NCBI GenBank assembly: GCA_963745025.1 | Contig: CAVUWD010000011.1 | Coordinates: 256,001 to 320,000, forward strand | Reading direction: 5' to 3' | Origin: an uncultured delta proteobacterium | Lineage (GTDB): Bacteria > Desulfobacterota > Binatia > JACPRU01 | DNA: 64,000 nucleotides | Part shown: piece by piece, positions 1 to 64,000 of the stretch | Numbering within the stretch: the stretch's first letter is position 1 | Layout: each line of letters opens with the position of its first letter | Notes under the pieces: model-generated | The model's database searches: none | Told to the model about the DNA's origin: nothing | Seen by the model: only the letters and a program-made list of their open reading frames with translations | Program-made: the position numbers and the translations under genes

Positions 1-160
1 CGTGTCGAAGCCCTCGGTGAACCAGCCGTAGATCTCGACGAGCATCTCCCGGGTTTCCTTATCCTTGCCCTGCGTCTGGAGCCGGCGAGCGAGGCTCGTC
101 GTTGCCCGGAGCTGCCAGGTCGTGACGCTTTGACGGCGGGCGACGGAAAAAGTAGCCTTG
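1..160 (-). pseudogene. C-terminal fragment of an adenylate-cyclase/AAA-ATPase/TPR ('predicted ATPase') protein, running off the window edge
   Basis: Manual translation ARRQSVTTWQLRATTSLARRLQTQGKDKETREMLVEIYGWFTEGFDT matches the typical 'LRAATSLARL...IYGWFTEGFDT' tail; no upstream body of the gene is visible. Confidence 0.7.
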
Positions 161-249
161 CTCGACGGTCAGGAGAGTATTTCTTGTTGCCTGGAACGGA
201 GGCACTTTCGCACATTGGCACGTGGGTGGAGGCCGTGCGAGATTCTGAT

Positions 250-1038
250 CTATTGGCCCCTGAGCCCCTCGCGATCGAGAAGACGGCCGTACCGCGACGC
301 ATACTTTAGAGCGCGACCACGGTTAGCGGCATAGGCCTCCTTCGCATCATGAGAGAACTGCTGCCAATAAAGATCTAGAAGGGCCGCGATCTCGCCCTTA
401 AAGTCGATCGAGCCTCGAATCTTTGGTTCCAGCTCTGCGATGGCGTCGGATTTGATCCGGTTGAGGCTCTTACCGAACACCCAGGCAAGTCCTGTGAGGA
501 TAGCTCCAATGATGGCCAGCTCTTCAATGTCGGCGAAGTCGTAGAAGAAGTCAGCTGCCGCAAGCAGGACCCCCGCATGAAGAAAATCCTCTCGGGCCAG
601 CTCATTGGGCGCCTCAATGCTCCGCGCTATCTCGCGAATCGGTGGTACATCTAGTTGAACAACGTGTCCTGGCGCATGACCAAGGATGACGCGTGCTATG
701 GCGTAGCCAATAACAGGACTGCTCGTGAGAGCGATCATGAATGCGCCTGGCGGGGCATCCGACCACAAGAGCGATGCTCCCCCGAGAGTCACAGCCGCCG
801 AGAAGGTGGAGGCCAGGAATGCGCTGTCTGATGTCAGGTGACGAAGCCGCAGGGTACGAACTTTCTGCAGGAAGGGAAAGTACATCTCCGTAGCGCGCTC
901 ATTGAGCCTAGAGGCAAGTATCTGAACATCAGCTTGTATCTCGGCATTTATTCCCGCGACAAAGCTCGCTACAACACTCTGAAGATCTTTCTTGAGCTTT
1001 TCCCGGATATCCGAGACCGATTCGTATGCTTGTTTGGA
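250..1038 (-). pseudogene. 5'-truncated hypothetical membrane protein, lower GC than its surroundings
   Basis: The frame of ORF 250..885 stays open upstream (AYESVSDIREKLKKDLQSVVASFVAG...) up to a TGA inside the IS481 end; several hydrophobic segments. Confidence 0.55.
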
Positions 1039-2110
1039 TCACTTTAGACTGGGACCCGTAGTGATGTCATCGCGGCGCGCGCCATCGGTTGGCGCTGGCT
1101 CCATGCCAGGGCTTCGCCACCCGATGGCGCTTGGAGCTCAATCGACACGCCCGGAAGCGCCGCAGAGAGTTTCTCGGCCGGGGTTCTACCGCCCAGCGCA
1201 GAAGAGAAGCGCTCGAAATTGTATGCGTGTTCCCAGTTCCCGAGGGCCGCGGCGGCCGTCTCGAAGTTGTCAAAGGAGCGATGGCCCCAGAATTCCTCGT
1301 GATCGATTCGATGACTCCGCTCGACCTTCCCGTTCTGTTGAGGACGTCGCGGTCGGATGTGTCGATGACGGATGCCTGCTTCCTGCACCGCAAGGGAAAA
1401 GGCGAGCGAGAATTCCGAGCCATTGTCGCTTTGGACCTTGCGAATCGGGAAGGGAAAGCCACGCTGGAGCTCGCCGAGGAAGTCGAGGCTCGAGGTTTGG
1501 TTGAGCCGCCGGTACAGACGCAGAACGCGGAAGCGGGAGTGATCGTCGATCGCCGTGTACTGAAACGCCTTGGCTTTCCCGACTCGCACGAACTTCACAT
1601 CGACCTGAACGCAGTCTCCCGGCTTCTCCCGTTCGAAGAGTTTGAGTTGTCGGGGCTGTCGCTTACGAACGCGCTGCAGTCGCGGAACTCCGATGTCCCG
1701 GAAGATGCGTTGAATCGTGGTGGTGGTCGTGCGGATCCGATGTACGCGCAGCAGCCACGTCCGGGTCCGTGAGGCCCCATACCGGAGCTCTCGCCGAGCA
1801 TGCTCGACGAGCGGCAAGATCTCCGGGGCCACGCGTCGCTTCTTCCGATCGGGATATTGCGGAATCAACCCATCAGGCCCCAGAGCGCGGAAACGATCGC
1901 GCCATTCACGAACGGTCTTTCGATCAAGCCGAAATCGGTGCGCGGTCGGCTTCAGGCCATGGAGCATCGCCTGTTCGATGATGACCATCCGTTCCCGAAC
2001 CTTCAGCCGATACCGCGCTCTCTTTGATGCCAGATCCTGATTCATCGGACCTCCCTCCGTCGGCGAACGGCATATTCGCCCGGTTGGGGTCCCGATCTAA
2101 AGTGGATACA
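1031..2110 (-). mobile_element. IS481-family insertion sequence
   Basis: Single transposase ORF with imperfect terminal inverted repeats: TGTTTGGATCACTTTAGACTGGGACCC (1031-1057) versus the reverse complement of 2087-2110, TGTATCCACTTTAGATCGGGACCC; TGT...ACA ends. Confidence 0.85.
1044..2045 (-). CDS. IS481-family DDE transposase (HTH + rve)
   Basis: N-terminal HTH (RKTVREWRDRF), VQVDVKFV, TAIDDHSR, VQSDNGSEF, PQQNGKVERSHR; 333 aa. Confidence 0.93.
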   Translation of the reverse strand: MNQDLASKRARYRLKVRERMVIIEQAMLHGLKPTAHRFRLDRKTVREWRDRFRALGPDGLIPQYPDRKKRRVAPEILPLVEHARRELRYGASRTRTWLLRVHRIRTTTTTIQRIFRDIGVPRLQRVRKRQPRQLKLFEREKPGDCVQVDVKFVRVGKAKAFQYTAIDDHSRFRVLRLYRRLNQTSSLDFLGELQRGFPFPIRKVQSDNGSEFSLAFSLAVQEAGIRHRHIRPRRPQQNGKVERSHRIDHEEFWGHRSFDNFETAAAALGNWEHAYNFERFSSALGGRTPAEKLSAALPGVSIELQAPSGGEALAWSQRQPMARAAMTSLRVPV

Positions 2111-2363
2111 TCAGGGCATCGCGGTAGATCACGTTATAGGGTGTCAGGTACACATTCTCTGGCGAGGTCAGCACGTCGACCACGTTGGGCCGATCAAACC
2201 TGCCACCGAAGTTCGCCGTTTCGAACAGACGTGTGCGACCGGAGTCATACGCCTCGGAAGCCATCAAGGATGGATACCAAGGTGCGTTACTGCCGTCTGC
2301 TGCCAGTGCGATGGTGGCCACCATCGACAGAGCTATCGACTGAGACAGTGCGAGTATGCGCAT
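2111..2363 (-). pseudogene. Secreted protein truncated by IS481; paralogue of the 4751..6471 gene
   Basis: GAGGAG RBS and signal peptide; PWYPSLMASEAYDSGRTRLFETANFGGRF versus PWYPSLQAFEHYDSGRSHVFSMAKFGGSF in the paralogue; reading frame runs into the IS end. Confidence 0.8.
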
Positions 2364-2382
2364 CGGTTCTCCTCGGCACAGC

Positions 2383-4644
2383 TTACGGGCCCGGCACGAC
2401 GAGCGGGAAGACGTACGTGGCGTCGCCCGTGCCACAGGGCACCCCGTGCTGGTCGATGGGGGGCAAGATCGAAGGAGGCGGACAGCCTGGAGCGGGAAAG
2501 TACATCCGTATCATCGGACGAATATCGGTATTGATGCTCGAATTGTTCCCGTAGACGTAGTTGTAGTAGGCGGTCGAAGGCGTCGGGATCCAGTTCTGTG
2601 GATACGCGCCAGTCGGCGGCGTGGGGATCCAGTTCTCTGGATCCGCTCCGGGAGGAGAAGGGGGACCCATCCAGATGGTGTAGGAGCCGTTGGCGTTTGG
2701 TTTCAAGAGCTTCGACGCGATTTGCTGCGATCCCAGCTGCGACACCGATTGGATCGGGCCCCACTGGAACGAGCCGCTCCCTGCGAGCAGGTCGACGACT
2801 GTACTGGGATCAGGTGCCCCGGAGTCCTGAATGGGCACAGTATTCCCCGACAGCAGCTGCTTCCAGACTCTGGCGATCTGAAATGTGATCGTGGAGTTCG
2901 TGCCATTCGTTCCCGGTGTGGGATTGGCGACGATGTAGTACGGCTTCCCCGGTAGGAGGCCGTAGGATTCCGCCGCGGATCCACTGAAGAACACGGGGGA
3001 GCTGGCCTTCATGACCGCCCACGTGGTGTTGACGGCCGTGATGGTGTCAGCAGTGGGGTCGACGGAAATCACGTCGAGATTCGCGTTCGAGTAGAACGTA
3101 TTCAGCGATGCGGTCTGCATGAGGAAGGGAGCCGCGGACTGCGAAGTGTCCGGCTGGTACACGTGCAGCGACCAGAAGCCACGATCATTGCCATTGATAT
3201 CCTGCGTGGACGGGGGAAGGTCGGTGAACGTGATCGTGTAGGTGTTGTTGCCGTCCAGCTGAACCGTCGAGGTGCCGATGGCGTTCGTCTGCGCGTACAC
3301 CGCGTCTGCGGCCAGGTTCGCCGAGCCTCCGGCCAGAACGATGGCGCCGCGAACTTCGTAGCCGCTCTCGTTGTTGGGGTACGTACCGACGTTCGCGTTT
3401 TCGTATTTCCAGAAGTTCGTCGATTGCCCCGGGCTCGTCGTGAGCTGAAGGTTGAGGATCTTGTTGCCGTCGAGGAGGCCGTCCTTCAGTGCATTCAGCT
3501 GCGCGGTTCCCCAGTTGAGCGGGACCGCATACCCGTTCTCCGTGAGCCCGAGTGGCCCGAACAACTCGAGGGTTGGTTGCTGACCGTCGGACGGATTCTC
3601 GTAGGGCGTGGCGTCCCCCGTGGCCCCGGCTTGCGGAGCGATCCACGCAGGGAGAAGCCCGAGCGGCGTGCCGGCCAGACCGACATCCGCGGTGGGCATC
3701 GGGCTGATCACGAGCGAGCATCCCGCCTGGAGGAAGAAGTCGACGGCGTCCGCCGGGGTGCAAGTGTTCCGGTCGCTGCACGGCTGTGTTTGCCAGCGCG
3801 CCGCTCGCTTGATCTGCTCCTTCGTGAACTTGTACTCGAAGCTCGACTGGTAGATCGGCTGGTTGCCGTTGTTCAGGTATTCGTCGAGAGTGTTCAGCGC
3901 GAACTTCTGGACGACGTCCTTGTAGACGTTCGCCGTCGAGTTCGGGGGGAAGGAGTTCGGTCCGCTGGAGGGAGCCAGTGTGTCGGCGCGAATGCGGATC
4001 AGCATCCAGTTCAGGTTCGTATCCGTCGGCAGGACGCGGAACTCCTTGCCGCGGATCGTGACTTTCGTTTCGTGCTGGTAGACCGACTGCGGTCCCGCGA
4101 TGAGATACGTCTGCGACTCAGGCGACGGTGTGGTGCGGGTACCGATACTGCCGACGGTGTTGATGAACCCGTCGAGGAAGTCCACGACGATATACTGTTC
4201 CTTCGCGGGATCCTGCGACGGATCCTCCGACGGCGGAACGGTCAAGACGAGGTCCGTTGTACCTCCTTCGGTCTGCTTACCTGAGAGATTGATCATCCCG
4301 TTGAGGTAGAGGACCGAAGCGTCGCCAGCGTTGGTGGCCGGGTTGTTCCAGGCGGCAACCTCCGTGATGCCACCGAGCTTGTTGACCGGCGCCGTCTTGA
4401 GGGTGTTGCGGTTGAGGAAGCGGTAGACGAATTCGGGCGCGAGCGCCCAGATGTAGGCTTGCGCCGCCAGCTGTCGGATCGCGACGGGATCCGTGAGCGA
4501 CGAGATCGCCCCCTGCCGGTGGTAGCACTGGTTGGCCTGAGGCTCCGGCTCGACGGTAGGCGGGACCGCCAAGACGACCTGGCCGTGGAAAGCGAGTGCC
4601 ACGCATACGATGAGCGCACTGGCAGTCAGCGCGTGCTTCTTCAT
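2383..4644 (-). CDS. Secreted DUF1254/DUF1214 domain protein
   Basis: GGAGG RBS, signal peptide MKKHALTASALIVCVALAF; DUF1214-type motifs LDGNNTYTITF, GFWSLHVY, NANGSYTIWMGP, ENWIPTP, MIRMYFP. Confidence 0.8.
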   Translation of the reverse strand: MKKHALTASALIVCVALAFHGQVVLAVPPTVEPEPQANQCYHRQGAISSLTDPVAIRQLAAQAYIWALAPEFVYRFLNRNTLKTAPVNKLGGITEVAAWNNPATNAGDASVLYLNGMINLSGKQTEGGTTDLVLTVPPSEDPSQDPAKEQYIVVDFLDGFINTVGSIGTRTTPSPESQTYLIAGPQSVYQHETKVTIRGKEFRVLPTDTNLNWMLIRIRADTLAPSSGPNSFPPNSTANVYKDVVQKFALNTLDEYLNNGNQPIYQSSFEYKFTKEQIKRAARWQTQPCSDRNTCTPADAVDFFLQAGCSLVISPMPTADVGLAGTPLGLLPAWIAPQAGATGDATPYENPSDGQQPTLELFGPLGLTENGYAVPLNWGTAQLNALKDGLLDGNKILNLQLTTSPGQSTNFWKYENANVGTYPNNESGYEVRGAIVLAGGSANLAADAVYAQTNAIGTSTVQLDGNNTYTITFTDLPPSTQDINGNDRGFWSLHVYQPDTSQSAAPFLMQTASLNTFYSNANLDVISVDPTADTITAVNTTWAVMKASSPVFFSGSAAESYGLLPGKPYYIVANPTPGTNGTNSTITFQIARVWKQLLSGNTVPIQDSGAPDPSTVVDLLAGSGSFQWGPIQSVSQLGSQQIASKLLKPNANGSYTIWMGPPSPPGADPENWIPTPPTGAYPQNWIPTPSTAYYNYVYGNNSSINTDIRPMIRMYFPAPGCPPPSILPPIDQHGVPCGTGDATYVFPLVVPGP

Positions 4645-4750
4645 GGTTCCTCCGGGCACCGGTCTCACCGGCCTGGTTTCGCGGCAGGGTCCGCGGCGTA
4701 GTCGGTCGCGCCGGGTCGCGGCTCATTCGAGGACCAGACGGTCGATCGGC

Positions 4751-6471
4751 CTATTTGGAATTGGGGAATGGCGTCACCTTGACCAACGTGCCCTCTGCTC
4801 CGGGGAAGAACACGCTTCCGTCGTAACCGGGCTGAACCGCGCTTCCCATGGTCATGAAGGGCACCTGATCGGAGCGTGCGAGCTCGCGACCCGTGGCGGC
4901 GTCGCGAAAGACGACCACGTCCGTCTGGTTGTCGCCGGGGATCTGGTCTACCGGGATGTCCGTGCCGACCCAGGTGCGGTTACCCTGCGGGCCGATGAGG
5001 GTGGCCCACTCGGTCGTCGTCTGAGTCTGCTTCCACACGGTCTTGATGCCCGAATCGGTGATCCTGAACGCCGCGACCTTGCGAGCCAGCGTCTCCACTC
5101 CGTAGAAGAGTCCGTTCTGCGGATCGACCTCGAGCGACATGCCGGCCCAGCTGATCGCCGGCGCGAACGCCTTGGCGAGCTCCGGCGGGATCGGATCGTT
5201 GAGATACGGCTGCAGGAAGAATTGACTTCGTGGCATCGTTCTGGTTGATCGCGAACACCGTAAGCGCCCCGGTAGCAGGAATGGAGTTCGTCGCGCCGAC
5301 GATCCAGTCATTCATGACGATCAACGAGCCGCCAGTCTGCTGATTGTCATAGGGAACGGCTGTGGGCGTCCAGTTGGTATCGAGCGAGAAGTGTCCGTGG
5401 TCCACGGAGTAGCGCACCGCGTTCGAGAGGTTCTCCAGCAGGTAAACGTAGTCGACGCCGTGGTACCGAGTGATCGTCGGCCGGGCGGAGCCGCGTGCCG
5501 GCAGAATGATGGTCTCGATGAACTGCATCGTTTCCGGGTCGACCGAGATCAGGTTGGACTGCGGAACGTTTCGGGCGTCTGGGGCAGTTGAGGAGCGCCG
5601 ACGGTCCGTTGAGCGTGCACCCGGCCACTCGGTACAGCGATTTCACCACGATCGTCCCGTCCGGGAGCGCGTTGATGCCGTTGTACGAGGTGTTGACCGC
5701 GTCATCGCGTCAGGGACTGGTCATAGGTCGGCCGGCGTGCTCGGGTAGTTGCAGCGCATGTAGACCGCGGTCGGCAGCACGAGCGTGTCGACGACCTTCC
5801 CGTCGGCCGGATCGACCTTGAAGATCCGGTAGCCGGACACCACGTAGATGTATGCCGTCGTTCTCGATCGCCATGGCGCCGGGGTAGTCCCATTCGCCGG
5901 CTTGCTGCGGCTGGCAGACCGGCGGGGCGCCGCAGCCTTGCTCGTATGTGCAAACCTGCTGCGTGCCGCACTCCTGCTCCGTGTTACGCAGTTGCGTGTA
6001 CCAGACCGGCTTCAGCGTCGTCGGGTCGACCTTCGCGACGAACGGGCCGATCGAGTTCTCGACGTCGCCGTAGCTGCCGCCCTGGATGAAGGCGTTCTTG
6101 TGGTCGAGGTAAGACATGTTGTAGCCGGACGGGTACGCGCCGTCGTCCGAGAAGACGAGGTCCACACGGTTCTTCCCGTTGAACGAGCCGCCGAACTTCG
6201 CCATCGAGAACACGTGCGAGCGGCCGGAGTCGTAGTGCTCGAACGCCTGCAGCGATGGGTACCACGGCGAGTTGGAGCTAGGAGGGATGTTGCCGGGCGA
6301 AGAATTCGTGGAGTTCGGCGGAGCGCCGAAAGCGACGCTCGCTAGCACCCCCGCGGCCGCGACGACAGCCAACGAAGTGCAGACGTGGAGATGGCCGCGG
6401 ATCCGAGCGAGCAGCGGATATCGCGGATGCATCGGGTCGGTGGCCGCTTCTAGATGGTCTTTGAGATCCAT
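4751..6471 (-). CDS. Secreted beta-rich (propeller-like) hypothetical protein, split by about 4 frameshifts
   Basis: ORF pieces 5710..6663, 5347..5649, 4980..5528 and 4751..5311 join into one coherent protein; signal-like segment and beta-strand-rich motifs. Confidence 0.65.
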
Positions 6472-7160
6472 TCCGCTTCCTTTCCCTTTTGCGACACACG
6501 CGCTGGCTCTTGCGAAACCAGCACACGACCATAGCGGGGCGCTGGAGAACGCCCACCAGCGCCGGGATCGTAACATGCTCGGGCGGACCGAGACATTCCT
6601 CCCCGTCTCTACGCCCTTTGGCTGGATTCGCTGATCTTCGCCGCAAGAACCTGCGACCCCCATTTTGACGCCCTTACTGAGAAAACTTGGAGAGAAGCGA
6701 TGCAGCCAGGAATCGACTACATCGTGTCGTTCTACTGATTTTTCTCGCCGTTCTCACTTCTCACCCTCCGCCGGCGCCGAGCGCCGCTTCAGGTACGTCT
6801 CGAGGTCTTCCACCGGCCGCGTGAAGCGATGGTCGATACCTCCATCGGTCGTCGCACGAATTTCATCACGCTCGTGCGGCGCCGTCGATACCAGGTGGGA
6901 CTGATTATCGCTGTGTGAGCCCGTCGAATACTCCGGGCGATGCCAGGAAGCGCTCTCGGCTTGGGCGGGGGAAGTGTCCATGGAGAGGCGCGCTCGCCCG
7001 GGGGCTCTCGGATTGCGCCTACATCTGGCCGGAAGGCTTGGCCTAACTGACGCGAACAGCTTCTTCGTTTTCCACGAGCCCCTTGCGTGGCAGAATCACG
7101 CGAAGACCACAGGCACGCCGCTAGAGGTGTTACCGGTTCGACATCGAAAGCCGCGAGCGG

Positions 7161-7190
7161 CGGATAGGCGGATAGGCGGGACAAGCGGCC
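7161..7190 (-). mobile_element. Putative oriIS end of an IS91/ISCR-like rolling-circle element
   Basis: Minus strand reads GGCCGCTTGTCCCGCCTATCCG, resembling the GC..TTG.....CCTAT(C/A)C oriIS pattern, about 200 nt downstream of an ISCR-type transposase tail; 8-bp tandem duplication CGGATAGG. Confidence 0.45.
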
Positions 7191-7384
7191 TGGTTGACGT
7201 AATCGCTCCATATCCGACGCCTGCCGAACTCACGAGAAACCCGTTTTTACGGCACGCATAAGGAACCTGTCCACCAAAATCACGGTGACGGCGCGCCGGC
7301 GGCCACCCCGCCCCCTCCCGCGTGGCCCGCGAGGCAGAGGGCAAAGAACACTCCGCCCTGGCCTGAGCTTCGCTTGGCTGACTC

Positions 7385-7590
7385 TCAACCGGCGCCGAAG
7401 TCGAAGAACCCCGCCGTCTCCGGAGGCGGCCGCGCGGCCGCAGGCCGCGGGCACTCGGTAGCGATACCGAGGTGAGAGAGGATCTTCCTGATCACCGCCG
7501 GATCCTCGATGGTGGCGAGTAGACGCAGCCGCCCGCCGCACTCGGGGCAGGAAAGAACGTCGATCTCCGCCGTGGCATGCATCATGCGTC
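7385..7590 (-). pseudogene. C-terminal remnant of an ISCR/IS91-type HUH transposase
   Basis: IDVLSCPECGGRLRLLATIEDPAVIRKILSHLGI is the characteristic tail; the catalytic HUH/Y region is absent. Confidence 0.75.
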
Positions 7591-7743
7591 GATCGAGGTG
7601 GGGTCGAGCTCGGCGCAAAAAAAGAAAGGGCAGGAGCGGCAGCGAGCCGGAGGCACTGGAGCCTCGGGGCTGCTGCCGCTGAAGGGCGGGAACAACGCGT
7701 AGGGATGGACTACGGGGGATGAAGAGAAAACTGCCGATGCTAC

Positions 7744-8320
7744 TCACGCGGGCAGCGCGATCTCCCGGGACCGCTCGAGCCTGCTGATCGTCTTGCTTCG
7801 CCGCCGATCCGACACGCGGGCGTAGACGAGGCTCGACTCGATGTTTCGATGACCGAGGTGGTCCTGAACGAAGTCGATCGGCTCGCCTGCGTCGAGAAGG
7901 TGGGTCGCGCAGCTGTGCCTGAGACAATGCACGTGCCTCCGATTCGGCGGGAGATCGGCGGCGGTGGCGTAGCGGGTGAAGAGGGCCTGTATCCAGCGCT
8001 TCGAGAGCCGGCCCTGTCTGACCGACGAAGAGCGCCGCATTGTCATCGGTCCGGGTACGGAGGTATCGCCGGAGAATCGCCACGAGACGCCGAAAGAGCG
8101 GCTTCTCTCCAGAGTAGCCGTTCTTCACACGCCAGACGCGGATCGTGCGGCGTTCGAAGTCGAGGTCCTCTCGCTGAAGCAGGCAAGCCTCGGAGACTCT
8201 GAGGCCGTAGAGGTAGATCGTCGTGAAGAGCGCTTTATCTCGAGGGTTCCTGATGACCGAGAAGAACGCTCGGACCTGGTCTTGGCGGAGGTACCTCGGG
8301 AGGTTCCACTTCACGATCAT
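7744..8320 (-). CDS. Small tyrosine recombinase (about 190 aa, catalytic domain only, FimB/FimE-sized) with one frameshift near 8010
   Basis: GGAGG RBS; YGLRVSE, RVKNG, HCLRHS, LGHRNIESSLVY give the complete R-K-H-R-H-Y set across two frames. Confidence 0.88.
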
Positions 8321-8329
8321 GAACCGCCT

Positions 8330-8798
8330 CCCTTCTTCGATAGAAGGAGGCCCTGCGGTCGGGAGTCTCCGCGGTGGCTGGAGCGCCCCCTGCGGTCCCG
8401 TAAGCGCCGGCGTCTCCTTCGGCGGCAGGAAGCTGCGCAGCACGAGTGTCTGCGGAAGGGCCGTGCGCGGCGGCGCGGGCGGCAATGACTTCGGCTTTTC
8501 TGGCAGGCGCTGCGGCGGCAGCGGCTGGAGCTCGGCGTCCGGGATCTCCTCGAGGTCGGCGTCGCAGCGCGTCGTCCTCAAGATCCGCCCCGCCTCGTCG
8601 TCGATCTTCATCTTCTGGCAGACGTAGATCCAGGTATCGACCAGGTCGACCTGAGCCCAGTAGCGGTCGGCCACCTGGTAGAGCTCGTTCGAGACGATCT
8701 GGACGACGAGATCCCCGACTGCGAACCGGGGCGGCTCAGCACGAGCCACGCCATTCCGCGACGACCCGTCCCGTGGGATCGTCGATCCGATAGGACAT
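8330..8798 (-). CDS. Hypothetical protein with an SH3/KOW-like start (RFAVGDLVVQ) and Pro-rich tail; frameshifted, 3' end uncertain
   Basis: AGGAGG RBS before the ATG at 8798; protein-like sequence continues in the 7385..9181 frame. Confidence 0.5.
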
Positions 8799-8820
8799 AG
8801 GAACCTCCTGTCGTTTTTCT

Positions 8821-10073
8821 CTAAGAGCCTCATCGGCATCACGACGAACTTCAGGCTCTCGTCCGCGGACTCGATGACCATCGGCGACACGTCGTCCTCG
8901 AGCTGGATGACGACCCGCTCCTCCTTGATGAAGCGGAGCGCGTCGAGCAGGTAGTTCGCGTTCAGGCCGATCGAGACCTCGCCGGAGGCCCCGAAGCACG
9001 GCAGCGCCCGGGTGAACTCGCCGAGGTCGGGATGCTGCTTGGAGAGCGTCAGCTTGTCGTCCTTCACCTCGAGCTTCACGCCCTTGGCTTTGTCGGTCGA
9101 GAACGGCAGCGAGGAGCTTAGCGCCTCCATGAAGGCTCTACGGTCGACCACGATGTGGTGCTTGCGCTTCTTGGGGATCACCTGGTCGTAGTCGGGGAAC
9201 GTGCCCTCGACGTAGCGCGACGTGAGCTCGTAGTTGGCGATCCGGAAGGAGCAGCCGTTCTCGTGGAAGTGGCCGACGATCGGCGCTCTTGGTCGCCGCG
9301 GCGATGTCGTCGACGAGCTCGACGACCTTCCTCGGGATCAGGAAGTCGCCTTCGATGGTCGCTCCCGGGATCCTCATCACATGAAGCCGGTGCCCATCGG
9401 TCGCCACCGCCAGGTTCTTGCAGAAGCGAAGGTAGACGCCGCTCATGTTGATCCGCGTCTCGTCGACACTGACTGCGGGCAGCACCGGCTCGAGGCTCGG
9501 GAGCTCGGCGATCTTGGCCGGGCCCTTCATCCGGTCCTTGAAGCCTGACAGCTCCGGGAACTCCTTCGCGTCGTGGCCGATGACGACCGCGTCGTCGATG
9601 ACGACGTTGAAGGGAGCCTTCTCGTGGTTGGCGCTCCGGATCGCGACTCCCGGGGACTGTCCGCGCTTTACGCAGTCATACAGGAGCTTCGCGGGAATCG
9701 ACGCGGCCAGGGGCTTCACCTCCGGGATGAAGACCCGGAGCGCGATGTCGAGGTCCGTGGCGAGCAGCACGCCGTTGTCGAAAAGGACGTCCGCGAGAAT
9801 CGCGATCGTGTTCTGTTTCGCCGCGACGCGGGCTAGGAACTTGAGCGCCAGGGCGAGCGGCTTCCGCGGGATCTCGCCGGCGGCGAGCGCGGGAGGAGCG
9901 GCCCTTTCCGCCTTGGCGGGCACGCTGCGCTTCGGCTTGACGAGCGGCGACGGGCCGAGACGTGCGCCGCTGACGGCTGGTGCCGGCGTCTCGGTGACCG
10001 TCGCCGGCGGCAGAGAAGGCTCTGCGGTTGCCACCGCGGACTCGCCGCGGGTGGCGGGTAGGTTGTCGGACAT
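8821..10073 (-). CDS. dnaN: DNA polymerase III beta-subunit (sliding clamp) homologue in the mobile island; frameshifted near 9285 and at the stop
   Basis: LATDLDIAL, EFPEL, DETRINMSGVY, VATDGHRL, EGTFPDYDQVIP, IGLNANYLLDAL, VVMPMRL; no dnaA/recF/gyrB neighbours. Confidence 0.9.
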
Positions 10074-10097
10074 GGGCACTCCCTTGATTTTGAGGTT

Positions 10098-10126
10098 GAG
10101 TGCCGAGTGGAGAGCACTCGGCACTG
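10098..10126. repeat. Perfect 11-bp-stem hairpin upstream of the clamp gene
   Basis: AGTGCCGAGTG-GAGAG-CACTCGGCACT. Confidence 0.7.
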
Positions 10127-10130
10127 AGAC

Positions 10131-10718
10131 TTACTTCTTCAGGCGCCAGGCGTTCTGCTGGAACCAGGCCTTGACCGCCTCCGCGCCCATGATCGACACG
10201 GGCTGCACCTCGGCGATCCATCCGCCCTCGCCGCAGCCGAAGCACTGTTCGGTGAAGTGCTCGATGTCCTCCGCGCCCTGTTCCCTGGCGAAGCGCTCGA
10301 GGGCCTCTTCGGCTTCCTTCTCGGTGGGATGGGCCTCGCAGAACGCCCACTCGAAGTGCGTCACGCGCTCGTAGACGTGCACGTGCGGATTGCTCAACCC
10401 CGCGCACGAGTCGCACTCGTCACCATCGTCATCGAACTCCGTGTGGTAGTGGATCGCCGTGGCGAGGAACCACTCCGCGCGCTCGCCGCCGGCGGGGAGG
10501 ACGGGCTCCGCCCGCGGCGCCGGCGGATTCGGCGCATCGGCGAATCGCGGCTGGACCGGCGCGGTCGGCGTCTTCCAGGGCGCTGGGCCGAACCCCCCGC
10601 GACGGAATCCGACCTCGCCGTCTCGACGCGGCTCGTATGACACCGGCGAGCCGCCTTCGCGACGCATGTGTCCCGGTACGAGCGAGCCCATGCGCGGAGC
10701 GGGTAGGTTGTGCTTCAT
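10131..10718 (-). CDS. Hypothetical protein, acidic, with possible Zn-binding residues
   Basis: AGGAG RBS; CDSC...HVH...CEAH...CFGC. Confidence 0.65.
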   Translation of the reverse strand: MKHNLPAPRMGSLVPGHMRREGGSPVSYEPRRDGEVGFRRGGFGPAPWKTPTAPVQPRFADAPNPPAPRAEPVLPAGGERAEWFLATAIHYHTEFDDDGDECDSCAGLSNPHVHVYERVTHFEWAFCEAHPTEKEAEEALERFAREQGAEDIEHFTEQCFGCGEGGWIAEVQPVSIMGAEAVKAWFQQNAWRLKK

Positions 10719-10731
10719 CGTGTTCTCCTTC

Positions 10732-11175
10732 TCACCACGCGCCCGTGTCGACGAAGCTCCAGTGCCGGTCGGCGCCGAGGATCACGTGGTCGAGCACGCG
10801 GATGCCGAGGATCTCGCCGGCCTCGCGAAGGCGCCTTGTGAGCTCGGTGTCCTCCGCGGAAGGCTCGGGTTCGCCACTCGGGTGGTTATGCGCGAGAATC
10901 ACGGCCGCGGCGGCGGCGTGAACCGCTGGCCGGAAGACCTCGCGCGGATGACAGAGCGATGCCGTCAGCGTCCCGACCGAGATCACGCGGTAGCCGCCCG
11001 GCTTCACGCGATGCTTCGCGTTCAGAAGCAGCGTGACGAAGACCTCCTGGTCGAGGCCTCCGATCCGCGGCCGGAGGGCCGCGGCGACCTCGTTCGAGCC
11101 GCGAAGCACGCCGATGATCTCCGGCGGCGGCTCGCCGTCACGAATGATCTCGACGCGCGGGAGTGTCGGTTTCAT
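10732..11175 (-). CDS. radC: RadC-like JAB/MPN domain protein (short, mobile-element type)
   Basis: QEVFVTLLLNAKH, HPREVF, AHNHPSGEPEPSAED, GIRVLDHVILG. Confidence 0.93.
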   Translation of the reverse strand: MKPTLPRVEIIRDGEPPPEIIGVLRGSNEVAAALRPRIGGLDQEVFVTLLLNAKHRVKPGGYRVISVGTLTASLCHPREVFRPAVHAAAAAVILAHNHPSGEPEPSAEDTELTRRLREAGEILGIRVLDHVILGADRHWSFVDTGAW

Positions 11176-11438
11176 GTTCCTCCTAGACCGGCCGTAGATG
11201 CGGCCGGAACTTGATGACGTGCGCGCCCCGCCGGCGTGGGACCGTCTTGAAGATCCAGGCAACGAGGGCCCGGACGAGCATCCAGAGGATCTCGCTCGCG
11301 AGCGGCCGCAGCCACCTCGAACCGCAGGTTCCACGCCGCATCCACAGCACGCGCGAACGCGCCCCCTGGTTCCCAGCCCCGCTTCATCCCGCCCCACACC
11401 TTCTGCATGTTCTCCCCGAAGTAGTTCCGCCCCATCAT
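11172..11438 (-). CDS. Small hypothetical protein
   Basis: Translationally coupled on both sides (ATGA overlap with radC); may contain compensating frameshifts. Confidence 0.5.
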   Translation of the reverse strand: MMGRNYFGENMQKVWGGMKRGWEPGGAFARAVDAAWNLRFEVAAAARERDPLDARPGPRCLDLQDGPTPAGRARHQVPAASTAGLGGT

Positions 11439-12195
11439 CACGCCTCCCTCCGGATCGCCTCGCGGATCTCCTCGAGGTCTCTCCCGTCGTCGCGCTCCTC
11501 GCGGAGCATCTTCGCCTTGAGCTCCGCAGCGCAGTGATTGGTGCCGCTCTGGTCGGCCACCATGAAGCGGCAGTTCTCGCACGGGGTGCGATAGAGAAGT
11601 TTGCACGCCCAGAACTGCGTCGCCCGGTCGAGCACGGTGCGGTTGTCGTACACGGTGTACGGACCGACGCGGCCGAGCTTGCGCATGTCCGCTCCCGAGA
11701 CGTCCTCTCCGCCGCGCGACTCGGTCGCATCGGATGCAGACCGAGCCGTCGTCCACCACGGCGGGTCGTCTGCCATGCGCGACGTCGGCCGGAAGGCACC
11801 GAAGCCGGCGGTAGACCCATTCCCGGGTCCACCCTGGTAATAGCCGCCGCCTCCTCGCCGGAAGCCGGACTCTTTCTTCCCCTTCGTCCAGAGATCCGGC
11901 GCCTGGTCGTAGGCCTGCTGGTTCGCGATCCCCTTCGTGAACAGGTGATAGAAGCCGCGGTAGACCACGACCGTGAAGAGCGCCCGGAAGAAGTGCGCGA
12001 GTCCCCACGCTGCCTCGTCGCGGACCCACTGGCCGAAGCCCTTCCCTGCCGTGGCCGTCTCCGCGTTGATCTTGGGCTCGGCCGTTGCGACGTCTGGCCG
12101 CGTTGGCCCGGCGAGCTCGAGTAGCCGCCTCCGGACCTGGTCGGCTCGATCACGATGACCGGCGGCGCGCTGCCGTATGGATCCTTGAAGCTCAT
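11438..12195 (-). CDS. Hypothetical protein with an amphipathic segment, Gly-rich linker and C-terminal Cys cluster; one frameshift
   Basis: Start MSFKDPYG joins the frame of 11438..12490; WACKLLYRTPCENC...NHC. Confidence 0.6.
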
Positions 12196-12516
12196 GTGCG
12201 TGCTCCTCCCTTCTCGAGCACCTCGACGATGTGGTTGAGCTCACCGTTGAAGATCGATTCGACGAGCCACCCCTTGCCGACCGCCTGCTCGAACCAACGC
12301 CGCAGCAACATCGACATGGTGATGACTGCGGCCCACTTCGCGCTGAGCAGCGCCTCTCGCAGCCACCAGTTGCGGCGCTTCTTCGCGCGCCACCAGCTTC
12401 GGATTCGGCGCCCCTGTGCACGCACGAATGCCGGGAATCGCTCGCAACAGCGCGACGCCGCCTCTCCAGTTCCGTTCGATCGGGCGCCACACGCGCTCGA
12501 TCAGTCTTTGCAGCAT
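12192..12516 (-). CDS. Small basic Trp/Arg-rich hypothetical protein; one frameshift
   Basis: AGGAGGTG RBS; ATGA overlap with the downstream gene. Confidence 0.55.
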
Positions 12517-12527
12517 CCTCACCTCCT

Positions 12528-12980
12528 TCATCTCTTCAGGAGCTCTGCCTTCACGAAGACGAACGGGTCTCGGATCTCCCACGCCGGCGCCTCGTCGTAT
12601 CCGGGTAGGCACCTGATCGCGGTCACCGTCAGCGACTCACAGAACGCGGCCGCCTCGGTTTGCTCCCAGTCGTCGGTCTCGCAGGACTGGTACACGTAAC
12701 AACGGATCGCTTTGAGGACGATCACCGGATCGGGCGATCCCGGCAGCATCTTGAACCTGTATTCCGGCACCGCCTCCTCCTCGCCGTAGCGGTAGTTGAC
12801 GCTCCGGCGGTTCTCGGCGATGAGCATTCGCCCGACGTCGTCCTGGGTAAGCTCGTTAAGCTCTCGCTCCTTCCTCGGATCGCCCCAGTACCAGCGAAGC
12901 GGCCCATAGGGACGCACCAGGATGAGCCCCGCGGTCACGAGCGCGTTGATGTGCGTCGCTCCGACCATGAAGGCGCTCAT
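12528..12980 (-). CDS. Conserved phage/plasmid hypothetical protein
   Basis: MSAF...HINALV, GRMLIAENRRSVNYRY, LKAIRCYVYQSCE...W...LPGYDEAPAW is a pattern I recall from phage and conjugative-element early regions; function unknown. Confidence 0.75.
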   Translation of the reverse strand: MSAFMVGATHINALVTAGLILVRPYGPLRWYWGDPRKERELNELTQDDVGRMLIAENRRSVNYRYGEEEAVPEYRFKMLPGSPDPVIVLKAIRCYVYQSCETDDWEQTEAAAFCESLTVTAIRCLPGYDEAPAWEIRDPFVFVKAELLKR

Positions 12981-13489
12981 AACGGGAACATCCCGAGGTC
13001 CGTGATGACGTCGAGCTTCGGATCGAATCCCTTGAGGCACTGGTTTCCGTGGTCGATCACGAACCGCGTGGCGCGTTGGCCGAGGATCTCGATCACCACG
13101 GGTGGATTCCGTGGGTGGTTCCAGAGACCCACCTCGATGAGATCGTCGTCCTGCTTGCCCGCGTAGACGGGCTCGAGCCCCCAGGTGGCCAGCGCCTCCA
13201 TGATCTGGCGCAGCAGATGGATCACGTGCGCGACGTAGGGCTTCCACTTCCGCTCGGGAAGCCGCTGGCCATTCTCGTCGCGGCTGAACCGCTCGTAGTC
13301 GAAGCTGATACGGACCTTCTGGATCTTGCCGTCAGGCCCGCGCGTCCAGAGCTTCGGATCGACGAGCATGACGACCTCCACGCGCCCTCGAGGCAGCAGC
13401 GTCTCGCCGGGTGGTGGATGAACGTGCGACACCTCCGAGAGCGGGATCTTCACCGTCCCGTTCCCGTTCGTGCCCTGCATGGTTTGCAT
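12977..13489 (-). CDS. Hypothetical protein
   Basis: AAGGAG RBS; 4-nt overlap with the next gene; 170 aa. Confidence 0.7.
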   Translation of the reverse strand: MQTMQGTNGNGTVKIPLSEVSHVHPPPGETLLPRGRVEVVMLVDPKLWTRGPDGKIQKVRISFDYERFSRDENGQRLPERKWKPYVAHVIHLLRQIMEALATWGLEPVYAGKQDDDLIEVGLWNHPRNPPVVIEILGQRATRFVIDHGNQCLKGFDPKLDVITDLGMFPL

Positions 13490-13517
13490 GCGGTTGGTCT
13501 CCTTCGAATTCGGAAAG

Positions 13518-13593
13518 TACGAAAAGAAAAGGCCCCGCGGTCCGGCACCCTTTCGAGTGCCGGACTTTGGAGCCTTCGTAGGTAGCTACGAAG
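13518..13593 (-). promoter_or_regulatory. Structured intergenic module e (hairpin + T-tract + outer stem, upstream of an RBS)
   Basis: Minus strand: TACGAAG-GCTCC-AAA-GTCCGGCACTC-GAAA-GGGTGCCGGAC-CGC-GGGGCC-TTTTCTT-TTCGTA; competing hairpin CTTCGTAG/CTACGAAG. Confidence 0.7.
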
Positions 13594-13609
13594 CTAGATC
13601 GCTAGATTG

Positions 13610-13777
13610 CTAGCTTCCCGCCTTGCGGAATCCCGCGTTCTTCTCCTCGGCGCTCGCGCCGCCGGCGAGGATGTCGCCCATGCCGTCGCCCGCGAGACCG
13701 ACCGCGGCGACCGCGGTGAACAACCCGACGCCGATTCCGACGATGCCGATGATGAACTTGCCGATCGCTTTGAGCAT
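13610..13777 (-). CDS. 55-aa single-pass membrane microprotein (not in the ORF track)
   Basis: AAGGAG RBS; MLKAIGKFIIGIVGIGVGLFTAVAAVGLAGDGMGDILAGGASAEEKNAGFRKAGS*. Confidence 0.7.
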   Translation of the reverse strand: MLKAIGKFIIGIVGIGVGLFTAVAAVGLAGDGMGDILAGGASAEEKNAGFRKAGS

Positions 13778-13801
13778 TGCGCTCTCCTTCCCTTTGTTCC
13801 T

Positions 13802-13849
13802 GCGCCAGAAACAGCTGAGCCCTCGGGGCTGGCGCTCACCCGAGGGCTC
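13802..13849 (-). promoter_or_regulatory. Structured intergenic module d
   Basis: Stem GAGCCCTCGGG/CCCGAGGGCTC followed by AGCTGTTTCTGGCGC; loop GCGCCAG is complementary to the downstream CTGGCGC. Confidence 0.6.
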
Positions 13850-13871
13850 TTGCCGCGTGCCATGACAGCGG

Positions 13872-14021
13872 TTACGCCGCTTTGGCGGTGGTGTCGGTGC
13901 TCGGGGCCGCGCTGCCGCCGCGGACGCCCTCGCCGATCGCGTCCGCGCCGAACGCCGCGAAGCAGGCGCCGAACGCGATGAACGCGAGTCCGAAGCACAC
14001 CTTCGAGATCTTCAGAAACAT
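13872..14021 (-). CDS. 49-aa single-pass membrane microprotein
   Basis: AGGAGG RBS; MFLKISKVCFGLAFIAFGACFAAFGADAIGEGVRGGSAAPSTDTTAKAA*. Confidence 0.7.
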   Translation of the reverse strand: MFLKISKVCFGLAFIAFGACFAAFGADAIGEGVRGGSAAPSTDTTAKAA

Positions 14022-14043
14022 GGGAACCTCCTGGTTGTCGTCT

Positions 14044-14119
14044 GGCCGAAAACAAAAACGCCCCGCGGAACGATTCCCCCGGGGCGTCACAGACAGAGCT
14101 CGGCCGTCCTGTCTTACAC
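14044..14119 (-). promoter_or_regulatory. Structured intergenic module c
   Basis: GTGTAAGACAGGAC-GGCCGAG-CTCTGTCTGTG-ACGCCCCG...CGGGGCGT-TTTTGTT-TTCGGCC, then AGGAGG. Confidence 0.75.
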
Positions 14120-14136
14120 TGAGTGTGGCGAACTTT

Positions 14137-14394
14137 TTACGAAGCGTTCAGGTCCCGTTGCCGCGCGCGCCGGCGGCTGGTGATCCATCTGCCCCAGAGC
14201 ACGCTGTCGATGCGCTTCTTCAGCTTCCGCACCGCCTTGTCGAGGCTCTCTCCGGGCTCCGAGACGTAGGTGACCTGGCAGTTGTCAGCGAGCGACTTCG
14301 ACACTTCCCAGCGTCCGTCGATGAGCTTTCCCGAGATGAGACCGTGTCGGGTGAGCTCAGGCCCCGTGAGCTCCTTCACGCCCCCCTCATCCAT
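14137..14394 (-). CDS. Small basic hypothetical protein
   Basis: 85 aa, overlapping the stop of the upstream gene; contains ESLDKAVRKLKKRI. Confidence 0.55.
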   Translation of the reverse strand: MDEGGVKELTGPELTRHGLISGKLIDGRWEVSKSLADNCQVTYVSEPGESLDKAVRKLKKRIDSVLWGRWITSRRRARQRDLNAS

Positions 14395-15001
14395 TGACCG
14401 CCGGGTCGACGGTCGTGGACGTCGCCGTGTCCCCGCCTCCGATCGGGCCGTTCGGCTGACCGCTCGGCTGCGCCACGACCGCGGTCTCGTCGCCGCCGGC
14501 GACCGCCCGGACGATCAGGTAGACCACCCCGATCCCCGCGATCGCCGCGCCCACGCCCCAGACCTTCGGGTTCTTGACGAACTGCCAGGTCTTGTTCGCC
14601 GCGCGCCGCAGCCGGCCGGGCTCCTCGCTGCCGTTGATGTTGATCTGCTCCTGAGTCTGTCCCATGGTCCCGTTCTCCTCTTCTTCTTTGAGCGCCGGCT
14701 CCGTTGCCGGCGGCTCGGTTGGTGGTGGATCGATCTCCACCGGGCCGTCGTAGAGTCGTTCGAACTCTGCGGCGATCTGCCTCTCCACTTGCCTCAGAGC
14801 CTTCACGCAGTACCGGGTCTTCACCGGGTGCGGCACGCGCCACTGACAGCGCTCGACGTAGCGCCGTGCGCGTGCGAGCTCCGCGAGCATCGTGAGCATC
14901 GTGTCGTAGAGCTCCGCGTCCTCCGGCCTCAGCTTCAAACGAATCCGGATCTCGTGGGCTTCCGACTCGACGACTTCCTCAGCCGTTGCTCGATCGTTCA
15001 T
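14387..15001 (-). CDS. Hypothetical protein; the C-terminal half (MGQTQEQ..., single TM) has its own RBS and may be a separate gene
   Basis: AGGAGG RBS; internal GAGGAG-N9-ATG at about 14665; TM segment VWGVGAAIAGIGVVYLIV. Confidence 0.6.
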   Translation of the reverse strand: MNDRATAEEVVESEAHEIRIRLKLRPEDAELYDTMLTMLAELARARRYVERCQWRVPHPVKTRYCVKALRQVERQIAAEFERLYDGPVEIDPPPTEPPATEPALKEEEENGTMGQTQEQININGSEEPGRLRRAANKTWQFVKNPKVWGVGAAIAGIGVVYLIVRAVAGGDETAVVAQPSGQPNGPIGGGDTATSTTVDPAVNG

Positions 15002-15022
15002 TCCCTGCCTCCTCTGGTCAGG

Positions 15023-15086
15023 GCCGAGAAAACAAAAAGCCCCGGAAGGACCTGTTCCTTCTCGGGGCCGCAGGGCAGGTCTCGGC
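15023..15086 (-). promoter_or_regulatory. Structured intergenic module b
   Basis: GCCGAGA-CCTGCCCTGCG-GCCCCGAGAAGGA-ACAGG-TCCTTCCGGGGC-TTTTTGTTT-TCTCGGC, then AGGAGG. Confidence 0.75.
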
Positions 15087-15158
15087 GATGCCCGCCTTGG
15101 TATCGTTCAGCCAGACCGTCGAGTTCTCCTCGTCACCTCCCTTCTGTGCTCTGGCGCC

Positions 15159-15416
15159 TCACCACGACCCAGCGTCGACGAAGCTGTAGTGCTTGCCGTC
15201 ACCGAGGATCACGTGGTCGAGAACGCGGATGCCGACGACTTCGCCGGCTTCCCGCAGGCGCTTCGTGAGCTCGATGTCCTCTGCGCTCGGCGCCGGGTCG
15301 GCGCCTTCAAAGAGGGGCATCAGAAGCCTCGCCGCGTCCGTGGACGTCCGGAGGACGGTCTCCTCGGGCTCGTCTGCTCCGGACTCGCGGACGAGCTCGA
15401 GCCTGTACCTGCGCAT
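15159..15416 (-). CDS. radC: RadC/JAB paralogue with an in-frame internal deletion removing the E and HxH catalytic segment
   Basis: ...LMPLFEGAD joined directly to PAPSAEDIELTKRLREAGEVVGIRVLDHVILG; HNHPSG missing; strong AAGGAGGTG RBS. Confidence 0.8.
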   Translation of the reverse strand: MRRYRLELVRESGADEPEETVLRTSTDAARLLMPLFEGADPAPSAEDIELTKRLREAGEVVGIRVLDHVILGDGKHYSFVDAGSW

Positions 15417-15447
15417 GTGGTCACCTCCTTCCCGCAGGTGGTCTCCT

Positions 15448-15530
15448 CGGCCGAAACGAAAACGCCCCGGTCGAGCAATGGCGCTCGCCGGGGCGCTGGA
15501 CAGACTATGGCCGCAGCTATCCTCTACACA
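15448..15530 (-). promoter_or_regulatory. Structured intergenic module a (first in the island)
   Basis: GTGTAGAGGATAGCTG-CGGCC-ATAGTCTGTCCAG-CGCCCCGG...CCGGGGCG-TTTTCGTTTC-GGCCG, then AAGGAGGTG. Confidence 0.75.
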
Positions 15531-15710
15531 TCATCATGACGCAGAGCGCGGATAAAGGTCACCATGAAAACGCTATTCACTCATTGTCCATCAACGACGC
15601 ACTGCGAATTGTTGACAAATGTGCCCCTGTGGCATTCAGAGGTCACAGTTGCGGTTCTTGCCACTCCGTGTCCAGGATCGAGTCCCGGCCGAGCACGTGA
15701 AAAGCGGCCA

Positions 15711-15914
15711 ATGGTGAGCGAATCAGGCATCCAAGAGGATTTCGTCGTCTCGTGCCCTTACTGCGGAGAGGACGTCGAGATCCACGTCGAGGTGGACGTC
15801 GCGGGCACCCTCGTGCAGGACTGCGAGGTGTGTTGCAACCCGTGGCTCCTGCGCGTCACGGTCGACAGCGGAAATCGGTCCGTCAGCGTGGCGCGGGCCG
15901 ACGGTTCGGAGTGA
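15711..15914 (+). CDS. CPXCG-motif cysteine-rich protein
   Basis: SCPYCGE...VQDCEVCCNPW. Confidence 0.88.
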   Translation: MVSESGIQEDFVVSCPYCGEDVEIHVEVDVAGTLVQDCEVCCNPWLLRVTVDSGNRSVSVARADGSE

Positions 15915-15993
15915 GAAAGAGCCGCATCGTCCCGATCTTCGATGCCTTCCGAGTAGATTGCGCCTCCTGGCGCCTCGCGCTAGGACCCAGGAT

Positions 15994-16242
15994 ATGACTG
16001 ACACCCCGTTCGTCGTCCAGAAAGTCGAGTGGTACCAGTTTCGCCATCCTGCCGGGCATGCGTTTTTCGTCATGGTCGCGAGCCTTCCGAACGGTTTCTT
16101 CACCGCCGTGCCCTGCCACGTGACGATGCGGCTCGCCGACCACAGCGTGGTCGCGCTCGCTGCGACGCAGGAAGAGGCTTTGACACAGCTCCAGACGACC
16201 CTTGCCGGAAAGACCGCCGGCGAGCTCTTTCCGGCGACGTGA
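15994..16242 (+). CDS. Small hypothetical protein
   Basis: 82 aa with host-like codon usage. Confidence 0.6.
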   Translation: MTDTPFVVQKVEWYQFRHPAGHAFFVMVASLPNGFFTAVPCHVTMRLADHSVVALAATQEEALTQLQTTLAGKTAGELFPAT

Positions 16243-16378
16243 GCTCACCGAGCACGGCCGCCGAAGGCATAGCGCCCCTCGGAATTCGTCATCCGACACG
16301 CCAGCAACAAGAGGAGAGGCTGACTACGATAAGTGCCGGCAGGCCGTCCGTCTGGAAAATATTGGTTGAGAGCTGCGA

Positions 16379-17353
16379 ATGCGCCGCATAGTGTGCCGTG
16401 AGTTCGGGCCGCTCGAGAACCTTACCGTCGAGGAAGCCGACGAACCGGAGGTCTCCCCGGGCACTATCCTGGTCGACGTGGAAGCCGCCGGGGTGAACTT
16501 CGTCGACGCTTTGATCGTGCGGGGCGAGTACCAGATAAAGCCGCCGCTGCCGTTCGTCGCTGGCAGCGAGATCGCAGGCAGCGTACTCACCGTCGGCGAT
16601 GGGGTCACGGCGGTTCAGGTCGGCGACCGCATCTTTGGGATGACCGGCTCTGGCGGCTTCGCGGAACGTGTCGTGATCGGAGCCGCGCAGGCGTTTCGCG
16701 TCCCGTCGTTGATCGATGCCAAGCGCGCCGCCACCTTTATCCAGAGCTACTGCACCGCCCTTTTCGCGTTGCGCGAACGCGCCGGGCTGCGCCCTGGCGA
16801 GACGGTCCTGGTGCTCGGGGCGGCCGGCGGCGTCGGGCGCGCGGCCATCGACGTGGCGAAGGCCCTCGGGGCTCGGGTGATCGCGGCCGCGTCGAGCGAC
16901 GCACGTGTCGGCGCGTGCAAGACCGCCGGCGCCGACGAGACGATCGACTACTCGCGCGAGGATCTAAAGAGCCGCGTGAAGCAGCTCGGGGGCGTTGATG
17001 TGATCGTCGATCCAGTCGGCGGTGACCGCGCGGAGCCTGCCCTGCGCACGCTCGGCGTGGACGGGCGCTACCTCGTCATCGGTTTCGCCGCTGGCGCCAT
17101 ACCGCGCATTCCCCTCAACCTCGTTCTGCTGCGCAACCGCCGCGTCGTCGGCGTCGACTGGGGCGCATGGATGAAGAGCAATCCAGATGCCCAACGCCGC
17201 CTGATCGGCGAGCTGCTCGCACTGGTGGAGGCGGGCAGCCTGCACCCCCAGGAACCGGCAACCTACGCCTTGGAGGACGCGGCAACCGCCCTCGCCGATC
17301 TCCTCGCGAATCGCGTGGCAGGCAAAGCGGCGCTCGTTCCGCGGCGTCACTGA
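16379..17353 (+). CDS. NADPH:quinone oxidoreductase (MDR/Qor family)
   Basis: AAGVNFVD, VLGAAGGVG, GKAAL tail. Confidence 0.92.
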   Translation: MRRIVCREFGPLENLTVEEADEPEVSPGTILVDVEAAGVNFVDALIVRGEYQIKPPLPFVAGSEIAGSVLTVGDGVTAVQVGDRIFGMTGSGGFAERVVIGAAQAFRVPSLIDAKRAATFIQSYCTALFALRERAGLRPGETVLVLGAAGGVGRAAIDVAKALGARVIAAASSDARVGACKTAGADETIDYSREDLKSRVKQLGGVDVIVDPVGGDRAEPALRTLGVDGRYLVIGFAAGAIPRIPLNLVLLRNRRVVGVDWGAWMKSNPDAQRRLIGELLALVEAGSLHPQEPATYALEDAATALADLLANRVAGKAALVPRRH

Positions 17354-17569
17354 GCCCGACGGACGTATGGTGGGCCCAGATTCACAAAATCGCGAGAAGG
17401 TGAAGGTCGGAGGCGCCATCACTTCCAGAACCGGCGGGGACGACCTGCTCGGGTGCCAAACGCCGGCGGGGATCGACGAAGGTGTTCGCCGGCTCGCAGG
17501 ATCGCTGCGCACCACGGGATATAAAACGACGCACGGTCGATCGGTACGCGAATGAGGCAAAGACCGTGC

Positions 17570-18418
17570 TCACCGTCCGCCGTTCGCAAACCGTGCGAGC
17601 TCGTCGAGGCGCTTCCACATCGCGTCGCGGTCGGCGGCGGGCAGGCCGAAGATCACCCGCTCGATGCCCGCGCGCTCCCACGAGTCGACGGTTGCGCGCT
17701 CGGTAGGCGCCCAGAAGACCGTGATCGAGATCGAGCGCGGGTCGCGTCCGGCCCTTGTTGCGCGCTCGCGGAGATCCGCCGCTCCGGCGGTGATGTCTTC
17801 GCCGTTGATTCCCGGGATCGGCATCCAGCCGTCGCAATAGTCGACGACACGCTGGCGCCCCTTCGGCCCGTGAGCGCCGAGCAGGATCGGCGGATGCGGC
17901 TTTTGCACGGGCTTCGGCTCTGCCCAGATCGGATCGAAACGCACCATCTCGCCGTGGTACTCCGCCGCCTCCTTTGTCCAGATCTCCTTCATCGCCTCGA
18001 CCCGCTCGCGCACCAGCCGCCAGCGCGTCTTCGGGTTCGTGCCGTGGTTCTCCATCTCCTCGAGGTTCCAGCCGCCGCCGACGCCGAACAGGAGGCGCCC
18101 GCAGGAGAGGAAGTCGGCGGTCGCGACCTCTTTCGCCGTGCTGATCGGATCACGCTCGCAGACGAGGAGCACGCCCGTGCCGAGCTTCAGCTTCTTGGTG
18201 ACGGCTGCGGCTGCGTTCACGCAAGCGAAGGGGTCGAGCAGGTGCCAGTAATCGCGCGGCAGCTCGATGCCTTGCGGGTGCGGCGTGCGCCGCGACGCCG
18301 GGATGTGGCTGTGGTCGGGGAACCAGAGCGACTCAAAGCCGCGCTCCTCGACGGCCGGCGCGAGCTCGTCCGGTCGCACGGAGAAGTCCGTCTGAAGCGA
18401 CATCACGGCATACTTCAT
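17570..18418 (-). CDS. LLM-class F420-dependent oxidoreductase (Rv2161c-like)
   Basis: GFESLWFPDHSHIP, GVGGGWNLEEMENHG, PKPVQKPHPPILLG. Confidence 0.92.
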   Translation of the reverse strand: MKYAVMSLQTDFSVRPDELAPAVEERGFESLWFPDHSHIPASRRTPHPQGIELPRDYWHLLDPFACVNAAAAVTKKLKLGTGVLLVCERDPISTAKEVATADFLSCGRLLFGVGGGWNLEEMENHGTNPKTRWRLVRERVEAMKEIWTKEAAEYHGEMVRFDPIWAEPKPVQKPHPPILLGAHGPKGRQRVVDYCDGWMPIPGINGEDITAGAADLRERATRAGRDPRSISITVFWAPTERATVDSWERAGIERVIFGLPAADRDAMWKRLDELARFANGGR

Positions 18419-18488
18419 GGGCGGTCCTCCTTCACCGGTTAGCCTACTCCGAGTCGGCGCCGCATCGAAGTTCGGCGTGATCTCGGCG

Positions 18489-19745
18489 TCAGTCGCGTGT
18501 CCCTGGGCCCTGTGCGCCGGCCAATCCGACCGTCGGCGCGGACGAGGCCGCATCGAGGTGCGGCACGACGTTGGTCATGAACAGTTCGAGCTCGCGCAGC
18601 ACGGACTCCTTCGGCTGCTGCGCGAAGTGGTAGATCAGCGTGATGTATTCGCACGGCACCTCGTCGTAGAGGCGCTTCCATTCGTCGCGCACCTGATCGG
18701 GCGTACCGACGGAAAAAATACCGGATTCCTTGATGTTCTGCACGAAATCGGTGTTGGGATCGTTCGGGAACTGCGGGAAGAACGGACCGTAGAAGTTCTT
18801 GTAGATGTCGATGTCGTAGTCGCGGATCATCCGATCGCATTCGGCCATGCTGCTCGCGATGTGGGGCCAGCGCACGATGTTCTGCCGCTGTCCGAGCGTC
18901 ACGCGCTCGCCGTGCTTCGCCGACTCGTCGACATAGAGCTGCGCCTGCTTGCGGATCGAGTCGAACTTCGAAAAGTAGGTCGGGATGAAGCCGTTGCGGC
19001 CGCAATAACGCACCGAGTCGTCGCTCCTCGTGGTGGCGACGAAGATCGGCGGCCGGCGCTTCTTGTAGGTCGGCGGCACCACGCTGATGCGCCGCACGTT
19101 GCCGGCGGCGTCGATCTCGCCCGCTGCGCCGGCCTCGCTTGCGATGCGCGCCGCAGGGTATTTCTCCACGCCGGTGTCGAGCGGAAAGGGCGCCTGGTAG
19201 TAGTCGCCGTTGAGGACGACGGAATCCTCCTCCCAGCAGCGCAGCACCATCGCCACGCGCTCCTCGAAGATGTCGCGGTTCTTCAGGTCGTCGGCGCTGC
19301 CGTCGGAGACGGTGGCGACGGTGTGGGAGAACTGGCCGAGAATGTTGGTCCAGCGCGATTGGTAGCCCCGGGCGAAGCCGACGAAGTATTTTCCACGCGT
19401 GATGTGGTCGAGTATCGCGGTCTCCTCGGCGACGCGGATCGGGTCCTGCGTCGCCATGACGTAGCCGAGCGCGCCAACATGCATGTGCTTCACCTGGCCC
19501 GCCCACCAGGCATTGAGGATGCCGGGGTTGGGCCCGACCTCGTAGCCTTCCGAATGCAGGTGGTGCTCGATGGTCGAGGCGCCCCAGACGCCCAGCTCAT
19601 CGGCCGCCTTGATGATGTCGATCCAGTCGAACAGGACGCGCTGGTAGAGGTCGGCATCACGGCCAACCGGCCGCGCGCGCCGGCGGCCTTCCTCCCCGTC
19701 GGCGGGAAGCATCGGATAGAGCTGCAGGATGACCTTCGGCCGCAT
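18489..19745 (-). CDS. LLM-class flavin-dependent monooxygenase
   Basis: IEHHLHSEG, DPIRVAEETAILDH, GFARGYQ, GTPDQV. Confidence 0.9.
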   Translation of the reverse strand: MRPKVILQLYPMLPADGEEGRRRARPVGRDADLYQRVLFDWIDIIKAADELGVWGASTIEHHLHSEGYEVGPNPGILNAWWAGQVKHMHVGALGYVMATQDPIRVAEETAILDHITRGKYFVGFARGYQSRWTNILGQFSHTVATVSDGSADDLKNRDIFEERVAMVLRCWEEDSVVLNGDYYQAPFPLDTGVEKYPAARIASEAGAAGEIDAAGNVRRISVVPPTYKKRRPPIFVATTRSDDSVRYCGRNGFIPTYFSKFDSIRKQAQLYVDESAKHGERVTLGQRQNIVRWPHIASSMAECDRMIRDYDIDIYKNFYGPFFPQFPNDPNTDFVQNIKESGIFSVGTPDQVRDEWKRLYDEVPCEYITLIYHFAQQPKESVLRELELFMTNVVPHLDAASSAPTVGLAGAQGPGTRD

Positions 19746-19894
19746 CTTGAGCGTCCCTTCGTGTTCTCGATTGTCGTACTTGGCCCGCCTATAGGGCGAC
19801 AGCCAGCAGGCCTTGCAGACGATGTCTCGCAATATCTCGTACGGGGTTCCAGACTCAATCGATCAACGGCATCGCCTGATGAATTCGCGCCGCC

Positions 19895-20002
19895 TTATTC
19901 GCTCACCTCGTCGGCGCCCGCGAGCAGCATCGGCGGCACGTCGAGGCCGAGCGCCTTCGCGGACTTGAGGTTGACCACCAAGGTCAACTGCATCACCGGC
20001 AG
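19895..20002 (-). pseudogene. C-terminal relic of an ABC-transporter substrate-binding protein
   Basis: [35 protein letters not shown]. Confidence 0.75.
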
Positions 20003-20052
20003 GGCGGCAGGTTTGGCCCAATGCCGGCTAGCGCCGAGAATGTGCGAACTTG

Positions 20053-20350
20053 TCAGAGTGACCCGTATATGGCCGCCTCGAAGGCCCGAAACAGGTTGAC
20101 TGCCAGGCGATCAAAGAAGGGAAAGATCTGCGTCATGAAGCCGCCGGTCACGCCCTTGGTCTGGTCGATCCAGAAGTAGCAGTTGCTCAGCCCAGCCCAG
20201 GACAGGCTGCCGGGTGAACGGCCTTCCGGTGTCCGCTCCGTATTGATCAAGAAACTCAGGCCCCACTTTTGCTTCATTCCAGGGAAGAAGTCGGCGTCGT
20301 TGGAATACTCCGGTATGGCCGTCTTCAACTCGACGAAATCGATATCGCCC
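20053..20350 (-). pseudogene. C-terminal fragment of a serine hydrolase (class C beta-lactamase-like)
   Basis: WGLSFLIN, GRSPGSLSWAGLSNCYFWID; the SxxK region is absent. Confidence 0.8.
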
Positions 20351-20611
20351 ATTGCCTCGCTCGACAGCAGCTTCCAGGCGTTCGACTCGGACAGCGACGC
20401 CGACCTGGCCTACGCGCAGAGCTACGCGATGGTGGAGCTGATGCGCGAGTGCGGCGGAGATGGGGCTCTCGACACCGCGCTCGCCGCGTTCGCGAGTGGA
20501 GCGGACACACCCACCGCCCTGGCGCGCGCCTGTCACCGTGAGGAGGTGACTGGAAAAGACCTGCTCGACTTCCTCGAGCGCCGGCTGGCCCAGCGCGGCG
20601 CCAGGCCGTGA
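20348..20611 (+). pseudogene. C-terminal fragment of a peptidase MA-like protein
   Basis: PIASLDSSF...ADLAYAQSYAMVELM; the HExxH region is absent. Confidence 0.65.
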
Positions 20612-21060
20612 AGCCGGAGCTCCTTCGCCGCTGCCTTTCAGCTCGAGAGCTTCATCCCGATGTCGCCGGCCGGCTCGGCTCCCGCCTTACGTCGTTCGGC
20701 GTGGCGGCTCCGCCTCTAAAGAGGCTGCGCCTGGTCGCTCTCGCCGGCAGGGCTCACCCGCACCACCAGCTGAACCGCGCTGAAGCCGGCCGACTCGTAC
20801 AGTCCGGCGAAAACGCCTCCCCCCAGCCAGAGGTTGATCGGCTCGGCGTGGAAGCGCGTACCGAGGGTCAGCTCGACCCATCCGTAGAGCATTCAGGTCT
20901 CGTGCGGATACGGGTCGGGCTGGGACAACATGCCCAAGGTCACGCCAGCCGCGGCCCAGAGGGCGAAGCGCCACCAGCGGAAGACGTCGACTCCCAGCTG
21001 GTCTGCCGCCCAAAGCCAACGCTCGTACCGAGCCCGCGGAAGCAAGATTGAGCGGCGCGG

Positions 21061-21462
21061 TCAGTTGCTCCGCGAGCCACCGCCGCCGCGCACGTCGATT
21101 CCGCGCTGCTCGAGGAGCTTCAGCAGCATCTCGTTCGTCTCGATGATTTCTTGGAGCTTCTTCTCGATCGCCAAGGCGTTCGCCTCCATCCAACAACGAA
21201 GCGCGCTGAGTGCCGCATGAGCAGTCTGCGGATCCATCTTTCGCGGAGGCTCGCCTTCCGCGAGGTCAGCCTTGGTGTCTCCGACGACTAGCGAATTGTA
21301 GATCGCATTCGCGGCCGCCTTCACGTCCTCGGCCGTGCGAAGGTAGCGCCAGCCGCGGGGCTTCCCGCTCTTGCGCGCCTTCCTGGATCGGAGACCGTCG
21401 CTACCCCCAGGGGTCCCCGCGCCATCCTGCGTATTCTCGGCCGTCCAGTTGTTTTCCTTCAT
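21061..21462 (-). CDS. Mobile-element-type helical hypothetical protein
   Basis: GGAGG RBS; LRTAEDVKAAANAIYNSL...MDPQTAHAAL, C-terminal coiled coil. Confidence 0.6.
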   Translation of the reverse strand: MKENNWTAENTQDGAGTPGGSDGLRSRKARKSGKPRGWRYLRTAEDVKAAANAIYNSLVVGDTKADLAEGEPPRKMDPQTAHAALSALRCWMEANALAIEKKLQEIIETNEMLLKLLEQRGIDVRGGGGSRSN

Positions 21463-21578
21463 CCCTACCTCCGCGTCTTCCCCTCGCATTCCAGGACATT
21501 CACCCGCCGAGCACCGTCCTTCGGGTCCGATAGTGGACCCTATGTCGAAATCACGCTTTTGTGCGGGCCATAACAACT

Positions 21579-22367
21579 CTAGCGGCCGTTGAAGATCACC
21601 TGCTGCTTCTTGGCGAACGCCGCGACGCCGTTCTTGAAGTCCTCGGTGTGGCCGCTCGCGGCGATGGCCTGAGCCTCGAGCTCCATCTGGGTCTCGAGAC
21701 TCTCCTGCGTCGACTGGTGGAAGAGGAGCTTGGCCCGGCCGAAGGCGAGCGTCGGCCCCCGGGCGAGCTCTTTCGCCAGGGTCGCCAGGGCTCCGGGGAA
21801 CTCGGCGTCCGGATGGACGCGGTTGACGAGCCCCCAATCCATCGCCTCGCGCGCCGAAAGCACGCGATTCGTGTAGTGGAGCTCGAGCGCCCGGCGCAAC
21901 CCGATCATCCGCGGCAGGAAATACGACGAGGAGCCGTCGGGCGACGCGGCGATCTTCGAGTACGCCATCGTGAACTTCGCGGACTCCGCCGCGACCACAA
22001 GATCCCCGGCGAGCGCGAGGCTCATGCCCCCACCCGCCGCCACACCGTTGACGGCCATGATGACGGGCTTGGCCGTGCGCGCCAGCCGCGAGACCGCGCC
22101 GTGCAGGTAGGTCGTCAGCTCCTTGATCACGATCCCGATGCGGTCCGCATTGTCGTTGAAGTCCTTGACGTCGCCGCCGGCGCAAAACGCCTTCCCTGCG
22201 CCCGTGATGACGATGCATCGCACGGCGCGGTCCTCATCGGCCTCGAGCGTGGCGCGGAAGAGATCGCCGGCCAGCGCCAGGTTCAGGGCATTGTAGGCCT
22301 CGGGACGATTCATGGTGATCGTGGCGACGGCGTCCTTGACCTCGTAGCGGATGGTGTCGTGATGCAT
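21579..22367 (-). CDS. Enoyl-CoA hydratase/isomerase (PaaG-like)
   Basis: AFCAGGD, AVNGVAAGGG, PDGSSSYFLPR. Confidence 0.92.
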   Translation of the reverse strand: MHHDTIRYEVKDAVATITMNRPEAYNALNLALAGDLFRATLEADEDRAVRCIVITGAGKAFCAGGDVKDFNDNADRIGIVIKELTTYLHGAVSRLARTAKPVIMAVNGVAAGGGMSLALAGDLVVAAESAKFTMAYSKIAASPDGSSSYFLPRMIGLRRALELHYTNRVLSAREAMDWGLVNRVHPDAEFPGALATLAKELARGPTLAFGRAKLLFHQSTQESLETQMELEAQAIAASGHTEDFKNGVAAFAKKQQVIFNGR

Positions 22368-22696
22368 GGCTCTCTCCTCGTTGGATTAGCGGCGGTCGCC
22401 GACGCGGTGCAGCTTGAGCAGGTGGGTGGAGGATAACCACGACAAGCGGCCGAAATTTATTTAGTCTCCCATATAACCGCCGTGCGACGGAAATCATGCG
22501 GGATCTTGCCGGTTAAGCCCGCCGCCTTGCAAGCGGTGTTGGCCTTGTAGTGATTGGTCGGTACGACATCGAGAGCCTGCTAAGTCCGAAAGGACAAGCT
22601 CGAAAAAAGGTGCGGGCGTGTGCCCGCGATCGCTTGTGCTGTGCGGCACCGAGAGGCAAACTTTATTGGGGGAAGCGAGTCCCCTCGTTTCCGACT

Positions 22697-25600
22697 ATGT
22701 CGTCGCAACCTGCTGCTTCACCCCGAGAAAGCTCGGCATCTTCGGTCTCGGCCGAATCGCTCGAAACTCTCCGCCAACTGACGGTTTCGCCGCTCGACGA
22801 GATCACCGCTCCGAAGGCCCTCGCCGCGATCCTCGAGGCACTGCGCCTTCGCTACGGGGCGCTTCTTCGCTACGACTCGGACTCGCAGAGCCTGACGATG
22901 GTCGCGCAGGAAGGGCTGGCGGAGCAGGCGATCGGCGCGATCCGACTCATCCGTCGCGGCGTGAGCGGGGTTTGGGACATGCCGCTCCACGCCGTCCTGC
23001 AGCGACGCGTCTACATCATCGACAGGCCGAAGGAGAATCCCTTCGTGCCCACGCTGCTCCAGGGTAGCGACCAGGGAGTGCTCACCAACGCCGCCGTCAT
23101 GCCGCTGTTCGCGGAGGGGTCGGTGACCGGTGCGCTCCTGCTCGTCGGTAGCGGAAAGCGCGCCATCCACGAGACCGACATCGTCAAGCTACGCGAAGCC
23201 GCGAAGAACCTGGGCACGGCTCTCCGCTTGCCGTCGAAGCTGGAGCCGCGTGCGGCGCACGTGCTCACGCAACCGATCTCGGCGTCGGCTCGCGAGGAAT
23301 CGGTACGGGATCGCGCAATGCTCAAGGCGCGAATCAGCGAGCTCGAGTCGCTGGTCGAATCGCTGCGCCGCACCGCGGGTGGAACGTCGAGCGCAACGGA
23401 GACCGAGCGGCGTCTGGCGGACATCGGACGGGAGCGCGACCGTCACAAATCCGAAGCCGCGCTTCACGAGATCGCGCTCCGCAATCTCCGCGCCGAGTAC
23501 GACTTGGTCCGCGACCAGAGCGCCTCGGAAGCCGAACGCGGCCGCAAGCTCGCGCTCGAGCTCGCCCGAGAGAGAGAACAGCTCGCCGCCGCCGTGGAGA
23601 GCGGCCAGCGGTCGACCGAAGAGCTCGCGCAGGCGAATCGTTCGCGCACCGAGCTCCAGGAACGGCTCGGCGCTCTCGAGCGCCAGCTCGGCGAGACCGC
23701 GAAACAAGTCCATGCCGGCGAAGCCACGCGGGCCGAGATCGCCTCCCGTCTCTCGGTAGCGGAGCGCGACACCGAAGAGCTGCGAAAGAGTTTGCGTGCG
23801 CGCGAGGAGCAAGTCAGCGAGCTCCGTGGCGAGCGCGAGCGCCTGACGGCATCTCTGCAGAAAGCAGCCGCCCGCTACCAGGCGGTCGAGGACGCGACGG
23901 CTCAGCTCGGCGAGGGGTCGGAGATCGCGCAGGCGGAGCTCCGCGGCCAAATCGAAGTCCTGCAGGCGCGCCTCGAGGCGAGCGAGCGGGAGCGAGATCA
24001 GTTGTCTGCGGGTCTCGCTGGCCGGTCGGAGATCGTGCGCGAGATCGAGCGAGAGACCGAACGGTTCCGGACCGAGCTCGCCCGCGAGGTGGAACGCCGC
24101 CGCGTCGCCGAGCAGACCGCGTCGAGCGTGATCCACGATGCCGCAGCGCTGCGCGTCGAGGCCGAACGCGTGCAGGCGGAGCGGCAGATGGCACACGCCG
24201 AGGCGGAGCAATCGCGCACCGAGGCGCAGCAACTCGCCGCCGAGATCGACGCGCTTCGCAAGAGCTCGCAGGGGGAAACCGAGCGACTCCGCCAACAGGC
24301 GGCCGATCTCCAGACCCGCGCCGAGCGGGCGGAATCGATGCGCAACGCGCTCGCCGCGGAAGTCGAGCGCCTGCGTCCGGATCTCGAAAGCCATCGCAAG
24401 AGCGAGGCCGATCTCCGCTCCCGGGACGCCGGCCGGCAGGAAGCCGAACGGGCGCTCCAGGCCGAGGTCGCAGAGCTGCGCAATCGGCTGCAGGAAACCG
24501 CCGAGTCGGCGCGCGCGCTCTCGCGCGAGCGGGATGCGTTGCTCGCCCGCGCCGCCACCCTTCAAGAAACGACGGCCAACTTGCTGCGCGACGGCGAAGC
24601 GCTGCGTGCCGAGCGCGATGGTCGCGACCAGGAGCTCGAAAGCGTCCGCGCGGCCGCCGAGGCCAAAGCGGCCGAGGCCGAGCGCCTACGAGCGGAAGTC
24701 GAGGGCCTACGGGGTTTGGCCCAGGGCGTCGAGGCGGACCTCGGCGAGGCGCGGGGCGGCCAGGCCGCGGCGCTCGAACGTGCGCAGGTGCTGGAGAGCG
24801 AGCTCGCAAGCCTTCGCGGGGAGCTCGAACGCGCGCAGTCGCGCGGCAGCGAGCTCACGGTGGAGCTCGCCCGGCGCGCGCAGCTCGAAGAGTCGTTGCA
24901 AGCCGCGGCCGGTGAAAGTCGCCGGCAGCTCGAGGACACCGAGCGTCGCCGGCTCGAGGAGGAGCTCCAGCGCAACGAGCTCGAGGGCCGGCTACGGCAG
25001 CTCGAGCAACAGCTCCAGGGCGCGAGCGCCGATCTCGCCGAAAAGACGCGCGAGATCGACTTCGCGTCAGTGCTCCGCGCGACCCTGGCGAAATCGGAGC
25101 GCGCGCGGCGCGCCGCGGAAGAGGCCGTCATTCGGCTCGAGGCGGCGCTCGACACGGAGCGGCAGGCGAGCGTGCGGCTGCGTCTCGAAAATGACTCCGA
25201 GCGCGAGAGCGCCCACGAGCTCGCACGTAGGCTGGAAGAGCTGGAGCGCAGGCTCGATGAAGCCGAGGCGGCAATCGGAGAGGCCAACCAGCGCGCCGAG
25301 GCGATCGCCGCGGAGCGAGGAGCAGCGCAAGAGACAACCCAGTCGCTCGCCGCCGAGCTCGGTCGTCGCACGGCGGAGCTCGGCGAGCTATCGAGCCGCC
25401 TCGAGTTTGCCGAGCGAGATTTGCAAGAGCGTGAAGCAGCCGTGCAGCGGTCGCTCGCGCACGCGCAGACCGTCGAGCAGAGCGCGCGAGCAGCCGCTCA
25501 GGAGATCGAAGCCCTCAAGCGCCAAGCACTGGCGAGTCAGGACGAGAAAGACCGGCGGATCCACGAGCTCGAGCTGCGTGTCACCGAGACGGCAGGCCGG

Positions 25601-26746
25601 GCGGAGCGGGTGGCCGCGGACCTGAAGGCGGGCGAAGAAGAGCGCGAGCGCCTGCGCGAGTCGCTGCGGGCGCTGGAGAACGAACGCCATCAGGTGAGCG
25701 AAGCGATGCGCGAGGGAACAGCGAAGAGCGCGGCACTCGAGGCGGCAGTGCGCCGGAGTCAGGCGGAGAGCGAGCGGCTCGTGGGAGACATCGAATCGGC
25801 CAGACAGCAAGCCGCGCGCCTCGAAAACGACCTACGGAGCCTCGAATCGGAGAGCGCGCGCTGGCGGAGCCTGGCCGAGAAGTTGCAAGGCACGATCGAG
25901 GAGCGTGACCGAGAGATCCAGGGGCTCAAGTCTGCCGCGCCGCGGCCGCCGGTCATTCCGCCCCCGGCGACGCTGAAGCCTGCGCCCGCGAAACTGCCAA
26001 CCGCCGGAGCGGCGCCGAAGCCCGCGTCCGTGGTCACGAGCTTCGTCGTCGCGGTACTCGACGAACCAGGCCCCGCGTTCAGCGGGCTCGCGCAGGCGTG
26101 CGGCTCGGGCGGGTTCGAAGCGCGCGCGATCGAGAACGGAGGTTCGACGAAAGAGCTCCCTGCCTACACGGCCGTCAATTTGCTCGCCACCAAGAACGGC
26201 GGGCTCGAGGGCCTGGTTCGCAGCCGTACCGATGAAGGGCTCGCCGCTTCGCGACTCTTCCTCTATGCCGCCAAGCCCGGCGGGGCTAACGGAGTGGTTT
26301 TCGGCAGCGTCGATTGCCTGATCCGGCCGATCGAGGAGAAGGACTTTCTGACCGCGCTTACGGGTCTCCTCGGCAACGGCAAGCGCGTGACGATCATCGG
26401 CGAGGAGCTCGACAGCGTTCTCAAGCTGAACGCCTGGGCGACGGCCAAGGGTTGCTCGGTTTCGAGCGCGGGCGATCTCAAGCAGGGGAACGAGATCCTC
26501 GACATCGTCAAGCCCGATCTCATCGTGTTCGACTTCTCGCGCCTCGGCGGCGAAGGCGCTGGCCTGGTGGTCAAGGCGCGGCGGTCGGCCCGCCTCGAAG
26601 CGCTGCCGATGCTGCTCGTGTTGCCGCAAGGGGCGCAGAGTCCGAGCGCGGCATTCTTCATGAAGCGGATGGCGACGCTCGCGGACGAGAGCCCGCTCGA
26701 CTTCACGCCCATCCTTCGACGCCTGGCGCCGACGGAAAAGGTCTAA
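22697..26746 (+). CDS. GAF domain + long coiled coil + two receiver-like domains
   Basis: GAF (AAVMPLFAEGSVTGALLL), long E/R/A/L heptad region, Pro-rich linker, DCLIRPIEE and KPDLIVFD receiver motifs. Confidence 0.8.
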   Translation: MSSQPAASPRESSASSVSAESLETLRQLTVSPLDEITAPKALAAILEALRLRYGALLRYDSDSQSLTMVAQEGLAEQAIGAIRLIRRGVSGVWDMPLHAVLQRRVYIIDRPKENPFVPTLLQGSDQGVLTNAAVMPLFAEGSVTGALLLVGSGKRAIHETDIVKLREAAKNLGTALRLPSKLEPRAAHVLTQPISASAREESVRDRAMLKARISELESLVESLRRTAGGTSSATETERRLADIGRERDRHKSEAALHEIALRNLRAEYDLVRDQSASEAERGRKLALELAREREQLAAAVESGQRSTEELAQANRSRTELQERLGALERQLGETAKQVHAGEATRAEIASRLSVAERDTEELRKSLRAREEQVSELRGERERLTASLQKAAARYQAVEDATAQLGEGSEIAQAELRGQIEVLQARLEASERERDQLSAGLAGRSEIVREIERETERFRTELAREVERRRVAEQTASSVIHDAAALRVEAERVQAERQMAHAEAEQSRTEAQQLAAEIDALRKSSQGETERLRQQAADLQTRAERAESMRNALAAEVERLRPDLESHRKSEADLRSRDAGRQEAERALQAEVAELRNRLQETAESARALSRERDALLARAATLQETTANLLRDGEALRAERDGRDQELESVRAAAEAKAAEAERLRAEVEGLRGLAQGVEADLGEARGGQAAALERAQVLESELASLRGELERAQSRGSELTVELARRAQLEESLQAAAGESRRQLEDTERRRLEEELQRNELEGRLRQLEQQLQGASADLAEKTREIDFASVLRATLAKSERARRAAEEAVIRLEAALDTERQASVRLRLENDSERESAHELARRLEELERRLDEAEAAIGEANQRAEAIAAERGAAQETTQSLAAELGRRTAELGELSSRLEFAERDLQEREAAVQRSLAHAQTVEQSARAAAQEIEALKRQALASQDEKDRRIHELELRVTETAGRAERVAADLKAGEEERERLRESLRALENERHQVSEAMREGTAKSAALEAAVRRSQAESERLVGDIESARQQAARLENDLRSLESESARWRSLAEKLQGTIEERDREIQGLKSAAPRPPVIPPPATLKPAPAKLPTAGAAPKPASVVTSFVVAVLDEPGPAFSGLAQACGSGGFEARAIENGGSTKELPAYTAVNLLATKNGGLEGLVRSRTDEGLAASRLFLYAAKPGGANGVVFGSVDCLIRPIEEKDFLTALTGLLGNGKRVTIIGEELDSVLKLNAWATAKGCSVSSAGDLKQGNEILDIVKPDLIVFDFSRLGGEGAGLVVKARRSARLEALPMLLVLPQGAQSPSAAFFMKRMATLADESPLDFTPILRRLAPTEKV

Positions 26747-26902
26747 CGACTCCGACTACACGGCGAACGTTTCGACGATCAGGCGGTCGTTCTCCGCGAC
26801 GCGTTCGGGATACGCACCGACCGAAGGCGCGAGAAGGGGCCGATCGAAATCGGCTCTCGGCTCTCGGCGAAAGGCCCCGCGCTTCCTTTGCTGAGAGCCG
26901 AA

Positions 26903-26930
26903 TTGACAGCCTACGCCTGGTTAGCATAAC
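26903..26930 (+). promoter_or_regulatory. Putative sigma70 promoter, possibly leaderless
   Basis: TTGACA-16 nt-CATAAC, 8 nt before an ATG that has no SD sequence. Confidence 0.45.
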
Positions 26931-26938
26931 GCCCGCTC

Positions 26939-27996
26939 ATGCCCATCATCCGCAAGAAGACCGGAAACTTTCTCGAGGACTTCCGAGTCGGGCAGGTGTT
27001 TCGTCACAAGCGCGGCAAGACCATCACCGAGGGTCTGTTCAACGCGTTCACCGAGTTCACGATGACCACGAACCCGCTCGCGAAGAACGCGCGCTACGCC
27101 CGCGCCTACGGGTTCCGAGATCTGGTCGCGCCGCCGGGGTTGGTCATGCACGTCGCCTTCAGCCAGACCGTCGAGGACGTCTCGGAGAACGCGCGCGCCA
27201 ATCTCGAGTACATCGACATGCGCTTCGGGGCGCGGCGGTCGTCGGCGACACGATCGAGGTCGAGACCATGGTGCTCGGCGTCAAAGCCTCCTCGAAGGAT
27301 CCGGACCGCGGCGTCGTCCACGTCCAGTCGACGGCCCGAAACCAGGACGGTGCGGTCGTCCTCACCTTCCAGCGCAAGGTCCAGGTCTGGAAGGGCGATC
27401 CGGCCGCCAAAGTCGAAGACGGCGAGATTCCTTCGCCGGCGATCGAGTGCTCGCTCTGGCTGCCGGCCTACGACGCGAAGCGCAACTACCGCTCGCTCGC
27501 ACATCTTTCGGCGGCAGACGGCTACTTCGAGGATCTCGTTCCGGGCGACACGATCGAGCACTCCCGCGGCCGCACCATGACGACCGAGCACATCGCGCTC
27601 ACCGCGCAGCTCGACAACACCTCACAGGTGCACTGCAATCAGTTTATGATCGATCAGGACCCCACGCAGTACGTCGGGGGGCAGCTGATCGTCTACGGCG
27701 GCATCGCCTTCGACCTATGTCTCGGGCTCTCCTCGCCCGACGTCGGCGACAACGCGCTCGGCGACGTCGAGTATCGAACCGGCCGTCACACGGCGCCGGT
27801 GTTCGCCGGCGACACGGTGTTCGCGTCGACCGAGATCCGCGCCAAGCGCGACTTCCCCGGCCGCGCCGATCTCGGCATCGTCGACACGGTGCTGCGCGGC
27901 TTCAAGCCGGTCAAGAAGAACGACGCTTGGGAGCGCGCGGAAGTGTTCTATCTCGAGCGTGCGATCACGCTGAAGAGAAGGTCGCACTACGCGTAG
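26939..27996 (+). CDS. mch: Double MaoC hotdog dehydratase, mesaconyl-CoA (2-methylfumaryl-CoA) hydratase-like; one frameshift near 27232
   Basis: KTGNFLEDFRVGQ, TVEDVSENARANLEY, YFEDLVPGDTIEH, HTAPVFAGDTVFA. Confidence 0.75.
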
Positions 27997-28062
27997 CGGC
28001 TACCGGCTGCCGGCTACCGGAAGAGAACGACGCCCCTTGTCTTTGCCGGTAGCCGGTAGCCG
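27997..28062. repeat. Heptamer (CGGCTAC)-based palindromic intergenic repeat, copy 1
   Basis: cggctac-cggctgc-cggctac-cgg ... ccggtag-ccggtag-ccg between convergent genes. Confidence 0.8.
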
Positions 28063-28064
28063 AT

Positions 28065-28796
28065 TCAATCCCACGCATTCTCCCACCCCTCCTCATCGTC
28101 GTCCTCGTCGGCGGCTTCGGGCTTCTCTGCGTTCTTCTCGGCGGGGGCCGAAGGTGTCGGCCGTGGCGGGTGAAGCGCGTCGGCGACTTCGGCGGCGCTC
28201 GGGCAGCCGCGACAATCGAGACGCTTCCGCCACCACTCCGGGGCCTTGCCGTAGTGCTCGGTCACCTTCGCGTCGAGAGCGTCGAACTCTTTCCAAAGAC
28301 CGAGGATGTCCTTCAGTTGATCGCGCTCGCGGCGGCGTAGGCGGCGCAGGTCGTCGGCCTTCTGCTGCTCGACCTGGCTCGCCGCCAGGAAGGCGTCTCG
28401 CTGTCGATCGAGCGAGGCCTGCGCGGAGCGCGGGTCGCCGATCGCCGCGGGAACCCAGGCGCCGAATTGCTTCTCTTCGGTCTTGCGGATCTCGGTGCGA
28501 GTCTCCACGAGCGCACGGCCCGCGGCAGTGAGCTTGCGCTCGATGTCGTTCCGGCTGAGGCTCGCCTGGACCGAGAACGTCTCCTCGGGAGTCGCGTCGC
28601 GCCCCTTCAGGAGCGGTAACGCCGCGGAGTCTCGCTCTCCGCCGGGCGAGCCGGTGATGCTGTAGTGCATGTTGCCGTCCGCGTCCCGCCACTTGCGGAT
28701 CTCGTCGGCCGCGCCCCGTGCCACATCGAGAAGGCCAACGAATGCCAGCGCGAGGGCGCAGCGCGAGGTCGTGTTGAATTCACCGAACCGAGACAC
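28065..28796 (-). CDS. Secreted DUF4124-like protein
   Basis: Signal peptide followed by ADEIRKWRDADGNMHYS; coiled coil; acidic tail. Confidence 0.7.
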   Translation of the reverse strand: MSRFGEFNTTSRCALALAFVGLLDVARGAADEIRKWRDADGNMHYSITGSPGGERDSAALPLLKGRDATPEETFSVQASLSRNDIERKLTAAGRALVETRTEIRKTEEKQFGAWVPAAIGDPRSAQASLDRQRDAFLAASQVEQQKADDLRRLRRRERDQLKDILGLWKEFDALDAKVTEHYGKAPEWWRKRLDCRGCPSAAEVADALHPPRPTPSAPAEKNAEKPEAADEDDDEEGWENAWD

Positions 28797-28846
28797 TAGT
28801 GTCGGCCCAACGCGCGTTTCGCGCGTCCTCGAAGGAGGAAGCCGCC

Positions 28847-29059
28847 ATGGTGGAAAAGACGATCGACCTCACCGGAACTTCCTCGATTGGCATTGAGGAC
28901 GCGGTGAGCCTGGCCATCCAGCGAGCCGCCATCACCGTCAAGAACATCCGCCAGGCGAAGCTCGTGGACGCCGTCGCGCTCGTCGAGAACGACTCGGTCA
29001 TTCGCTGGCGCGTGCGCGTCGAGGTGACCTTCACGATTCACGATCAGCTCCACGAGTAA
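28847..29059 (+). CDS. Dodecin-family flavin-binding protein
   Basis: IDLTGTSSIGIEDAVSLAI...WRVRVEVTF; 70 aa. Confidence 0.88.
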   Translation: MVEKTIDLTGTSSIGIEDAVSLAIQRAAITVKNIRQAKLVDAVALVENDSVIRWRVRVEVTFTIHDQLHE

Positions 29060-29062
29060 CGG

Positions 29063-30061
29063 ATGACGGAGCGTGCCGAGGTCAAAGTCCGGGAAGTCCT
29101 GCCAGGCTTCCACCTGATCCACTTGCCGTTGCCGATGAGGCCGACGATCGTCAACGTGTATCTGGTCGACGGCGGCTCGGAATGGGGATTGATCGACACC
29201 GGGATGTACACTGCGGAAAGCGTCAAGGCCTTTCGTTCCGCGCTCGACGTCGCGGGCTGCCCCCCGGAGAAAATCCGCAAGATCATCTGTACCCACCATC
29301 ATCCCGATCACTTTGGCACATCGAGACCCTACCAGGAGCTCTGTCACGCCGAGGTGTTCCTCCATTCCCTCGAGGTGGCACCCGTCGCTAGGTTCCTCCC
29401 GCAGGCTCGCAGCCCGGAGACGATCCGCTTCTTCGAGCGGAACGGTATACCGATCGAGAGCTTCGCGAAAGTGCCGAGCTTGGGAGAATTCTGGAGGAAC
29501 ATGTACGCGCCCGCGCGGCCCGACCACCCCCTCGCGGATCGTGATCGCATCGCGATCGGCGAGCGGACGCTCGAAACAGTGTGGACCCCGGGGCATTCGC
29601 CGGGCCACTGCGTGATGTACTTTCGCAGCGAGAAGGTCGCCGTGGTTGGAGACCACCTGTTGCCGAGGATCACGCCGCACGTGGGTATCGTCTCGGACGA
29701 TGCCGGCGATCCGCTCGGCGATTTTCTCGCCTCGTTGCGAAAGGTCGGGGAGCTCGACGTCGAGACCGTGCTGCCCGCGCACGGCCCGGTCTACCACGAC
29801 CACCGCAAGCGCGTCACGCAGCTCATCGAGTTTCACGACTATCGAATGCAGGTGATGCTCGACATCCTCCGCGGCCGGCCACGCACCGCGTACAACGTCG
29901 CGCTCGAGGCGTTCGACCTCACGCCGCAGAGCCCGTTCCAGCAACAGTTTCCCGCTACCTTCGAAACCCTCGCGCACCTCGAGCGAATGCGGCTCCAGGG
30001 GCGCACCGAGAAGTTCGAGGTCGACGACAGAGTCCTGTGGCGGCCGAAGACCGCTCACTGA
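29063..30061 (+). CDS. MBL-fold metallo-hydrolase
   Basis: THHHPDH, TPGHSPGH, GDHLLP, PAHG. Confidence 0.92.
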   Translation: MTERAEVKVREVLPGFHLIHLPLPMRPTIVNVYLVDGGSEWGLIDTGMYTAESVKAFRSALDVAGCPPEKIRKIICTHHHPDHFGTSRPYQELCHAEVFLHSLEVAPVARFLPQARSPETIRFFERNGIPIESFAKVPSLGEFWRNMYAPARPDHPLADRDRIAIGERTLETVWTPGHSPGHCVMYFRSEKVAVVGDHLLPRITPHVGIVSDDAGDPLGDFLASLRKVGELDVETVLPAHGPVYHDHRKRVTQLIEFHDYRMQVMLDILRGRPRTAYNVALEAFDLTPQSPFQQQFPATFETLAHLERMRLQGRTEKFEVDDRVLWRPKTAH

Positions 30062-30359
30062 TCTACTGACCTTGAAGCGATAATAATTTTGGCCAAGAAG
30101 GACGCAGAGCCCGCACCCGACTGGGACGCGTCGCGAGCGCCAGACGAGCCGCGGGCCGTCTTTGGAGGCGCGAGAGGCGCCTAGGAAGAAGCTCGTGGCG
30201 GCCAAGTCGGGTGCGGGCACTGCATGCTCCACGGGTCCAAGTATTTTCGCTGCAAGGCTAATGAGGTAGACTTGCGCGGTTTCGCATGAAGATATGAGGT
30301 ACGAGGCGCAGTCGCCCTCCGGCGCTTCGGTAGGATCAGGAGGCTGCGATGAGGAGACG

Positions 30360-30557
30360 ATGAGACGTCCGAAGTATCGCTTGCTGTTCGACTGGCCGCC
30401 CTTCGAGCAGGCGCTGCGCGAAGCGGCCGGCCGGCGACGTTGGACCGCGGAGCAGATCGCCGCCGCGCTCCAGCGCGACCGGATCTGCACGATCGAGGTC
30501 GATGACATCGAAGCCCATCTCGACTGGCACGAGCGTCTCGGCTTCGTGGCCCTTTAG
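30360..30557 (+). CDS. Small hypothetical protein
   Basis: GAGGAG RBS before MRRPKYRLLF. Confidence 0.45.
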   Translation: MRRPKYRLLFDWPPFEQALREAAGRRRWTAEQIAAALQRDRICTIEVDDIEAHLDWHERLGFVAL

Positions 30558-30620
30558 TTTGGCGCCTCCGAGGTATGACGGGGACGGCGGCGACACTCCG
30601 CCCGTAGCGGGCTCACCGAG

Positions 30621-30640
30621 CGTTGACAATGGTGTCAACG
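30621..30640. promoter_or_regulatory. Perfect palindromic operator-like site
   Basis: CGTTGACA-ATGG-TGTCAACG directly upstream of the PAC2 gene. Confidence 0.6.
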
Positions 30641-30657
30641 TCCCCGATCCTGACCGC

Positions 30658-31419
30658 GTGGACGGCTTGACGATCGAATTTCGGCCCGAGCTCACGCAGC
30701 CGACGTTGCTGGTCGCGTTTGCCGGCTGGAGCGATGCCGGATCGGCGGCGACGAATGCCGTGCAGTACGTGGGAGCGCAGCTCGGCGCGAAGAAGTTCGC
30801 CACGATCGACGGCGAAGATTTCTTCGATTTCACCGTACAGCGGCCGCTCGTCCGTCTCGACGAGCAGCAGATCCGCCATCTGCAGTGGCCGTCCTACGAG
30901 TTTTCGGCGGCGCGGAACGTGGTTCTTGCGGTGGGGCCCGAGCCGCACCTGCGTTGGAAGACCTTCTGCGGTCTCGTCATGCGGGTAGTGGAAGAGCTGA
31001 AGATCGAGCGCATCGCGCTGCTCGGCGCGTTCCTCGCCGAGGTGCTCTACACGGATCCGGTGCCGCTCACTGGCTTCGCTTCCGACACGGCGATTCTCGA
31101 GCGCCTCAAGGTATCGCCGACCGCGTATCAGGGGCCGACCGGGATCGTTGGCGCGCTCGCAGACCGATTCCGGCGCTCCTCGCTGCCGGTCTTCAGCTTG
31201 TGGGCCGCGATCCCCCACTACATCGCCGCCGCGCCGAACCCGCGCGGAACGCTCGCTCTGCTGCTGAAGCTCAAGGAATGGATGGAGCTGCCGATCGACC
31301 TGGCGCCGCTCGAGGCGGCGGCGAGCGCCTTTCAGGCACAGCTCCTCGAGGCGGTCGAAGGCAATACGGAGCTCGCCAGCTACGTCCACGGGCTGAAAAA
31401 GGGCGAGACGTCGCATTAG
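30658..31419 (+). CDS. PAC2 (proteasome assembly chaperone) family protein
   Basis: VAFAGWSDAGSAAT, FFDFTVQRP, GPEPHLRW, YQGPTGIVG, WAAIPHY. Confidence 0.9.
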   Translation: MDGLTIEFRPELTQPTLLVAFAGWSDAGSAATNAVQYVGAQLGAKKFATIDGEDFFDFTVQRPLVRLDEQQIRHLQWPSYEFSAARNVVLAVGPEPHLRWKTFCGLVMRVVEELKIERIALLGAFLAEVLYTDPVPLTGFASDTAILERLKVSPTAYQGPTGIVGALADRFRRSSLPVFSLWAAIPHYIAAAPNPRGTLALLLKLKEWMELPIDLAPLEAAASAFQAQLLEAVEGNTELASYVHGLKKGETSH

Positions 31420-31423
31420 AGGA

Positions 31424-31496
31424 GGCTACAGGCTTCCGGCTACCGGAAAAGACACCTGGAGCCGTTGCGGTAGCCGGTGGTCGGTAGCCGGTAGTC
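31424..31496. repeat. Heptamer palindromic repeat, copy 2
   Basis: ggctac-aggcttc-cggctac-cgg ... cggtag-ccggtgg-tcggtag-ccggtag. Confidence 0.8.
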
Positions 31497-31505
31497 GTTC
31501 TCCCC

Positions 31506-32162
31506 ATGTCCGGCAAATTCACCGCGATGACCCCGCAGCTGCACGACTACGTCAAGCGGCTCTGCGTGCCCGCAGATCCTCTGTTGCAACGTCTCGTCGA
31601 GGAGACGGCGGCCCTCGGTCAGGTCGCGCGCATGCAGATCGCGCCCGACGAGGGAATACTCCTCCAGCTCCTCGCACGCATGATCGGGACGCGTTTCGCA
31701 ATCGAGATTGGCACCTTCACCGGTTACAGCGCCATCTCGATCGCGCGCGGTATCGCCGACGACGGCAAGCTCCTCTGCTGCGACGTCAACGAAGAATGGG
31801 CGGCGATCGCGAGGCGCTACTTTCGCGAGGCCGGCCTCGACCGGAAGATCGAGCTCCGCATCGCTCCTGCGCTCGAGACCCTGCGGTCGCTCCCGAAGGC
31901 CGAGAGCGTGGATTTCGCTTTCGTCGATGCCGACAAGCAATCGTACGCCGACTACTACGAAGAGATCCTGAAGCACCTGCGTCCAGGCGGGCTCCTCCTC
32001 ATCGACAACGTGTTTTGGGGCGGGAGCGTCGTCGACGCGAGCGATGAGTCCGGGTCCGCGCTGGCGATCCGCTCGCTGAACGAGCACGTCGCCGCCGACC
32101 AACGCGTCGACGCGGTGATCGTGCCGATCGCCGACGGGCTGACGATTGTGAGAAAGAAATGA
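31506..32162 (+). CDS. SAM-dependent O-methyltransferase (caffeoyl-CoA OMT-like)
   Basis: EIGTFTGYS, FVDADK, IDNVFW. Confidence 0.93.
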   Translation: MSGKFTAMTPQLHDYVKRLCVPADPLLQRLVEETAALGQVARMQIAPDEGILLQLLARMIGTRFAIEIGTFTGYSAISIARGIADDGKLLCCDVNEEWAAIARRYFREAGLDRKIELRIAPALETLRSLPKAESVDFAFVDADKQSYADYYEEILKHLRPGGLLLIDNVFWGGSVVDASDESGSALAIRSLNEHVAADQRVDAVIVPIADGLTIVRKK

Positions 32163-32166
32163 TGGA

Positions 32167-32235
32167 CGGCTACCGGCTACAGGCAAAGACTCCGCGGTGC
32201 CTTTGCGGAAGCCGGTAGCCGGAAGTCGGTAGCCG
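32167..32235. repeat. Heptamer palindromic repeat, copy 3
   Basis: cggctac-cggctac-aggc ... cggaag-ccggtag-ccggaag-tcggtag-ccg between convergent genes. Confidence 0.8.
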
Positions 32236-32239
32236 TTTG

Positions 32240-32854
32240 TCAACTTTTCCCGTTCTGAATCAGCGTCATGAACTCCTGACGCGTCGCCTGACGCGTCCGG
32301 AAGCTGCCGAGCATGGCGCTCGTGACGACGACCGAGTTCTGCTTCTCGACGCCGCGCATCCGCATGCACAGGTGCTCCGCTTTGAGCACCACGCCGACGC
32401 CGAGCGCGTCGAGCTCCGCCATCAGGGTCGTGGCGATTTGGGTCGTCATCCGCTCCTGGACCTGTAGTCGGCGGGCGAACACTTCGACGAGGCGAGCGAG
32501 CTTGGAAAGGCCGAGGATGTGGTGCTTCGGGATATAGGCCACCTGGGCTTTGCCGAAGAATGGCAGGAGGTGATGCTCGCAGAGAGAGAAGAAATCGATG
32601 TCGCGGCAGAGAATCATCTCCGAGTAGTCCTCGACGAAGAGAGCTCCGTTGATGATCGCCTTCGGGTCCTGACCGTAGCCGCTGGTGAGCACCTCGAAGG
32701 CTCGGGCGACCCGAGCGGGGGTCTTGACCAAGCCCTCGCGGCTCGGATCCTCGCCGACCTTCTCGAGAATCGCCCGCACATGGGGCTCGATGGCCCGTAA
32801 CCCGGGGGCGCGTAGTAGGCGAAGCCGGTTCTTGCGATTCCTGTCGACCTTCAT
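32240..32854 (-). CDS. folE: GTP cyclohydrolase I
   Basis: [30 protein letters not shown]. Confidence 0.96.
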
Positions 32855-32963
32855 CCGGGGACCGTATAGCCCGGAATCAGGACTGAGTCAGCAGGGCTTT
32901 CGGCCTTCGGCTATCGGCCTTTGGTAAATGACTCCATGATTCCTTCGCCATAACGCCGAACCG

Positions 32964-33998
32964 CTACTTGCTCTTCTTCTCAAAAGCCTTGACCTTTTGA
33001 TACTTTCGATAATCGTAGCCGGTCGCCATCGCCATCAAGAGACCGTCCATGCCGCCATCCTCTTCGCGCCGCAGGATGCGCAGCCGGTCGTAGAACTTCT
33101 GGAAGTCTTGATTGATGCGAAAGCGGTCATCGAGCGGCCGCAGAAAGAAGTCCTTCAGACGAGTGACCGTGAAGCGGAGAGCCGAGAAGCGAAGCTCGTT
33201 CGGAAATGCGTCCCACTCGGCGAGCGAAAGTGTACGGAGCGATTCGTACCCGGAAATCAACGCTTCGAAGTGACGAAGTTGATATTTGCCGTCTACGAAG
33301 CAGAGCGCGTTGACGGCCGTGGCGAGATCATAGACGAACTTGCCCCGGCAGGCAGCCTCGAAATCGAGGATGCCGACGACCTTGTCACCCTTGAACAACA
33401 CGTTGTCGCAGAAGAGGTCACCGTGGATGATACCCTTCGGCAGCTTCCCCTCTAGGTAGTAGTGGAGATACTCCACTTCCTCGTCGAGCGTTCGCGCGAC
33501 CTTCTTGAAATAACTCGGCAGCTTTTCCCGAACATCCCGGTAGAGCTCGAAGATCCGCTCGAAGTTGAAGCGATTATCGATGCCCTTCTTGTAGCCTTTG
33601 CCGATCAGGTGCAGGGCCGCGAGCTCTCGACCGATGTTCTCGAGCGCACCAGGCGTGAGCTCGCTGGGATCGAAAGTATCACCCTCGATGTGCCGATAGA
33701 GGGAGATACACTTGCCGCCGAGCTCTCGATACTGACGGCCCTTGCGGTCAGGGAGCGGCTGCGGGCACGGAAACGCGTGCTTGCGCAGAAAGAGCAGCAG
33801 GTCGATCTCGCGTTTGACCTCGAGCTCGCTCTTTACTTCATCGATCTTGAGAAGGAATCTTCCTCGCGCGGTGTTGAGCAGGTAGTGCGTGTTGATCGAG
33901 CCCCGAGCGACTCCGTTCGTGACGAGAAGTTTTCCGAGCGCATAGTCCTCTACAATTTGCGCGAGCTCTTCGCGATCGATGAGTGTGTAGACAGTCAT
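32964..33998 (-). CDS. thrB: Homoserine kinase type II (APH fold)
   Basis: MTVYT, GSINTHY, LPKGIIHGDLFCDNVLF, LDFEAAC. Confidence 0.85.
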   Translation of the reverse strand: MTVYTLIDREELAQIVEDYALGKLLVTNGVARGSINTHYLLNTARGRFLLKIDEVKSELEVKREIDLLLFLRKHAFPCPQPLPDRKGRQYRELGGKCISLYRHIEGDTFDPSELTPGALENIGRELAALHLIGKGYKKGIDNRFNFERIFELYRDVREKLPSYFKKVARTLDEEVEYLHYYLEGKLPKGIIHGDLFCDNVLFKGDKVVGILDFEAACRGKFVYDLATAVNALCFVDGKYQLRHFEALISGYESLRTLSLAEWDAFPNELRFSALRFTVTRLKDFFLRPLDDRFRINQDFQKFYDRLRILRREEDGGMDGLLMAMATGYDYRKYQKVKAFEKKSK

Positions 33999-34039
33999 GA
34001 AACCCTCCCTCCACCTCGCAACCACCGCAACCTGCCGGG

Positions 34040-34069
34040 AGTCTAGAATCCTATATCAGCGAATGTCAA
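34040..34069 (-). promoter_or_regulatory. Sigma70-type promoter for thrB
   Basis: TTGACA-18 nt-TAGACT on the minus strand. Confidence 0.65.
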
Positions 34070-34187
34070 GGACTTTTCCCCTGTTGTCATTTTTGAACAG
34101 AGAGGAAGAGAAATTACGTAGCAACTAACAGACACCGGCCAAGCGCTCGACATTTCAGGGATTTATTTCGCGAGGACCGGAACCCAA

Positions 34188-34862
34188 TCAAACGCCGATC
34201 TGCGGGCAAATTGCGCCCAAGGGACAATTCTCACATTGGGGACTGCGCGCGAAGCACACTCGGCGTCCGTGATGGATGAGCCGGTGACAAAAGGCCGTCC
34301 ATTGTTTTGGAGTCAACAATTGTTTGATATCCTCTTCGATCCTATCCGGGTTTTCCGCACGGGTCAGACCCAATCGGTAACTCAACCGCTTGACGTGCGT
34401 ATCGACAAAAACTGCTTGCTCGCCGAAAGCAGTACCGAGCACGACGCTTGCCGTTTTTCGGCCCACTCCTTGCAAAGATGTAAGCTCCTCCATCGTCTGC
34501 GGAACTCTGCCAGCAAATCTTTTCCACACATGCTTGGCACACTCGCGAATCGCTTTCGCCTTCTGGCTGTAGAATCCCGTCTTGCGAATGAGGCTCTCGA
34601 TCTTCCGTTGGGGCGCTTGCGCAAGCGATGGCGGATCGGGAAACTGCTCGAAGAGCGCCGGTGTAACCTGGTTCACCATCTTGTCCGTAGATTGCGCCGA
34701 CAAAATTGTTGCCACGAGAAGCTGCCAGGGGTTCTCGAAATTCAGCTCGCACGTCGCATCGGGGTATGCTTCCTGGAGACGTGCGGCGATTCGCTCGGCA
34801 CGGTTGCGCCGCGCCAGGGCGCTCTCTCGGCGTGGGGCGCTGGGTTTCACCCTCGCCTTCAC
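34188..34862 (-). CDS. nth: Endonuclease III
   Basis: LVATILSAQSTD, HhH GVGRKTA, VDTHV, Fe-S motif C-x6-C-x2-C-x5-C. Confidence 0.95.
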   Translation of the reverse strand: MKARVKPSAPRRESALARRNRAERIAARLQEAYPDATCELNFENPWQLLVATILSAQSTDKMVNQVTPALFEQFPDPPSLAQAPQRKIESLIRKTGFYSQKAKAIRECAKHVWKRFAGRVPQTMEELTSLQGVGRKTASVVLGTAFGEQAVFVDTHVKRLSYRLGLTRAENPDRIEEDIKQLLTPKQWTAFCHRLIHHGRRVCFARSPQCENCPLGAICPQIGV

Positions 34863-36502
34863 GCCTGACGTCTCGCTTGCCGCAGCGGCCCGACCACTCC
34901 TTCGAGGTATTCGCGCGCCCGTTGCTCTCGCTTCGGCCGGCTCCAACCGAGGCGATCACCCATCAGATCCGAAGTCATCTGGGCAACTCCTGCCCCACCG
35001 TCGGCGCTCTTCAAGGCGACGTGCGTGCGGCGCCGGAGCACGTCGTCCACGCGAAGCGCCATTTCGGATTCCGCTGCGAAGGCGACCTCTGCGCGCAGAT
35101 CCGCTGCCTGGGGCGTCAACGGCTCGGCGAGCCCGGGAGCGCTCGCGAGCAGCGAGATGAGCTGCCGAGCCCTCGCTCCGTACCGCTCGAGTAAGGAATC
35201 GACGACGCCGGCGCGGATCCTCGGATCGCCGTCGACGGGCGCAGCGGCCCCTCCCGGAAGCGGCAGCGACTCCGTTCCCGATCGCCGACGGGTCTCGATG
35301 CCAAACCGCCGGCGCAGAACCCGGGCGACGCGGTCGACGACCCGGATTGCCACGCGGCGATAGGTGGTGAGTTTGCCGCCGCCGAGCGAGATCAAGCCCG
35401 AGCCGCTCTCGAACAGCGCTTCCTCACGAGATACTTCCGACGGCGCCTCGGCCTGCGTGCCGACGACTAGAGGCCGCAGCCCGGCAAAGGTGGAAACCAC
35501 GTCGCGCTCCTTCAGATGAGCTCTGGGAAAGTGAGCGTTCACCGTCTCGAGCAGGTAATCGATGTCGCTGGCATCCGCCGCGAGATCGTCGGGACTTCCG
35601 TCATAGTCGGTATCCGTCGTGCCGACGATCGTATGGTCCTGCCAGGGGATCACGAAGACGAGTCTGGCGTCGCGCGCCGCGTGAAGCGCGATCGCATGGC
35701 GGTTGCCGATGCGCTCCCTGGACACGACGATGTGCGCGCCCTTGGTCGGCCGGAGAATCGGCGTCGCGCGCGGGTCGTCGAGCCTGCGCACGCGGTCGAG
35801 CCAGGGTCCCGTGGCGTTGACGACCGCGCGGGCACGGACCTCGAGGCTCTCCCCCTCGCGATCGAGATCGCGGACGCGCGCGCCGGAGAGCCAACCTTGC
35901 TCGTCCTTCTCCAATGCTTCGACGCCCAAGTAGTTCACGCACACCGCGCCCGCTTGCTCCGCGCCGAGCACGTTCTCGAGCACCAGGCGGGCATCGTCGG
36001 TGAAACAGTCGTAATAGATCGCGCCGCCGCGCAGCCCCTCGGCGCGTAAGCCCGGCTCGGTGCGCTGGGCTCCCGCCGCGTCCACGATGCGATGGCGCTC
36101 GATGTTGCGAAACGCCGCCAGCAGGTCGTAGAGGAGAAGGCCAAACCGAAGCTTCCAGAGCGGCAGCGGCCCTCCGCGGTACACGGGAAAGAAGAAGCGC
36201 AGTGGAGTGACGAGATGCGGCGCGAGGCGGCGCCTCAAGAGATCGCGCTCGCGCGAGGCCTCGAGGACGAGCCCGAAGTCGCCGGTTTCGAGGTAGCGAA
36301 AACCACCGTGGATGAGCTTCGAGGATCGGCTGCTCGTCCCGCCGCCGAAGTCGCCCTTGTCGACGAGCGCAGTCTTGAGCCCCCGGAGCGCGGCTTCACG
36401 GGCGACGCCGGCGCCGTTGATGCCGCCGCCGATGACGAGGAGATCGAAGGGCTCTTCGCTCAGGCGGCGAATCCTGGTCGAGCGCAGATCCGCGGCGTTC
36501 AT
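34859..36502 (-). CDS. glpD: FAD-dependent glycerol-3-phosphate dehydrogenase
   Basis: IGGGING, GTSSRSSKLIHGGFRYL, VGTTD, GGKLTTYR. Confidence 0.94.
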   Translation of the reverse strand: MNAADLRSTRIRRLSEEPFDLLVIGGGINGAGVAREAALRGLKTALVDKGDFGGGTSSRSSKLIHGGFRYLETGDFGLVLEASRERDLLRRRLAPHLVTPLRFFFPVYRGGPLPLWKLRFGLLLYDLLAAFRNIERHRIVDAAGAQRTEPGLRAEGLRGGAIYYDCFTDDARLVLENVLGAEQAGAVCVNYLGVEALEKDEQGWLSGARVRDLDREGESLEVRARAVVNATGPWLDRVRRLDDPRATPILRPTKGAHIVVSRERIGNRHAIALHAARDARLVFVIPWQDHTIVGTTDTDYDGSPDDLAADASDIDYLLETVNAHFPRAHLKERDVVSTFAGLRPLVVGTQAEAPSEVSREEALFESGSGLISLGGGKLTTYRRVAIRVVDRVARVLRRRFGIETRRRSGTESLPLPGGAAAPVDGDPRIRAGVVDSLLERYGARARQLISLLASAPGLAEPLTPQAADLRAEVAFAAESEMALRVDDVLRRRTHVALKSADGGAGVAQMTSDLMGDRLGWSRPKREQRAREYLEGVVGPLRQARRQA

Positions 36503-37236
36503 CGCACCCCGAGCACGCGGTGAGTTTGCGGCAAGACGCGCACGTCGGCGAGCTCCGCCGAAGCGATGTCGTAGAAGCGTTCGAGGCTGGCCGCGGAGAT
36601 CTGCATGACGGCTTGGGGGGAGAAGATCGGCTGGAGAAAGAACACCACGGCGCGATCGACCGCCGCGACGAGGCGGGCGGCCTCGCGTACCTCCTCGTGG
36701 CGGGTATTCTCATCGACGGGCACTTTCACGTAGAGCTGCTTGCCGAGGCTCGCAGCGAGAAACCTGCGGTGCTCATCCCAAAACGGCGGCTCGCCGGAGT
36801 TCGATGACAGCTTGAGATCCATGCTGACGACGTCGACGAACGGAAGAATCGCCGCGAGGCGCTCTGGATACGTGCCGTTGGTCTCGAGCAGGATCGGCAA
36901 CGGCGGACGGGCGGTGCGGAGCAGCTCGGCGAGAAAGCTCGACTGCACGAGCGGCTCGCCACCGGTGATCGCCAGAGCAAGAAGGCCCGGCGAAGCGAGA
37001 AAGGGCTCGAGCAGAGACGACAGGATCTTGGCGTCGAGAGGATTCGGCACGACGCGCGTGGCTCCGTCGAGGCCATGGACGGTGCAGCTCGCCGTGCGTT
37101 CCAGGCTCTCCGGCGTATCGCAATAGCGGCAACGCAAGTTGCAGCCGGCCATGCGCAGGAACAAATGCCGGCGTCCCGCAAACAGTCCTTCCCCCTGGAA
37201 CGAGGTGAAAATTTCCGAAACGTAGCCGTTCGCCAT
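36499..37236 (-). CDS. queE: 7-carboxy-7-deazaguanine synthase (radical SAM)
   Basis: EIFTSFQGEG, CNLRCRYCDT, TGGEP, ETNG, LPQTH. Confidence 0.92.
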   Translation of the reverse strand: MANGYVSEIFTSFQGEGLFAGRRHLFLRMAGCNLRCRYCDTPESLERTASCTVHGLDGATRVVPNPLDAKILSSLLEPFLASPGLLALAITGGEPLVQSSFLAELLRTARPPLPILLETNGTYPERLAAILPFVDVVSMDLKLSSNSGEPPFWDEHRRFLAASLGKQLYVKVPVDENTRHEEVREAARLVAAVDRAVVFFLQPIFSPQAVMQISAASLERFYDIASAELADVRVLPQTHRVLGVR

Positions 37237-37354
37237 GCTGAGCGTTGGAACCTAGCACGCCGCGTCAGATGCGGCCATGTGGGAACTTCGCAACGGCGGC
37301 GGGCTTCCGGCTGCCCGCGGGGAAGGGGACGTTCTTGCCTTTCGTACGTCCCCT

Positions 37355-38725
37355 TCATTCGACGATCGCGATCTTCAGATCCATGACGTTCGTTCCGGTT
37401 GGGCCGGTGCGGAACAGGTCGCCGAGGCGCCGAAAAAACCCGTAGGAGTCGTTTCGCTCGAGAAAGACGCGCGGCTCGAGACGGAGCCGTGCCGCGCGCT
37501 CGGCCGTCGATCCGTCGACGAATGCGCCGGCCGCGTCGGTCGGCCCGTCTCTGCCGTCGCTGCCAGCGCTCAGGCAATGAATCCGCCGAAATCCCGCGAG
37601 TTCCTCGGCCAGCACCAGCGCGAACTCTTGATTGCGTCCGCCGCGTCCCTTGCCGCGGACCTCCACGGTGGTCTCACCGCCAGCGAGCAGGCAGATCGGG
37701 CGGCGTCCCCGCCGCGCGCGGCGACGGATCTCTGCGGCGAAACGCCGAGCGCAGACGCGGGTGTCGCCCCGCATCGACGCCGTCAGGATCTGGCTGCGGT
37801 ATCCGAGCGAGCGCGCCTCGGCGGAAGCGGCGGCGAGCGCACCTCGATTGTCGCCGATGACGACGTTCCACGTCCGTCGCTCGCCGGGCTTCAAGGTCTC
37901 AGCGACCTTCCCCTGGCGGCCGCGCTCGAGATGGCGTCGCACGCGCGCGGGCACGCGATCGACGATTCCCCGCCGCGAGAGCACCCGTAGCGCGTCGGCG
38001 TACGTCGTCGGATCGGCCGCTGCCGGTCCCGAGCCGATGACCGAAGGCGAGTTGCCGATGACGTCGGACAGCAGCAAGCAAGCCACCCGAGCCTCGCCTG
38101 CCCTGCGCACGAGTCCTCCGCCCTTCAACCGCGAGAGGTGTTTTCGCACCGCATTGACCTCGGCGATCGTCGCGCCGGCTCGTAGTAAGAGTCGATGGGT
38201 CGCGAGCGTGTCGCGGAGCGTGATGCCCGGCGCGGGCAACACGAGGAGACTCGATGCGCCCCCAGACAAAAAAACGAGGACGACGTCGCCCGCCCGGGCA
38301 CGTCGGAGAAGCGCCCAGACCGCCCTGCCAGCCTCGAGGCTTCCGCGGTTCGGCAGCGGATGACCACCGGCGAAGCCACGAACTCGTCGGGGCAAGCCAC
38401 GAGGGCGGCGCGGCGCGGCGACGACGCCGGCGGCGAGCCTCGAGCCGAGCAGGCGCGCGCTCTCGCGGGCCATCGGGATCGCGGCCTTGCCTGCGGCGAT
38501 CATCCAGATCTTCCGCCCTTCGAGAAGGAGTGTCCGCCTCGCGCCGATCCGCAGTCGCAGGGATGCTCCATCGAGGAGGCGGCTCCGCACCAAACGCGCC
38601 GGCTCGACCGCAGCCACCCCGGCGCGGAAGATGCGCTCGAGCAGCGATCGGTAACGGGGCGCCGTGCCGACCGGCGCCGCCAACCCGCTACGAGGCGATC
38701 GAGCGGCTTGATTCTCCGCGGCCAT
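37355..38725 (-). CDS. Glycerate 2-kinase (MOFRL/DUF4147)
   Basis: AAGKAA, LSGGASSL, GGETTV, GGRNQE, GPTGTNVMD. Confidence 0.93.
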   Translation of the reverse strand: MAAENQAARSPRSGLAAPVGTAPRYRSLLERIFRAGVAAVEPARLVRSRLLDGASLRLRIGARRTLLLEGRKIWMIAAGKAAIPMARESARLLGSRLAAGVVAAPRRPRGLPRRVRGFAGGHPLPNRGSLEAGRAVWALLRRARAGDVVLVFLSGGASSLLVLPAPGITLRDTLATHRLLLRAGATIAEVNAVRKHLSRLKGGGLVRRAGEARVACLLLSDVIGNSPSVIGSGPAAADPTTYADALRVLSRRGIVDRVPARVRRHLERGRQGKVAETLKPGERRTWNVVIGDNRGALAAASAEARSLGYRSQILTASMRGDTRVCARRFAAEIRRRARRGRRPICLLAGGETTVEVRGKGRGGRNQEFALVLAEELAGFRRIHCLSAGSDGRDGPTDAAGAFVDGSTAERAARLRLEPRVFLERNDSYGFFRRLGDLFRTGPTGTNVMDLKIAIVE

Positions 38726-38769
38726 TGCTCCTATGTAGCCTGGAAGGTTCTCCGAGGAGGAATCCGACG

Positions 38770-39315
38770 ATGACTACGGCATCCGCGGAGTTCGATCCCA
38801 AGGATCCGCTCGCGAGCTTCGTAGCCTCCTGGCGGCGCGTGCTCCTCGAGCCCCGTGCCTTTTTCGAGGGCTTGCCGGCCGGGGGGCTCGAGCCCCCGCT
38901 CCTATTCGCCCTGATCTGCCTCGCGATCGGCGGCTTCGGCTTCATGATTTTCGGGGGCGGCATCAAGGGATTTCTGGGATTGCTGCTGATCGGCACCCTG
39001 CGCCTCTTCGTCGGCGCGGCGATCGTTTCGTGGATCGCACAGCGGCTCTTCGACGGGCACGGCGACTACGAGGCGACGTTTCGTGTGCTCTGCTATTCGA
39101 CCGCCGTCGCGGTGGTGATCGGCATTCCCGTCATCAAGCACTTCGCCGCGCTTTACGGGATCTACCTGGTCATCCTCGGGCTTGCCCGCGCGCACTCCTT
39201 CGATACCGTGCGCGCGATGCTGACCGCGCTGTCGAGCGTCTTCGTCGGGATGGTGATCGTCCACGCCCTCTGCCTCGGGGAGTGGATGCACCGAGTCAAC
39301 CCACTGCTCCGGTAA
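38770..39315 (+). CDS. YIP1-family membrane protein
   Basis: VLLEPRAFFE, GDYEATFRVLCYS, several TM segments. Confidence 0.8.
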   Translation: MTTASAEFDPKDPLASFVASWRRVLLEPRAFFEGLPAGGLEPPLLFALICLAIGGFGFMIFGGGIKGFLGLLLIGTLRLFVGAAIVSWIAQRLFDGHGDYEATFRVLCYSTAVAVVIGIPVIKHFAALYGIYLVILGLARAHSFDTVRAMLTALSSVFVGMVIVHALCLGEWMHRVNPLLR

Positions 39316-39388
39316 GGAGCCTAGGAGGTTGCGTCACAGATCGCTCTCGTCGGTCGCGATCCCGGCTCCGGCCGCGTAGGCTGCCGAG

Positions 39389-39817
39389 TTAGCTCTCTTC
39401 CTCGACGTCGTTGGTACCGAGTCGGCGGAACGCGCTCAGGTCTTCGGCGCGGCGGTTGCGCTTGGCCTCCACCTCACGTTCCGACTGGCACTGCACGCAG
39501 AGGCGGGTGAACGGCATGGCTTTCAAACGCTCCGCCGTGATCTCGCCGTCGCAGCTTTCGCAAATGCCGTACGTTCCTTCTTCGATGCGCTCGAGCGCCT
39601 GATCGACGGACTGCAGCTTCGACCGGTCCCGGTCGGTGAGAAGGTAGCTGATCTCGCGATCGCGCTCTTCGCTGGCGACGTCGTAGGTGTCGCGGCCGTC
39701 GTCCTTCTGCCCTTCGCGGCCCTGCTTGAGGTCGTCGCGGATGCCGCGCAGCACCTGCGCCTTCATGTCGAGGAGCGTTTCCTTGGCCTGCTTGATAAAC
39801 GCTTTGCGGACGGTCAA
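39389..39817 (-). CDS. dksA: TraR/DksA-family C4-zinc-finger regulator
   Basis: DTYDVA coiled-coil tip, YGICESC, RLKAMPFTRLCVQC; start codon uncertain. Confidence 0.88.
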   Translation of the reverse strand: MTVRKAFIKQAKETLLDMKAQVLRGIRDDLKQGREGQKDDGRDTYDVASEERDREISYLLTDRDRSKLQSVDQALERIEEGTYGICESCDGEITAERLKAMPFTRLCVQCQSEREVEAKRNRRAEDLSAFRRLGTNDVEEES

Positions 39818-39821
39818 CGGC

Positions 39822-41246
39822 TTATTCCTCTGCTTCTTCAAAATCGGGGGCGCGATTCTGCGGACGAACGCCTCCGCTGTCAACCCCTGGCCAGTCCCCT
39901 GGCCAGTCCCCGGCGACGTCGGCTCGCCGGCCGACCAGATCGTAATCGCTCGAATCGGTAATTTTCACCGGCGCAAGCTCGCCTGCCTCGAAGACATCTT
40001 CGAGAAATACCACACCGTCGATTTCCGGCGCTTGGGCTGCGGTCCGACCATACCTCCGTCCCTCCGCGTCGAGGCCGCAGGCGAGCACCGGCACCTCTCT
40101 TCCAACCCAGATCGCGTTCTTGTGTCGCGCGATGTCGCGCTGGAGCTGCATCAGCTGGTGCCAGCGCTCCTCCTTGACCGACTCGGCGACTTGCCCGGGC
40201 AGCGCGCCGGCCTCGGTGTTCTCCTCGCGGGAATAACGAAACACTCCCACGCGATCGAACTCGAGGTCCGCCACGAACCGACAGAGGTCCGCGAAGTCCT
40301 TCTCGGTCTCGCCTGGAAAGCCGACGATGAAGGAAGAGCGGAGCGCCAAGTCGGGAATTCGCGTGCGGATGCGCTCCACCAGGCGCCGCAGCGAGTCCCC
40401 CGAGCGCTCGCGACGCATCGCGCGCAGCATGCGATCGGAGCCGTGCTGGAGCGGCATGTCGAGGTAGCGGCAGATCTTCGGCTCCTCGGCGATGGTCTCG
40501 AGCAGCTCCCCCGTCACGTAGTTCGGGTAACAATAAAGGAGGCGGATCCAGTCGATGCCCTCGACCCGCGCCAGGCGACGGAGAAGCTCGGCGAGCGAGG
40601 CGGGTCCCGCGAGATCGCGGCCGTACGCCGTCAGATCCTGGGCGATGAGGTTGAGCTCGCGCACGCCTTCGCCGGCGAGGATCTCCGCCTCGGCGACGAG
40701 ATCGGCAACCGGCCGGCTCTCGTGGCGACCGCGGATCTTCGGGATGATACAGAACGCACAACGATGGTTGCAGCCCTCGGAGATCTTCAAATAGGCCGAA
40801 AACGCCTGCTCGGTGAGAATGCGCGGCACCTTCGCATCGGGAAGCACGTGCTGGGCGCCCACGTAGGCGAGCGGACCACCGGTCGAAGGCTTGCCGAGAT
40901 CGCGCAGCACCTCGGATATGCGCAGAAAGTCGCCGGTGCCGACGAAGGCGTCGACCTCGGGCATCTCGACTTGAAGTTCCTTCCCGTAGCGCTCCGCGAG
41001 ACACCCCGTGACCACGAGCTTCTTCGGCCGGCCGTCTGCCTTGTGATTCGCCATCTCGAGGATCGTTTCGATCGATTCCTCTTTAGCGGGCTCGATGAAG
41101 CTACACGTGTTGACGATCAGCACGTCGGCCTCGGCGGGATCGAGCGTGACTTCGTAGCCCTCGGCGACGAGCGTACCGAGCATGACCTCGGCGTCGACCT
41201 GATTCTTGGGGCAGCCGAGACTCGAGAGATGTACCTTGCGAGACAT
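39822..41246 (-). CDS. rimO: Ribosomal protein S12 methylthiotransferase
   Basis: LGCPKNQVD, NTCSFI, EGCNHRCAFC, APEIDG. Confidence 0.96.
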   Translation of the reverse strand: MSRKVHLSSLGCPKNQVDAEVMLGTLVAEGYEVTLDPAEADVLIVNTCSFIEPAKEESIETILEMANHKADGRPKKLVVTGCLAERYGKELQVEMPEVDAFVGTGDFLRISEVLRDLGKPSTGGPLAYVGAQHVLPDAKVPRILTEQAFSAYLKISEGCNHRCAFCIIPKIRGRHESRPVADLVAEAEILAGEGVRELNLIAQDLTAYGRDLAGPASLAELLRRLARVEGIDWIRLLYCYPNYVTGELLETIAEEPKICRYLDMPLQHGSDRMLRAMRRERSGDSLRRLVERIRTRIPDLALRSSFIVGFPGETEKDFADLCRFVADLEFDRVGVFRYSREENTEAGALPGQVAESVKEERWHQLMQLQRDIARHKNAIWVGREVPVLACGLDAEGRRYGRTAAQAPEIDGVVFLEDVFEAGELAPVKITDSSDYDLVGRRADVAGDWPGDWPGVDSGGVRPQNRAPDFEEAEE

Positions 41247-41283
41247 GAGGAGAACTATCATTCATACCATCGGAGAGAGTCGC

Positions 41284-42225
41284 GTGGAACTACGGACGAT
41301 CGCCACCAACGGCATCCGGATGCGGATCGCCGAGGAGGGGTCCGGGCCGCTGGTCCTCCTCCTGCACGGTTTTCCCGAGTCCTGGTACTCCTGGCGACAT
41401 CAAATCCCGGCGCTGGCCGCGGCGGGGTTCCACGCCGTCGCGCCCGACCAGCGGGGCTATGGCGGCACCGACGCGCCGGCGGCCGTCGAGAGCTATGACA
41501 TCCATCAGCTGGTCGCCGACGCCGTCGGCGTGCTGGACGCGCTCGGCGAATCGCGAGCAGTCGTGGTCGGACACGACTGGGGAGCACCGGTCGCGTGGCA
41601 TTGCGCGCTTCTCCACCGAGAGCGCTTCCCTGCCGTCGCCGCGCTCTCGGTTCCCTACGTGGGCCGCTCGCCGCTCCCACCCATGGAGATGTTTCGCATG
41701 ATGGCGGGCGACCGCTTCTTCTACATCCTCTATTTCCAAGAGCCCGGCGTTGCCGAGCGCGAGCTCGAAGCGGACGTTCGCTCCACGTTACGCCGCTTTC
41801 TCTACGCGGCATCCGGCGACGTGATCGAGGCGCTGGACTTCTGGCGGAAGCCGAAAGACGCCAAGTTCCTCGACGGCCTGCCGGATCCGAAGACGCTGCC
41901 GTCGTGGCTCGGCGAAGCCGATCTCGAATACTATACGAACGAGTTCCGCAGGACTGGCTTTCGCGGCGGGCTCAACTGGTACCGGAACATCGACCGCAAC
42001 TGGCGCGATGCTCCCGAGCTGGCGGGCGCGAAGGTCGAGCAGCCTGCGCTGTTCGTCGCGGGCGAGCGGGACGGCGTGCTGGCGATGATGCCTCCCGAGG
42101 CGATGCGCGAGCTGGTGCCGAATCTCCGGCAGCTACTTCTGCTGCCGGGCTGCGGTCACTGGACACAGCAGGAGCGGCCGGCAGAAGTGAACGCGGCGCT
42201 GATCGAGTTCCTGAAGTCTGTCTAG
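41284..42225 (+). CDS. Epoxide hydrolase (alpha/beta fold)
   Basis: HGFPE, GHDWGA, GGLNWYR, GHWTQQE. Confidence 0.93.
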   Translation: MELRTIATNGIRMRIAEEGSGPLVLLLHGFPESWYSWRHQIPALAAAGFHAVAPDQRGYGGTDAPAAVESYDIHQLVADAVGVLDALGESRAVVVGHDWGAPVAWHCALLHRERFPAVAALSVPYVGRSPLPPMEMFRMMAGDRFFYILYFQEPGVAERELEADVRSTLRRFLYAASGDVIEALDFWRKPKDAKFLDGLPDPKTLPSWLGEADLEYYTNEFRRTGFRGGLNWYRNIDRNWRDAPELAGAKVEQPALFVAGERDGVLAMMPPEAMRELVPNLRQLLLLPGCGHWTQQERPAEVNAALIEFLKSV

Positions 42226-42616
42226 CGAATGCGTCATCATGATGAGCAGCGGGTATCTCTCGAGCGCGAACCTCATCTATGCCGCAAACGACATCGACAT
42301 CCGCCACGGCGCGGTCGTTTTCCCTCTCGACGGGCAGCTGACAGTCTTCGCGCTCGCTTACTCCTTCGCGGAGCAAGCCGCGGCGCAGTCCGTGATCGAG
42401 GATGTCCGCTGGGCGCGGCGCCGCGGGACTTGCTCGAGCGGCCCGAACGGCTCGCACAGCGCGGCCTCGTTCGCACTCCGTGACTCCAATTTGCATTGCG
42501 TCTGACGGAGCAGCTGGTACGAGCAGCCTCAAGCAGTGGCCGAGCCGAGCAAAAACCTGCGATGAAGCCATGGCATTCGCAATGCTGAAAGCGTGTAGGG
42601 ACTAGGGAGGGGAGCC

Positions 42617-45061
42617 ATGCTGAGTCCATACCGAGTTCTCGACCTGACCGATGAGGGCGCCCTGATCTGTGGGCAGATTCTAGGCGACCTTGGGGCGGAC
42701 GTGATCCTGGTCGAGCCGCCGGGCGGAGTGAAGGCGCGCTCTGTCGGGCCCTTCGCCGGAGATACGCACGATGGGAACAAGAGCCTCAATTTCTGGGCGC
42801 TCAACCGCAACAAGCGCAGCATTACGATCGACCTCGAGACGGCTGCCGGCAGAGAGAGCCTGCTCGAGTTGGTGAGGACGGCTGACGTTCTGGTCGAGTC
42901 TTGCCCTCCCGGGCGGCTCGAGCGCCTGTCTCTCGGCTACCGAGTGCTCGCGGAGGTCAATCCATCCCTCGTGATGGTTTCGATCACCCCCTTCGGGCAA
43001 ACGGGGCCGAAGGCAGACTGGGCCGTCACCGACCTCACCGTGACGGCGGCGTCCGGGGCGCTCTTCCTTACCGGCGACGAGGACCGCCCGCCACTGCACG
43101 TGACGATCCCGCAAGCCTATGTGAACGCCGGTGCGGAAGCTGCAGTGGGCGCGCTGATCGGGCTCTGCGCGCGTGAGCGAGACGGTGTCGGTCAGCACAT
43201 CGACGTCTCCGCTCAAACCGCGATGATGATGACGACGCAGTTCACCATGCTTGCCCCGGGTTGGAAGGACCACCCGCCCGGACGAGTAGGAGGGGGACTG
43301 AGGCTCGGCCACATCCCGCTCCGCTTCGTCTATCCGTGTAAAGACGGCCATGTGAACGTCACGTTTGGCTTCGGCGCCGTGTTTGGGCCCGCCACACGTC
43401 GCCTCTTCGAATGGATCCACGAGGAGGGATTCTGCGACGAAGCGACGCGGGACAAGGATTGGATCGCGTACGGCCTTCACCTTCTCACCGGACAAGAGCC
43501 GCTGGAAGGGCTGGCTCGCTACACCGAGTGTATCGAGCGCTTGACGCTCGGTCATACCAAGGCCGAGCTGCTCGAGGAGGCGTTCCGGCGACGGATCCTC
43601 CTCGTTCCGATCAGCAACATCCGGGACATGATCGATTCCGAGCAGCTCGGCGCCCGGGGGTACTGGACCAAGGTCGAGCATCCGGAGCTCGGGCGACAGG
43701 TCACCTATGCGGGTCCGTTCGCCAGAATCGGCGCGACACCGATTCACTGCCGTCGCCGACCGCCGCGGCTCGGTGAGCACACGCGCGAGGTCATCGCCGA
43801 GCTGCCGTCTACACCACCACGCGCGCGGTCGGGAGTCGGGGCGCAAGGCGCTTCCCGGCCCGCGCTCGAGGGTCTCCGGGTGCTCGACTTCACCTGGGCG
43901 TACGCGGGCCCGGCCGCCACGCGCTACCTCGCGGACTACGGCGCGACCGTCGTGCGGGTCGAAAGCGCGAAGAGGCTCGATGCGATGCGCACGGTGGGTC
44001 CTTTCAAAGACGGCCACGCAGGCATCGAGCGGTCCGGTGGTTTCATCAATACCAACGTCGGAAAGTACGGCCTCTCGCTCAACCTGTCGATTTCGGAGGC
44101 GCGCGAGATTGCGCTGAGGCTCGTGAAGTGGGCCGACGTGGTGATCGAGAACTTCTCACCGAAAGTGATGCGTGCCTGGGGCATGGACTACGAGTCGCTC
44201 CGCCAGATCAAGCCTGAGCTGATCATGCTCAGCTCTTGCCTCAACGGCCAGACCGGTCCCAAGGCGATGCTGGCCGGATACGGCACGATGGGTGCCTCGA
44301 TCGCTGGATTCGGCGAGCTGACCGGTTGGCCGGACCGTCCTCCAGCGACTCCCTTCGGCGCCTACACGGACTACACCTCGCCAAAGTTCACGGTCGCGGC
44401 TTTGCTGGCGGCCATCGACCATAAGCGGCGTACCGGCCAGGGCCAGTACATCGACTTGTCGCAAGCCGAGTGCTCGATTCACATGATCGGCCAAGCGGTC
44501 CTCGACTACACGGTGAACGGGCGAATCCAGACACGGATGGGTAACGCACTTCGGGAATACGCCCCAAGCGGAGTTTACCCGTGCGCCGGCACGGACTGCT
44601 GGGTTGCCCTTGCGGCACCGACGAATGACGTATGGCGAGCGCTCTGCCGGGCGACCGGGCAGGGCTGGGCCGAAGATAGCAGGTTCGCCACGGCTATGGC
44701 TCGCCGGGAGAACCGAGAAGCACTGGATGCCGCGATTGGCGCGTGGACCGCGGGCTTCGAGTCGGGCGCGCTGGAGGAGCTTTTGCAAGGCGCTGGCGTG
44801 CCGGTGCATCGCGTGTCGACCAGCGCCGACGTTTTCGCCGACCCGCAGCTAAAAGATCGCGCCCACATCATCGACCTCGAGCATCCCCGGCTCGGTCCAG
44901 TGTCGATTGAGACGTCGCGGATGCGCTTTTCACGCACACCGGCCATCGCCGCGTGGCCCGGTCCTGAAATCGGCCAGCACAACGACCACGTCTTACGCGA
45001 GATCCTCGGGATGACCGACGAAGAGATCACGGAGCTGGTGGCCGACGAGGCACTGGAGTGA
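42617..45061 (+). CDS. Fused two-domain CoA-transferase family III (CaiB/BaiF)
   Basis: Two repeated modules: LGDLGADVILVEPP/NRNKRS and LADYGATVVRVES/NVGKYG. Confidence 0.93.
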   Translation: MLSPYRVLDLTDEGALICGQILGDLGADVILVEPPGGVKARSVGPFAGDTHDGNKSLNFWALNRNKRSITIDLETAAGRESLLELVRTADVLVESCPPGRLERLSLGYRVLAEVNPSLVMVSITPFGQTGPKADWAVTDLTVTAASGALFLTGDEDRPPLHVTIPQAYVNAGAEAAVGALIGLCARERDGVGQHIDVSAQTAMMMTTQFTMLAPGWKDHPPGRVGGGLRLGHIPLRFVYPCKDGHVNVTFGFGAVFGPATRRLFEWIHEEGFCDEATRDKDWIAYGLHLLTGQEPLEGLARYTECIERLTLGHTKAELLEEAFRRRILLVPISNIRDMIDSEQLGARGYWTKVEHPELGRQVTYAGPFARIGATPIHCRRRPPRLGEHTREVIAELPSTPPRARSGVGAQGASRPALEGLRVLDFTWAYAGPAATRYLADYGATVVRVESAKRLDAMRTVGPFKDGHAGIERSGGFINTNVGKYGLSLNLSISEAREIALRLVKWADVVIENFSPKVMRAWGMDYESLRQIKPELIMLSSCLNGQTGPKAMLAGYGTMGASIAGFGELTGWPDRPPATPFGAYTDYTSPKFTVAALLAAIDHKRRTGQGQYIDLSQAECSIHMIGQAVLDYTVNGRIQTRMGNALREYAPSGVYPCAGTDCWVALAAPTNDVWRALCRATGQGWAEDSRFATAMARRENREALDAAIGAWTAGFESGALEELLQGAGVPVHRVSTSADVFADPQLKDRAHIIDLEHPRLGPVSIETSRMRFSRTPAIAAWPGPEIGQHNDHVLREILGMTDEEITELVADEALE

Positions 45062-45163
45062 ATCAGTGGAGCCAGAAGACCCCCCAAATTCAGCACCGGA
45101 TGGTGGCGGTCGGGCTTGGGTCCCGCAGCGATACCGCGCCAACATCGTCGCGAGACTCGCTCG

Positions 45164-45883
45164 CTAGCCCACCACCTCGCGCAGAACCTGCGCGGCGCCG
45201 CGCAGCGCGCTCGCGCCGTCGCCGCGATAGACGGAGCCGTGCATCACGGCCAGGGTTCGAGGCTCGAGGGATGCGAGCCGTTCGAGCGTAGGACCGGTAT
45301 TTCGCGTGTAGGGCATGTAGTTGGCGAACGGGCCCTTCTGGAACTCGACGACCTGGTCGCGGAAGAGGCCGACGATGTCGGACTCGACGAGCGGAGGCCG
45401 CTCGCCGCTCTGCCCGAGCAGATCCGTGCAGAAGAGAGTCCGGTCGGTCTCTTCGAACAGCACACCCGCCTCCCAGCAGTGGGGCACGTGCGGCGTGTGC
45501 AGGAAGCGAAAGCGGCGCTTTCCGGTCGAGAACGCCTCGCCGTCGGCGAGCGCTCGCGCCGGTCGGATCGCGAAGTCGTTCACGCTGACCAGCGCGCCGA
45601 CCAAGCTGCACGCCGCCTGGGCACGGGGTGCCACCGACAGCCACTCGTTCAGCGAGCCGCACTCGTCGGCCTCGAAATGACTGAAGCTCACCCAGCGGAT
45701 CTTCGACGGATCGATCACGCTGGCGACCGCGTCCCGTACGGCGGGGAACAGCGCCTTCAGCCCCGTTTCGAAGAGCAGGGGCTCGTCGTCGCGAACCAAG
45801 AACTGGCCGAACTCTAAACCCGCCGGCGCAACGTAGGTCGAGATGCGGAAGACGTCGGGGGCAACCTCAGTGATGGTGGTCAT
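45164..45883 (-). CDS. FprA-like MBL-fold diiron protein
   Basis: [22 protein letters not shown]. Confidence 0.85.
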
Positions 45884-45974
45884 GACCGTGGGTTCCTTTT
45901 CCAGAGGCGTTGCGAGGGAATTCGCAAAGCGCGATTGCACCTGCTCGAATAGTTCTCTCAAGCGAGCGTCGCCG

Positions 45975-46415
45975 TCAAATCGACGTCGCATCCTCGTCGT
46001 AGAAGCGGCGCAGCCGCTCGAAGAGATCGCCTGGAACTTCTCTGCCGGTGATCGTCATCGAATCGGCGTACTCGAGCGTCACCCGCTCCGCCTCGGTGAA
46101 CAGCGGGCTCGTCGCCTACGCGGCGAGAGCGAGGATCTTCTCGTCCGAGACGCCCAGCTCGCTGCCCATGGCAGCGTTGATCTCCCGTCAGCCGTTGAGC
46201 GACGCCGCGCGGCGGTCGACCAGGGCGACGAGCCCGCGGTCGATCAGGCCCGACTGCGCAAGCGCCACGTCGGGCGCCATCCGCAGCCCGCCGATCGACG
46301 GACCCCTCGCCACGTTGTCCACGACGAGCGTCGCCCGCAGGCCGAGCGACGGCTGGCTGACATGAATGATCTTTGCCGGCCCGAGGTCGTCGACGAATCT
46401 GAAGGTCTCTTCCAT
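45975..46415 (-). pseudogene. Chimeric relic: Glu/Leu/Phe/Val dehydrogenase N-terminus fused to an AhpD/CMD-like remnant with in-frame TGA
   Basis: DDLGPAKIIHV...GPSIGGLRMAPDV, then RAASLNG*REINAAMG...[19 protein letters not shown]; a further TAG at 46116. Confidence 0.75.
46160..46176 (-). promoter_or_regulatory. Bacterial SECIS-like hairpin
   Basis: CGCTGCC-ATG-GGCAGCG begins exactly 11 nt after the in-frame TGA (46188-46190). Confidence 0.55.
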
Positions 46416-46451
46416 GGAATTTCGCATCGGGGCCAAAAACTCGGGGCTCGC

Positions 46452-47834
46452 TCAGACAGGCGGTCGCTGATTCCGCCAGGGTCTCGACTCCTCGAATGCG
46501 GCGGCGAGAGAGACGACCGTCGGCTCGTCCTCTGGCCGTCCCACGATCTGGAGGCCGATCGGGAGGCCTGCCTTGCTGAAGCCGTTCGGGATGGAGCAGG
46601 CCGGCTGCCCCGTCGAGTTGAACGGGAAAGTGAACGGCAACCAGGCGAGCGCCTCCTCGACGTAACTCTCCCTCCGGGAAGGAAGCTCGCCGATTTTCAT
46701 CGCCGGACGTGCGAGCGTCGGCGTGAGAAGAGCGTCGTACGGCATGAGCGCCTGCACCACCTCGCGCGCCGCGTTGTGCATCGCGGCCATCGCATTCACA
46801 TACTCTCCCGCGCTCATCTTGCGGCCGGCGTCGACGAACACCCGAACGATGGGATCGATGAGCTCGTCGTCCGCGAAGGACACCGCGGCGAGATTCGCGG
46901 CGACCACGGCCCCGAACGACTCGACGAGCCGGGCGGCCGGATCGACGCCGACTGGCTCGAGCCGATGACCCATGTCCTCGAAGACGCGGGTCGCGTTCTC
47001 GAACGCCGCTACCGTCTCGGCATCGATCGGCCCGAGCGTGCTCTTCGCAAGCGTCCCGAGCCGGAGCCGCTCAGGACGGCGGGAGACAGCCTGGACGAGC
47101 GGCCCCGCAAGCGGCGCCGCTCGGCAGGGATCGCCGTCGACCCCGCCGGCCATCACGTCGAGCATGAGAGCGGCGTCTCGCACCGAGCGCGTGATCGGCC
47201 CGTTCACGAAGAGGCCTCCCCAGATCTCGCCGGCCATCGGCGAGAGCGTCATGCGTCCCCGCGAAGGCTTCAGGCCGACGACGCCGCAGCAGGCGGCGGG
47301 AATGCGAATCGACCCCCCGCCGTCGCTTCCTTCGGCGAGCGGGTGGAGACCGGCCGCAATCGCCGCTGCGGCCCCTCCGCTGGAGCCGCCAGCCGTGTGG
47401 TCGAGGCTCCACGGGTTTCGCGCCGGCGGACAAAGTCCTCCCTCGGTCGTCGGCCGGCCGCCGTATTCCGGTGTCGTCGTCTTGCCGAGGAGAATGCCGC
47501 CGGCCCGGTGCAGGCGCGCAGCGTACTCCGCGTCGGCAGGCGGGACGAAGTTCGCATAGTTTCGCGATCCGAAGGTCGTGCGGATGCCCTTCGTCCAAGT
47601 GAGGTCCTTCAGCGAATACGCGACGCCGTAGAGAGGAAGCGAGGCCGGCTCCATCTTCTCGAGGCGGGCAGCGTCGGCGAGCGCTCGCTCCGCCGTGAGG
47701 GTCATGAACGCGTTGAGCTTCGGGTTCAGCACTTCGATGCGACGGAGAAAGAGTTCGGCGACCTCGCGCGGACGGATCTCGCGAGCCGCGACAAGACGGC
47801 GGAGCTCAAACGCTTCAATGTACGGATCGATCAC
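46452..47834 (-). CDS. Amidase (amidase-signature family)
   Basis: GKTTTPE, GGSSGG, GSDGGGSIRIPA, GLPIGLQ. Confidence 0.95.
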   Translation of the reverse strand: MIDPYIEAFELRRLVAAREIRPREVAELFLRRIEVLNPKLNAFMTLTAERALADAARLEKMEPASLPLYGVAYSLKDLTWTKGIRTTFGSRNYANFVPPADAEYAARLHRAGGILLGKTTTPEYGGRPTTEGGLCPPARNPWSLDHTAGGSSGGAAAAIAAGLHPLAEGSDGGGSIRIPAACCGVVGLKPSRGRMTLSPMAGEIWGGLFVNGPITRSVRDAALMLDVMAGGVDGDPCRAAPLAGPLVQAVSRRPERLRLGTLAKSTLGPIDAETVAAFENATRVFEDMGHRLEPVGVDPAARLVESFGAVVAANLAAVSFADDELIDPIVRVFVDAGRKMSAGEYVNAMAAMHNAAREVVQALMPYDALLTPTLARPAMKIGELPSRRESYVEEALAWLPFTFPFNSTGQPACSIPNGFSKAGLPIGLQIVGRPEDEPTVVSLAAAFEESRPWRNQRPPV

Positions 47835-47871
47835 GGGTCCTCCTTTGCGAAGCTGCGAGGTGCCGCGCTTT

Positions 47872-48090
47872 GAGTGAACGATAGGCGATCATCCGTTCCG
47901 CGAGCCCGGCGTACACCTAGCCAGCCTCCTCGGGCCCGAGCCGCCCGTCGGGCCTCCACCAGGAGATCACATACTCGCACATCGTCATGATCGCAAAGGC
48001 GGCGACGGTCCGGTCCTCCACCTCGAAGATGCCCTGGCTTTCCCGTCGCTGAGGGACTCGGCGGAGGAGGCCGAGGTACTGCCGACGGGC
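47872..48090 (-). pseudogene. C-terminal relic of a TetR-family regulator
   Basis: GIFEVEDRTVAAFAIMTMCEYVISWWRPDGRL with an internal stop; no HTH. Confidence 0.65.
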
Positions 48091-48394
48091 TTTGGAGCCG
48101 TGCAGTCGGGCTTGTGGCTGCCGCCGGTAGCGGGGTTGTTTGTGGCACATCTCTAAAATGCGACGATCAGTCCACATCCTCGACCCGCAAGCGGATCGCC
48201 CCGCTCGGCCTCATGCCGGTGAAGTAGAGCCGCTGCGCGACTGCGAGGTAGTCGCGGTGGACACGGTAGCCTCCCCTCGTTTAGGTTCTGTCGGCAGTCG
48301 CGCTTGGCGCGGTCGAGGTCCCGCGGAGATCGGCGATCGTTTCCACTCATGACGGGCTGCAGCGGTCGCCCGCGCAACGATAGGGGGGGTCGAA

Positions 48395-49720
48395 ATGCTC
48401 GAGCAACCGGCTGCTGTAGGAGCGGCTGCCGGCCCGGCGCTCGAGGATGCGCCCGCCGGCTACTGGTCACGGCGTTGGATGCTGGTATCCGGCTGCTTCC
48501 TGTCGATCCTCGTCTGCTACATCGATCGCGTGAACATCTCCTACGCCATCCTGCCGATGTCGACGGAGTACGGCTGGGACAACGCGACGCAGGGCTGGGT
48601 GCTCTCGTCGTTCTTCATGGGTTACCTCGCGACACAGCTCCTCGGCGGCTGGTGGGCCGCGCGCATCGGCGGGCCGCGCGCTTCTCACGTTCGGGGTGCT
48701 CTGGTGGTCGGCGTTCACGCTGCTGACGCCGCTCGCGGCGTCGTTCTCGTTCGGCGCACTGATCGCCGCGCGCATCGGCATGGGCCTCGGCGAGGGCGTT
48801 GCGTTCCCCGCGATCTACCAGCTCTTCGGGCGTTGGATTCCGCTGCACGAGCGCGCGCGCGCAGCGGCGCTGAACGGCAGCGGGATCCCGCTCGGCACGG
48901 TCGCGGCGACGCTCGCTCACGCCCTGGCTGGTCGGAAGCTTACGGCTGGCCGTCGTGTTCTACGCCTTCGGCGCCGCTCGGCCTGGTCTGGTACGCCTTC
49001 TGGCACTTCTGCCTCGAGCGAGCGAGCCGAAGACGCACGCGGCATCCATCCGAGCGGAGCTCGCGCTAATCCGCGCGAACACCGCGCCGCACGATCGCGA
49101 AGCCGGTGGTGCCCTGGGCGAGGATCCTGCGCTCGACCGCGGTGTGGGCGCTCGTCTTCAACCACTTCTGCTCGAACTGGGGCTTCTACGTGATCCTCTC
49201 CTGGCTGCCGCGCTACTTCGCGGACGTGCACGGACTTGACCTGGTCGGGCGCCGGCTACGCGAGTCTCTTGCCGTGGCTCGTGATGTTCGCGATGACGAA
49301 CGTCGGCGCGCAGCTCGCCGACGGCCTGCTGCAAGCGCGGCCGCAGCGTGACGTTCGTGCGCAAGCTCATGCAGTCGATCGGCTTCCTCGGACTCCGCCG
49401 CCGCGCTGCTCGCGATCGGGCAGGTGCACACGGTGCCGCTGGCGATCGGGCTCATGTGCGTGTCGCTCGGTCTCGGCTCGTTCGCGCTCTCGGGCTTCGC
49501 GTCGAACCATCTCGACATCGCGCCGCGCTACGCGGGCGCGCTGATGGGCCTGTCGAACACGGCGGGCACTCTGCCCGGCGTGATCGGCGTGGCCGTGACC
49601 GGCTACATCCTCGACGCAACCGGCTCGTGGCCGCTGGTGTTCGGCATCGCTGCTGGCCTGTACGTCGCCGGCGGAATCGTGTGGCTGATGTTTTCGACTG
49701 GAGAGAGGCTTTTCGACTAA
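48395..49720 (+). CDS. MFS transporter, anion:cation symporter (ACS) family; many frameshifts
   Basis: CYIDRVNIS, SSFFMGY, GLGEGVAFP, NHLDIAPRYAG, SNTAGTLPG spread over several frames. Confidence 0.85.
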
Positions 49721-49853
49721 TCGCGTCATGGCGGACGTTTCGTCTTGCCAGCAGCCGGGACGGCGGCGTACAAGACGACGGCTCGAATGTCTTTGGAGCC
49801 CGTTGGCGTCTGATCCGAGTGCTGAATCCCGGCACACTCTGCGGAGGAGACCG

Positions 49854-50648
49854 ATGATCCGACTGAACTTCGCTCTGCATCGTCTCGCGAATCTCTCTCG
49901 CGCCGAGTTCCAGCGCTACTGGCGCGAGAAGCACGGGCCGCTCGTGGTCAGCGTCTCACGCGCGCTGCGCATGCGACGCTACATGCAATCGCACACCGTC
50001 GAGGATCCGCTCTACGACGGGCTACGCGCCGCGCGCACGGGCATGCACGCGCCCTTCGATGGAATCGCGAGCGTCTGGTTCGACTCGCGCGAGGACCTGG
50101 TTGCCGCGATGACGAGCGACGAGGGTCGCAAGGCCGGCGCGCTCCTGCTCGAGGACGAGCGGCGCTTCATCGATCTGTCCCGCTCGCCGCTCTGGGTCTG
50201 CCAGGAGATCGCGCAGATCAATCCGATGCCCGAGAACTCGATCGTCGCGTGGCCGAAGAGCTCGTGGATCAAGTTCTGCTACCTGCTCCAGCCCAAAGAG
50301 GGAATGAGCCAAGCCGCGTGCCACAAGACCTGGAACATGGAGCACGGCTACCTGATTCGCCGCCACAGCGGCGCCACGCGGTTTGCGCGCTATATCCAGA
50401 ACCACACGCTCGACGACGAGCTGAACGACCAGCTCCGCGCGTCGCGCGGTGCGCCGCCCGCATACGCGGGGCTCACCGAGGCCTGGTTCGACCGCTATGA
50501 CCTGGTGAAGATCCTCGGCGACCCCACGAGCGAGGGCGCGCAGGGATTCGCCGCGTTCCTCGAGGACGAGAAGCGCTTCGTCGACTTCACGCGCTCGTCG
50601 GTCTGGGCGACGAAGGAGCTCGTGTTCGTGGACGAAGGGACGATCTAG
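49854..50648 (+). CDS. Tandem EthD-domain protein
   Basis: EFQRYWREKHGPL...DERRFID and a second copy ending DEKRFVD. Confidence 0.88.
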   Translation: MIRLNFALHRLANLSRAEFQRYWREKHGPLVVSVSRALRMRRYMQSHTVEDPLYDGLRAARTGMHAPFDGIASVWFDSREDLVAAMTSDEGRKAGALLLEDERRFIDLSRSPLWVCQEIAQINPMPENSIVAWPKSSWIKFCYLLQPKEGMSQAACHKTWNMEHGYLIRRHSGATRFARYIQNHTLDDELNDQLRASRGAPPAYAGLTEAWFDRYDLVKILGDPTSEGAQGFAAFLEDEKRFVDFTRSSVWATKELVFVDEGTI

Positions 50649-50822
50649 GTCAATGGGTGCTGCACCGTCGGTGCGGGATGAGGTTTCGCGAGCCATTCGA
50701 AGCCACTGACGGCCGCCAGCAAGGCCTCTCAAGGGTTCCCTTCTGCTCTATTTTCTTTCGAGCACTTCGCGCTTAGCGCAGCTCATCCCCTGGCGACGAG
50801 ATGCATCGGCGAGTCGTCGCGG

Positions 50823-51221
50823 TTAGCCCACGACCGCGATGGCCTCGACTTCGATCAGGACACCCTCCAGGAAGAGCGCCTCCACGCCGACGAGGGTACT
50901 CGCCGGCGGATGTGCCGGCGACAGGTACTCGCTCCTCACCTCGCGGATGGCAGCGAGGTGTTGCGGGCGGTAGCCGACGACGTAGTAGGTCGTCTTGACC
51001 ACATCCTCGAAGCGTGCGCCCGCCGCCGCGAGTGACCGCTTCAGGTTCTCGAACACCTTCCTCGTCTGCTCGCGGAGGTCCCCTCGACCCACGAGCTCGC
51101 CCTTCTCGTCGAGCGGCACTTGGCCGGAAATGAAGATGGTCTTACCTCCGCTCACCTCGACGGCATGCGTGTATGCGGGCGACGCCGCCACCCCCGTTGG
51201 ATTCATGAACCGCTTCTCCAT
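50823..51221 (-). CDS. RidA family protein
   Basis: ISGQVP, PASTLVGV, IEVEAIA. Confidence 0.93.
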   Translation of the reverse strand: MEKRFMNPTGVAASPAYTHAVEVSGGKTIFISGQVPLDEKGELVGRGDLREQTRKVFENLKRSLAAAGARFEDVVKTTYYVVGYRPQHLAAIREVRSEYLSPAHPPASTLVGVEALFLEGVLIEVEAIAVVG

Positions 51222-51497
51222 GCTGCTTTCCCTCCGGCGCTACGGGCGGGCTCTTCGGCAAAGCTCGATTCCAGCCTTGACGTTCACCGCCTAGCCTGTG
51301 AGGTTCCGATCTACGGAATCGGTCGCGACGTGGCAAACGGACATGTACACCCGAATGCGACCTGACCGAGACCTTCGAGGCCCGTGGCGAGAAGCGCACG
51401 CCGCAGTTCGTCGCGTGCTGGCGATGCGCAAGCCGAAACCGCCTGGCGTGGCGCGCTCTCTCTTGATGGCCGCTCGCGAGAAGAGGTGAATTTTCCG

Positions 51498-52931
51498 GTG
51501 GCGACGGCCGATTCGAGCACGATGCTCGAGACGACGCTTTCGCGCGTCCTGCGCGAGCGCATACGGGGCTTTCGGTCGCTTCGCTCCTGCGAGCGGCTTT
51601 CCGGCGGCGCCAGTCAGGAAACGTACCGGCTCGTCCTCGAAACCGAGGAGGCGGAGCGACGGCTGGCGATGCGGCGCGCCCCGGGCGGCGCGAAGCGGCA
51701 AGTTCCGGCAGCGGGGCCGGAGCTCGCTGTCGAGGCCAGGCTCTTCGAGGCGGCTGGCGCGGCGGGGGTGCCGGAGCCCGAGATCCTTTACGTGTTCGAG
51801 GAGCGCGACGGGCTCGGTGCGGGCTTCCTCATGGAGTGGCTCGAGGGCGAGACGCTCGGCGCCCGCATCGTACGCGGCGAGGAGTTCCAGGCGATCCGGC
51901 CGAAGCTAGCCCGGCAGTGCGGGGAGGTGCTCGCGCGGATCCACGGGCTCGACGTCCGAAAGGCCGGCCTGGCCGAGGCTTTGCGCATCCGCACTCCTGA
52001 AGAGCTCGTGCACGAGAGCTGGGACCTCTACAAGGCCTACGAGACGCCGCAGCCGATGATCGACTTCTCGGCCCGCTGGCTGCTCGAAAACCTGCCGCCG
52101 CCCTCTCCGCCCCGTCTCGTCCACGGCGACTTCCGGAACGGCAACCTGATGATCTCTCCGGAGCGCGGCATCGCCGCCGTCCTCGACTGGGAGCTCGCGC
52201 ACCTCGGCGATCCGATCCGCGACCTCGGCTGGCTGTGTACGAACTCGTGGCGCTACGGGCGGAGCGATCTCCCGGTCGGCGGCTTCGGGATGCTGGAGGA
52301 CCTTCTCGACGGCTACGCGTCGGTATCGGGAGAGCGAATCGAACCCTCGCATGTCAAGTTCTGGATCGTCTTCGGCTCCTTCTGGTGGTCCGTTGGCACG
52401 TTGTCGATGACGCAGGTCTACCGGATCGGCCCCGATCGTTCGGTCGAGCGCGCCGCGATCGGCCGTCGCTCGTCGGAGTGTCAAGTCGACTGCACGAACC
52501 TCTTGATTCCCGGTCCCCTCCAGTCGCTCGAGCGCGAGTCGAAGCCGTCGTCGCTCGACATGCCGCGGGCGGACGAGCTCCTGACGAGCGTTCGCGACTT
52601 TCTCCGCAACGACGTAATGAACGCGATGCGCGGGCGGACAAGCTTCCTTGCGCGCGTCGCTTCGAACTCGCTCGACATCGTGCTCCGCGAGCTCGAGCTC
52701 GGGCCTGCCCATCGCACCCGCGAGCGCGACGGCCTCGAACGGATTCTCGGCCGGTCGGATGATCTCGAGGTGCTGCGATGGGAGCTCGTGCGGGCGCTTC
52801 GGGACGGGTCGATGCCCCTCGATCGTCCCGGGCTCGCCGATCACCTGCGCCAGACGGTCGTCACCCAGGTCGCGATCGACCAGCCGCGATACTCGGGGTA
52901 CCTCGCCGCGCTGCGGGATTCCGGCGGGTAG
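51498..52931 (+). CDS. APH-family phosphotransferase with a C-terminal DUF6285-like domain
   Basis: SGGASQET, HGDFRNGN, LDWELAHLGDP, AIDQPRY. Confidence 0.9.
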   Translation: MATADSSTMLETTLSRVLRERIRGFRSLRSCERLSGGASQETYRLVLETEEAERRLAMRRAPGGAKRQVPAAGPELAVEARLFEAAGAAGVPEPEILYVFEERDGLGAGFLMEWLEGETLGARIVRGEEFQAIRPKLARQCGEVLARIHGLDVRKAGLAEALRIRTPEELVHESWDLYKAYETPQPMIDFSARWLLENLPPPSPPRLVHGDFRNGNLMISPERGIAAVLDWELAHLGDPIRDLGWLCTNSWRYGRSDLPVGGFGMLEDLLDGYASVSGERIEPSHVKFWIVFGSFWWSVGTLSMTQVYRIGPDRSVERAAIGRRSSECQVDCTNLLIPGPLQSLERESKPSSLDMPRADELLTSVRDFLRNDVMNAMRGRTSFLARVASNSLDIVLRELELGPAHRTRERDGLERILGRSDDLEVLRWELVRALRDGSMPLDRPGLADHLRQTVVTQVAIDQPRYSGYLAALRDSGG

Positions 52932-53154
52932 CGAAGCGTTGCTGCCTGGGCTTCAGCCGAGAACGTCGAAACCCATCGCGCGAGCGGCAATTGCCAGTTC
53001 TCGATCGTGGGTCGCGAAGAAGATCGGGGAGCTCGCCGCCGGATCCGTGCTCGATCGATCGTGCCCAGACATTCGAATCGCACCAGATCGCTCGCGATGG
53101 GGCAGAGCGCTACTCCACCCGCAAGCTGCCTTTGGTCGCGGCGGCGGCCGACCG

Positions 53155-54909
53155 CTACCAGCCGATCGCGTACGACGGCAGCCGCCGGCTGACCTCGCCG
53201 CGCGGATCGGCGCCGGCGCGGACGCACCCGCGCTCCTCATCGACGACGATCGAGAGCACGTCGCCGGCAACCCAATCGCCCTCCACCTCGAGGAGGTGTC
53301 CGCGCGCGGTGAGCCCGGCGCGCACCGTCTCGGGCACGCGGCCTTCCACGCGGAGGCCGCCCGGTATCGCGCCGTGCGGGTAGAAGCTCGACGGGAAGTG
53401 CACTGACGAGAAGCGCGCCGCCTCGATCGCGTCCTGCACGTCCATGCCGAACTCGACGAGGTTGAAAAACACCTGCAGCGTCCACTGATCCTGCTGATCG
53501 CCGCCCTGCGTGCCGAAGATCATCGCCGGGGCGCCGCTCTGCAGCACGAGAGTCGGCGTGAGCGTCGTGCGGGGGCGCTTGCCGGGCATGAGAGCGTTCG
53601 GATGCCGGGGATCGAGATAGAAAGTCTGTAGGCGCGTACCGAGCGGGAAGCCGAGCTCGTCGATCACGGGCGAAGCGGAGATCCAGGCGCCGCTCGGCGT
53701 GAACGAGGCCATGTTGCGCGCGCCGTCCACCACCGCAACGTACACCGTGCCACGTCCCCAGTTCCGCGCCGCGAAGATCTCTTCACCTTCGAGGAGCGCG
53801 GCGCCGCGGCGCGGGTCGCCCGGACGCTGCTCGAGCGAGGCGCGCCGACGGTCGATGAGGGCGCGGCGCGCGGCCGCATAGCTGTCGGAAAGCAGTCCCG
53901 CGAGCGGCACGTCGACGAAGTGGGGATCGCCGTAGTATTGCTCACGGTCCGCGAAGGCGAGCTTCGCAGCCTCGGCGATGACATGAATGTAGTCCGCGCT
54001 ATTGTGCCCGAAAGCGCGGAGCTCGAAGCCGCTGAGGAGCATGAGCTGCTGCAGGAAGACGGGCCCCTGGCTCCAGGGTCCGCACTTGTGGACGGTGTAG
54101 CCGCGATAGTCGAGCGATACGGTCGGCTCGATCGCGCTCCGGTACTCGTGCAGATCCTCACGCCTGAGCAGCCCACCGTGAGCGACGGCGTGCGCGGCGA
54201 TGATGTCGGCGATCTCGCCCCGATAGAAGGCGTCGATTGCTGCGGCGATGCCGTCCGTGCGGCCGTGCCCACGAGCACGCTCCTCGGCGGCGATGAGACG
54301 GCGGAACGTGCGAGCGAGATTGGGGTTTCGCATCCGCTCGCCGATCTCGGGCAGGCGCCCGCCGGGAAGATAGACCGCGGCCGACGAAGGCCAGGTCGTA
54401 CGAAAGAGATTGGCGCTGGCGGCGAGAGAGAAGTCACCGAGGGGATGTGCAGGCGCCGGACCCCGGAGCGCGGGATGAAGCGGGAATCCCTCCTCGGCGA
54501 GCTCGAGGGCCGGCGTGACGACCTCTGCGAAGCTTCGAGTTCCGAAGCGGGCCAGGACTGTCAGGAGCGCGTGCGGTACCGCGGGCGGACCCGCGGCGAG
54601 CACGCCTGCCAAAGGAATGAGGTCGATCTCGTGTGCCTTGAACCACTCGATCGTGGCGGCCCGTGGCGCGACTGTGTCGCCGTTGACGGCGAACACCGAG
54701 CGCTCCGAAGCGACGTAACCGAGCGCGGAGAGCTCTCCGCCGAGGGTATGCATGTGCGGGTTGAGGACGCCTTCCGCGAGCGTCGCTGCGATTGCGGCGT
54801 CGAAGGCGTTTCCGCCAGCGTGGAGGATGCGCAGGCCGGCCTCGGCCGAAAGGTAGTGCTCCGTCACCACCATGCCGCGGGTGCCCATCAGCGTCGGTCG
54901 CTGTGGCAT
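53155..54909 (-). CDS. ggt: Gamma-glutamyltransferase family protein
   Basis: GGNAFDAA, AFADRE, GT nucleophile, PGKRPRTTL, GTQGG, GADPR. Confidence 0.92.
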   Translation of the reverse strand: MPQRPTLMGTRGMVVTEHYLSAEAGLRILHAGGNAFDAAIAATLAEGVLNPHMHTLGGELSALGYVASERSVFAVNGDTVAPRAATIEWFKAHEIDLIPLAGVLAAGPPAVPHALLTVLARFGTRSFAEVVTPALELAEEGFPLHPALRGPAPAHPLGDFSLAASANLFRTTWPSSAAVYLPGGRLPEIGERMRNPNLARTFRRLIAAEERARGHGRTDGIAAAIDAFYRGEIADIIAAHAVAHGGLLRREDLHEYRSAIEPTVSLDYRGYTVHKCGPWSQGPVFLQQLMLLSGFELRAFGHNSADYIHVIAEAAKLAFADREQYYGDPHFVDVPLAGLLSDSYAAARRALIDRRRASLEQRPGDPRRGAALLEGEEIFAARNWGRGTVYVAVVDGARNMASFTPSGAWISASPVIDELGFPLGTRLQTFYLDPRHPNALMPGKRPRTTLTPTLVLQSGAPAMIFGTQGGDQQDQWTLQVFFNLVEFGMDVQDAIEAARFSSVHFPSSFYPHGAIPGGLRVEGRVPETVRAGLTARGHLLEVEGDWVAGDVLSIVVDEERGCVRAGADPRGEVSRRLPSYAIGW

Positions 54910-55089
54910 GAGATCCCCGTCTAGTCGAGAAGCGCGGAGCGATCCAGGAGAAGAGGATCGCCGACTCGTTCGCCACGTGACCGCTCGTGCTCGAGATCGG
55001 CATGCACACGTGGCCCGGGGAGCTTCCGCCATCTATTTTAGCTCCAGGCTCGGGTTGCATCGAGGCGGCTCCGGTGTGAGCATCCGCGC

Positions 55090-55503
55090 ATGCCGACCTC
55101 GCTCCCTGACGACGTCAAGGCGCTCCTCGACGGTCCGAACTTCGCCCATCTCGCAACGCTCCGGAAGAACGGCGCGCCGCAGGTCGACCCCGTCTGGGTG
55201 GGCCGCGAGGGAAATCGCGTTCTCGTCGGCACGGGCGAAGGGACGGTCAAGGCCAAGAACTCGCGACGCGATCCGCGCGTCGGCCTCTCGATCATCGGCT
55301 TCCGCAATCCCTACGATGAGGCGATGATCCGCGGGCGCATCGTCGAGAGGCGGCCCGATCCTGATCTCGCGGTGATGGACGAGATCTCCCGAAAGTACAC
55401 GGGGAAGGAGTTCCCGTGGCGGAACCGCGAGGGCCGCGTCGTGCTCGTGATCGAGCCCGAGCACGTGACGGTTCGGAAGCTGCCGTTCGATCCTCCAGCG
55501 TAA
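55090..55503 (+). CDS. PPOX-class F420-dependent oxidoreductase
   Basis: FAHLATL, PQVDPVW, KAKNSRRDPRV. Confidence 0.9.
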   Translation: MPTSLPDDVKALLDGPNFAHLATLRKNGAPQVDPVWVGREGNRVLVGTGEGTVKAKNSRRDPRVGLSIIGFRNPYDEAMIRGRIVERRPDPDLAVMDEISRKYTGKEFPWRNREGRVVLVIEPEHVTVRKLPFDPPA

Positions 55504-55704
55504 CGCGCGTCGGGGGGCGGAGCCCGCGCGGATAGCCCCGCATGGAGGTCGCGGCGTGCGTGATGATCTCTGGTAGAGACCGGAAATCCGCAAAGTGGAA
55601 CACGGCAGGTGTGAAGGCTAGGCACTGCGTCCGGGCGTCCCCGACCGCCGCCGCTGTACTGCACCCGAGCCGCTCTGCGATGATCGCCTGTCAAGGAGAC
55701 CGAG

Positions 55705-56538
55705 ATGGCCTACGACGGATACGAATGCCTGAAGATCCGGTTCGATCGTGGCGTGGCCTTCGTCACGATCGATCACCCGCCGATCAACCTGCTCGACCTG
55801 GCGCTGATCAACGACCTCGATCGCGTCGGACGCGAGATCGAAGCCGACCGTGACGTCCGCGTCGCCGTCTTCGAGAGCGCCGATCGGGACTTCTTCATCG
55901 CGCACGCGGACGTGAACCTGATCCTCTCGCTCCCAACCGAGCCACCCGCGAAATCGGACAAGCTCGGGCCGTTTCACCAGATGGTCGATCGCTTCCGGAC
56001 GATGCCGAAGGCAACGATCGGCAAGATCGAGGGGCGAGCCCGTGGCGGCGGCAGCGAGTTCCTGCTCTCGCTCGACATGCGCTTCGGGGCAATCGGGCGC
56101 GCCGTGCTGAGCCAGCCGGAAGTCTCGGTGGGCATCATCCCCGGCGGAAGCGGCACGCAGCGGCTGCCGCGGCTCATCGGTCGCGGCCGCGCGCTCGAGG
56201 TGATCCTCGGGTGCGAGGATTTCACCGCCGAGCTCGCGGAACGCTACGGCTACATCAACCGCGCCCTGCCCCCCGCCGAGCTCGGCCCCTTCGTCGAGCA
56301 ACTCGCCTACCGCATCGCGTCTTTCCCGCCAGAAGGGATCGCGCTCGCCAAGGCCGCCGTGAATGCGGCCGAGCGACCGACCGTAGAGGGTCTCCTCGAG
56401 GAGGCCCACCTCTTTCTCCAGTCCGCGGCGACGGAGAACGCTCGCGGGCGCATGAGGCGGTTCCTCGAGCAGGGCGGTCAGACCCGAGAACGGGAGCTCT
56501 CGCTCGGCGAAGTGGTCGCGCGGATGGGTCGCGCGTAG
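55705..56538 (+). CDS. Enoyl-CoA hydratase/isomerase
   Basis: FFIAHAD, ARGGGSE, QPEV...PGGSGTQRL. Confidence 0.92.
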   Translation: MAYDGYECLKIRFDRGVAFVTIDHPPINLLDLALINDLDRVGREIEADRDVRVAVFESADRDFFIAHADVNLILSLPTEPPAKSDKLGPFHQMVDRFRTMPKATIGKIEGRARGGGSEFLLSLDMRFGAIGRAVLSQPEVSVGIIPGGSGTQRLPRLIGRGRALEVILGCEDFTAELAERYGYINRALPPAELGPFVEQLAYRIASFPPEGIALAKAAVNAAERPTVEGLLEEAHLFLQSAATENARGRMRRFLEQGGQTRERELSLGEVVARMGRA

Positions 56539-56693
56539 CGCCGCGATCCGGCGAAGCGGGTTGCCGTGATTCGGTCGCCTGGATCGTCCGAAGTCTTGCG
56601 AAGTCGCTTGGAGGCCGTGGTCGCCACGCTTTCTTCCGGCCGCGAAGAGCTGCTCTTTGCGAGCGGCGCGGCGCAACCCAACATCGATCACCC

Positions 56694-56813
56694 GCTCTCG
56701 CAGAGATCTTGAAGGTGCCGTTCTGGACGGCTGATCGCCCGCTCCACCGCGTCGTCCATCACGAGCTTCGTTGGGCGCGGCTGCTCCACACGCCCACTCG
56801 CGCGCGCCGTTGA
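56694..56813 (+). pseudogene. C-terminal relic of a VapC/PIN toxin
   Basis: ALAEILKVPFWTADRPLHRVV. Confidence 0.55.
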
Positions 56814-56891
56814 AAATGATACTAGACGAGGAGAAGATTCGCGCGAGGGTGGAACCATGCGATTTAAGCCGCTCCGCGAAAGGAGGTCTCC

Positions 56892-57977
56892 ATGCGCTTT
56901 GGTATCGTCGGTCCCGCCACGCCGGACATGCCCGCGTATTGCGCCGCCGCGGAATCGCTGGGCTTCGACGCCGGCTGGCTCTTCGATTCGCACATGGTCT
57001 ATTCCGACGTCTACGTCATCATGGCGCTCTGCGCCCAGCAGACCCGCCTGATGACGCTCGGTACCGGCGTCGCGGTAGCGCCCTCTCGCATCGCGCCCGT
57101 CACCGCCCACTCGATCGCGACCCTGAACCGGCTCTTCCCGGGCCGGATGGTCCTCGGGCTCGGAACCGGGAATACCGGCCGAAGGACGATGGGCTTCCCG
57201 CCGATGTCGTTTCGCGATTTTCGAGATTACGCGCGCACCGTGAAGGGGCTCCTGAGAGGCGAGACGGTCGAGTACCGCGAGGGCGACACCGTTCGGCCGA
57301 TCCGCCTCATGCACCCCGATCGCGGCGTGATCGACCTCGACGGGCCGATCCCCCTTCTCCTCGGTGCGTTCGGGCCTAAGGCGATGGAGCTGACGGGCGA
57401 GGTCGGCGACGGCTGGATTACCTTCTGGGGCGGCCCCGACGACGTCCGGGCCGCGCGCAAGGTGATCGACCGGGGAGCCGCGAAGGCTGGAAGAGATCTC
57501 GCCGCCGACGGCTTCCGCACCGTGTGCTTTCACAACGTCTACGTCACCCGACCGGGCGAGCGCGTCGACTCCGAGCAGGCGCGGATGGCCGTCGGACCGT
57601 CGATCTTCTCGGCGCTGCGCTACCAGATTCATGCGGGCAGCCTCGCGGTCGATGCCGCGGGCAAGCCGATCGGCGTCCCGGAGATGCTGGCGCGACCGAT
57701 CGAGCGCTTTCTCCGCTGGATGAAGAAAGAAGGAATCGACCCGGACCGCGACTACGCACGATTCTACGAGAACTACTTCCTCAGGCTGCGCAAAGAGCAT
57801 CTCGAGCTCCTCGACACGGATGTGATGCGCACGATCCCCATCGTCGGCCCGCCCGAGGAGTGCGTGGAGCGAGTGCGCCAGTTCGCGGACGCTGGCGTCA
57901 CTGACTTCGGCATCGTCCTTGGCGGAAACGCGCACGAGCTCATGTCTCGCTTCTCGCGCGCGGTGATTCGACGTTGA
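56892..57977 (+). CDS. LLM-class (Mer-like) oxidoreductase
   Basis: WLFDSH, LGTGV, GLGTG, GAFGPKAMELTGEVGDG. Confidence 0.9.
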   Translation: MRFGIVGPATPDMPAYCAAAESLGFDAGWLFDSHMVYSDVYVIMALCAQQTRLMTLGTGVAVAPSRIAPVTAHSIATLNRLFPGRMVLGLGTGNTGRRTMGFPPMSFRDFRDYARTVKGLLRGETVEYREGDTVRPIRLMHPDRGVIDLDGPIPLLLGAFGPKAMELTGEVGDGWITFWGGPDDVRAARKVIDRGAAKAGRDLAADGFRTVCFHNVYVTRPGERVDSEQARMAVGPSIFSALRYQIHAGSLAVDAAGKPIGVPEMLARPIERFLRWMKKEGIDPDRDYARFYENYFLRLRKEHLELLDTDVMRTIPIVGPPEECVERVRQFADAGVTDFGIVLGGNAHELMSRFSRAVIRR

Positions 57978-58099
57978 AAGGTCTGGCCGGCGGCTCGAGT
58001 CGTTTTCCGCTTCGCGAGCTTGCTTGCCGGCATCGACGGGACTAGGTTAGCTTTCCTTTGGTGGCGATCCGCAGGTCGCCGGTAGGAAGGAGGGCGAGC

Positions 58100-58431
58100 T
58101 CATTTACTGCCGGGTATTTCAAGGTAACGCGCTCCCGGGAAAAGCCGCCGAGGCTCTCGCGGTCATCCGCCAGCAGGTTGATCTCGTGCGGCGCACGACC
58201 GGAATGCTTCTCGTGCAGGTTCTGCAAGGCGACGGCGAGATCCTGATCATCAGCTCTTGGCGCAGCGCCAAGGACCTGCGCGCGTATGCCGAGAGTGCAC
58301 TCGCAACCGACTTCGTTGCTCGTCTCACGCCGCTTCTGGTGGCGCCGCCTTCGGTGAGAAGCCTGGCGATCACGATTGCGGTCGAAGGAAGCGAGCCCTT
58401 TCTCCTGCACGACGAGGGCGGCGAAGGCTAG
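58100..58431 (+). CDS. Antibiotic-biosynthesis-monooxygenase-like small protein; 5' end damaged or uncertain
   Basis: ILIISSWRSAKDLRAYAES pattern. Confidence 0.5.
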
Positions 58432-58698
58432 CTCGGCAGCCTACGCGGCCGGAGCCGGGATCGCGACCGACGGGAGCGATCTGTGACGCAACCTCCTAGG
58501 CGGCGCGAGGGCCTCGTTCGGAATCACCCTTCTTCGGTTCGTGGCTCTCGACGCCGGGCTTCACCTCGGCTTTTGAGAATGCGGGACGGTTGGGGGGCTA
58601 GGCGGCGCGGGCTGACGCCGTCTCTCAACTCCTCGGTCGTTGAAACACGGCACCGAAGCTGACACTAAGTCGTGAGCTCTTTTGCCGGGAGGTGAATC

Positions 58699-59133
58699 AT
58701 GGGTAAGGAAGCAACGTGCTCGGGCAGCTGCTTTTGCGGAGCAGTGCAGCTCACAGTGAGCGGCGAGCCGGTGGCGATGGGCTACTGCCACTGCAGATCG
58801 TGCCGTCACTGGTCGGCAGGGCCCGTCAACGCCTTCTCATTGTGGAAGCCCGACGCCGTGAAGATCACACGGGGCGCCGACAACATCGGCGTGTACGCCA
58901 AAACGCCGCAGAGCCAGCGCAAGTGGTGCAAGAGTTGCGGCGGCCACGTCTTCACCGATCATCCGTCGATGGGGCTCATCGACGTGTACGCAGCCGTCAT
59001 TCCGGATCTCGCCTTCAAGCCGGCCGTGCACGTTCACTATCAGGAGGCGGTGCTGCGCGTGAAGGACGGGCTTCCGAAGATGAAGGACGTTCCGAAAGAG
59101 ATGGGCGGCTCGGGCCAGACCCTGCCCGAGTAG
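58699..59133 (+). CDS. GFA (CENP-V) family Zn protein
   Basis: GSCFCG, CHCRSCR, CKSCG. Confidence 0.93.
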   Translation: MGKEATCSGSCFCGAVQLTVSGEPVAMGYCHCRSCRHWSAGPVNAFSLWKPDAVKITRGADNIGVYAKTPQSQRKWCKSCGGHVFTDHPSMGLIDVYAAVIPDLAFKPAVHVHYQEAVLRVKDGLPKMKDVPKEMGGSGQTLPE

Positions 59134-59147
59134 CGCGGGCTCTGGCG

Positions 59148-59270
59148 ATGGGCTTGCCCGGATCGAGCCGCCTCGCCTTCACTGCCGACTTGGAGATCTG
59201 CCGCCTGCTCGCGGGCATGTGGCAGGTCTCGGGCGCGCACGGTCGGATCGACCGCGAGCGCGCCCGGCAG
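59148..59270 (+). pseudogene. N-terminal relic of an aldo/keto reductase
   Basis: FTADLEICRLLAGMWQVSGAHGRID, cut off by the convergent gene. Confidence 0.65.
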
Positions 59271-59280
59271 GTCGCATCCC

Positions 59281-60039
59281 TCAGTACTCGGTCAGGATCT
59301 TGCCGTACGGGAGAAGGGCATTGAACCAGCCATATCGGCAGGAGACGATCTCCTTGACCGAGAGGCGGTGCCAGGGGTCGACCTCAGTCGGCGAATTGTA
59401 CGCGAGCGAGCCGGGTCCGCTCCAGACTTCCGTGAGGCCGTCGGTCGCGACGACCGGAGTGACTCGGAAGTCGCACGAGACGAGCTGCGCGATGGCGGGC
59501 CCCTCGCTCTCCTCGGCATTCGGGATCACCTTGAGCGACAGGATCTTCGGAAACTGGAACTGGTCCGCGGGCACGTTTCTGATGGTTCTCATCACCGCCG
59601 TCGCGAGACGGTTGCCCCGCGGCCGCTCGATGATGCCCATGTACTCCTCGTGCTCCTTCACGAGGTCGACGTGTGCGAGCTTCTTCGCGTATCCCCAGAT
59701 CTCCCGCCCGGCGATGAGCGGTGCTTCTTGAGTGACGAACAGGTTCGGCAAGAAGCTCATCAGCTCACCCTTCCACTTGCAGCCGATGCCGAGGATCGCC
59801 TCGTTGTAAGGGCCGAAGGTCGAGAAGTGGTATTTGGCGATGACCAGGCTCGCCGTCGCCGGCTCGGCGAGCTCCAACCCGTCCGGTAGCGCACGAAGCG
59901 CTTCCTCCTCGTCCGTGCGGTACTCGACGATGATCATCTCCATGTTCCGGTAGTAGAACGGCGGCGACTGCACCGCGGGGGCGGTCACCGGCATCGTGAA
60001 TCCGTACTGGCTCTTCCTGAGTCGCCCGTGCTTGGCCAT
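59281..60039 (-). CDS. adc: Acetoacetate decarboxylase family protein
   Basis: FGPYNE, GREIWGYAKK with the catalytic Lys. Confidence 0.9.
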   Translation of the reverse strand: MAKHGRLRKSQYGFTMPVTAPAVQSPPFYYRNMEMIIVEYRTDEEEALRALPDGLELAEPATASLVIAKYHFSTFGPYNEAILGIGCKWKGELMSFLPNLFVTQEAPLIAGREIWGYAKKLAHVDLVKEHEEYMGIIERPRGNRLATAVMRTIRNVPADQFQFPKILSLKVIPNAEESEGPAIAQLVSCDFRVTPVVATDGLTEVWSGPGSLAYNSPTEVDPWHRLSVKEIVSCRYGWFNALLPYGKILTEY

Positions 60040-60096
60040 GCTCTTCTCCTTCTCGCGCCGCTCGGCGCGCTCCTCCGACGGGGAAACGGGAATCGA

Positions 60097-62175
60097 TTAC
60101 TGGACGAACCTCTTGCCCTCCGCGACGAGGCGGTCGAGCATCGCGGCCGGCTTCCAGACATCACCCTCTCGGCGCTGCCACTCGAGCAGCCGGTCGCGGA
60201 TCGTGCGCAGGCCGATCTCGTCGGCCCAGAACATCGGGCCGCCGCGGTAGATCGGCCACCCGTATCCGTAGACCCAGATCACGTCGATGTCGCTGGCGCG
60301 AATCGCGATCTTCTCGTCGAGAATCTTGGCACCCTCGTTGACCATCGGGTAGAGGAGGCGCGCCAGGATCTCGTCGTCGGCGATCGGGCGCCGCACGATC
60401 CCGATCTCCTCCGCAACCTCGAGGATGATCCGCTCGACGTCGGGGTCGGGCGTGGCCGTGCGTTCGGCGCCGTACTTGTAGTAGCCAGCGCCGGTCTTCT
60501 GGCCGAAGCGTCCCATCTCGCAGAGCCGGTCGGCAACGGGCGACTTCCGCCCCTTGGCCTTGCGGATGCGCCAGCCGACGTCGAGCCCGGCGAGATCGCC
60601 CATCGCGAACGGGCCCATCGGGAAGCCGAACTCGTAGAGCACCTTGTCCACCTGGTGGGGCAGCGCGCCTTCGAGGACGAGCTTCTCGGCCTCGCGCCCG
60701 CGCTGATAGAGCATGCGGTTGCCGACGAACCCGTCGCAGACACCCACCAGCACCGGCACCTTGTGGATCCGTCGCCCGACGCTCATGGCGGTCGCGATCA
60801 CCGGCTTCGCGGTCTTTGCCCCGCGGACGACTTCGAGAAGCCTCATGACGTTGGCGGGGGAGAAGAAGTGCATGCCGATGACGCTTTCCGGGCGCGCGGT
60901 CGCCGAGGCGATCTCGTTGACGTCGAGCGTGGACGTGTTGGTGGCGAGGACGGCGCCGGCCTTGGCGATCGAGTCGATCTTCGCGAAGACCTCCTTCTTG
61001 ATCGGCATCTCCTCGAACACGGCCTCCACGACGATGTCGGCGTCAGCGATGACGCCGAAGTCGGTCGTGCCGTGGATGAGAGCCATGCGCGTCTCGACGT
61101 CCTGTGGAGCGAGGCGACCCTTACTCGCCGTCGCCTCGTAGTTCTTCCGCACCACCGTGAGGCCGCGGTCGAGAGCGTCCCGTGCGACCTCCACCACGGT
61201 CACGGGAATGCCGACGTTGGCGAAATTCATCGCGATGCCGCCGCCCATGGTCCCAGCGCCGATGACCGCCGCTTTGCGGATCTCCCGGGTCGGGGTGTCG
61301 CCAGGCACATCCGGTATCTTGGCCGCCTCGCGCTCGGCGAAGAAGAAGTACCGCTGCGCCTTCGACTCGGGCGAGCTCAGGAGCTCGACGAACAGCTCGC
61401 GCTCGCGCCCGAGGCCCTGGTCGAACGGCATGTTCACTGCCGCCTCGACCGCCTTGATGCAGTTCTCGGGTGCGCGGAATCCGCGTGTCTGTCGCGCGAT
61501 CGACTTCCTGAATCTCTCGAACACCTCGGGCTTGCCGCGGACGGCCTCGAGCTTCTCGCCGAGGTCTCGGATCTTCTTGAGTGGGCGCCGCTCGGCGAGG
61601 ATCTTGTCGGCGAAGGCCACTGCCGCCGTGCCGAGATCTCCTTCCACGATCTCGTCGATCAGGCCGTGTTCGCGCGCCTCACCCGCCCCGATCGGGTCGC
61701 CGCTCACGATCATCTGCAGCGCCTTCTCGACCCCGACGACGCGGGGCAGTCGCTGGGTGCCGCCCGCCCCGGGCAGGAGGCCGAGCTTCACCTCGGGCAG
61801 GCCGAAGCGCGCCGTCGCCACGCCGACCCGGTAGTGGCACGCGAGCGCGACCTCGAGGCCGCCGCCGAGCGCCGTGCCGTGGATCGCCGCCACGACGGGC
61901 TTCGGCGCGCCCTCGATCAGGTCGAGCACCTCGTGGAGGCCGGGCTCCTTCGGCACCTTGCCGAACTCCGTGATGTCCGCGCCCGCGATGAAGGTGCGAC
62001 CGGCGCAGACGATCACGATCGCACCAGCCCCCGGGTCGGCGGTTGCCTGCTTGACGCCGTCGCGCAGCCCTTCCCGAACGTGCTGGCTGAGCGCGTTGAC
62101 GGGTGGGTTATTGACCGTCAGGACCGCGACGCGGCCGCGACGCTGGAAATCCACGGACTGCGTGATGGCCGTCAC
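60097..62175 (-). CDS. Bifunctional enoyl-CoA hydratase/3-hydroxyacyl-CoA dehydrogenase (FadB/PimF-like)
   Basis: FIAGADI, GAGTMGGGIA, EAVFE, HFFSPAN, GFVGNR. Confidence 0.94.
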   Translation of the reverse strand: MTAITQSVDFQRRGRVAVLTVNNPPVNALSQHVREGLRDGVKQATADPGAGAIVIVCAGRTFIAGADITEFGKVPKEPGLHEVLDLIEGAPKPVVAAIHGTALGGGLEVALACHYRVGVATARFGLPEVKLGLLPGAGGTQRLPRVVGVEKALQMIVSGDPIGAGEAREHGLIDEIVEGDLGTAAVAFADKILAERRPLKKIRDLGEKLEAVRGKPEVFERFRKSIARQTRGFRAPENCIKAVEAAVNMPFDQGLGRERELFVELLSSPESKAQRYFFFAEREAAKIPDVPGDTPTREIRKAAVIGAGTMGGGIAMNFANVGIPVTVVEVARDALDRGLTVVRKNYEATASKGRLAPQDVETRMALIHGTTDFGVIADADIVVEAVFEEMPIKKEVFAKIDSIAKAGAVLATNTSTLDVNEIASATARPESVIGMHFFSPANVMRLLEVVRGAKTAKPVIATAMSVGRRIHKVPVLVGVCDGFVGNRMLYQRGREAEKLVLEGALPHQVDKVLYEFGFPMGPFAMGDLAGLDVGWRIRKAKGRKSPVADRLCEMGRFGQKTGAGYYKYGAERTATPDPDVERIILEVAEEIGIVRRPIADDEILARLLYPMVNEGAKILDEKIAIRASDIDVIWVYGYGWPIYRGGPMFWADEIGLRTIRDRLLEWQRREGDVWKPAAMLDRLVAEGKRFVQ

Positions 62176-62208
62176 GACGTTTCCACAAACGACATCGCGG
62201 TTGGCTCC

Positions 62209-62694
62209 CTAGAGCGGCTTCTTCAGCCAGTCGCGGTAGAAACCCTCGAGGTCGGGAAGGAAATCGAAGACCACCGGATAGCCGGGCGTCACGGCCTCGA
62301 CCTCGAGCTGGGTCTTGCAGCCAGGGCAATAGTACTCGCGGAGCTCCATCCACTGCGGGTCGCACTTCCGCGCGCCGGGGTAGATCTCGTCGAGCGTCTC
62401 CTCGCTGTCGCGCACGTAGACGAGCGCCTCGAGCTTCCAGTTCTCGGTGTACGGGCCGAACTCGTGGCCGCAGCCGCACTTGACGATGCGCTCCTGCCCC
62501 TTCTGCACGATGTAGAGGTGCTCGCCGATCGGCAAGAGGATCCGCTCCTTCCAGGGCACTCGCTCTTGCAGGATCTCTAGATAGATCTCGAAGCGCTCCT
62601 CGTCCTTGAAGTCGCTCATGATCGGCTTCGTCGTCTGCCACGGGAGCTTGCCGTCGATGAGATCGCGGATCACGTCCTTCGCGTAGCTCGGCAT
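62209..62694 (-). CDS. acxC: Acetone carboxylase gamma-subunit family
   Basis: KDEERF, KCGCGHEFG..ENWK, REYYCPGC, VFDFLPDL. Confidence 0.9.
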   Translation of the reverse strand: MPSYAKDVIRDLIDGKLPWQTTKPIMSDFKDEERFEIYLEILQERVPWKERILLPIGEHLYIVQKGQERIVKCGCGHEFGPYTENWKLEALVYVRDSEETLDEIYPGARKCDPQWMELREYYCPGCKTQLEVEAVTPGYPVVFDFLPDLEGFYRDWLKKPL

Positions 62695-62805
62695 GGAAGT
62701 CCTTCCCCTCTTAGCGCGACTGCGCCGCACCCGAAACGCGCGATCGCGACGATGCGTCGGTTCTCATTCTGTTCGCCGAAAAATGAGAATTCCTACCGTA
62801 GTCGC

Positions 62806-64000
62806 TCACACGTCGAAGACGAAATCGCCCGGCAGCTTCCAGAACTCGCGGTACTCGCGGCCCCAACGCTCGGAGAAGCCGAACACGTCGTTGTACATCT
62901 CCTTCACCTCGCGGCCGAGCTTCTGGCGGAGAAGCCTCTCCCGCTCCTTCGCCATCCATTGCTTCACGGGCACTGCGCGCCGCCCGCGTTCCTCGTGGCA
63001 CTCCGTGCGCGACTTCCGGGTCGCCTCCGCGTCGACTACGTGGCGCTTGGTCTCGGCATCGAACCGCGCCGCCACACGATAAACGTTCGCCGCGATTTCG
63101 ATCGACTGGATGCCGTTGTCGAGGTCTCGCCGCACGGCCTCGGGATCGCGCTCGATCGGGTCTCCGTAGCCACCGCCCGTGTTGTAGAAAAACTGGAAGA
63201 GATCGCCGGAGCGCAGCGGCTGCTCGAGAAAGACGCCGTCGACGATCTTGAACTCGCCGCGCACCCGCGTCGACATGTCCGGCCGGCGCGGGTCGCCCTC
63301 GACGTGAGGCAGCGGCTCCTTCCGCGCGATCCGCTCGCGCAGGTCGTTGTTCCTCGACACGTACTCGAACTTGGCCGTCGGTCCCGGATACCCGCCGCAC
63401 ATCCCCTGGTTGTCGAAGACCTTGTCGGAGTGGATGGTCGACACCACGTTGTAGAGCGGCGTCTTGTGGATCATCAGCAGCGAGCTGTAGGTCGCGCCCG
63501 CGCGGTACTTGCCGGCTCCCGGCGAGTCCCGCCAGATGCGCCGGCCCAGGTAGAGGATCGGCAGGGTCATCTCCCAAATCTCGACGTTCCCCATGTCCGA
63601 CTCGGGATTCCAGCCGACGTAGCCGCAGTCGATGCCGTCCATGATCCCGCGAGCGCCGCTGCCCTCGGCGGAGCACTCAAGGTTCTGGCCGCCGAAGCGA
63701 AGCCCGTACTGGTTGATGCCGCCGCCCTCGATGATCGGCGTGTTCACCTGTCCGAGGAACACCTCTTCACGGAAGCCCCGAGCCAGGAAAGACCGGCTGA
63801 TCATCCGCTGTAGCGAGCCGAAGCCCGGCATGAGCGAGCCCCACGCCGACGAGGTCGCCGTCATGTCGTCGCCCGGATTGCACCAGCTTCCGGGCGGGCA
63901 GATCATGCGCGTGGCAAACCAGCAGCCGTCGTTCACCTTGCCGTCGAAGTCGATGAACTGGGTCAGCGTGACGAAGAAGCCGCCGTCCATCGCCGCCGGC
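62806..64000 (-). CDS. acxB: Acetone carboxylase alpha-subunit (hydantoinase B) family, partial at the window edge
   Basis: WNPESDMGNVEIWE, GAGKYRAG, GGGYGDPIERD; adjacent to acxC. Confidence 0.88.
   Translation of the reverse strand, partial: PAAMDGGFFVTLTQFIDFDGKVNDGCWFATRMICPPGSWCNPGDDMTATSSAWGSLMPGFGSLQRMISRSFLARGFREEVFLGQVNTPIIEGGGINQYGLRFGGQNLECSAEGSGARGIMDGIDCGYVGWNPESDMGNVEIWEMTLPILYLGRRIWRDSPGAGKYRAGATYSSLLMIHKTPLYNVVSTIHSDKVFDNQGMCGGYPGPTAKFEYVSRNNDLRERIARKEPLPHVEGDPRRPDMSTRVRGEFKIVDGVFLEQPLRSGDLFQFFYNTGGGYGDPIERDPEAVRRDLDNGIQSIEIAANVYRVAARFDAETKRHVVDAEATRKSRTECHEERGRRAVPVKQWMAKERERLLRQKLGREVKEMYNDVFGFSERWGREYREFWKLPGDFVFDV

What the first reader, a model, noticed from the sequence alone, without database searches (positions are those of the whole stretch)
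7161..15550. Candidate new mobile system: small-gene array with structured leaders, two RadC genes, a sliding clamp and a minimal tyrosine recombinase
Seen in sequence: about 15 co-oriented, translationally coupled genes running radC(deleted), unknowns and microproteins, a conserved phage/plasmid protein, radC, a Cys/His protein, a dnaN homologue, an unknown gene and a ~190-aa tyrosine recombinase, ending in an ISCR-type remnant. No capsid, relaxase, T4SS or replication initiator is visible. Established: short RadC/JAB genes and runs of small genes are typical of the early or leading regions of conjugative elements, which are enriched in anti-defence genes. Inference: this is an establishment/anti-defence or host-takeover operon of an uncharacterised element family, and its small genes are candidate new anti-defence proteins. 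I do not recognise this gene combination as a named system.
Basis: partly seen in the sequence, partly recalled or inferred. Interest (0 to 1): 0.82.

Follow-up and report, generated by a model that had tools for sequence, protein, structure and literature searches.

The report
Decayed copy of clamp-carrying mobile module
An 8-kb run of small same-strand genes in an uncultured soil or sediment bacterium is one worn copy of a little gene module (RadC, a private sliding clamp, unknown proteins, a mini recombinase) that sits at several places in the genome and whose function is still unknown.

Summary
Three of them (clamp, the unknown gene Y, the recombinase) are each broken by single-base insertions that paralogous copies lack. 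The first radC has lost its catalytic core.

The block is not core synteny. Its marker genes are absent from 400 other genomes of the phylum and from 6 of 8 genomes of the order. It lies at a different locus in the sister species. G000 holds further full, partial and remnant copies.

A second, intact version (33-36% identical) in the same genome, together with 32 soil-metagenome contigs, defines a conserved core:
- a structured leader
- a small membrane peptide
- RadC
- o77
- X
- small proteins
- a DnaN-like clamp
- Y
- a 191-aa recombinase
- a terminator hairpin

The ISCR/IS91-type piece is a neighbour, not part of the module. No described phage, plasmid, defence system or RNA family matches. 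The whole assembly has no VirD4/TraG-type coupling protein, no VirB4 ATPase and no HK97-type capsid gene.

I found no ends with repeats, no empty site and no circles, so mobility is inferred. The function (establishment or anti-defence) remains untested.

The parts
15449..15548 (-). Left end of the module: conserved GCGTCAT-type box, then leader unit 1 (hairpin 1, GC-rich hairpin 2, T-run, CGGCC box), then SD and ATG of radC-del
   Evidence: Sequence. Same unit at the left end of the C6 copy and of metagenome loci (A3). Units listed, folds, alignment A8, nhmmer.
15159..15416 (-). radC with internal deletion (85 aa), no HNHPSG metal site
   Evidence: Pfam RadC E 3.5e-14, profile positions 76-119 only. 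Alignment A9 shows about 60 residues missing.
15022..15099 (-). Leader unit 2. Homology with the sister-species copy begins just behind its hairpin 2 (about 15063).
14387..15001 (-). o204, unknown protein with a hydrophobic C-terminal stretch
   Evidence: ORF and GC3. No hit in Pfam, PHROGs, NCBIfam, PADLOC or PDB. 72% identical in G001 over aa 1-150.
14137..14394 (-). o85, unknown; overlaps the o204 stop by 8 nt
   Evidence: No family.
14044..14116 (-). Leader unit 3, before the first small membrane peptide
13872..14021 (-). Small hydrophobic peptide (49 aa from the ATG at 14021)
   Evidence: No Pfam.
13610..13777 (-). o55, small hydrophobic peptide. Relatives stand between leader and RadC in 5 metagenome loci; a paralogous small peptide (not matched by tblastn) holds that place in the C6 copy.
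   Evidence: tblastn (L015, L017, L019, L028, L029). A3 (C6 peptide).
12977..13489 (-). o170, unknown
   Evidence: 95% identical in G001. No family.
12528..12980 (-). o148, member of a plasmid/phage 'hypothetical protein' family; ATGA overlap with o170
   Evidence: 58 clusters. 54 plasmid and 6 phage records. pMyong1 context. dN/dS 0.08 against G001.
12192..12425 (-). o77, small protein. Relatives stand before X in L036 and L037, and (by my own reading, not a tool score) in the C6 copy.
11438..12112 (-). X: long helix, disordered linker, C-terminal 4-Cys domain; marker gene of the module
   Evidence: 33% identical to the C6 copy. 65 metagenome clusters, no Pfam. A1. AF2 pLDDT 50.
11176..11437 (-). 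Micro-ORF zone with several 1-nt differences from G001; coding status unclear
10732..11175 (-). RadC (JAB), 147 aa, HNHPSG and SxxD present
   Evidence: Pfam E 1.4e-38. A9. Start coordinate.
10131..10718 (-). CH195, Cys/His-rich unknown protein; only the C-terminal two thirds are conserved
   Evidence: dN/dS 0.26.
8822..10073 (-). DnaN-like clamp with a ~60-90-aa N-terminal extension. The frame is broken by an extra base at 9283, and there is no stop behind MPMRL.
   Evidence: Pfam domains. Indels. Intact in C17 and G001. dN/dS 0.15-0.38.
8321..8798 (-). Y (short form: SH3-like barrel plus tail); extra bases at 8740 and 8360
   Evidence: The extra base at 8360 is also absent from contigs of 3 of 3 covering runs.
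7744..8320 (-). 191-aa-type tyrosine recombinase, catalytic domain only; extra base at 8019
   Evidence: Pfam halves. Intact paralogues in A4. NCBIfam. Indel.
7620..7690 (-). Right end: about 18-bp GC hairpin plus T-run. Homology among copies stops 15-20 nt behind it.
   Evidence: A2. Folds.
7385..7612 (-). Neighbour, not part of the module: C-terminal ~75 aa of an ISCR/IS91-type transposase
   Evidence: tblastn to at least 5000 plasmid records, features 'transposase' and 'ISCR1'. Shared with G001 up to its stop. Absent behind Int in 5 other copies.
7170..7252 (.). Neighbour: ~85-bp repeat found at about 20 other places of the genome
   Evidence: blastn.

Best explanation
SHOWN.
The block is one copy of a lineage-restricted accessory gene module. 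Its conserved core is: leader (two hairpins plus T-run), small membrane peptide, RadC/JAB, o77, X (4-Cys protein), one or two small proteins, a DnaN-like clamp with an N-terminal extension, Y (zinc ribbon and/or SH3-like barrel), a 191-aa catalytic-domain-only tyrosine recombinase whose start overlaps the Y stop, and a strong terminator hairpin.

The window copy is enlarged. It carries two extra leader-headed gene groups and a plasmid/phage-type gene. It is also damaged: clamp, Y and recombinase are frameshifted, and one radC has lost its core.

INFERRED.
- The module is, or recently was, a small (5-8 kb) integrative element moved by its own recombinase, with the translationally coupled Y as partner.
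- RadC, X and the private clamp act on DNA replication or repair (of the host or of a competitor) to the element's benefit.
- The repeated leaders are promoter-proximal regulatory units (attenuator or operator) that switch the gene groups together.
- The ISCR/IS91-type piece is only a neighbour.
For: Copies in G000:
- C17:42762-45674, 95% nt identity. Clamp and Int ORFs are uninterrupted, Y reads as one ORF, and the clamp's stop codon is lost.
- C6:496-501 kb carries RadC-X-clamp-Y-Int, all intact. X, clamp and Y are 33-36% aa identical to the window copy; Int is 81% identical.
- A fragment at C6:540 kb, plus Int or RadC remnants on C8, C11, C14, C19 and C20.

Sister species G001:
- It has the block at 82-94% nt identity on another contig with other flanks.
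- The window's right flank lies elsewhere in G001.

Distribution:
- X is found in 0 of 400 other genomes of the phylum and in 2 of 8 of the order.
- The element-type clamp is found in 2 of 8 of the order, and only housekeeping-size hits appear in 3 of 400.
- Y is found in 3 of 8.

Synteny on 32 metagenome loci:
- The clamp lies behind X in 17.
- RadC lies before X in 11.
- Y lies behind the clamp in 3.
- Int lies behind Y in 1.
- Most of the other contigs end within a few hundred bases of X.

Boundaries: sharp common boundaries exist among copies with unlike flanks (A2; A3).

Genes are real and were recently constrained. dN/dS between copies is 0.08-0.38 for o148, X, clamp, CH195 and Int, against 0.15 for a core gene.

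Y and Int: the Y-Int stop/start overlap appears in C17, C6 and the L046 coordinates. A Y-Int pair stands without a clamp in G006.

Leaders: 7 nhmmer hits in the genome. Five head module-type gene groups: three in the window, one at the C6 module, and one on C8 before a second core-less radC.
Against: - No direct or inverted repeat of 9 nt or more joins the two ends, and no inverted repeats in or around the C6 copy.
- No tRNA lies next to any copy.
- No empty site was found in relatives.
- No credible circle or deletion joint appears in contigs of 4 runs.
- Divergence of the block between G000 and G001 (dS 0.05-0.23) is like that of a core gene (0.17). Vertical descent plus rearrangement would also fit.
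- All three window-type copies are damaged or truncated.
- The recombinase has no DNA-binding N-terminal domain, and no fused Y-recombinase form exists among 47 relatives of Y in 1.84 billion proteins.
- No function of X, Y, CH195, o170, o204, g1 or g2 could be derived.
Confidence: 0.5

Rival explanations
1. Non-autonomous cargo. The module is a piece of the early or establishment region of a larger element (prophage, plasmid, ICE). It has been scattered and truncated by IS elements and recombination, and its recombinase does not move it.
For: - RadC, clamp and o148 relatives occur on plasmids and temperate phages.
- On pMyong1, o148 sits in a small-gene array with DUF932 next to a MobF relaxase.
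- Copies lie beside IS remnants.
- Many copies are truncated from the 5' side.
- No att-like repeats were found.
Against: - The same left and right boundaries recur with unlike flanks.
- The C6 copy is flanked by ordinary-looking genes within 5.1 kb.
- X, Y and the clamp were not found on 2.9 million viral contigs.
- The block DNA matches no phage record, and on plasmids only radC and o148 bits.
- The assembly has no T4CP, VirB4 or HK97 capsid gene (assembly 92.65% complete).
Confidence: 0.2
2. The frameshifts are consensus errors of the assembly in a multi-copy region, and the window copy is in fact intact and functional.
For: - All five window-specific differences are single extra bases, and none is a missing base. 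G001's own differences in X, RadC and Y are also extra bases.
- Substitutions show purifying selection.
- The genome is in 20 contigs, which suggests long reads (inference).
- The region has 95%-identical paralogues that could disturb polishing.
Against: - Four of the five insertions are not in homopolymers.
- A core stretch of 2.3 kb shows only 3 single-base differences against G001, where the block shows about 45 in 7.6 kb.
- The radC deletion and the truncated paralogues are real decay in any case.
- Other runs lack the base at 8360 but come from other populations, so they cannot decide.
Confidence: 0.3
3. The core (RadC, X, clamp, Y) is a phage-defence or stress operon of the host that merely rides on a recombinase cassette.
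For: - Patchy, multi-copy distribution.
- Fast divergence of X, clamp and Y (33-36%) beside a conserved Int (81%).
- Defence islands often sit near recombinases and IS (general knowledge).
Against: 0 of 10 proteins hit any of 5027 PADLOC models. Nothing links the proteins to sensing or killing. I recall no known defence system that uses a DnaN homologue; this was not searched exhaustively.
Confidence: 0.1
4. The leader units are recombination sites and the block is a cassette array (see the section on the most novel reading).
For: - Three units in direct orientation bound gene groups.
- The outer heptamers GGYCGAG and CTCGGCC are inverse complements around a variable hairpin.
- The G000/G001 homology break lies exactly behind hairpin 2 of unit 2.
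- A unit on C8 heads other cargo.
Against: - The T-run and the fixed distance to SD and ATG fit an RNA leader.
- The right end of the module is not such a unit.
- Int scores 76.5 bits against a cut-off of 265 for integron integrases.
- Only 7 units exist in the genome.
Confidence: 0.07

Closest known systems
Small integrative elements and phage satellites with a terminal tyrosine recombinase (for example minimalist islands of 5-6 kb; recalled, not searched)
   Same: Size of 5-8 kb. Recombinase gene at one end. Patchy, multi-copy, lineage-restricted occurrence with decaying copies.
   Different: No att repeats, tRNA target, excisionase, primase or packaging gene found. Not on viral contigs. It carries its own sliding clamp, and the recombinase has no N-terminal domain.
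Leading/establishment regions of conjugative plasmids and ICEs (Nature 2024, PMC11541004: search listing and start of abstract only)
   Same: Arrays of small co-oriented genes that include RadC. The o148 family lies in such an array beside a MobF relaxase on pMyong1.
   Different: No T4CP or VirB4 in the whole assembly. Relaxase families were not searched in the whole assembly. The module has its own recombinase, clamp and terminator-bounded ends.
Repeated promoter/operator units before establishment genes of plasmid p576, repressed by Reg576 (PMC6294495: abstract and outline read)
   Same: The same conserved regulatory unit, with heptamer motifs, is repeated before several gene groups of one mobile-element operon.
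   Different: Here the unit holds two hairpins and a T-run (attenuator-like). No repressor was identified, and promoter activity is not shown.
FimB/FimE-type minimal tyrosine invertases
   Same: About 190-200 aa, catalytic domain only. NCBIfam NF007370 matches at 8.6e-21 over residues 25-175.
   Different: The score is far below the cut-off (74.5 against 221). No inverted repeats were found that could bound an invertible segment.
IS91/ISCR elements, some with an accessory integrase gene (recalled). G006 shows a full IS91-type transposase behind a 294-aa integrase.
   Same: In the window, C17 and G001 the recombinase is followed by an ISCR-type transposase remnant in the same orientation.
   Different: Five other Int copies have no such remnant. 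The 294-aa IS91-linked integrase is only 37-38% identical and has an N-terminal domain. No Y2_Tnp domain is left here.
Phage- and plasmid-encoded DnaN clamps (PHROG 947; Rhizobium phage 16-3 p081 and others)
   Same: Full-length match to PHROG 947 (1.1e-37). 26-34% identity to phage and replicon DnaN.
   Different: There is an N-terminal Pro/Ala-rich extension with a conserved DNLPA start. There is no polymerase or other replisome gene beside it. It falls below the DnaN equivalog cut-off.
Integrons
   Same: Xer/IntI-like catalytic domain. Repeated structured units with conserved outer inverse heptamers and a variable inner hairpin lie between gene groups.
   Different: See the rival explanation above. 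Integron integrase model: 76.5 bits against a cut-off of 265. The recombinase gene lies at the 3' end of the co-oriented genes. The units carry T-runs and ribosome sites.

Membership tests
RadC-like JAB (PF04002) | Full-length domain match over the curated cut-off | tested here: met
   10732-11175: 131.9 bits against a cut-off of 22.1, profile positions 3-119 of 121.
RadC-like JAB (PF04002) | Metal-binding core HxHPSG...SxxD (motif recalled) | tested here: met
   Present in the full RadC and in the C6 and C8 full copies (A9). NOT present in 15159-15416, which keeps only the first ~20 and last ~50 residues.
DnaN beta clamp | Three clamp domains (PF00712, PF02767, PF02768) | tested here: inconclusive
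   Domain 3 scores 73.3 bits, over its cut-off. Domains 1 and 2 score 17.0 and 22.6 bits, below their cut-offs. The C6 version matches PHROG 947 at profile positions 10-363 of 368, E 1.1e-37.
DnaN beta clamp | Equivalog of the housekeeping subunit (TIGR00663 cut-off 137.65) | tested here: not met
   74.7 bits. A separate 374-aa-frame copy lies on C10.
Tyrosine recombinase (PF00589) | Catalytic domain over the cut-off, with R..K..HxxR..H..Y (residue roles recalled) | tested here: met
   Window halves score 47.9 and 55.6 bits. Intact 191-aa paralogues are aligned in A4, with the RVSE, HCLRHS, LGH and VYARV motifs invariant. The window copy itself is frameshifted.
Tyrosine recombinase (PF00589) | N-terminal core-binding (SAM-like) domain, usual in Xer and phage integrases | tested here: not met
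   The protein starts at profile position 2 of the catalytic domain. XerA, XerC and XerD models match only their C-terminal parts.
Integron integrase | TIGR02249 / NF011946 over the cut-off | tested here: not met
   76.5 bits against 265, and 38.3 bits against 435.
IS91/ISCR element | Y2 HUH transposase domain (PF04986) and zinc domain (PF14319) | tested here: not met
   The 598-aa frame over 7385-9181 hits only the clamp and integrase domains. Only the last ~75 aa resemble ISCR1-type transposases. The G006 control hits both domains.
Conjugative element (leading region) | T4SS coupling protein and VirB4 ATPase in the same element or genome | tested here: not met
   PF02534 and PF03135: 0 matches in G000 (92.65% complete). 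Relaxase families were not searched genome-wide. None was hit among the block's ORFs.
Prophage or phage satellite | Capsid or terminase genes nearby, or presence on viral contigs | tested here: not met
   PF05065: 0 in G000. X, Y and the clamp were not found in IMG/VR. PHROGs hits only for RadC, clamp and Int. Terminase was not searched.
Known anti-phage defence systems (PADLOC-DB 2.0) | Any component model matched | tested here: not met
   0 of 10 proteins.
Integrative element moved by its own recombinase | Repeat-bounded ends, empty site in a relative, or excised circle | tested here: inconclusive
   Sharp common ends, but no shared repeat of 9 nt or more, no empty site and no circle joint in contigs of 4 runs. 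Raw reads of the source were not available.
Known RNA families (Rfam 15) for the leader | Match at the gathering score | tested here: not met
   0 matches in the window. At E up to 1, only a chance snoRNA hit.

The most novel reading that the evidence does not exclude
The ~75-nt two-hairpin units (outer inverse heptamers GGYCGAG/CTCGGCC around a variable GC hairpin) are recombination sites for the minimal recombinase, with Y and the element's own sliding clamp as accessory factors. On this reading the block is a cassette array of a new, integron-like gene-capture system, rather than an operon with RNA leaders.
Probability: 0.07. Interest if true: 0.85.

Novelty: new variant of a known kind. 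Interest (0 to 1): 0.45.

Why it matters
If the module is a self-moving element, it would be an unusually small one that brings its own beta clamp and a recombinase stripped to its catalytic domain. That raises two questions: how such a recombinase finds its DNA, and what a private clamp does for a mobile element.

Transposases are known to use the host clamp (PMC3971601 and PMC4549789; search listing and start of abstracts only). An element-encoded clamp coupled to a recombinase has not turned up in my searches.

Practical points:
- X, Y, g1, g2, CH195, o170 and o204 are families without any annotation.
- The leader is an undescribed structured element.
- The host lineage is uncultured, so tests would have to be heterologous.
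- The copy in this window is damaged. The intact C6 copy of the same genome is the one to study.

Tried and rejected
- Empty-site search: the window with its flanks against 30 relatives, and the C6 copy with its flanks against 5 relatives. Flanks were either not found or rearranged. A huge paralogous adenylate-cyclase family swamped.
- Inversion idea. G001 C13 has a leader-peptide-RadC piece next to the same flank gene in the opposite orientation, but the breakpoints differ by about 300 nt and the copy is cut by an IS. No inverted repeats were found. Dropped.
- Terminal repeats: none of 9 nt or more.
- tRNA targets: none.
- Reads. Only Logan contigs of other populations could be laid. The listed joints have 21-26-nt sides or are replaced stretches, so there is no evidence of circles. 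The table showed only the 8360 insertion; the other three frameshift places were not among the rows shown.
- Structure. The Y model has pLDDT 58, and Foldseek against PDB gave no match at E 0.001 or better; the best weak rows are SH3-like, chromo-barrel or Tudor folds. The X model has pLDDT 50 and was not searched.
- ESM Atlas gave nothing usable for o148 or o170.
- PDB sequence searches of CH195, o170, o204 and X gave nothing.
- Complex prediction with clamp, Int and Y (partner): no verdict, score 0.00. This is neither for nor against binding.
- A possible clamp-binding motif in the Y tail (IDLVG / QTLVL) and the conserved tail LLxGKxGG were considered. The tail overlaps the ribosome site of Int, so its conservation may be at the DNA level. 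Not claimed.
- Y as a detached N-terminal domain of Int: no fused form among 47 relatives.
- RNAalifold on MAFFT alignments of the leaders was out of register, so no formal covariation count was made. The claim of compensatory change rests on the single folds and sequences.
- A genome-contig scan with X found nothing.
- PMC10288648 was opened for 'tyrosine recombinase' passages and proved irrelevant.
- Supplements of papers were not consulted.

Full report
**What is there.**
The window is G000:C11:256001-320000 of a 5.6-Mb, 66% GC assembly in 20 contigs. Between about 15550 and 7380, GC3 marks continuous coding on the minus strand.

The ORFs and family scans give this order:
- A radC of 85 aa that matches only the last third of the RadC profile and lacks the HNHPSG core.
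- o204 and o85.
- Two small hydrophobic peptides, o72 and o55.
- o170.
- o148.
- o77.
- X.
- A zone of micro-ORFs.
- A full RadC.
- A Cys/His protein, CH195.
- A DnaN homologue.
- Y.
- A tyrosine recombinase.
- A hairpin with a T-run.
- The last ~75 residues of an ISCR1/IS91-type transposase.

Each is a single extra base that is absent from the 95%-identical paralogue on C17 and from the copy in the sister species.

**It is a repeated, accessory module.**
- G000 holds a second copy of the CH195-clamp-Y-Int part on C17. The clamp and Int ORFs there are uninterrupted, but the clamp's stop codon is lost.
- A fragment of o148-o77-X lies on C6:540 kb.
- Recombinase or RadC remnants lie on C8, C11, C14, C19 and C20.
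- On C6:496-501 kb there is a complete and intact second version, RadC-X-clamp-Y-Int. X, clamp and Y are only 33-36% identical to the window's; Int is 81% identical.
- The same-genus genome G001 carries the window-type block at 82-94% nt identity on another contig with other flanks. The window's right flank lies on yet another G001 contig.

G001's copy has its own extra bases, in X, RadC and Y.

**Distribution.**
- X was found in none of 400 other genomes sampled from the phylum.
- X occurs in only 2 of the 8 genomes of the order, all incomplete MAGs.
- The element-type clamp occurs in the same 2 of 8. At phylum level only housekeeping-size DnaN frames appear, in 3 of 400.
- Y occurs in 3 of 8.
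- G000 has four clamp loci, one of them the 374-aa-frame housekeeping-type copy on C10.

This refutes 'core chromosomal synteny'.

**The conserved core.**
X has 65 relatives and Y 47 in 5.8 billion proteins. All come from metagenomes, are named 'hypothetical' or unnamed, and have no Pfam domain.

On 32 metagenome loci fetched with X:
- The clamp gene follows X in 17.
- RadC precedes X in 11.
- Y follows the clamp in 3.
- Int follows Y in 1.
- A small hydrophobic peptide precedes RadC in 5.
- Most other contigs end within a few hundred bases of X.

Two further small conserved genes (g1, 63 aa; g2, about 85 aa; ATGA overlap) fill the X-clamp gap of the C6 type. An o77-like gene fills the RadC-X gap; I identified it in the C6 copy by eye from the translation, not by a tool score.

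The window type differs in three ways:
- RadC sits behind X.
- CH195 stands in place of g1 and g2.
- It carries extra groups: o204-o85, a second peptide, and o170-o148.

**Ends.**
Among eight recombinase copies, homology stops 15-20 nt behind a conserved ~18-bp hairpin plus T-run downstream of the recombinase gene. Only the window, C17 and G001 continue into the ISCR-type remnant. That remnant is therefore a neighbour.

On the other side, the C6 copy, a G001 partial copy and metagenome loci become alike about 150 nt before the first small gene, at a GCGTCAT-type box followed by a two-hairpin unit. The window shows the same unit at 15548-15449.

**Leaders.**
The unit consists of:
- hairpin 1, with loop GGYCGAG;
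- a 12-14-bp GC hairpin;
- a T-run;
- the box TTTCTCGGCC;
- an SD and ATG 25-35 nt later.

It occurs three times in the window, before radC-del, o204 and o72. It also occurs at the corresponding places in G001, at the C6 copy and in metagenome loci. The stems differ in sequence but keep pairing.

nhmmer finds 7 units in G000. Five head module-type gene groups, one of them on C8 before a second core-less radC. No Rfam family matches.

Two details are noteworthy:
- The hairpin-1 loop is the inverse complement of the box behind the T-run.
- The G000/G001 homology starts just behind hairpin 2 of unit 2.

I read the units as promoter-proximal regulatory leaders. That they are DNA recombination sites is the bolder reading, and it is not excluded.

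**Are the genes alive?**
Between copies, dN/dS values are:

| Gene | dN/dS |
|---|---|
| o148 | 0.08 |
| Int C-terminal half | 0.09 |
| X (C-terminal part) | 0.11 |
| Clamp | 0.15-0.38 |
| CH195 | 0.26 |
| Y | 0.5-0.8 |
| Neighbouring core gene (control) | 0.15 |

The genes have therefore been under constraint until recently.

The frameshifts are either very young or consensus errors:
- For errors: all are insertions, in a multi-copy region.
- For real changes: four of five are outside homopolymers, and the block has about 45 length differences in 7.6 kb against G001, where 2.3 kb of core DNA has 3.

Contigs of three other runs lack the base at 8360, but they come from other populations.

**What it is not.**
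- No protein hits PADLOC.
- PHROGs hits only RadC, clamp and Int.
- The block's DNA matches no phage record. On plasmids it matches only bits of radC and o148.
- X, Y and the clamp are not on IMG/VR contigs.
- The assembly has no T4SS coupling protein, VirB4 or HK97 capsid match.
- The flanking genes scanned are ordinary metabolic genes.
- The clamp is about 30% identical to DnaN of replicons and temperate phages.
- o148 is the one clear link to plasmid early regions.

**How it most likely works (inference).**
Int is a complete catalytic domain with the usual motifs (A4). It has no N-terminal domain, as in FimB/FimE-size enzymes.

Its start overlaps the stop of Y in intact copies, and a Y-Int pair survives alone in G006. 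I therefore take Y-Int as the recombination unit. Y has a zinc ribbon in the long form and an SH3-like barrel by a modest model.

RadC, X and the clamp with its N-terminal extension would serve establishment or maintenance by acting on replication or repair. None of this is shown.

Mobility itself rests on copy number, patchy distribution, sharp common ends and differing loci. I found no att-like repeats, empty site or circles.

**Literature.**
Four searches found no description of a RadC-clamp-minimal-recombinase element, and a fifth looked for IS91 elements with an accessory integrase gene. These cover open-access text only.

Relatives' records are titled 'MAG: uncultured delta proteobacterium'. 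A recombinase remnant occurs in a 'Candidatus Binatia bacterium' MAG.

**Verdict.**
This is a real, undescribed, lineage-restricted module, seen here in a damaged copy. Its function and mobility are unproven. Interest is moderate.

Noticed in passing
window 7170-7252: An ~85-bp sequence recurs at about 20 other places of the genome (contigs C4, C6, C15, C16, C17, C19) at 78-94% identity. It may be an IS end or a miniature element.
   Followed up: no
window 4751-6663 (minus strand): The gene left of the block is read as three overlapping ORFs, as if frameshifted too. No Pfam hit.
   Followed up: no
G000:C8:44982-46319: A leader unit is followed by a 252-aa Cys-rich ORF and a second radC that also lacks the catalytic core. 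Its breakpoints differ from those of the window's radC-del, so the core was lost twice or the short form is kept.
   Followed up: partly
L001 17058-17678 (G000:C17); also G000 C16:838 kb and C14:15.7 kb: The same last ~65 residues of an ISCR/IS91-type transposase occur at four or more loci without the rest of the gene. At one locus the piece is fused in frame behind a double-zinc-ribbon/adenylate-cyclase-like N-terminus.
   Followed up: partly
L002 12317-12892 against L001 8901-9476: The recombinase is 81% identical between the two module types of G000, while X, clamp and Y are 33-36% identical. In metagenome locus L046 the recombinase N-half is only 61% identical. This suggests homogenisation within a genome or host-specific constraint.
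   Followed up: no
L051 8300-9600 (G001:C13) against L002 13000-13400: A partial module (leader, peptide, RadC) abuts the 3' end of the same secreted-protein gene that flanks the recombinase end of the C6 copy in G000. It is in the opposite orientation and about 300 nt closer.
   Followed up: partly
L052 253-2343 (G006:C7): A full IS91-type transposase (Y2_Tnp plus Zn_Tnp_IS91) is preceded by a 294-aa integrase. It lies 5 kb from a lone Y-Int pair.
   Followed up: partly
L002 2256-5654 and many loci of G001 and G006: There is a very large paralogous family of ~1100-aa proteins with double zinc ribbon, cyclase-like and repeat regions (my reading of the sequence; family not scanned). Dozens of DNA matches per genome.
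   Followed up: no
window 23000-26000 and 33000-35000: Strong AT skew (0.23-0.36) and high GC lie inside a 1398-aa GAF-domain ORF. A low-GC (0.57) stretch lies at 33-35 kb.
   Followed up: no

Follow-up and report, generated by a model that had tools for sequence, protein, structure and literature searches.

Three of the five GC hairpin modules that precede genes on the minus strand of the window (the whole stretch of DNA analysed, 64 kb from an uncultured delta proteobacterium) are members of one sequence family. Judging from their sequence, these three leader elements, modules a, b and c, probably throttle genes of a mobile island, and we see an even chance that they represent a previously undescribed, narrowly distributed leader or intercistronic element of ~85 nt that acts as an RNA-level attenuator in the interval between promoter and gene in integrase-bearing islands. 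The initial annotation had treated all five modules (a to e) as one set sharing a fold more than a sequence, with outer stems that differ from one module to the next. Modules a, b and c turned out to be sequence homologues over ~85 nt (nhmmer E-values of 2e-14 to 1.6e-11; covariance-model scores of 54.7–70 bits) with a single shared motif, GGCCGAG/YUCGGCC, and modules d and e are not members, being matched by neither nhmmer nor the family covariance model. Thus, a 'fold-only' similarity proved to be a sequence family once other copies had been found.

We analysed 24 full copies of this family: seven in this genome (a, b, c and four more), three in its only congener and 14 on 12 contigs from soil and sediment metagenomes, three of which carry two full copies 400–600 bp apart. 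Eleven of the 14 metagenome copies were collected by a pattern requiring GGCCGA and TCGGCC, and conservation of these words is therefore built into them. The family was found in one of the 60 relatives checked, and among the 104 pattern matches in 185,579 species genomes a single one was true. With a range of one genus plus metagenome contigs, part of the conservation may simply reflect recent common descent. No Rfam 15 covariance model matched the 64-kb window at its gathering score; the best sub-threshold match was ctRNA_pGA1 (27.6 bits against a gathering score of 45), followed by sX13 and NsiR1.

On the gene strand, the copies have the order sigma-70-like promoter (in about half of them), hairpin P1, hairpin P2, U-tract, 3' box, Shine–Dalgarno sequence (SD) and gene. 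P1 begins near the predicted +1 and combines a stem of free sequence with a conserved loop, GGCCGAR. P2, a GC stem with a U-rich tract of 9–12 nt, is by sequence a canonical intrinsic terminator, and the 3' box, YUCGGCC, is complementary to the P1 loop. The box lies 4–36 nt from the SD, with a third hairpin in between ahead of genes for small membrane peptides, and all 20 copies whose contig is long enough have an SD and a co-directional start codon behind them. Each of the five window modules is followed, as initially annotated, by an AGGAGG-like ribosome-binding site, with a start codon 13–40 nt on. P1, whose loop carries the upstream half of the outer stem, had been overlooked.

Module a starts with a promoter-like element (15533–15562, minus strand, as are all features given here) that matches the sigma-70 consensus in 8 of 12 positions, with the −35 hexamer GTGACC (15562–15557), an 18-nt spacer and the −10 hexamer CATGAT (15538–15533). 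The distance from this −10 hexamer to the loop motif equals that of the CATAAT or CATACT hexamers in copies C8, C15, C6, G1b, G1C6 and L143. Its P1 (15498–15522; GGATAGCTG/TAG-CTGTCC, loop CGGCCA) is part of the minimum-energy fold (−9.1 kcal/mol) and belongs to the set in which cognate arms fold better than swapped ones. P2 (15461–15497) is an intrinsic-terminator-like GC stem of −27.6 kcal/mol; the U-tract TTTTCGTTT and the 3' box TCGGCC(G), recognized by sequence, occupy 15448–15462. The gene behind module a (15159–15416; SD AGGAGG at 15429–15424) encodes an internally deleted RadC of 85 aa that matches Pfam RadC in its C-terminal part only and whose N-terminus matches the 145-aa full-length RadC behind a homologous module on L126.

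In module b, P1 (15074–15096; GGCGGG/CCTGCC, −11.9 kcal/mol) presents the loop motif CGCCGAGA; its counterparts have the arms GACGGG/CCCGTC in L126b and GCACAC/GTGTGC in the congener's orthologue. A terminator-like P2, recovered by scan and fold, follows at 15039–15069, and the U-tract TTTTTGTTTTC and the 3' box TCTCGGCC lie at 15022–15038. Homology with the congener's island starts at this U-tract and box. Module c has a weak promoter-like element picked out by eye (14122–14150; TGAACG, 17 nt, CACACT); the scorer chose the neighbouring register (CTGAAC, 18 nt, CACACT; 6/12), and this position reads CATACT in the congener's orthologue (7/12). Its P1 (14091–14114; AGACAG(G)/C-CTGTCT, from the fold) carries the loop motif GGCCGAG at 14105–14099, P2 (14057–14088) is again terminator-like by scan and fold, and the U-tract TTTTTGTTTT and the box TTCGGCC (14044–14058) complete the module.

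P1 forms in 23 of the 24 copies from stems of unrelated sequence, and its covariation is supported: the mean folding energy is −8.6 kcal/mol for cognate arms and −5.6 kcal/mol for swapped ones, and none of 2000 arm permutations attains the observed value. It folds equally well on both strands (12 copies against 12), so that P1 alone does not point to RNA. P2 stems fold at −16.7 to −28.3 kcal/mol in all 24 copies and have more G.U pairs on the sense strand (18) than on the antisense strand (6). A T-rich tract follows P2 in every copy (broken to GTTGTCGTT in L160a), and is present on the gene strand only. The initial annotation rightly held that terminator-like hairpins ahead of genes call for an explanation, and of the readings it listed a sense-strand RNA one (attenuation or processing) fits best.

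Promoter-like scores of at least 8/12 at a fixed distance were obtained for seven of the 24 copies, compared with 12.7% of shuffles, and a CAYAMT-type hexamer ends 16–21 nt before the loop motif in 12 of the 24; a stricter scan of 8000–20000 returned no promoters. A terminator consensus scan of the same interval gave 10 sites, including a, b and c, against 7.1 ± 2.5 in shuffles. Genome-wide (5.6 Mb), there are 29 strong sites combining a hairpin with a T-tract, seven of which are modules a, b, c, e, C2, C8 and C15; canonical terminators of this high-GC genome are thus concentrated in mobile DNA.

It is unlikely that these hairpins are plain insulating terminators without any switch, the small genes being add-on units and P1, loop and box being kept through recent duplication and through use of the T-tract and box as a recombination linker. 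The narrow range of the family agrees with such an origin, as do the breaks in homology between related islands at the T-tract or box and an outer stem without convincing covariation, and modules d and e do the same job with neither P1 nor box. Against it, the stems of P1 and P2 differ almost throughout between copies while the 6–7-nt loop and box words stayed unchanged, which argues for selection rather than recency, and the covariation of the P1 arms is supported. Moreover, the promoter-like elements, where present, lie upstream of the terminator, so that a plain terminator would cut off its own gene. Genes with their own promoters behind plain terminators had been named as the case that would overturn the initial view; promoter-like elements do occur in about half of the copies, but all of them are upstream of the hairpin, and the hairpins are therefore not plain end-of-gene terminators followed by a promoter.

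The five hairpins were confirmed at their places on the minus strand, and each folds better than its shuffles: z = −3.24 for a (0/200 shuffles as good), −2.62 for b (4/200), −1.86 for c (13/200), −2.23 for d (5/200) and −5.21 for e (0/200). The complementarities named initially are likewise all present but, considered singly, are weak against shuffles. In module a, the box pairs with its own loop over 5 nt only (CGGCC/GGCCG, 15513–15448), a match found in 32% of shuffles. Module b has a 7-nt complement (GCCGAGA/TCTCGGC, 15086–15023) that is part of its minimum-energy fold and is reached by 1.8%, and the 7-nt pairing of module c (14105–14044) includes one G.U, its six Watson–Crick pairs being reached by 9%. 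Among the window modules, the outer stem appears in the minimum-energy fold of b only, and d has a different outer pairing.

Across the family, loop and box are complementary over 7–10 nt in 21 of the 24 copies and in 10 of the 13 not collected by the pattern; pairing is weak or absent in a, C2 and G1b. The changes observed preserve it, namely the loop GGTCGAG of the congener's orthologue of module c, which keeps the pairing via U.G, and the box TCGGCT, via G.U. A GAA loop always occurs with a TTC box (6/6, including the orthologous pair C6, GAG/CTC, and G1C6, GAA/TTC), an association that is not significant alone (0/6 versus 6/15, ~0.09 by hand calculation, with related rows). In the outer stem (helix 1), the one pair with change on both sides is an alignment cell from a degenerate copy. 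The outer stem is conserved but not covarying and competes with P1.

Predicted folds of the terminated RNA have P1 and P2 side by side in 22 of the 24 copies, and with the 3' box included, the outer stem takes the place of P1 in the nested minimum-energy fold of 16 of the 24. We found no competing helix in the module copies that would keep P2 from forming. The outer stem is not a classical antiterminator, as its 3' half comes after the U-tract and leaves the terminator stem untouched. A classical terminator/antiterminator attenuator or riboswitch platform (of the RAT, T-box or trp type) was likewise rejected because there is no alternative helix that uses the P2 stem. Predicted accessibility of the SD is the same whether or not the box is blocked (0.68 against 0.69).

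Modules d and e are simpler terminator-like hairpins in the same placement, outside the family. By sequence and fold, module d (13802–13849) consists of a hairpin, GAGCCCTCGGG..CCCGAGGGCTC (13849–13817), a poor T-tract and a tail, CTGGCGC (13808–13802), that can pair with the hairpin loop GCGCCAG (13835–13829). This loop–tail pairing is unlikely to be due to chance: 0.6% of shuffles reach 7 nt, and the congener keeps six of the seven pairs, with one change on both sides. Module e (13518–13593), as folded, has a small hairpin, CTTCGTAG-CTAC-CTACGAAG (13593–13574), a large hairpin (13576–13529), the T-tract TTTTCTTTT and TTCGTA (13523–13518), and by sequence it qualifies as an intrinsic terminator. 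Its 6-nt complementarity (TACGAA/TTCGTA, 13580–13518) is reached by ~4% of shuffles. In the minimum-energy fold the upstream TACGAA forms local pairs, and in the congener's orthologue an uncompensated G>C (TTCCTA) breaks the outer stem.

The island core, which is free of modules (7385–13489), comprises ORFs of 170, 239 and 350 aa, RadC, a 195-aa ORF, a DnaN-like clamp and a tyrosine integrase, as identified with Pfam, PHROGs and NCBIfam. RadC is the C-terminal part of 10732–12195, the clamp (9138–10124) continues in 7385–9181, and the integrase, also in 7385–9181, has a partial Pfam Phage_integrase match only. A paralogous island is found on contig C6 and an orthologous one in the congener. 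The window and C6 islands carry a tyrosine integrase and the C8 island a large serine recombinase; these recombinases are co-directional and lie at the far end. Five module copies precede radC or its remnants.

Gene shuffling between modules, suggested initially as something to look for, is seen in related contigs. The promoter-P1-P2-box portions of L143 and L126a are 90/91/90% identical, with 34% identity downstream; C8 and C15 are 80/93% identical, followed by 28%. Conversely, b and G1b have one gene in common behind unlike 5' halves, as do C6 and G1C6, and the T-tract or box is where homology between related islands begins or ends. Such swaps are what one would expect of folded or duplex DNA recombination sites, with each gene a cassette as in attC arrays, GGCCGAG and CTCGGCC bound by the recombinase and strands crossing over in the T-tract or box, and the absence of strand bias in P1 and the attC-like layout (a variable inner hairpin and an unpaired bubble within a conserved outer inverted repeat) agree with them. 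We nevertheless consider this explanation very unlikely. As stated initially, the attC consensus is absent: a search of both strands of 13400–15700 for R'' RYYYAAC and R' GTTRRRY, 40–130 nt apart, gave no matches. The recombinase type differs between islands with related modules, which speaks against a site for the island's own recombinase, and such a site would have no use for a conserved T-tract or for the sense bias of the G.U pairs in P2. The breakpoints are equally well explained by homologous exchange in the sole conserved 15–17 nt or by rapid drift of the stems with compensation.

The suggestion that the modules serve a transferred strand as single-strand DNA promoters or priming signals (Frpo/ssi) has a probability close to nil. 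RadC and small unknown proteins, all on one strand, do recall leading-region cargo; no relaxase or transfer genes were found among the ORFs scanned. In the excerpted definition, a Frpo is a one-strand fold that rebuilds −35 and −10 elements in a duplex stem (PMC11541004). The module stems are GC-only, and the hexamers resembling −35 and −10 lie in unpaired DNA upstream of P1.

We infer that the element acts as RNA. Most transcripts, whether started at the module's promoter or coming from the upstream gene, would halt at P2, and where they come from the module's own promoter, a stable P1–P2 RNA of roughly 65–75 nt would remain. The 3' box would be made only by polymerases that read through and would then zip onto the P1 loop region, opening P1 and enclosing the terminator in the outer stem. 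At that stage the pairing could no longer decide termination at P2, so that it would have to act on the read-through mRNA or as the target of the short RNAs; on the mRNA, the outer stem might affect stability, processing or access to a standby site. Nearly all copies have held on to the loop and box sequence as both stems drifted, and a common trans-acting partner is therefore likely to read loop and box; it could be a protein or the short RNAs themselves. The units would then form a co-regulated set, with the read-through set by a factor. A more daring version, which we hold to be quite unlikely, is an island regulon run by its own leader RNAs: a terminated RNA of ~70 nt whose seed, GGCCGAR, recognizes, in cis or in trans, the box of any read-through mRNA, so that all copies and islands of a cell sense one another's dosage, with the T-tract and box serving also as a gene-swap joint. 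Such a regulon would follow an immunity logic like that of the phage RNAs c4 and CI, but with intrinsic terminators as its building blocks and a repeat for each gene.

Modules standing just ahead of successive ribosome-binding sites, in one direction of transcription, could also be RNase III-type processing or stabilizing sites like those between the T7 early genes, with the outer stem as lower helix, then an internal loop, and P2 as upper helix. In the T7 sites, the internal loop is far smaller than the 9–14 nt per side seen in the modules; the U-tract is left unexplained and P1 competes with the lower stem, and we rate this possibility as highly improbable.

If the attenuator reading is true, the element is a compact portable control unit of ~85 nt, made of promoter, hairpin, terminator and matching box, which islands of an uncultured lineage place before individual accessory genes, radC and those for small membrane peptides among them, and exchange from gene to gene. 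A further leader design would thereby be added, with long-range pairing that cannot form until polymerase is past the terminator, and none of the models compared below explains such post-terminator pairing. A simple test is available in that loop and box mutations allow compensation.

The c4 RNA of phages P1 and P7 and the CI RNA of P4 are made by processing, and their targets overlap the ribosome-binding site or cause termination. They share with the modules' predicted RNA a leader-encoded position in the controlled operon, a loop complementary to a site further down and a home in temperate or integrative elements. In 21 of the 24 copies, the loop has its complement further along the transcript; no target that overlaps the ribosome-binding site or provokes termination was found in the module copies. 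A self-targeting circuit of this kind, with the P1–P2 RNA as the product and the seed pairing in trans with the boxes in read-through mRNAs from all units and island copies of the cell for dosage or immunity control, is decidedly unlikely. Promoter, two hairpins and terminator do make a self-contained unit of ~70 nt with the seed in a hairpin loop and the target just downstream in the same leader, seed and target stay invariant while the stems drift, as expected if copies cross-react, and the Rfam families that come closest below threshold are those of small antisense or sRNA genes. However, the RNA would arise by intrinsic termination, its target is 4–36 nt upstream of the SD and not over it, blocking the box leaves the predicted exposure of the SD unchanged, the seed is only 7–10 nt long and contains the palindrome GGCC, and there is no match to c4 or any other Rfam family.

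Lambda N/nut and Q provide processive antitermination in mobile elements. Compared with these, and with conAn of Gram-positive conjugative elements as far as its excerpted description goes, the modules have in common several intrinsic terminators in or ahead of mobile-element operons and a promoter-proximal hairpin with a conserved loop (like boxB) upstream of the terminator. They differ in having a P1 for each terminator in place of one loading site and in a 3' box without counterpart, and we identified neither an antiterminator protein nor an antiterminator RNA in the island.

The cATT of pLS20 is a zipper-type transcriptional attenuator with a 456-nt leader (PMC13401043, in excerpt). As there described, it resembles the modules in lying in the leader of a mobile-element operon, where an intrinsic terminator separates the promoter from the first gene, and in combining a weak upstream stem-loop, a strong central one and a downstream segment complementary to the upstream one; in the modules, the complementarity extends the central stem in 16 of the 24 minimum-energy folds. 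The downstream partner in cATT is part of a separate terminator, and zipping prevents termination (PMC13401043). In the modules, the central hairpin itself bears the U-tract and the partner comes after it, so that zipping cannot stop the terminator; the downstream partner belongs to no terminator, and a zipper-type attenuator in the sense of that excerpt was therefore rejected. The modules are also shorter (~85 nt), are repeated before several genes and belong to another host lineage, the two systems being compared by description only.

The radC RNA motif (Rfam RF01754), reported from Proteobacteria in the excerpts consulted (PMC2864571, PMC5587801), is like the modules a structured element 5' of radC-type and other mobile-element genes. 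It had no match at the gathering score in the 64 kb, and none at E-values up to 10 in 12800–16000 or around the C6 copy. Integron attC sites share with the modules complementary outer boxes around a variable hairpin at gene boundaries, with genes exchanged at the boxes; in the modules, the R''/R' consensus is absent, no IntI-type arrangement is apparent, and the T-tract and promoter have no place in an attC. Finally, a phage moron consists of a promoter, then a gene, then a terminator. Morons and mosaic boundary sequences resemble the modules in that small add-on genes come with their own signals and a short conserved intergenic sequence serves for exchange, but in the modules the terminator lies between the promoter and the gene.

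The five terminator-like hairpins (modules a to e, 13518-15530, read on the minus strand) precede the first five units of a single minus-strand gene array that runs from 15,562 to about 7,385 in the window; the island core has no modules. The array opens with an internally deleted radC (15159-15416, minus strand), followed by ORFs of 204 and 85 aa, two small membrane peptides of 49 and 55 aa and then the core, which comprises, in this order, 170-aa, 239-aa and 350-aa ORFs, RadC, a 195-aa ORF, a DnaN-like clamp and a tyrosine integrase (all on the minus strand); the last clamp domain and the integrase form one fused frame. Each of the five hairpins is real and more stable than its own shuffles (z = -3.24, -2.62, -1.86, -2.23 and -5.21 for a to e), a, b and c were also flagged by a terminator scan, and the complementarities that the initial annotation had described are all found where it placed them. 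Its view that the modules share a fold more than a sequence fails for a, b and c, which belong to one sequence family by both a profile and a covariance model; the string GTGTA..GA...CGGCC...TCTGTC...CGCCCCG shared by a and c is real and forms part of this homology. A common fold holds loosely, in that four of the five modules have behind the T-tract a box matching an upstream loop or hairpin arm, but d and e are not homologues of the family.

The module family is real but narrow. A scan of the source genome (5.6 Mb, 20 contigs) for a strong hairpin with an interrupted T-tract returned 29 sites, seven of these being modules a, b, c and e together with similar elements on contigs C2, C8 and C15. 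A profile of the copies adds two more, full-length on C6 and truncated on C13, and the covariance model R1 recovers exactly seven full copies, with d and e unmatched. Among 60 relatives, copies occur only in G001, the sole genome of the same genus (the congener); a weak match in G014 sits inside a transporter gene and was rejected. In one genome from each of 185,579 species, 104 stretches fitted a word pattern for the canonical form; of these the covariance model confirms one, L052, identical in sequence and score to the G001 copy; the single match in a viral collection was unconfirmed by the model. A metagenome collection yielded 51 pattern stretches, and there the model matches 14 loci at E up to 0.1; the 14 full metagenome copies come from 12 distinct contigs. 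On three of these contigs there are two full copies, separated by 400-600 bp, and each copy precedes a ribosome-binding site (SD) and a gene.

We analysed 24 distinct full copies, seven from the source genome, three from the congener and 14 from metagenomes. Eleven of the last were fished with a pattern demanding GGCCGA and TCGGCC, so that conservation of those words is by construction, and the 13 copies not selected by pattern are counted separately where selection matters. Aligned by their conserved words, the copies have a -35-like hexamer, 16-19 nt, a CATAAT/CATACT-like hexamer, a 5' hairpin (P1), a terminator hairpin (P2), a T-rich tract of 9-12 nt, the box YTCGGCC, 4-36 nt, the SD and the start codon. 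The outer stem proposed in the initial annotation has its upstream half, GGCCGAG, in the loop of P1 and its downstream half in the box. A third hairpin, GTCGCC...GGCGAC with a variable middle, lies between box and SD, directly before the SD of membrane-peptide genes (L004 7948-7985 and L002 9062-9085 in the source genome, L173 ~4440-4475 in the congener, and metagenome copies).

Left out of the 24 were L129, whose printed stretch does not differ from that of L122; L052, which is at the same location as L010; L140, which scores 21 bits and lacks P1; L154 and L153:675, with P2 alone; L122:225 and the C13 copy, which are truncated or lack a T-tract; and L002:9329, with a hairpin alone. The truncated relatives on C13 (~77700-77780) and L122 (225-300) have a common upstream stretch, AAAGCGCGCAAATTTCGGAAGCCGAGCA, and carry P1 with the 5' arm or the whole of P2, without T-tract or box. 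L154 354-470 and L153 675-790 are rearranged tandems, in which an a-type P2 terminator is directly followed by a P1 hairpin of a different subtype that may or may not have its own P2.

P1 forms in 23 of the 24 copies on diverse stems, including AGAYAG/CTGTCT, GACGGG/CCCGTC, GCACAC/GTGTGC, ACGCAGAC/GTCTGCGT and GGAcGCGCG/CGCGCTCC. Its cognate arms average -8.6 kcal/mol versus -5.6 for arms swapped between copies, a mean reached by 0 of 2000 permutations, which is not a probability since the rows are related. A strand test of P1 gave no bias (12 copies versus 12), and P1 alone does not discriminate RNA from DNA. In P2, G.U pairs number 18 on the gene strand versus 6 on the opposite strand, and the T-tract is present on the gene strand only; P2 is therefore a standard predicted terminator on that strand.

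With the spacing to the loop word held constant, seven of the 24 copies score 8 or more of 12 against the sigma-70 hexamers, compared with 12.7% of shuffles, and a CAYAMT-type hexamer ends 16-21 nt before the loop word in 12 of 24; a stricter promoter scan reported none. Module a has GTGACC, 18 nt and CATGAT, and the promoter-like element of module c is weak, its congener copy being better. The window copy of b is without such an element; its G001 orthologue, the first unit of its island, has TGAACA, 17 nt and CATACT. Where a promoter-like element is present, the order promoter, terminator, gene argues against plain end-of-gene terminators. No sequencing run recorded as RNA contained the stretch. 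Contigs from four runs labelled transcriptomic, and flagged as probably DNA, cover parts of a, b, c and related modules; they include promoter DNA too and are uninformative on transcripts. Just upstream of the congener island promoter (L172 5300-5400), GTCTGCA occurs at least five times within about 90 nt, and these repeats might be binding sites, iteron-like or of the arm type; the 3' arm of P1 often reads GTCTGTC.

In 21 of the 24 copies (10 of the 13 not pattern-selected), loop and box show 7-10 nt of complementarity, the pairing being weak or lost in module a, the C2 copy and the G001 orthologue of b. The loop and box words show hardly any variation: in the model-fitted alignment 84.5% of the cells of helix 1 are paired and double changes are essentially absent. 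The MAFFT alignment underlying R1 is imperfect and the realignment (A4) is out of register at the 3' end in some rows, so that helix pair counts understate the pairing, and P1 was analysed with anchor-based scripts. The few changes in loop and box keep pairing, C to U on either side giving G.U: loop GAA stands opposite TTC in six of six copies, and loop GAG opposite CTC (six) or TTC (nine). The orthologous C6 and G001 copies differ as GAG/CTC versus GAA/TTC. Such changes are suggestive of maintained pairing, not proof of it.

The outer stem and P1 are mutually exclusive in nested folding. In predicted folds, RNA ending in the U-tract retains P1 and P2 in 22 of the 24 copies, and with the box added the minimum-energy fold swaps P1 for the outer stem in 16, the states lying within a few kcal/mol. 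Because the box is 3' of the U-tract, outer-stem pairing cannot decide termination at P2, and no helix competing with the P2 stem was found. A test for a translational switch gave no support: in the 20 copies scored for SD exposure (the other four have a contig that is too short or lack an SD), predicted exposure was unchanged when the box was blocked (means 0.68 free and 0.69 blocked). We give about even odds to the module being a unit of attenuation at the RNA level that belongs to a narrow family of islands. In such a unit P1 would present the conserved loop, the intrinsic terminator P2 would then stand between promoter and gene, and the box would re-pair the leader once polymerase has passed the terminator.

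The outer pairings of d and e fare differently. The 7-nt loop-tail match of d is reached by 0.6% of shuffles, and the congener retains six of the seven pairs, with one double change (G-C to U-A), one wobble and one pair lost; this pairing may be real. The outer stem of e probably is not: its upstream TACGAA pairs locally in a small hairpin, the 6-nt match to the tail is reached in about 4% of shuffles, and in the congener TTCCTA stands in place of TTCGTA, disrupting the stem with no compensating change.

The suggestion that each gene is a shuffled cassette bears on the exchange of parts. Metagenome copies L143 and L126a, which precede a membrane peptide and a full-length radC, respectively, are 90, 91 and 90% identical in the upstream region, P1 and P2, and 34% after the box; between the C8 and C15 copies, identity is 80% in P1 and 93% in P2, falling to 28% beyond. 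Conversely, the same gene follows different 5' halves in b versus its G001 orthologue and in C6 versus its G001 copy, with BLAST homology starting at the T-tract. Thus, the same promoter-P1-P2-box is joined to different genes and the same gene to different 5' halves, as shuffling would have it, and the pattern fits exchange within the only conserved 15-17 nt, although two exchange cases might be no more than fast compensatory stem drift. Related modules occupy islands with unlike recombinases, tyrosine (window, C6) and large serine (C8), and, as the initial annotation had said, no integron attC consensus is present on either strand of 13400-15700.

The C8 island opens with the best-scoring module and ends in a 617-aa large serine recombinase (L002 10523-12376, minus strand), which adjoins another RadC C-terminal remnant (L002 10072-10320). 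One chromosomal sequence (L004 13346-14841 and L173 2804-4306, 87% identical) adjoins both the C6 island in the source genome, at its integrase end, and the related congener island, where it is inverted and flanks the promoter end; the edge of the latter island on L173 lies immediately 5' of the -35. A search of 4500-17500 for island att sites gave no convincing direct repeat at the flanks, and no tRNA or tmRNA gene was found in window positions 1-22000 or in six related loci. The G001 island is without unit a altogether.

The radC remnant (15159-15416) is an internal deletion without the JAB core; its first ~40 residues (MRRYRLELVRES...) and last ~45 match both ends of a 145-aa RadC on metagenome contig L126, which stands behind a homologous module. 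The DnaN-like clamp is split (7385-10124, minus strand), with the N-terminal and central domains in 9138-10124 and the C-terminal domain at the start of an ORF (7385-9181) that runs on into a partial Phage_integrase match, an arrangement that suggests a frameshift or fusion; near-identical pieces of this region are present on contig C17. Beyond the integrase end lie an IS element transposase with rve/DDE and HTH domains (1044-2045) and a DUF1214/DUF1254 protein (2383-4668), both on the minus strand. Seven of the ten ORFs scanned near modules had no family match in Pfam, PHROGs or NCBIfam, and the arginine-rich tail of the 85-aa ORF, read by eye, is not in frame in the congener.

In several islands the first gene behind a module encodes a conserved membrane peptide of 53-55 aa with one TM helix, an invariant GDG in an AGDG-like motif and, in most cases, a terminal RKAS (window 13610-13777, minus strand; L004 7988-8152; L173 4479-4643; L159, L167 and L132). 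In size and shape it is reminiscent of a type I toxin or a holin-like peptide. A profile of six sequences run against 401 genomes of the phylum found only the two copies of the source genome and none in the 400 others, one further match, inside a 728-aa frame, being spurious. The 49-aa membrane ORF after c (13872-14021) is out of frame in the congener (L172 ~6620-6770, same start, different downstream reading) and may be decaying, or not a gene.

The initial annotation is borne out in part as an observation and in part in its interpretation. Processive antitermination of mobile elements, to which lambda antitermination belongs, would account for terminators that precede genes; the island ORFs scanned yielded no candidate for an antiterminator or RNA-binding protein. 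Rfam 15 gave nothing at gathering thresholds; relaxing the cutoff to E = 10 brought in only generic hairpins or matches at the level of chance, the best sub-threshold resemblance being with genes of small antisense RNAs or sRNAs. Even at that cutoff, RF01754, the radC motif, is absent from the matches to the modules. An Frpo-type promoter, which according to the available portion of its description requires a fold rebuilding the -35 and -10 (PMC11541004), does not suit the modules, which have no such fold. The closest published design in shape, judged from the accessible part of its report, is the zipper-type attenuator of pLS20, in which the zipped partner is part of the terminator, whereas the partner in the present element lies beyond it (PMC13401043).
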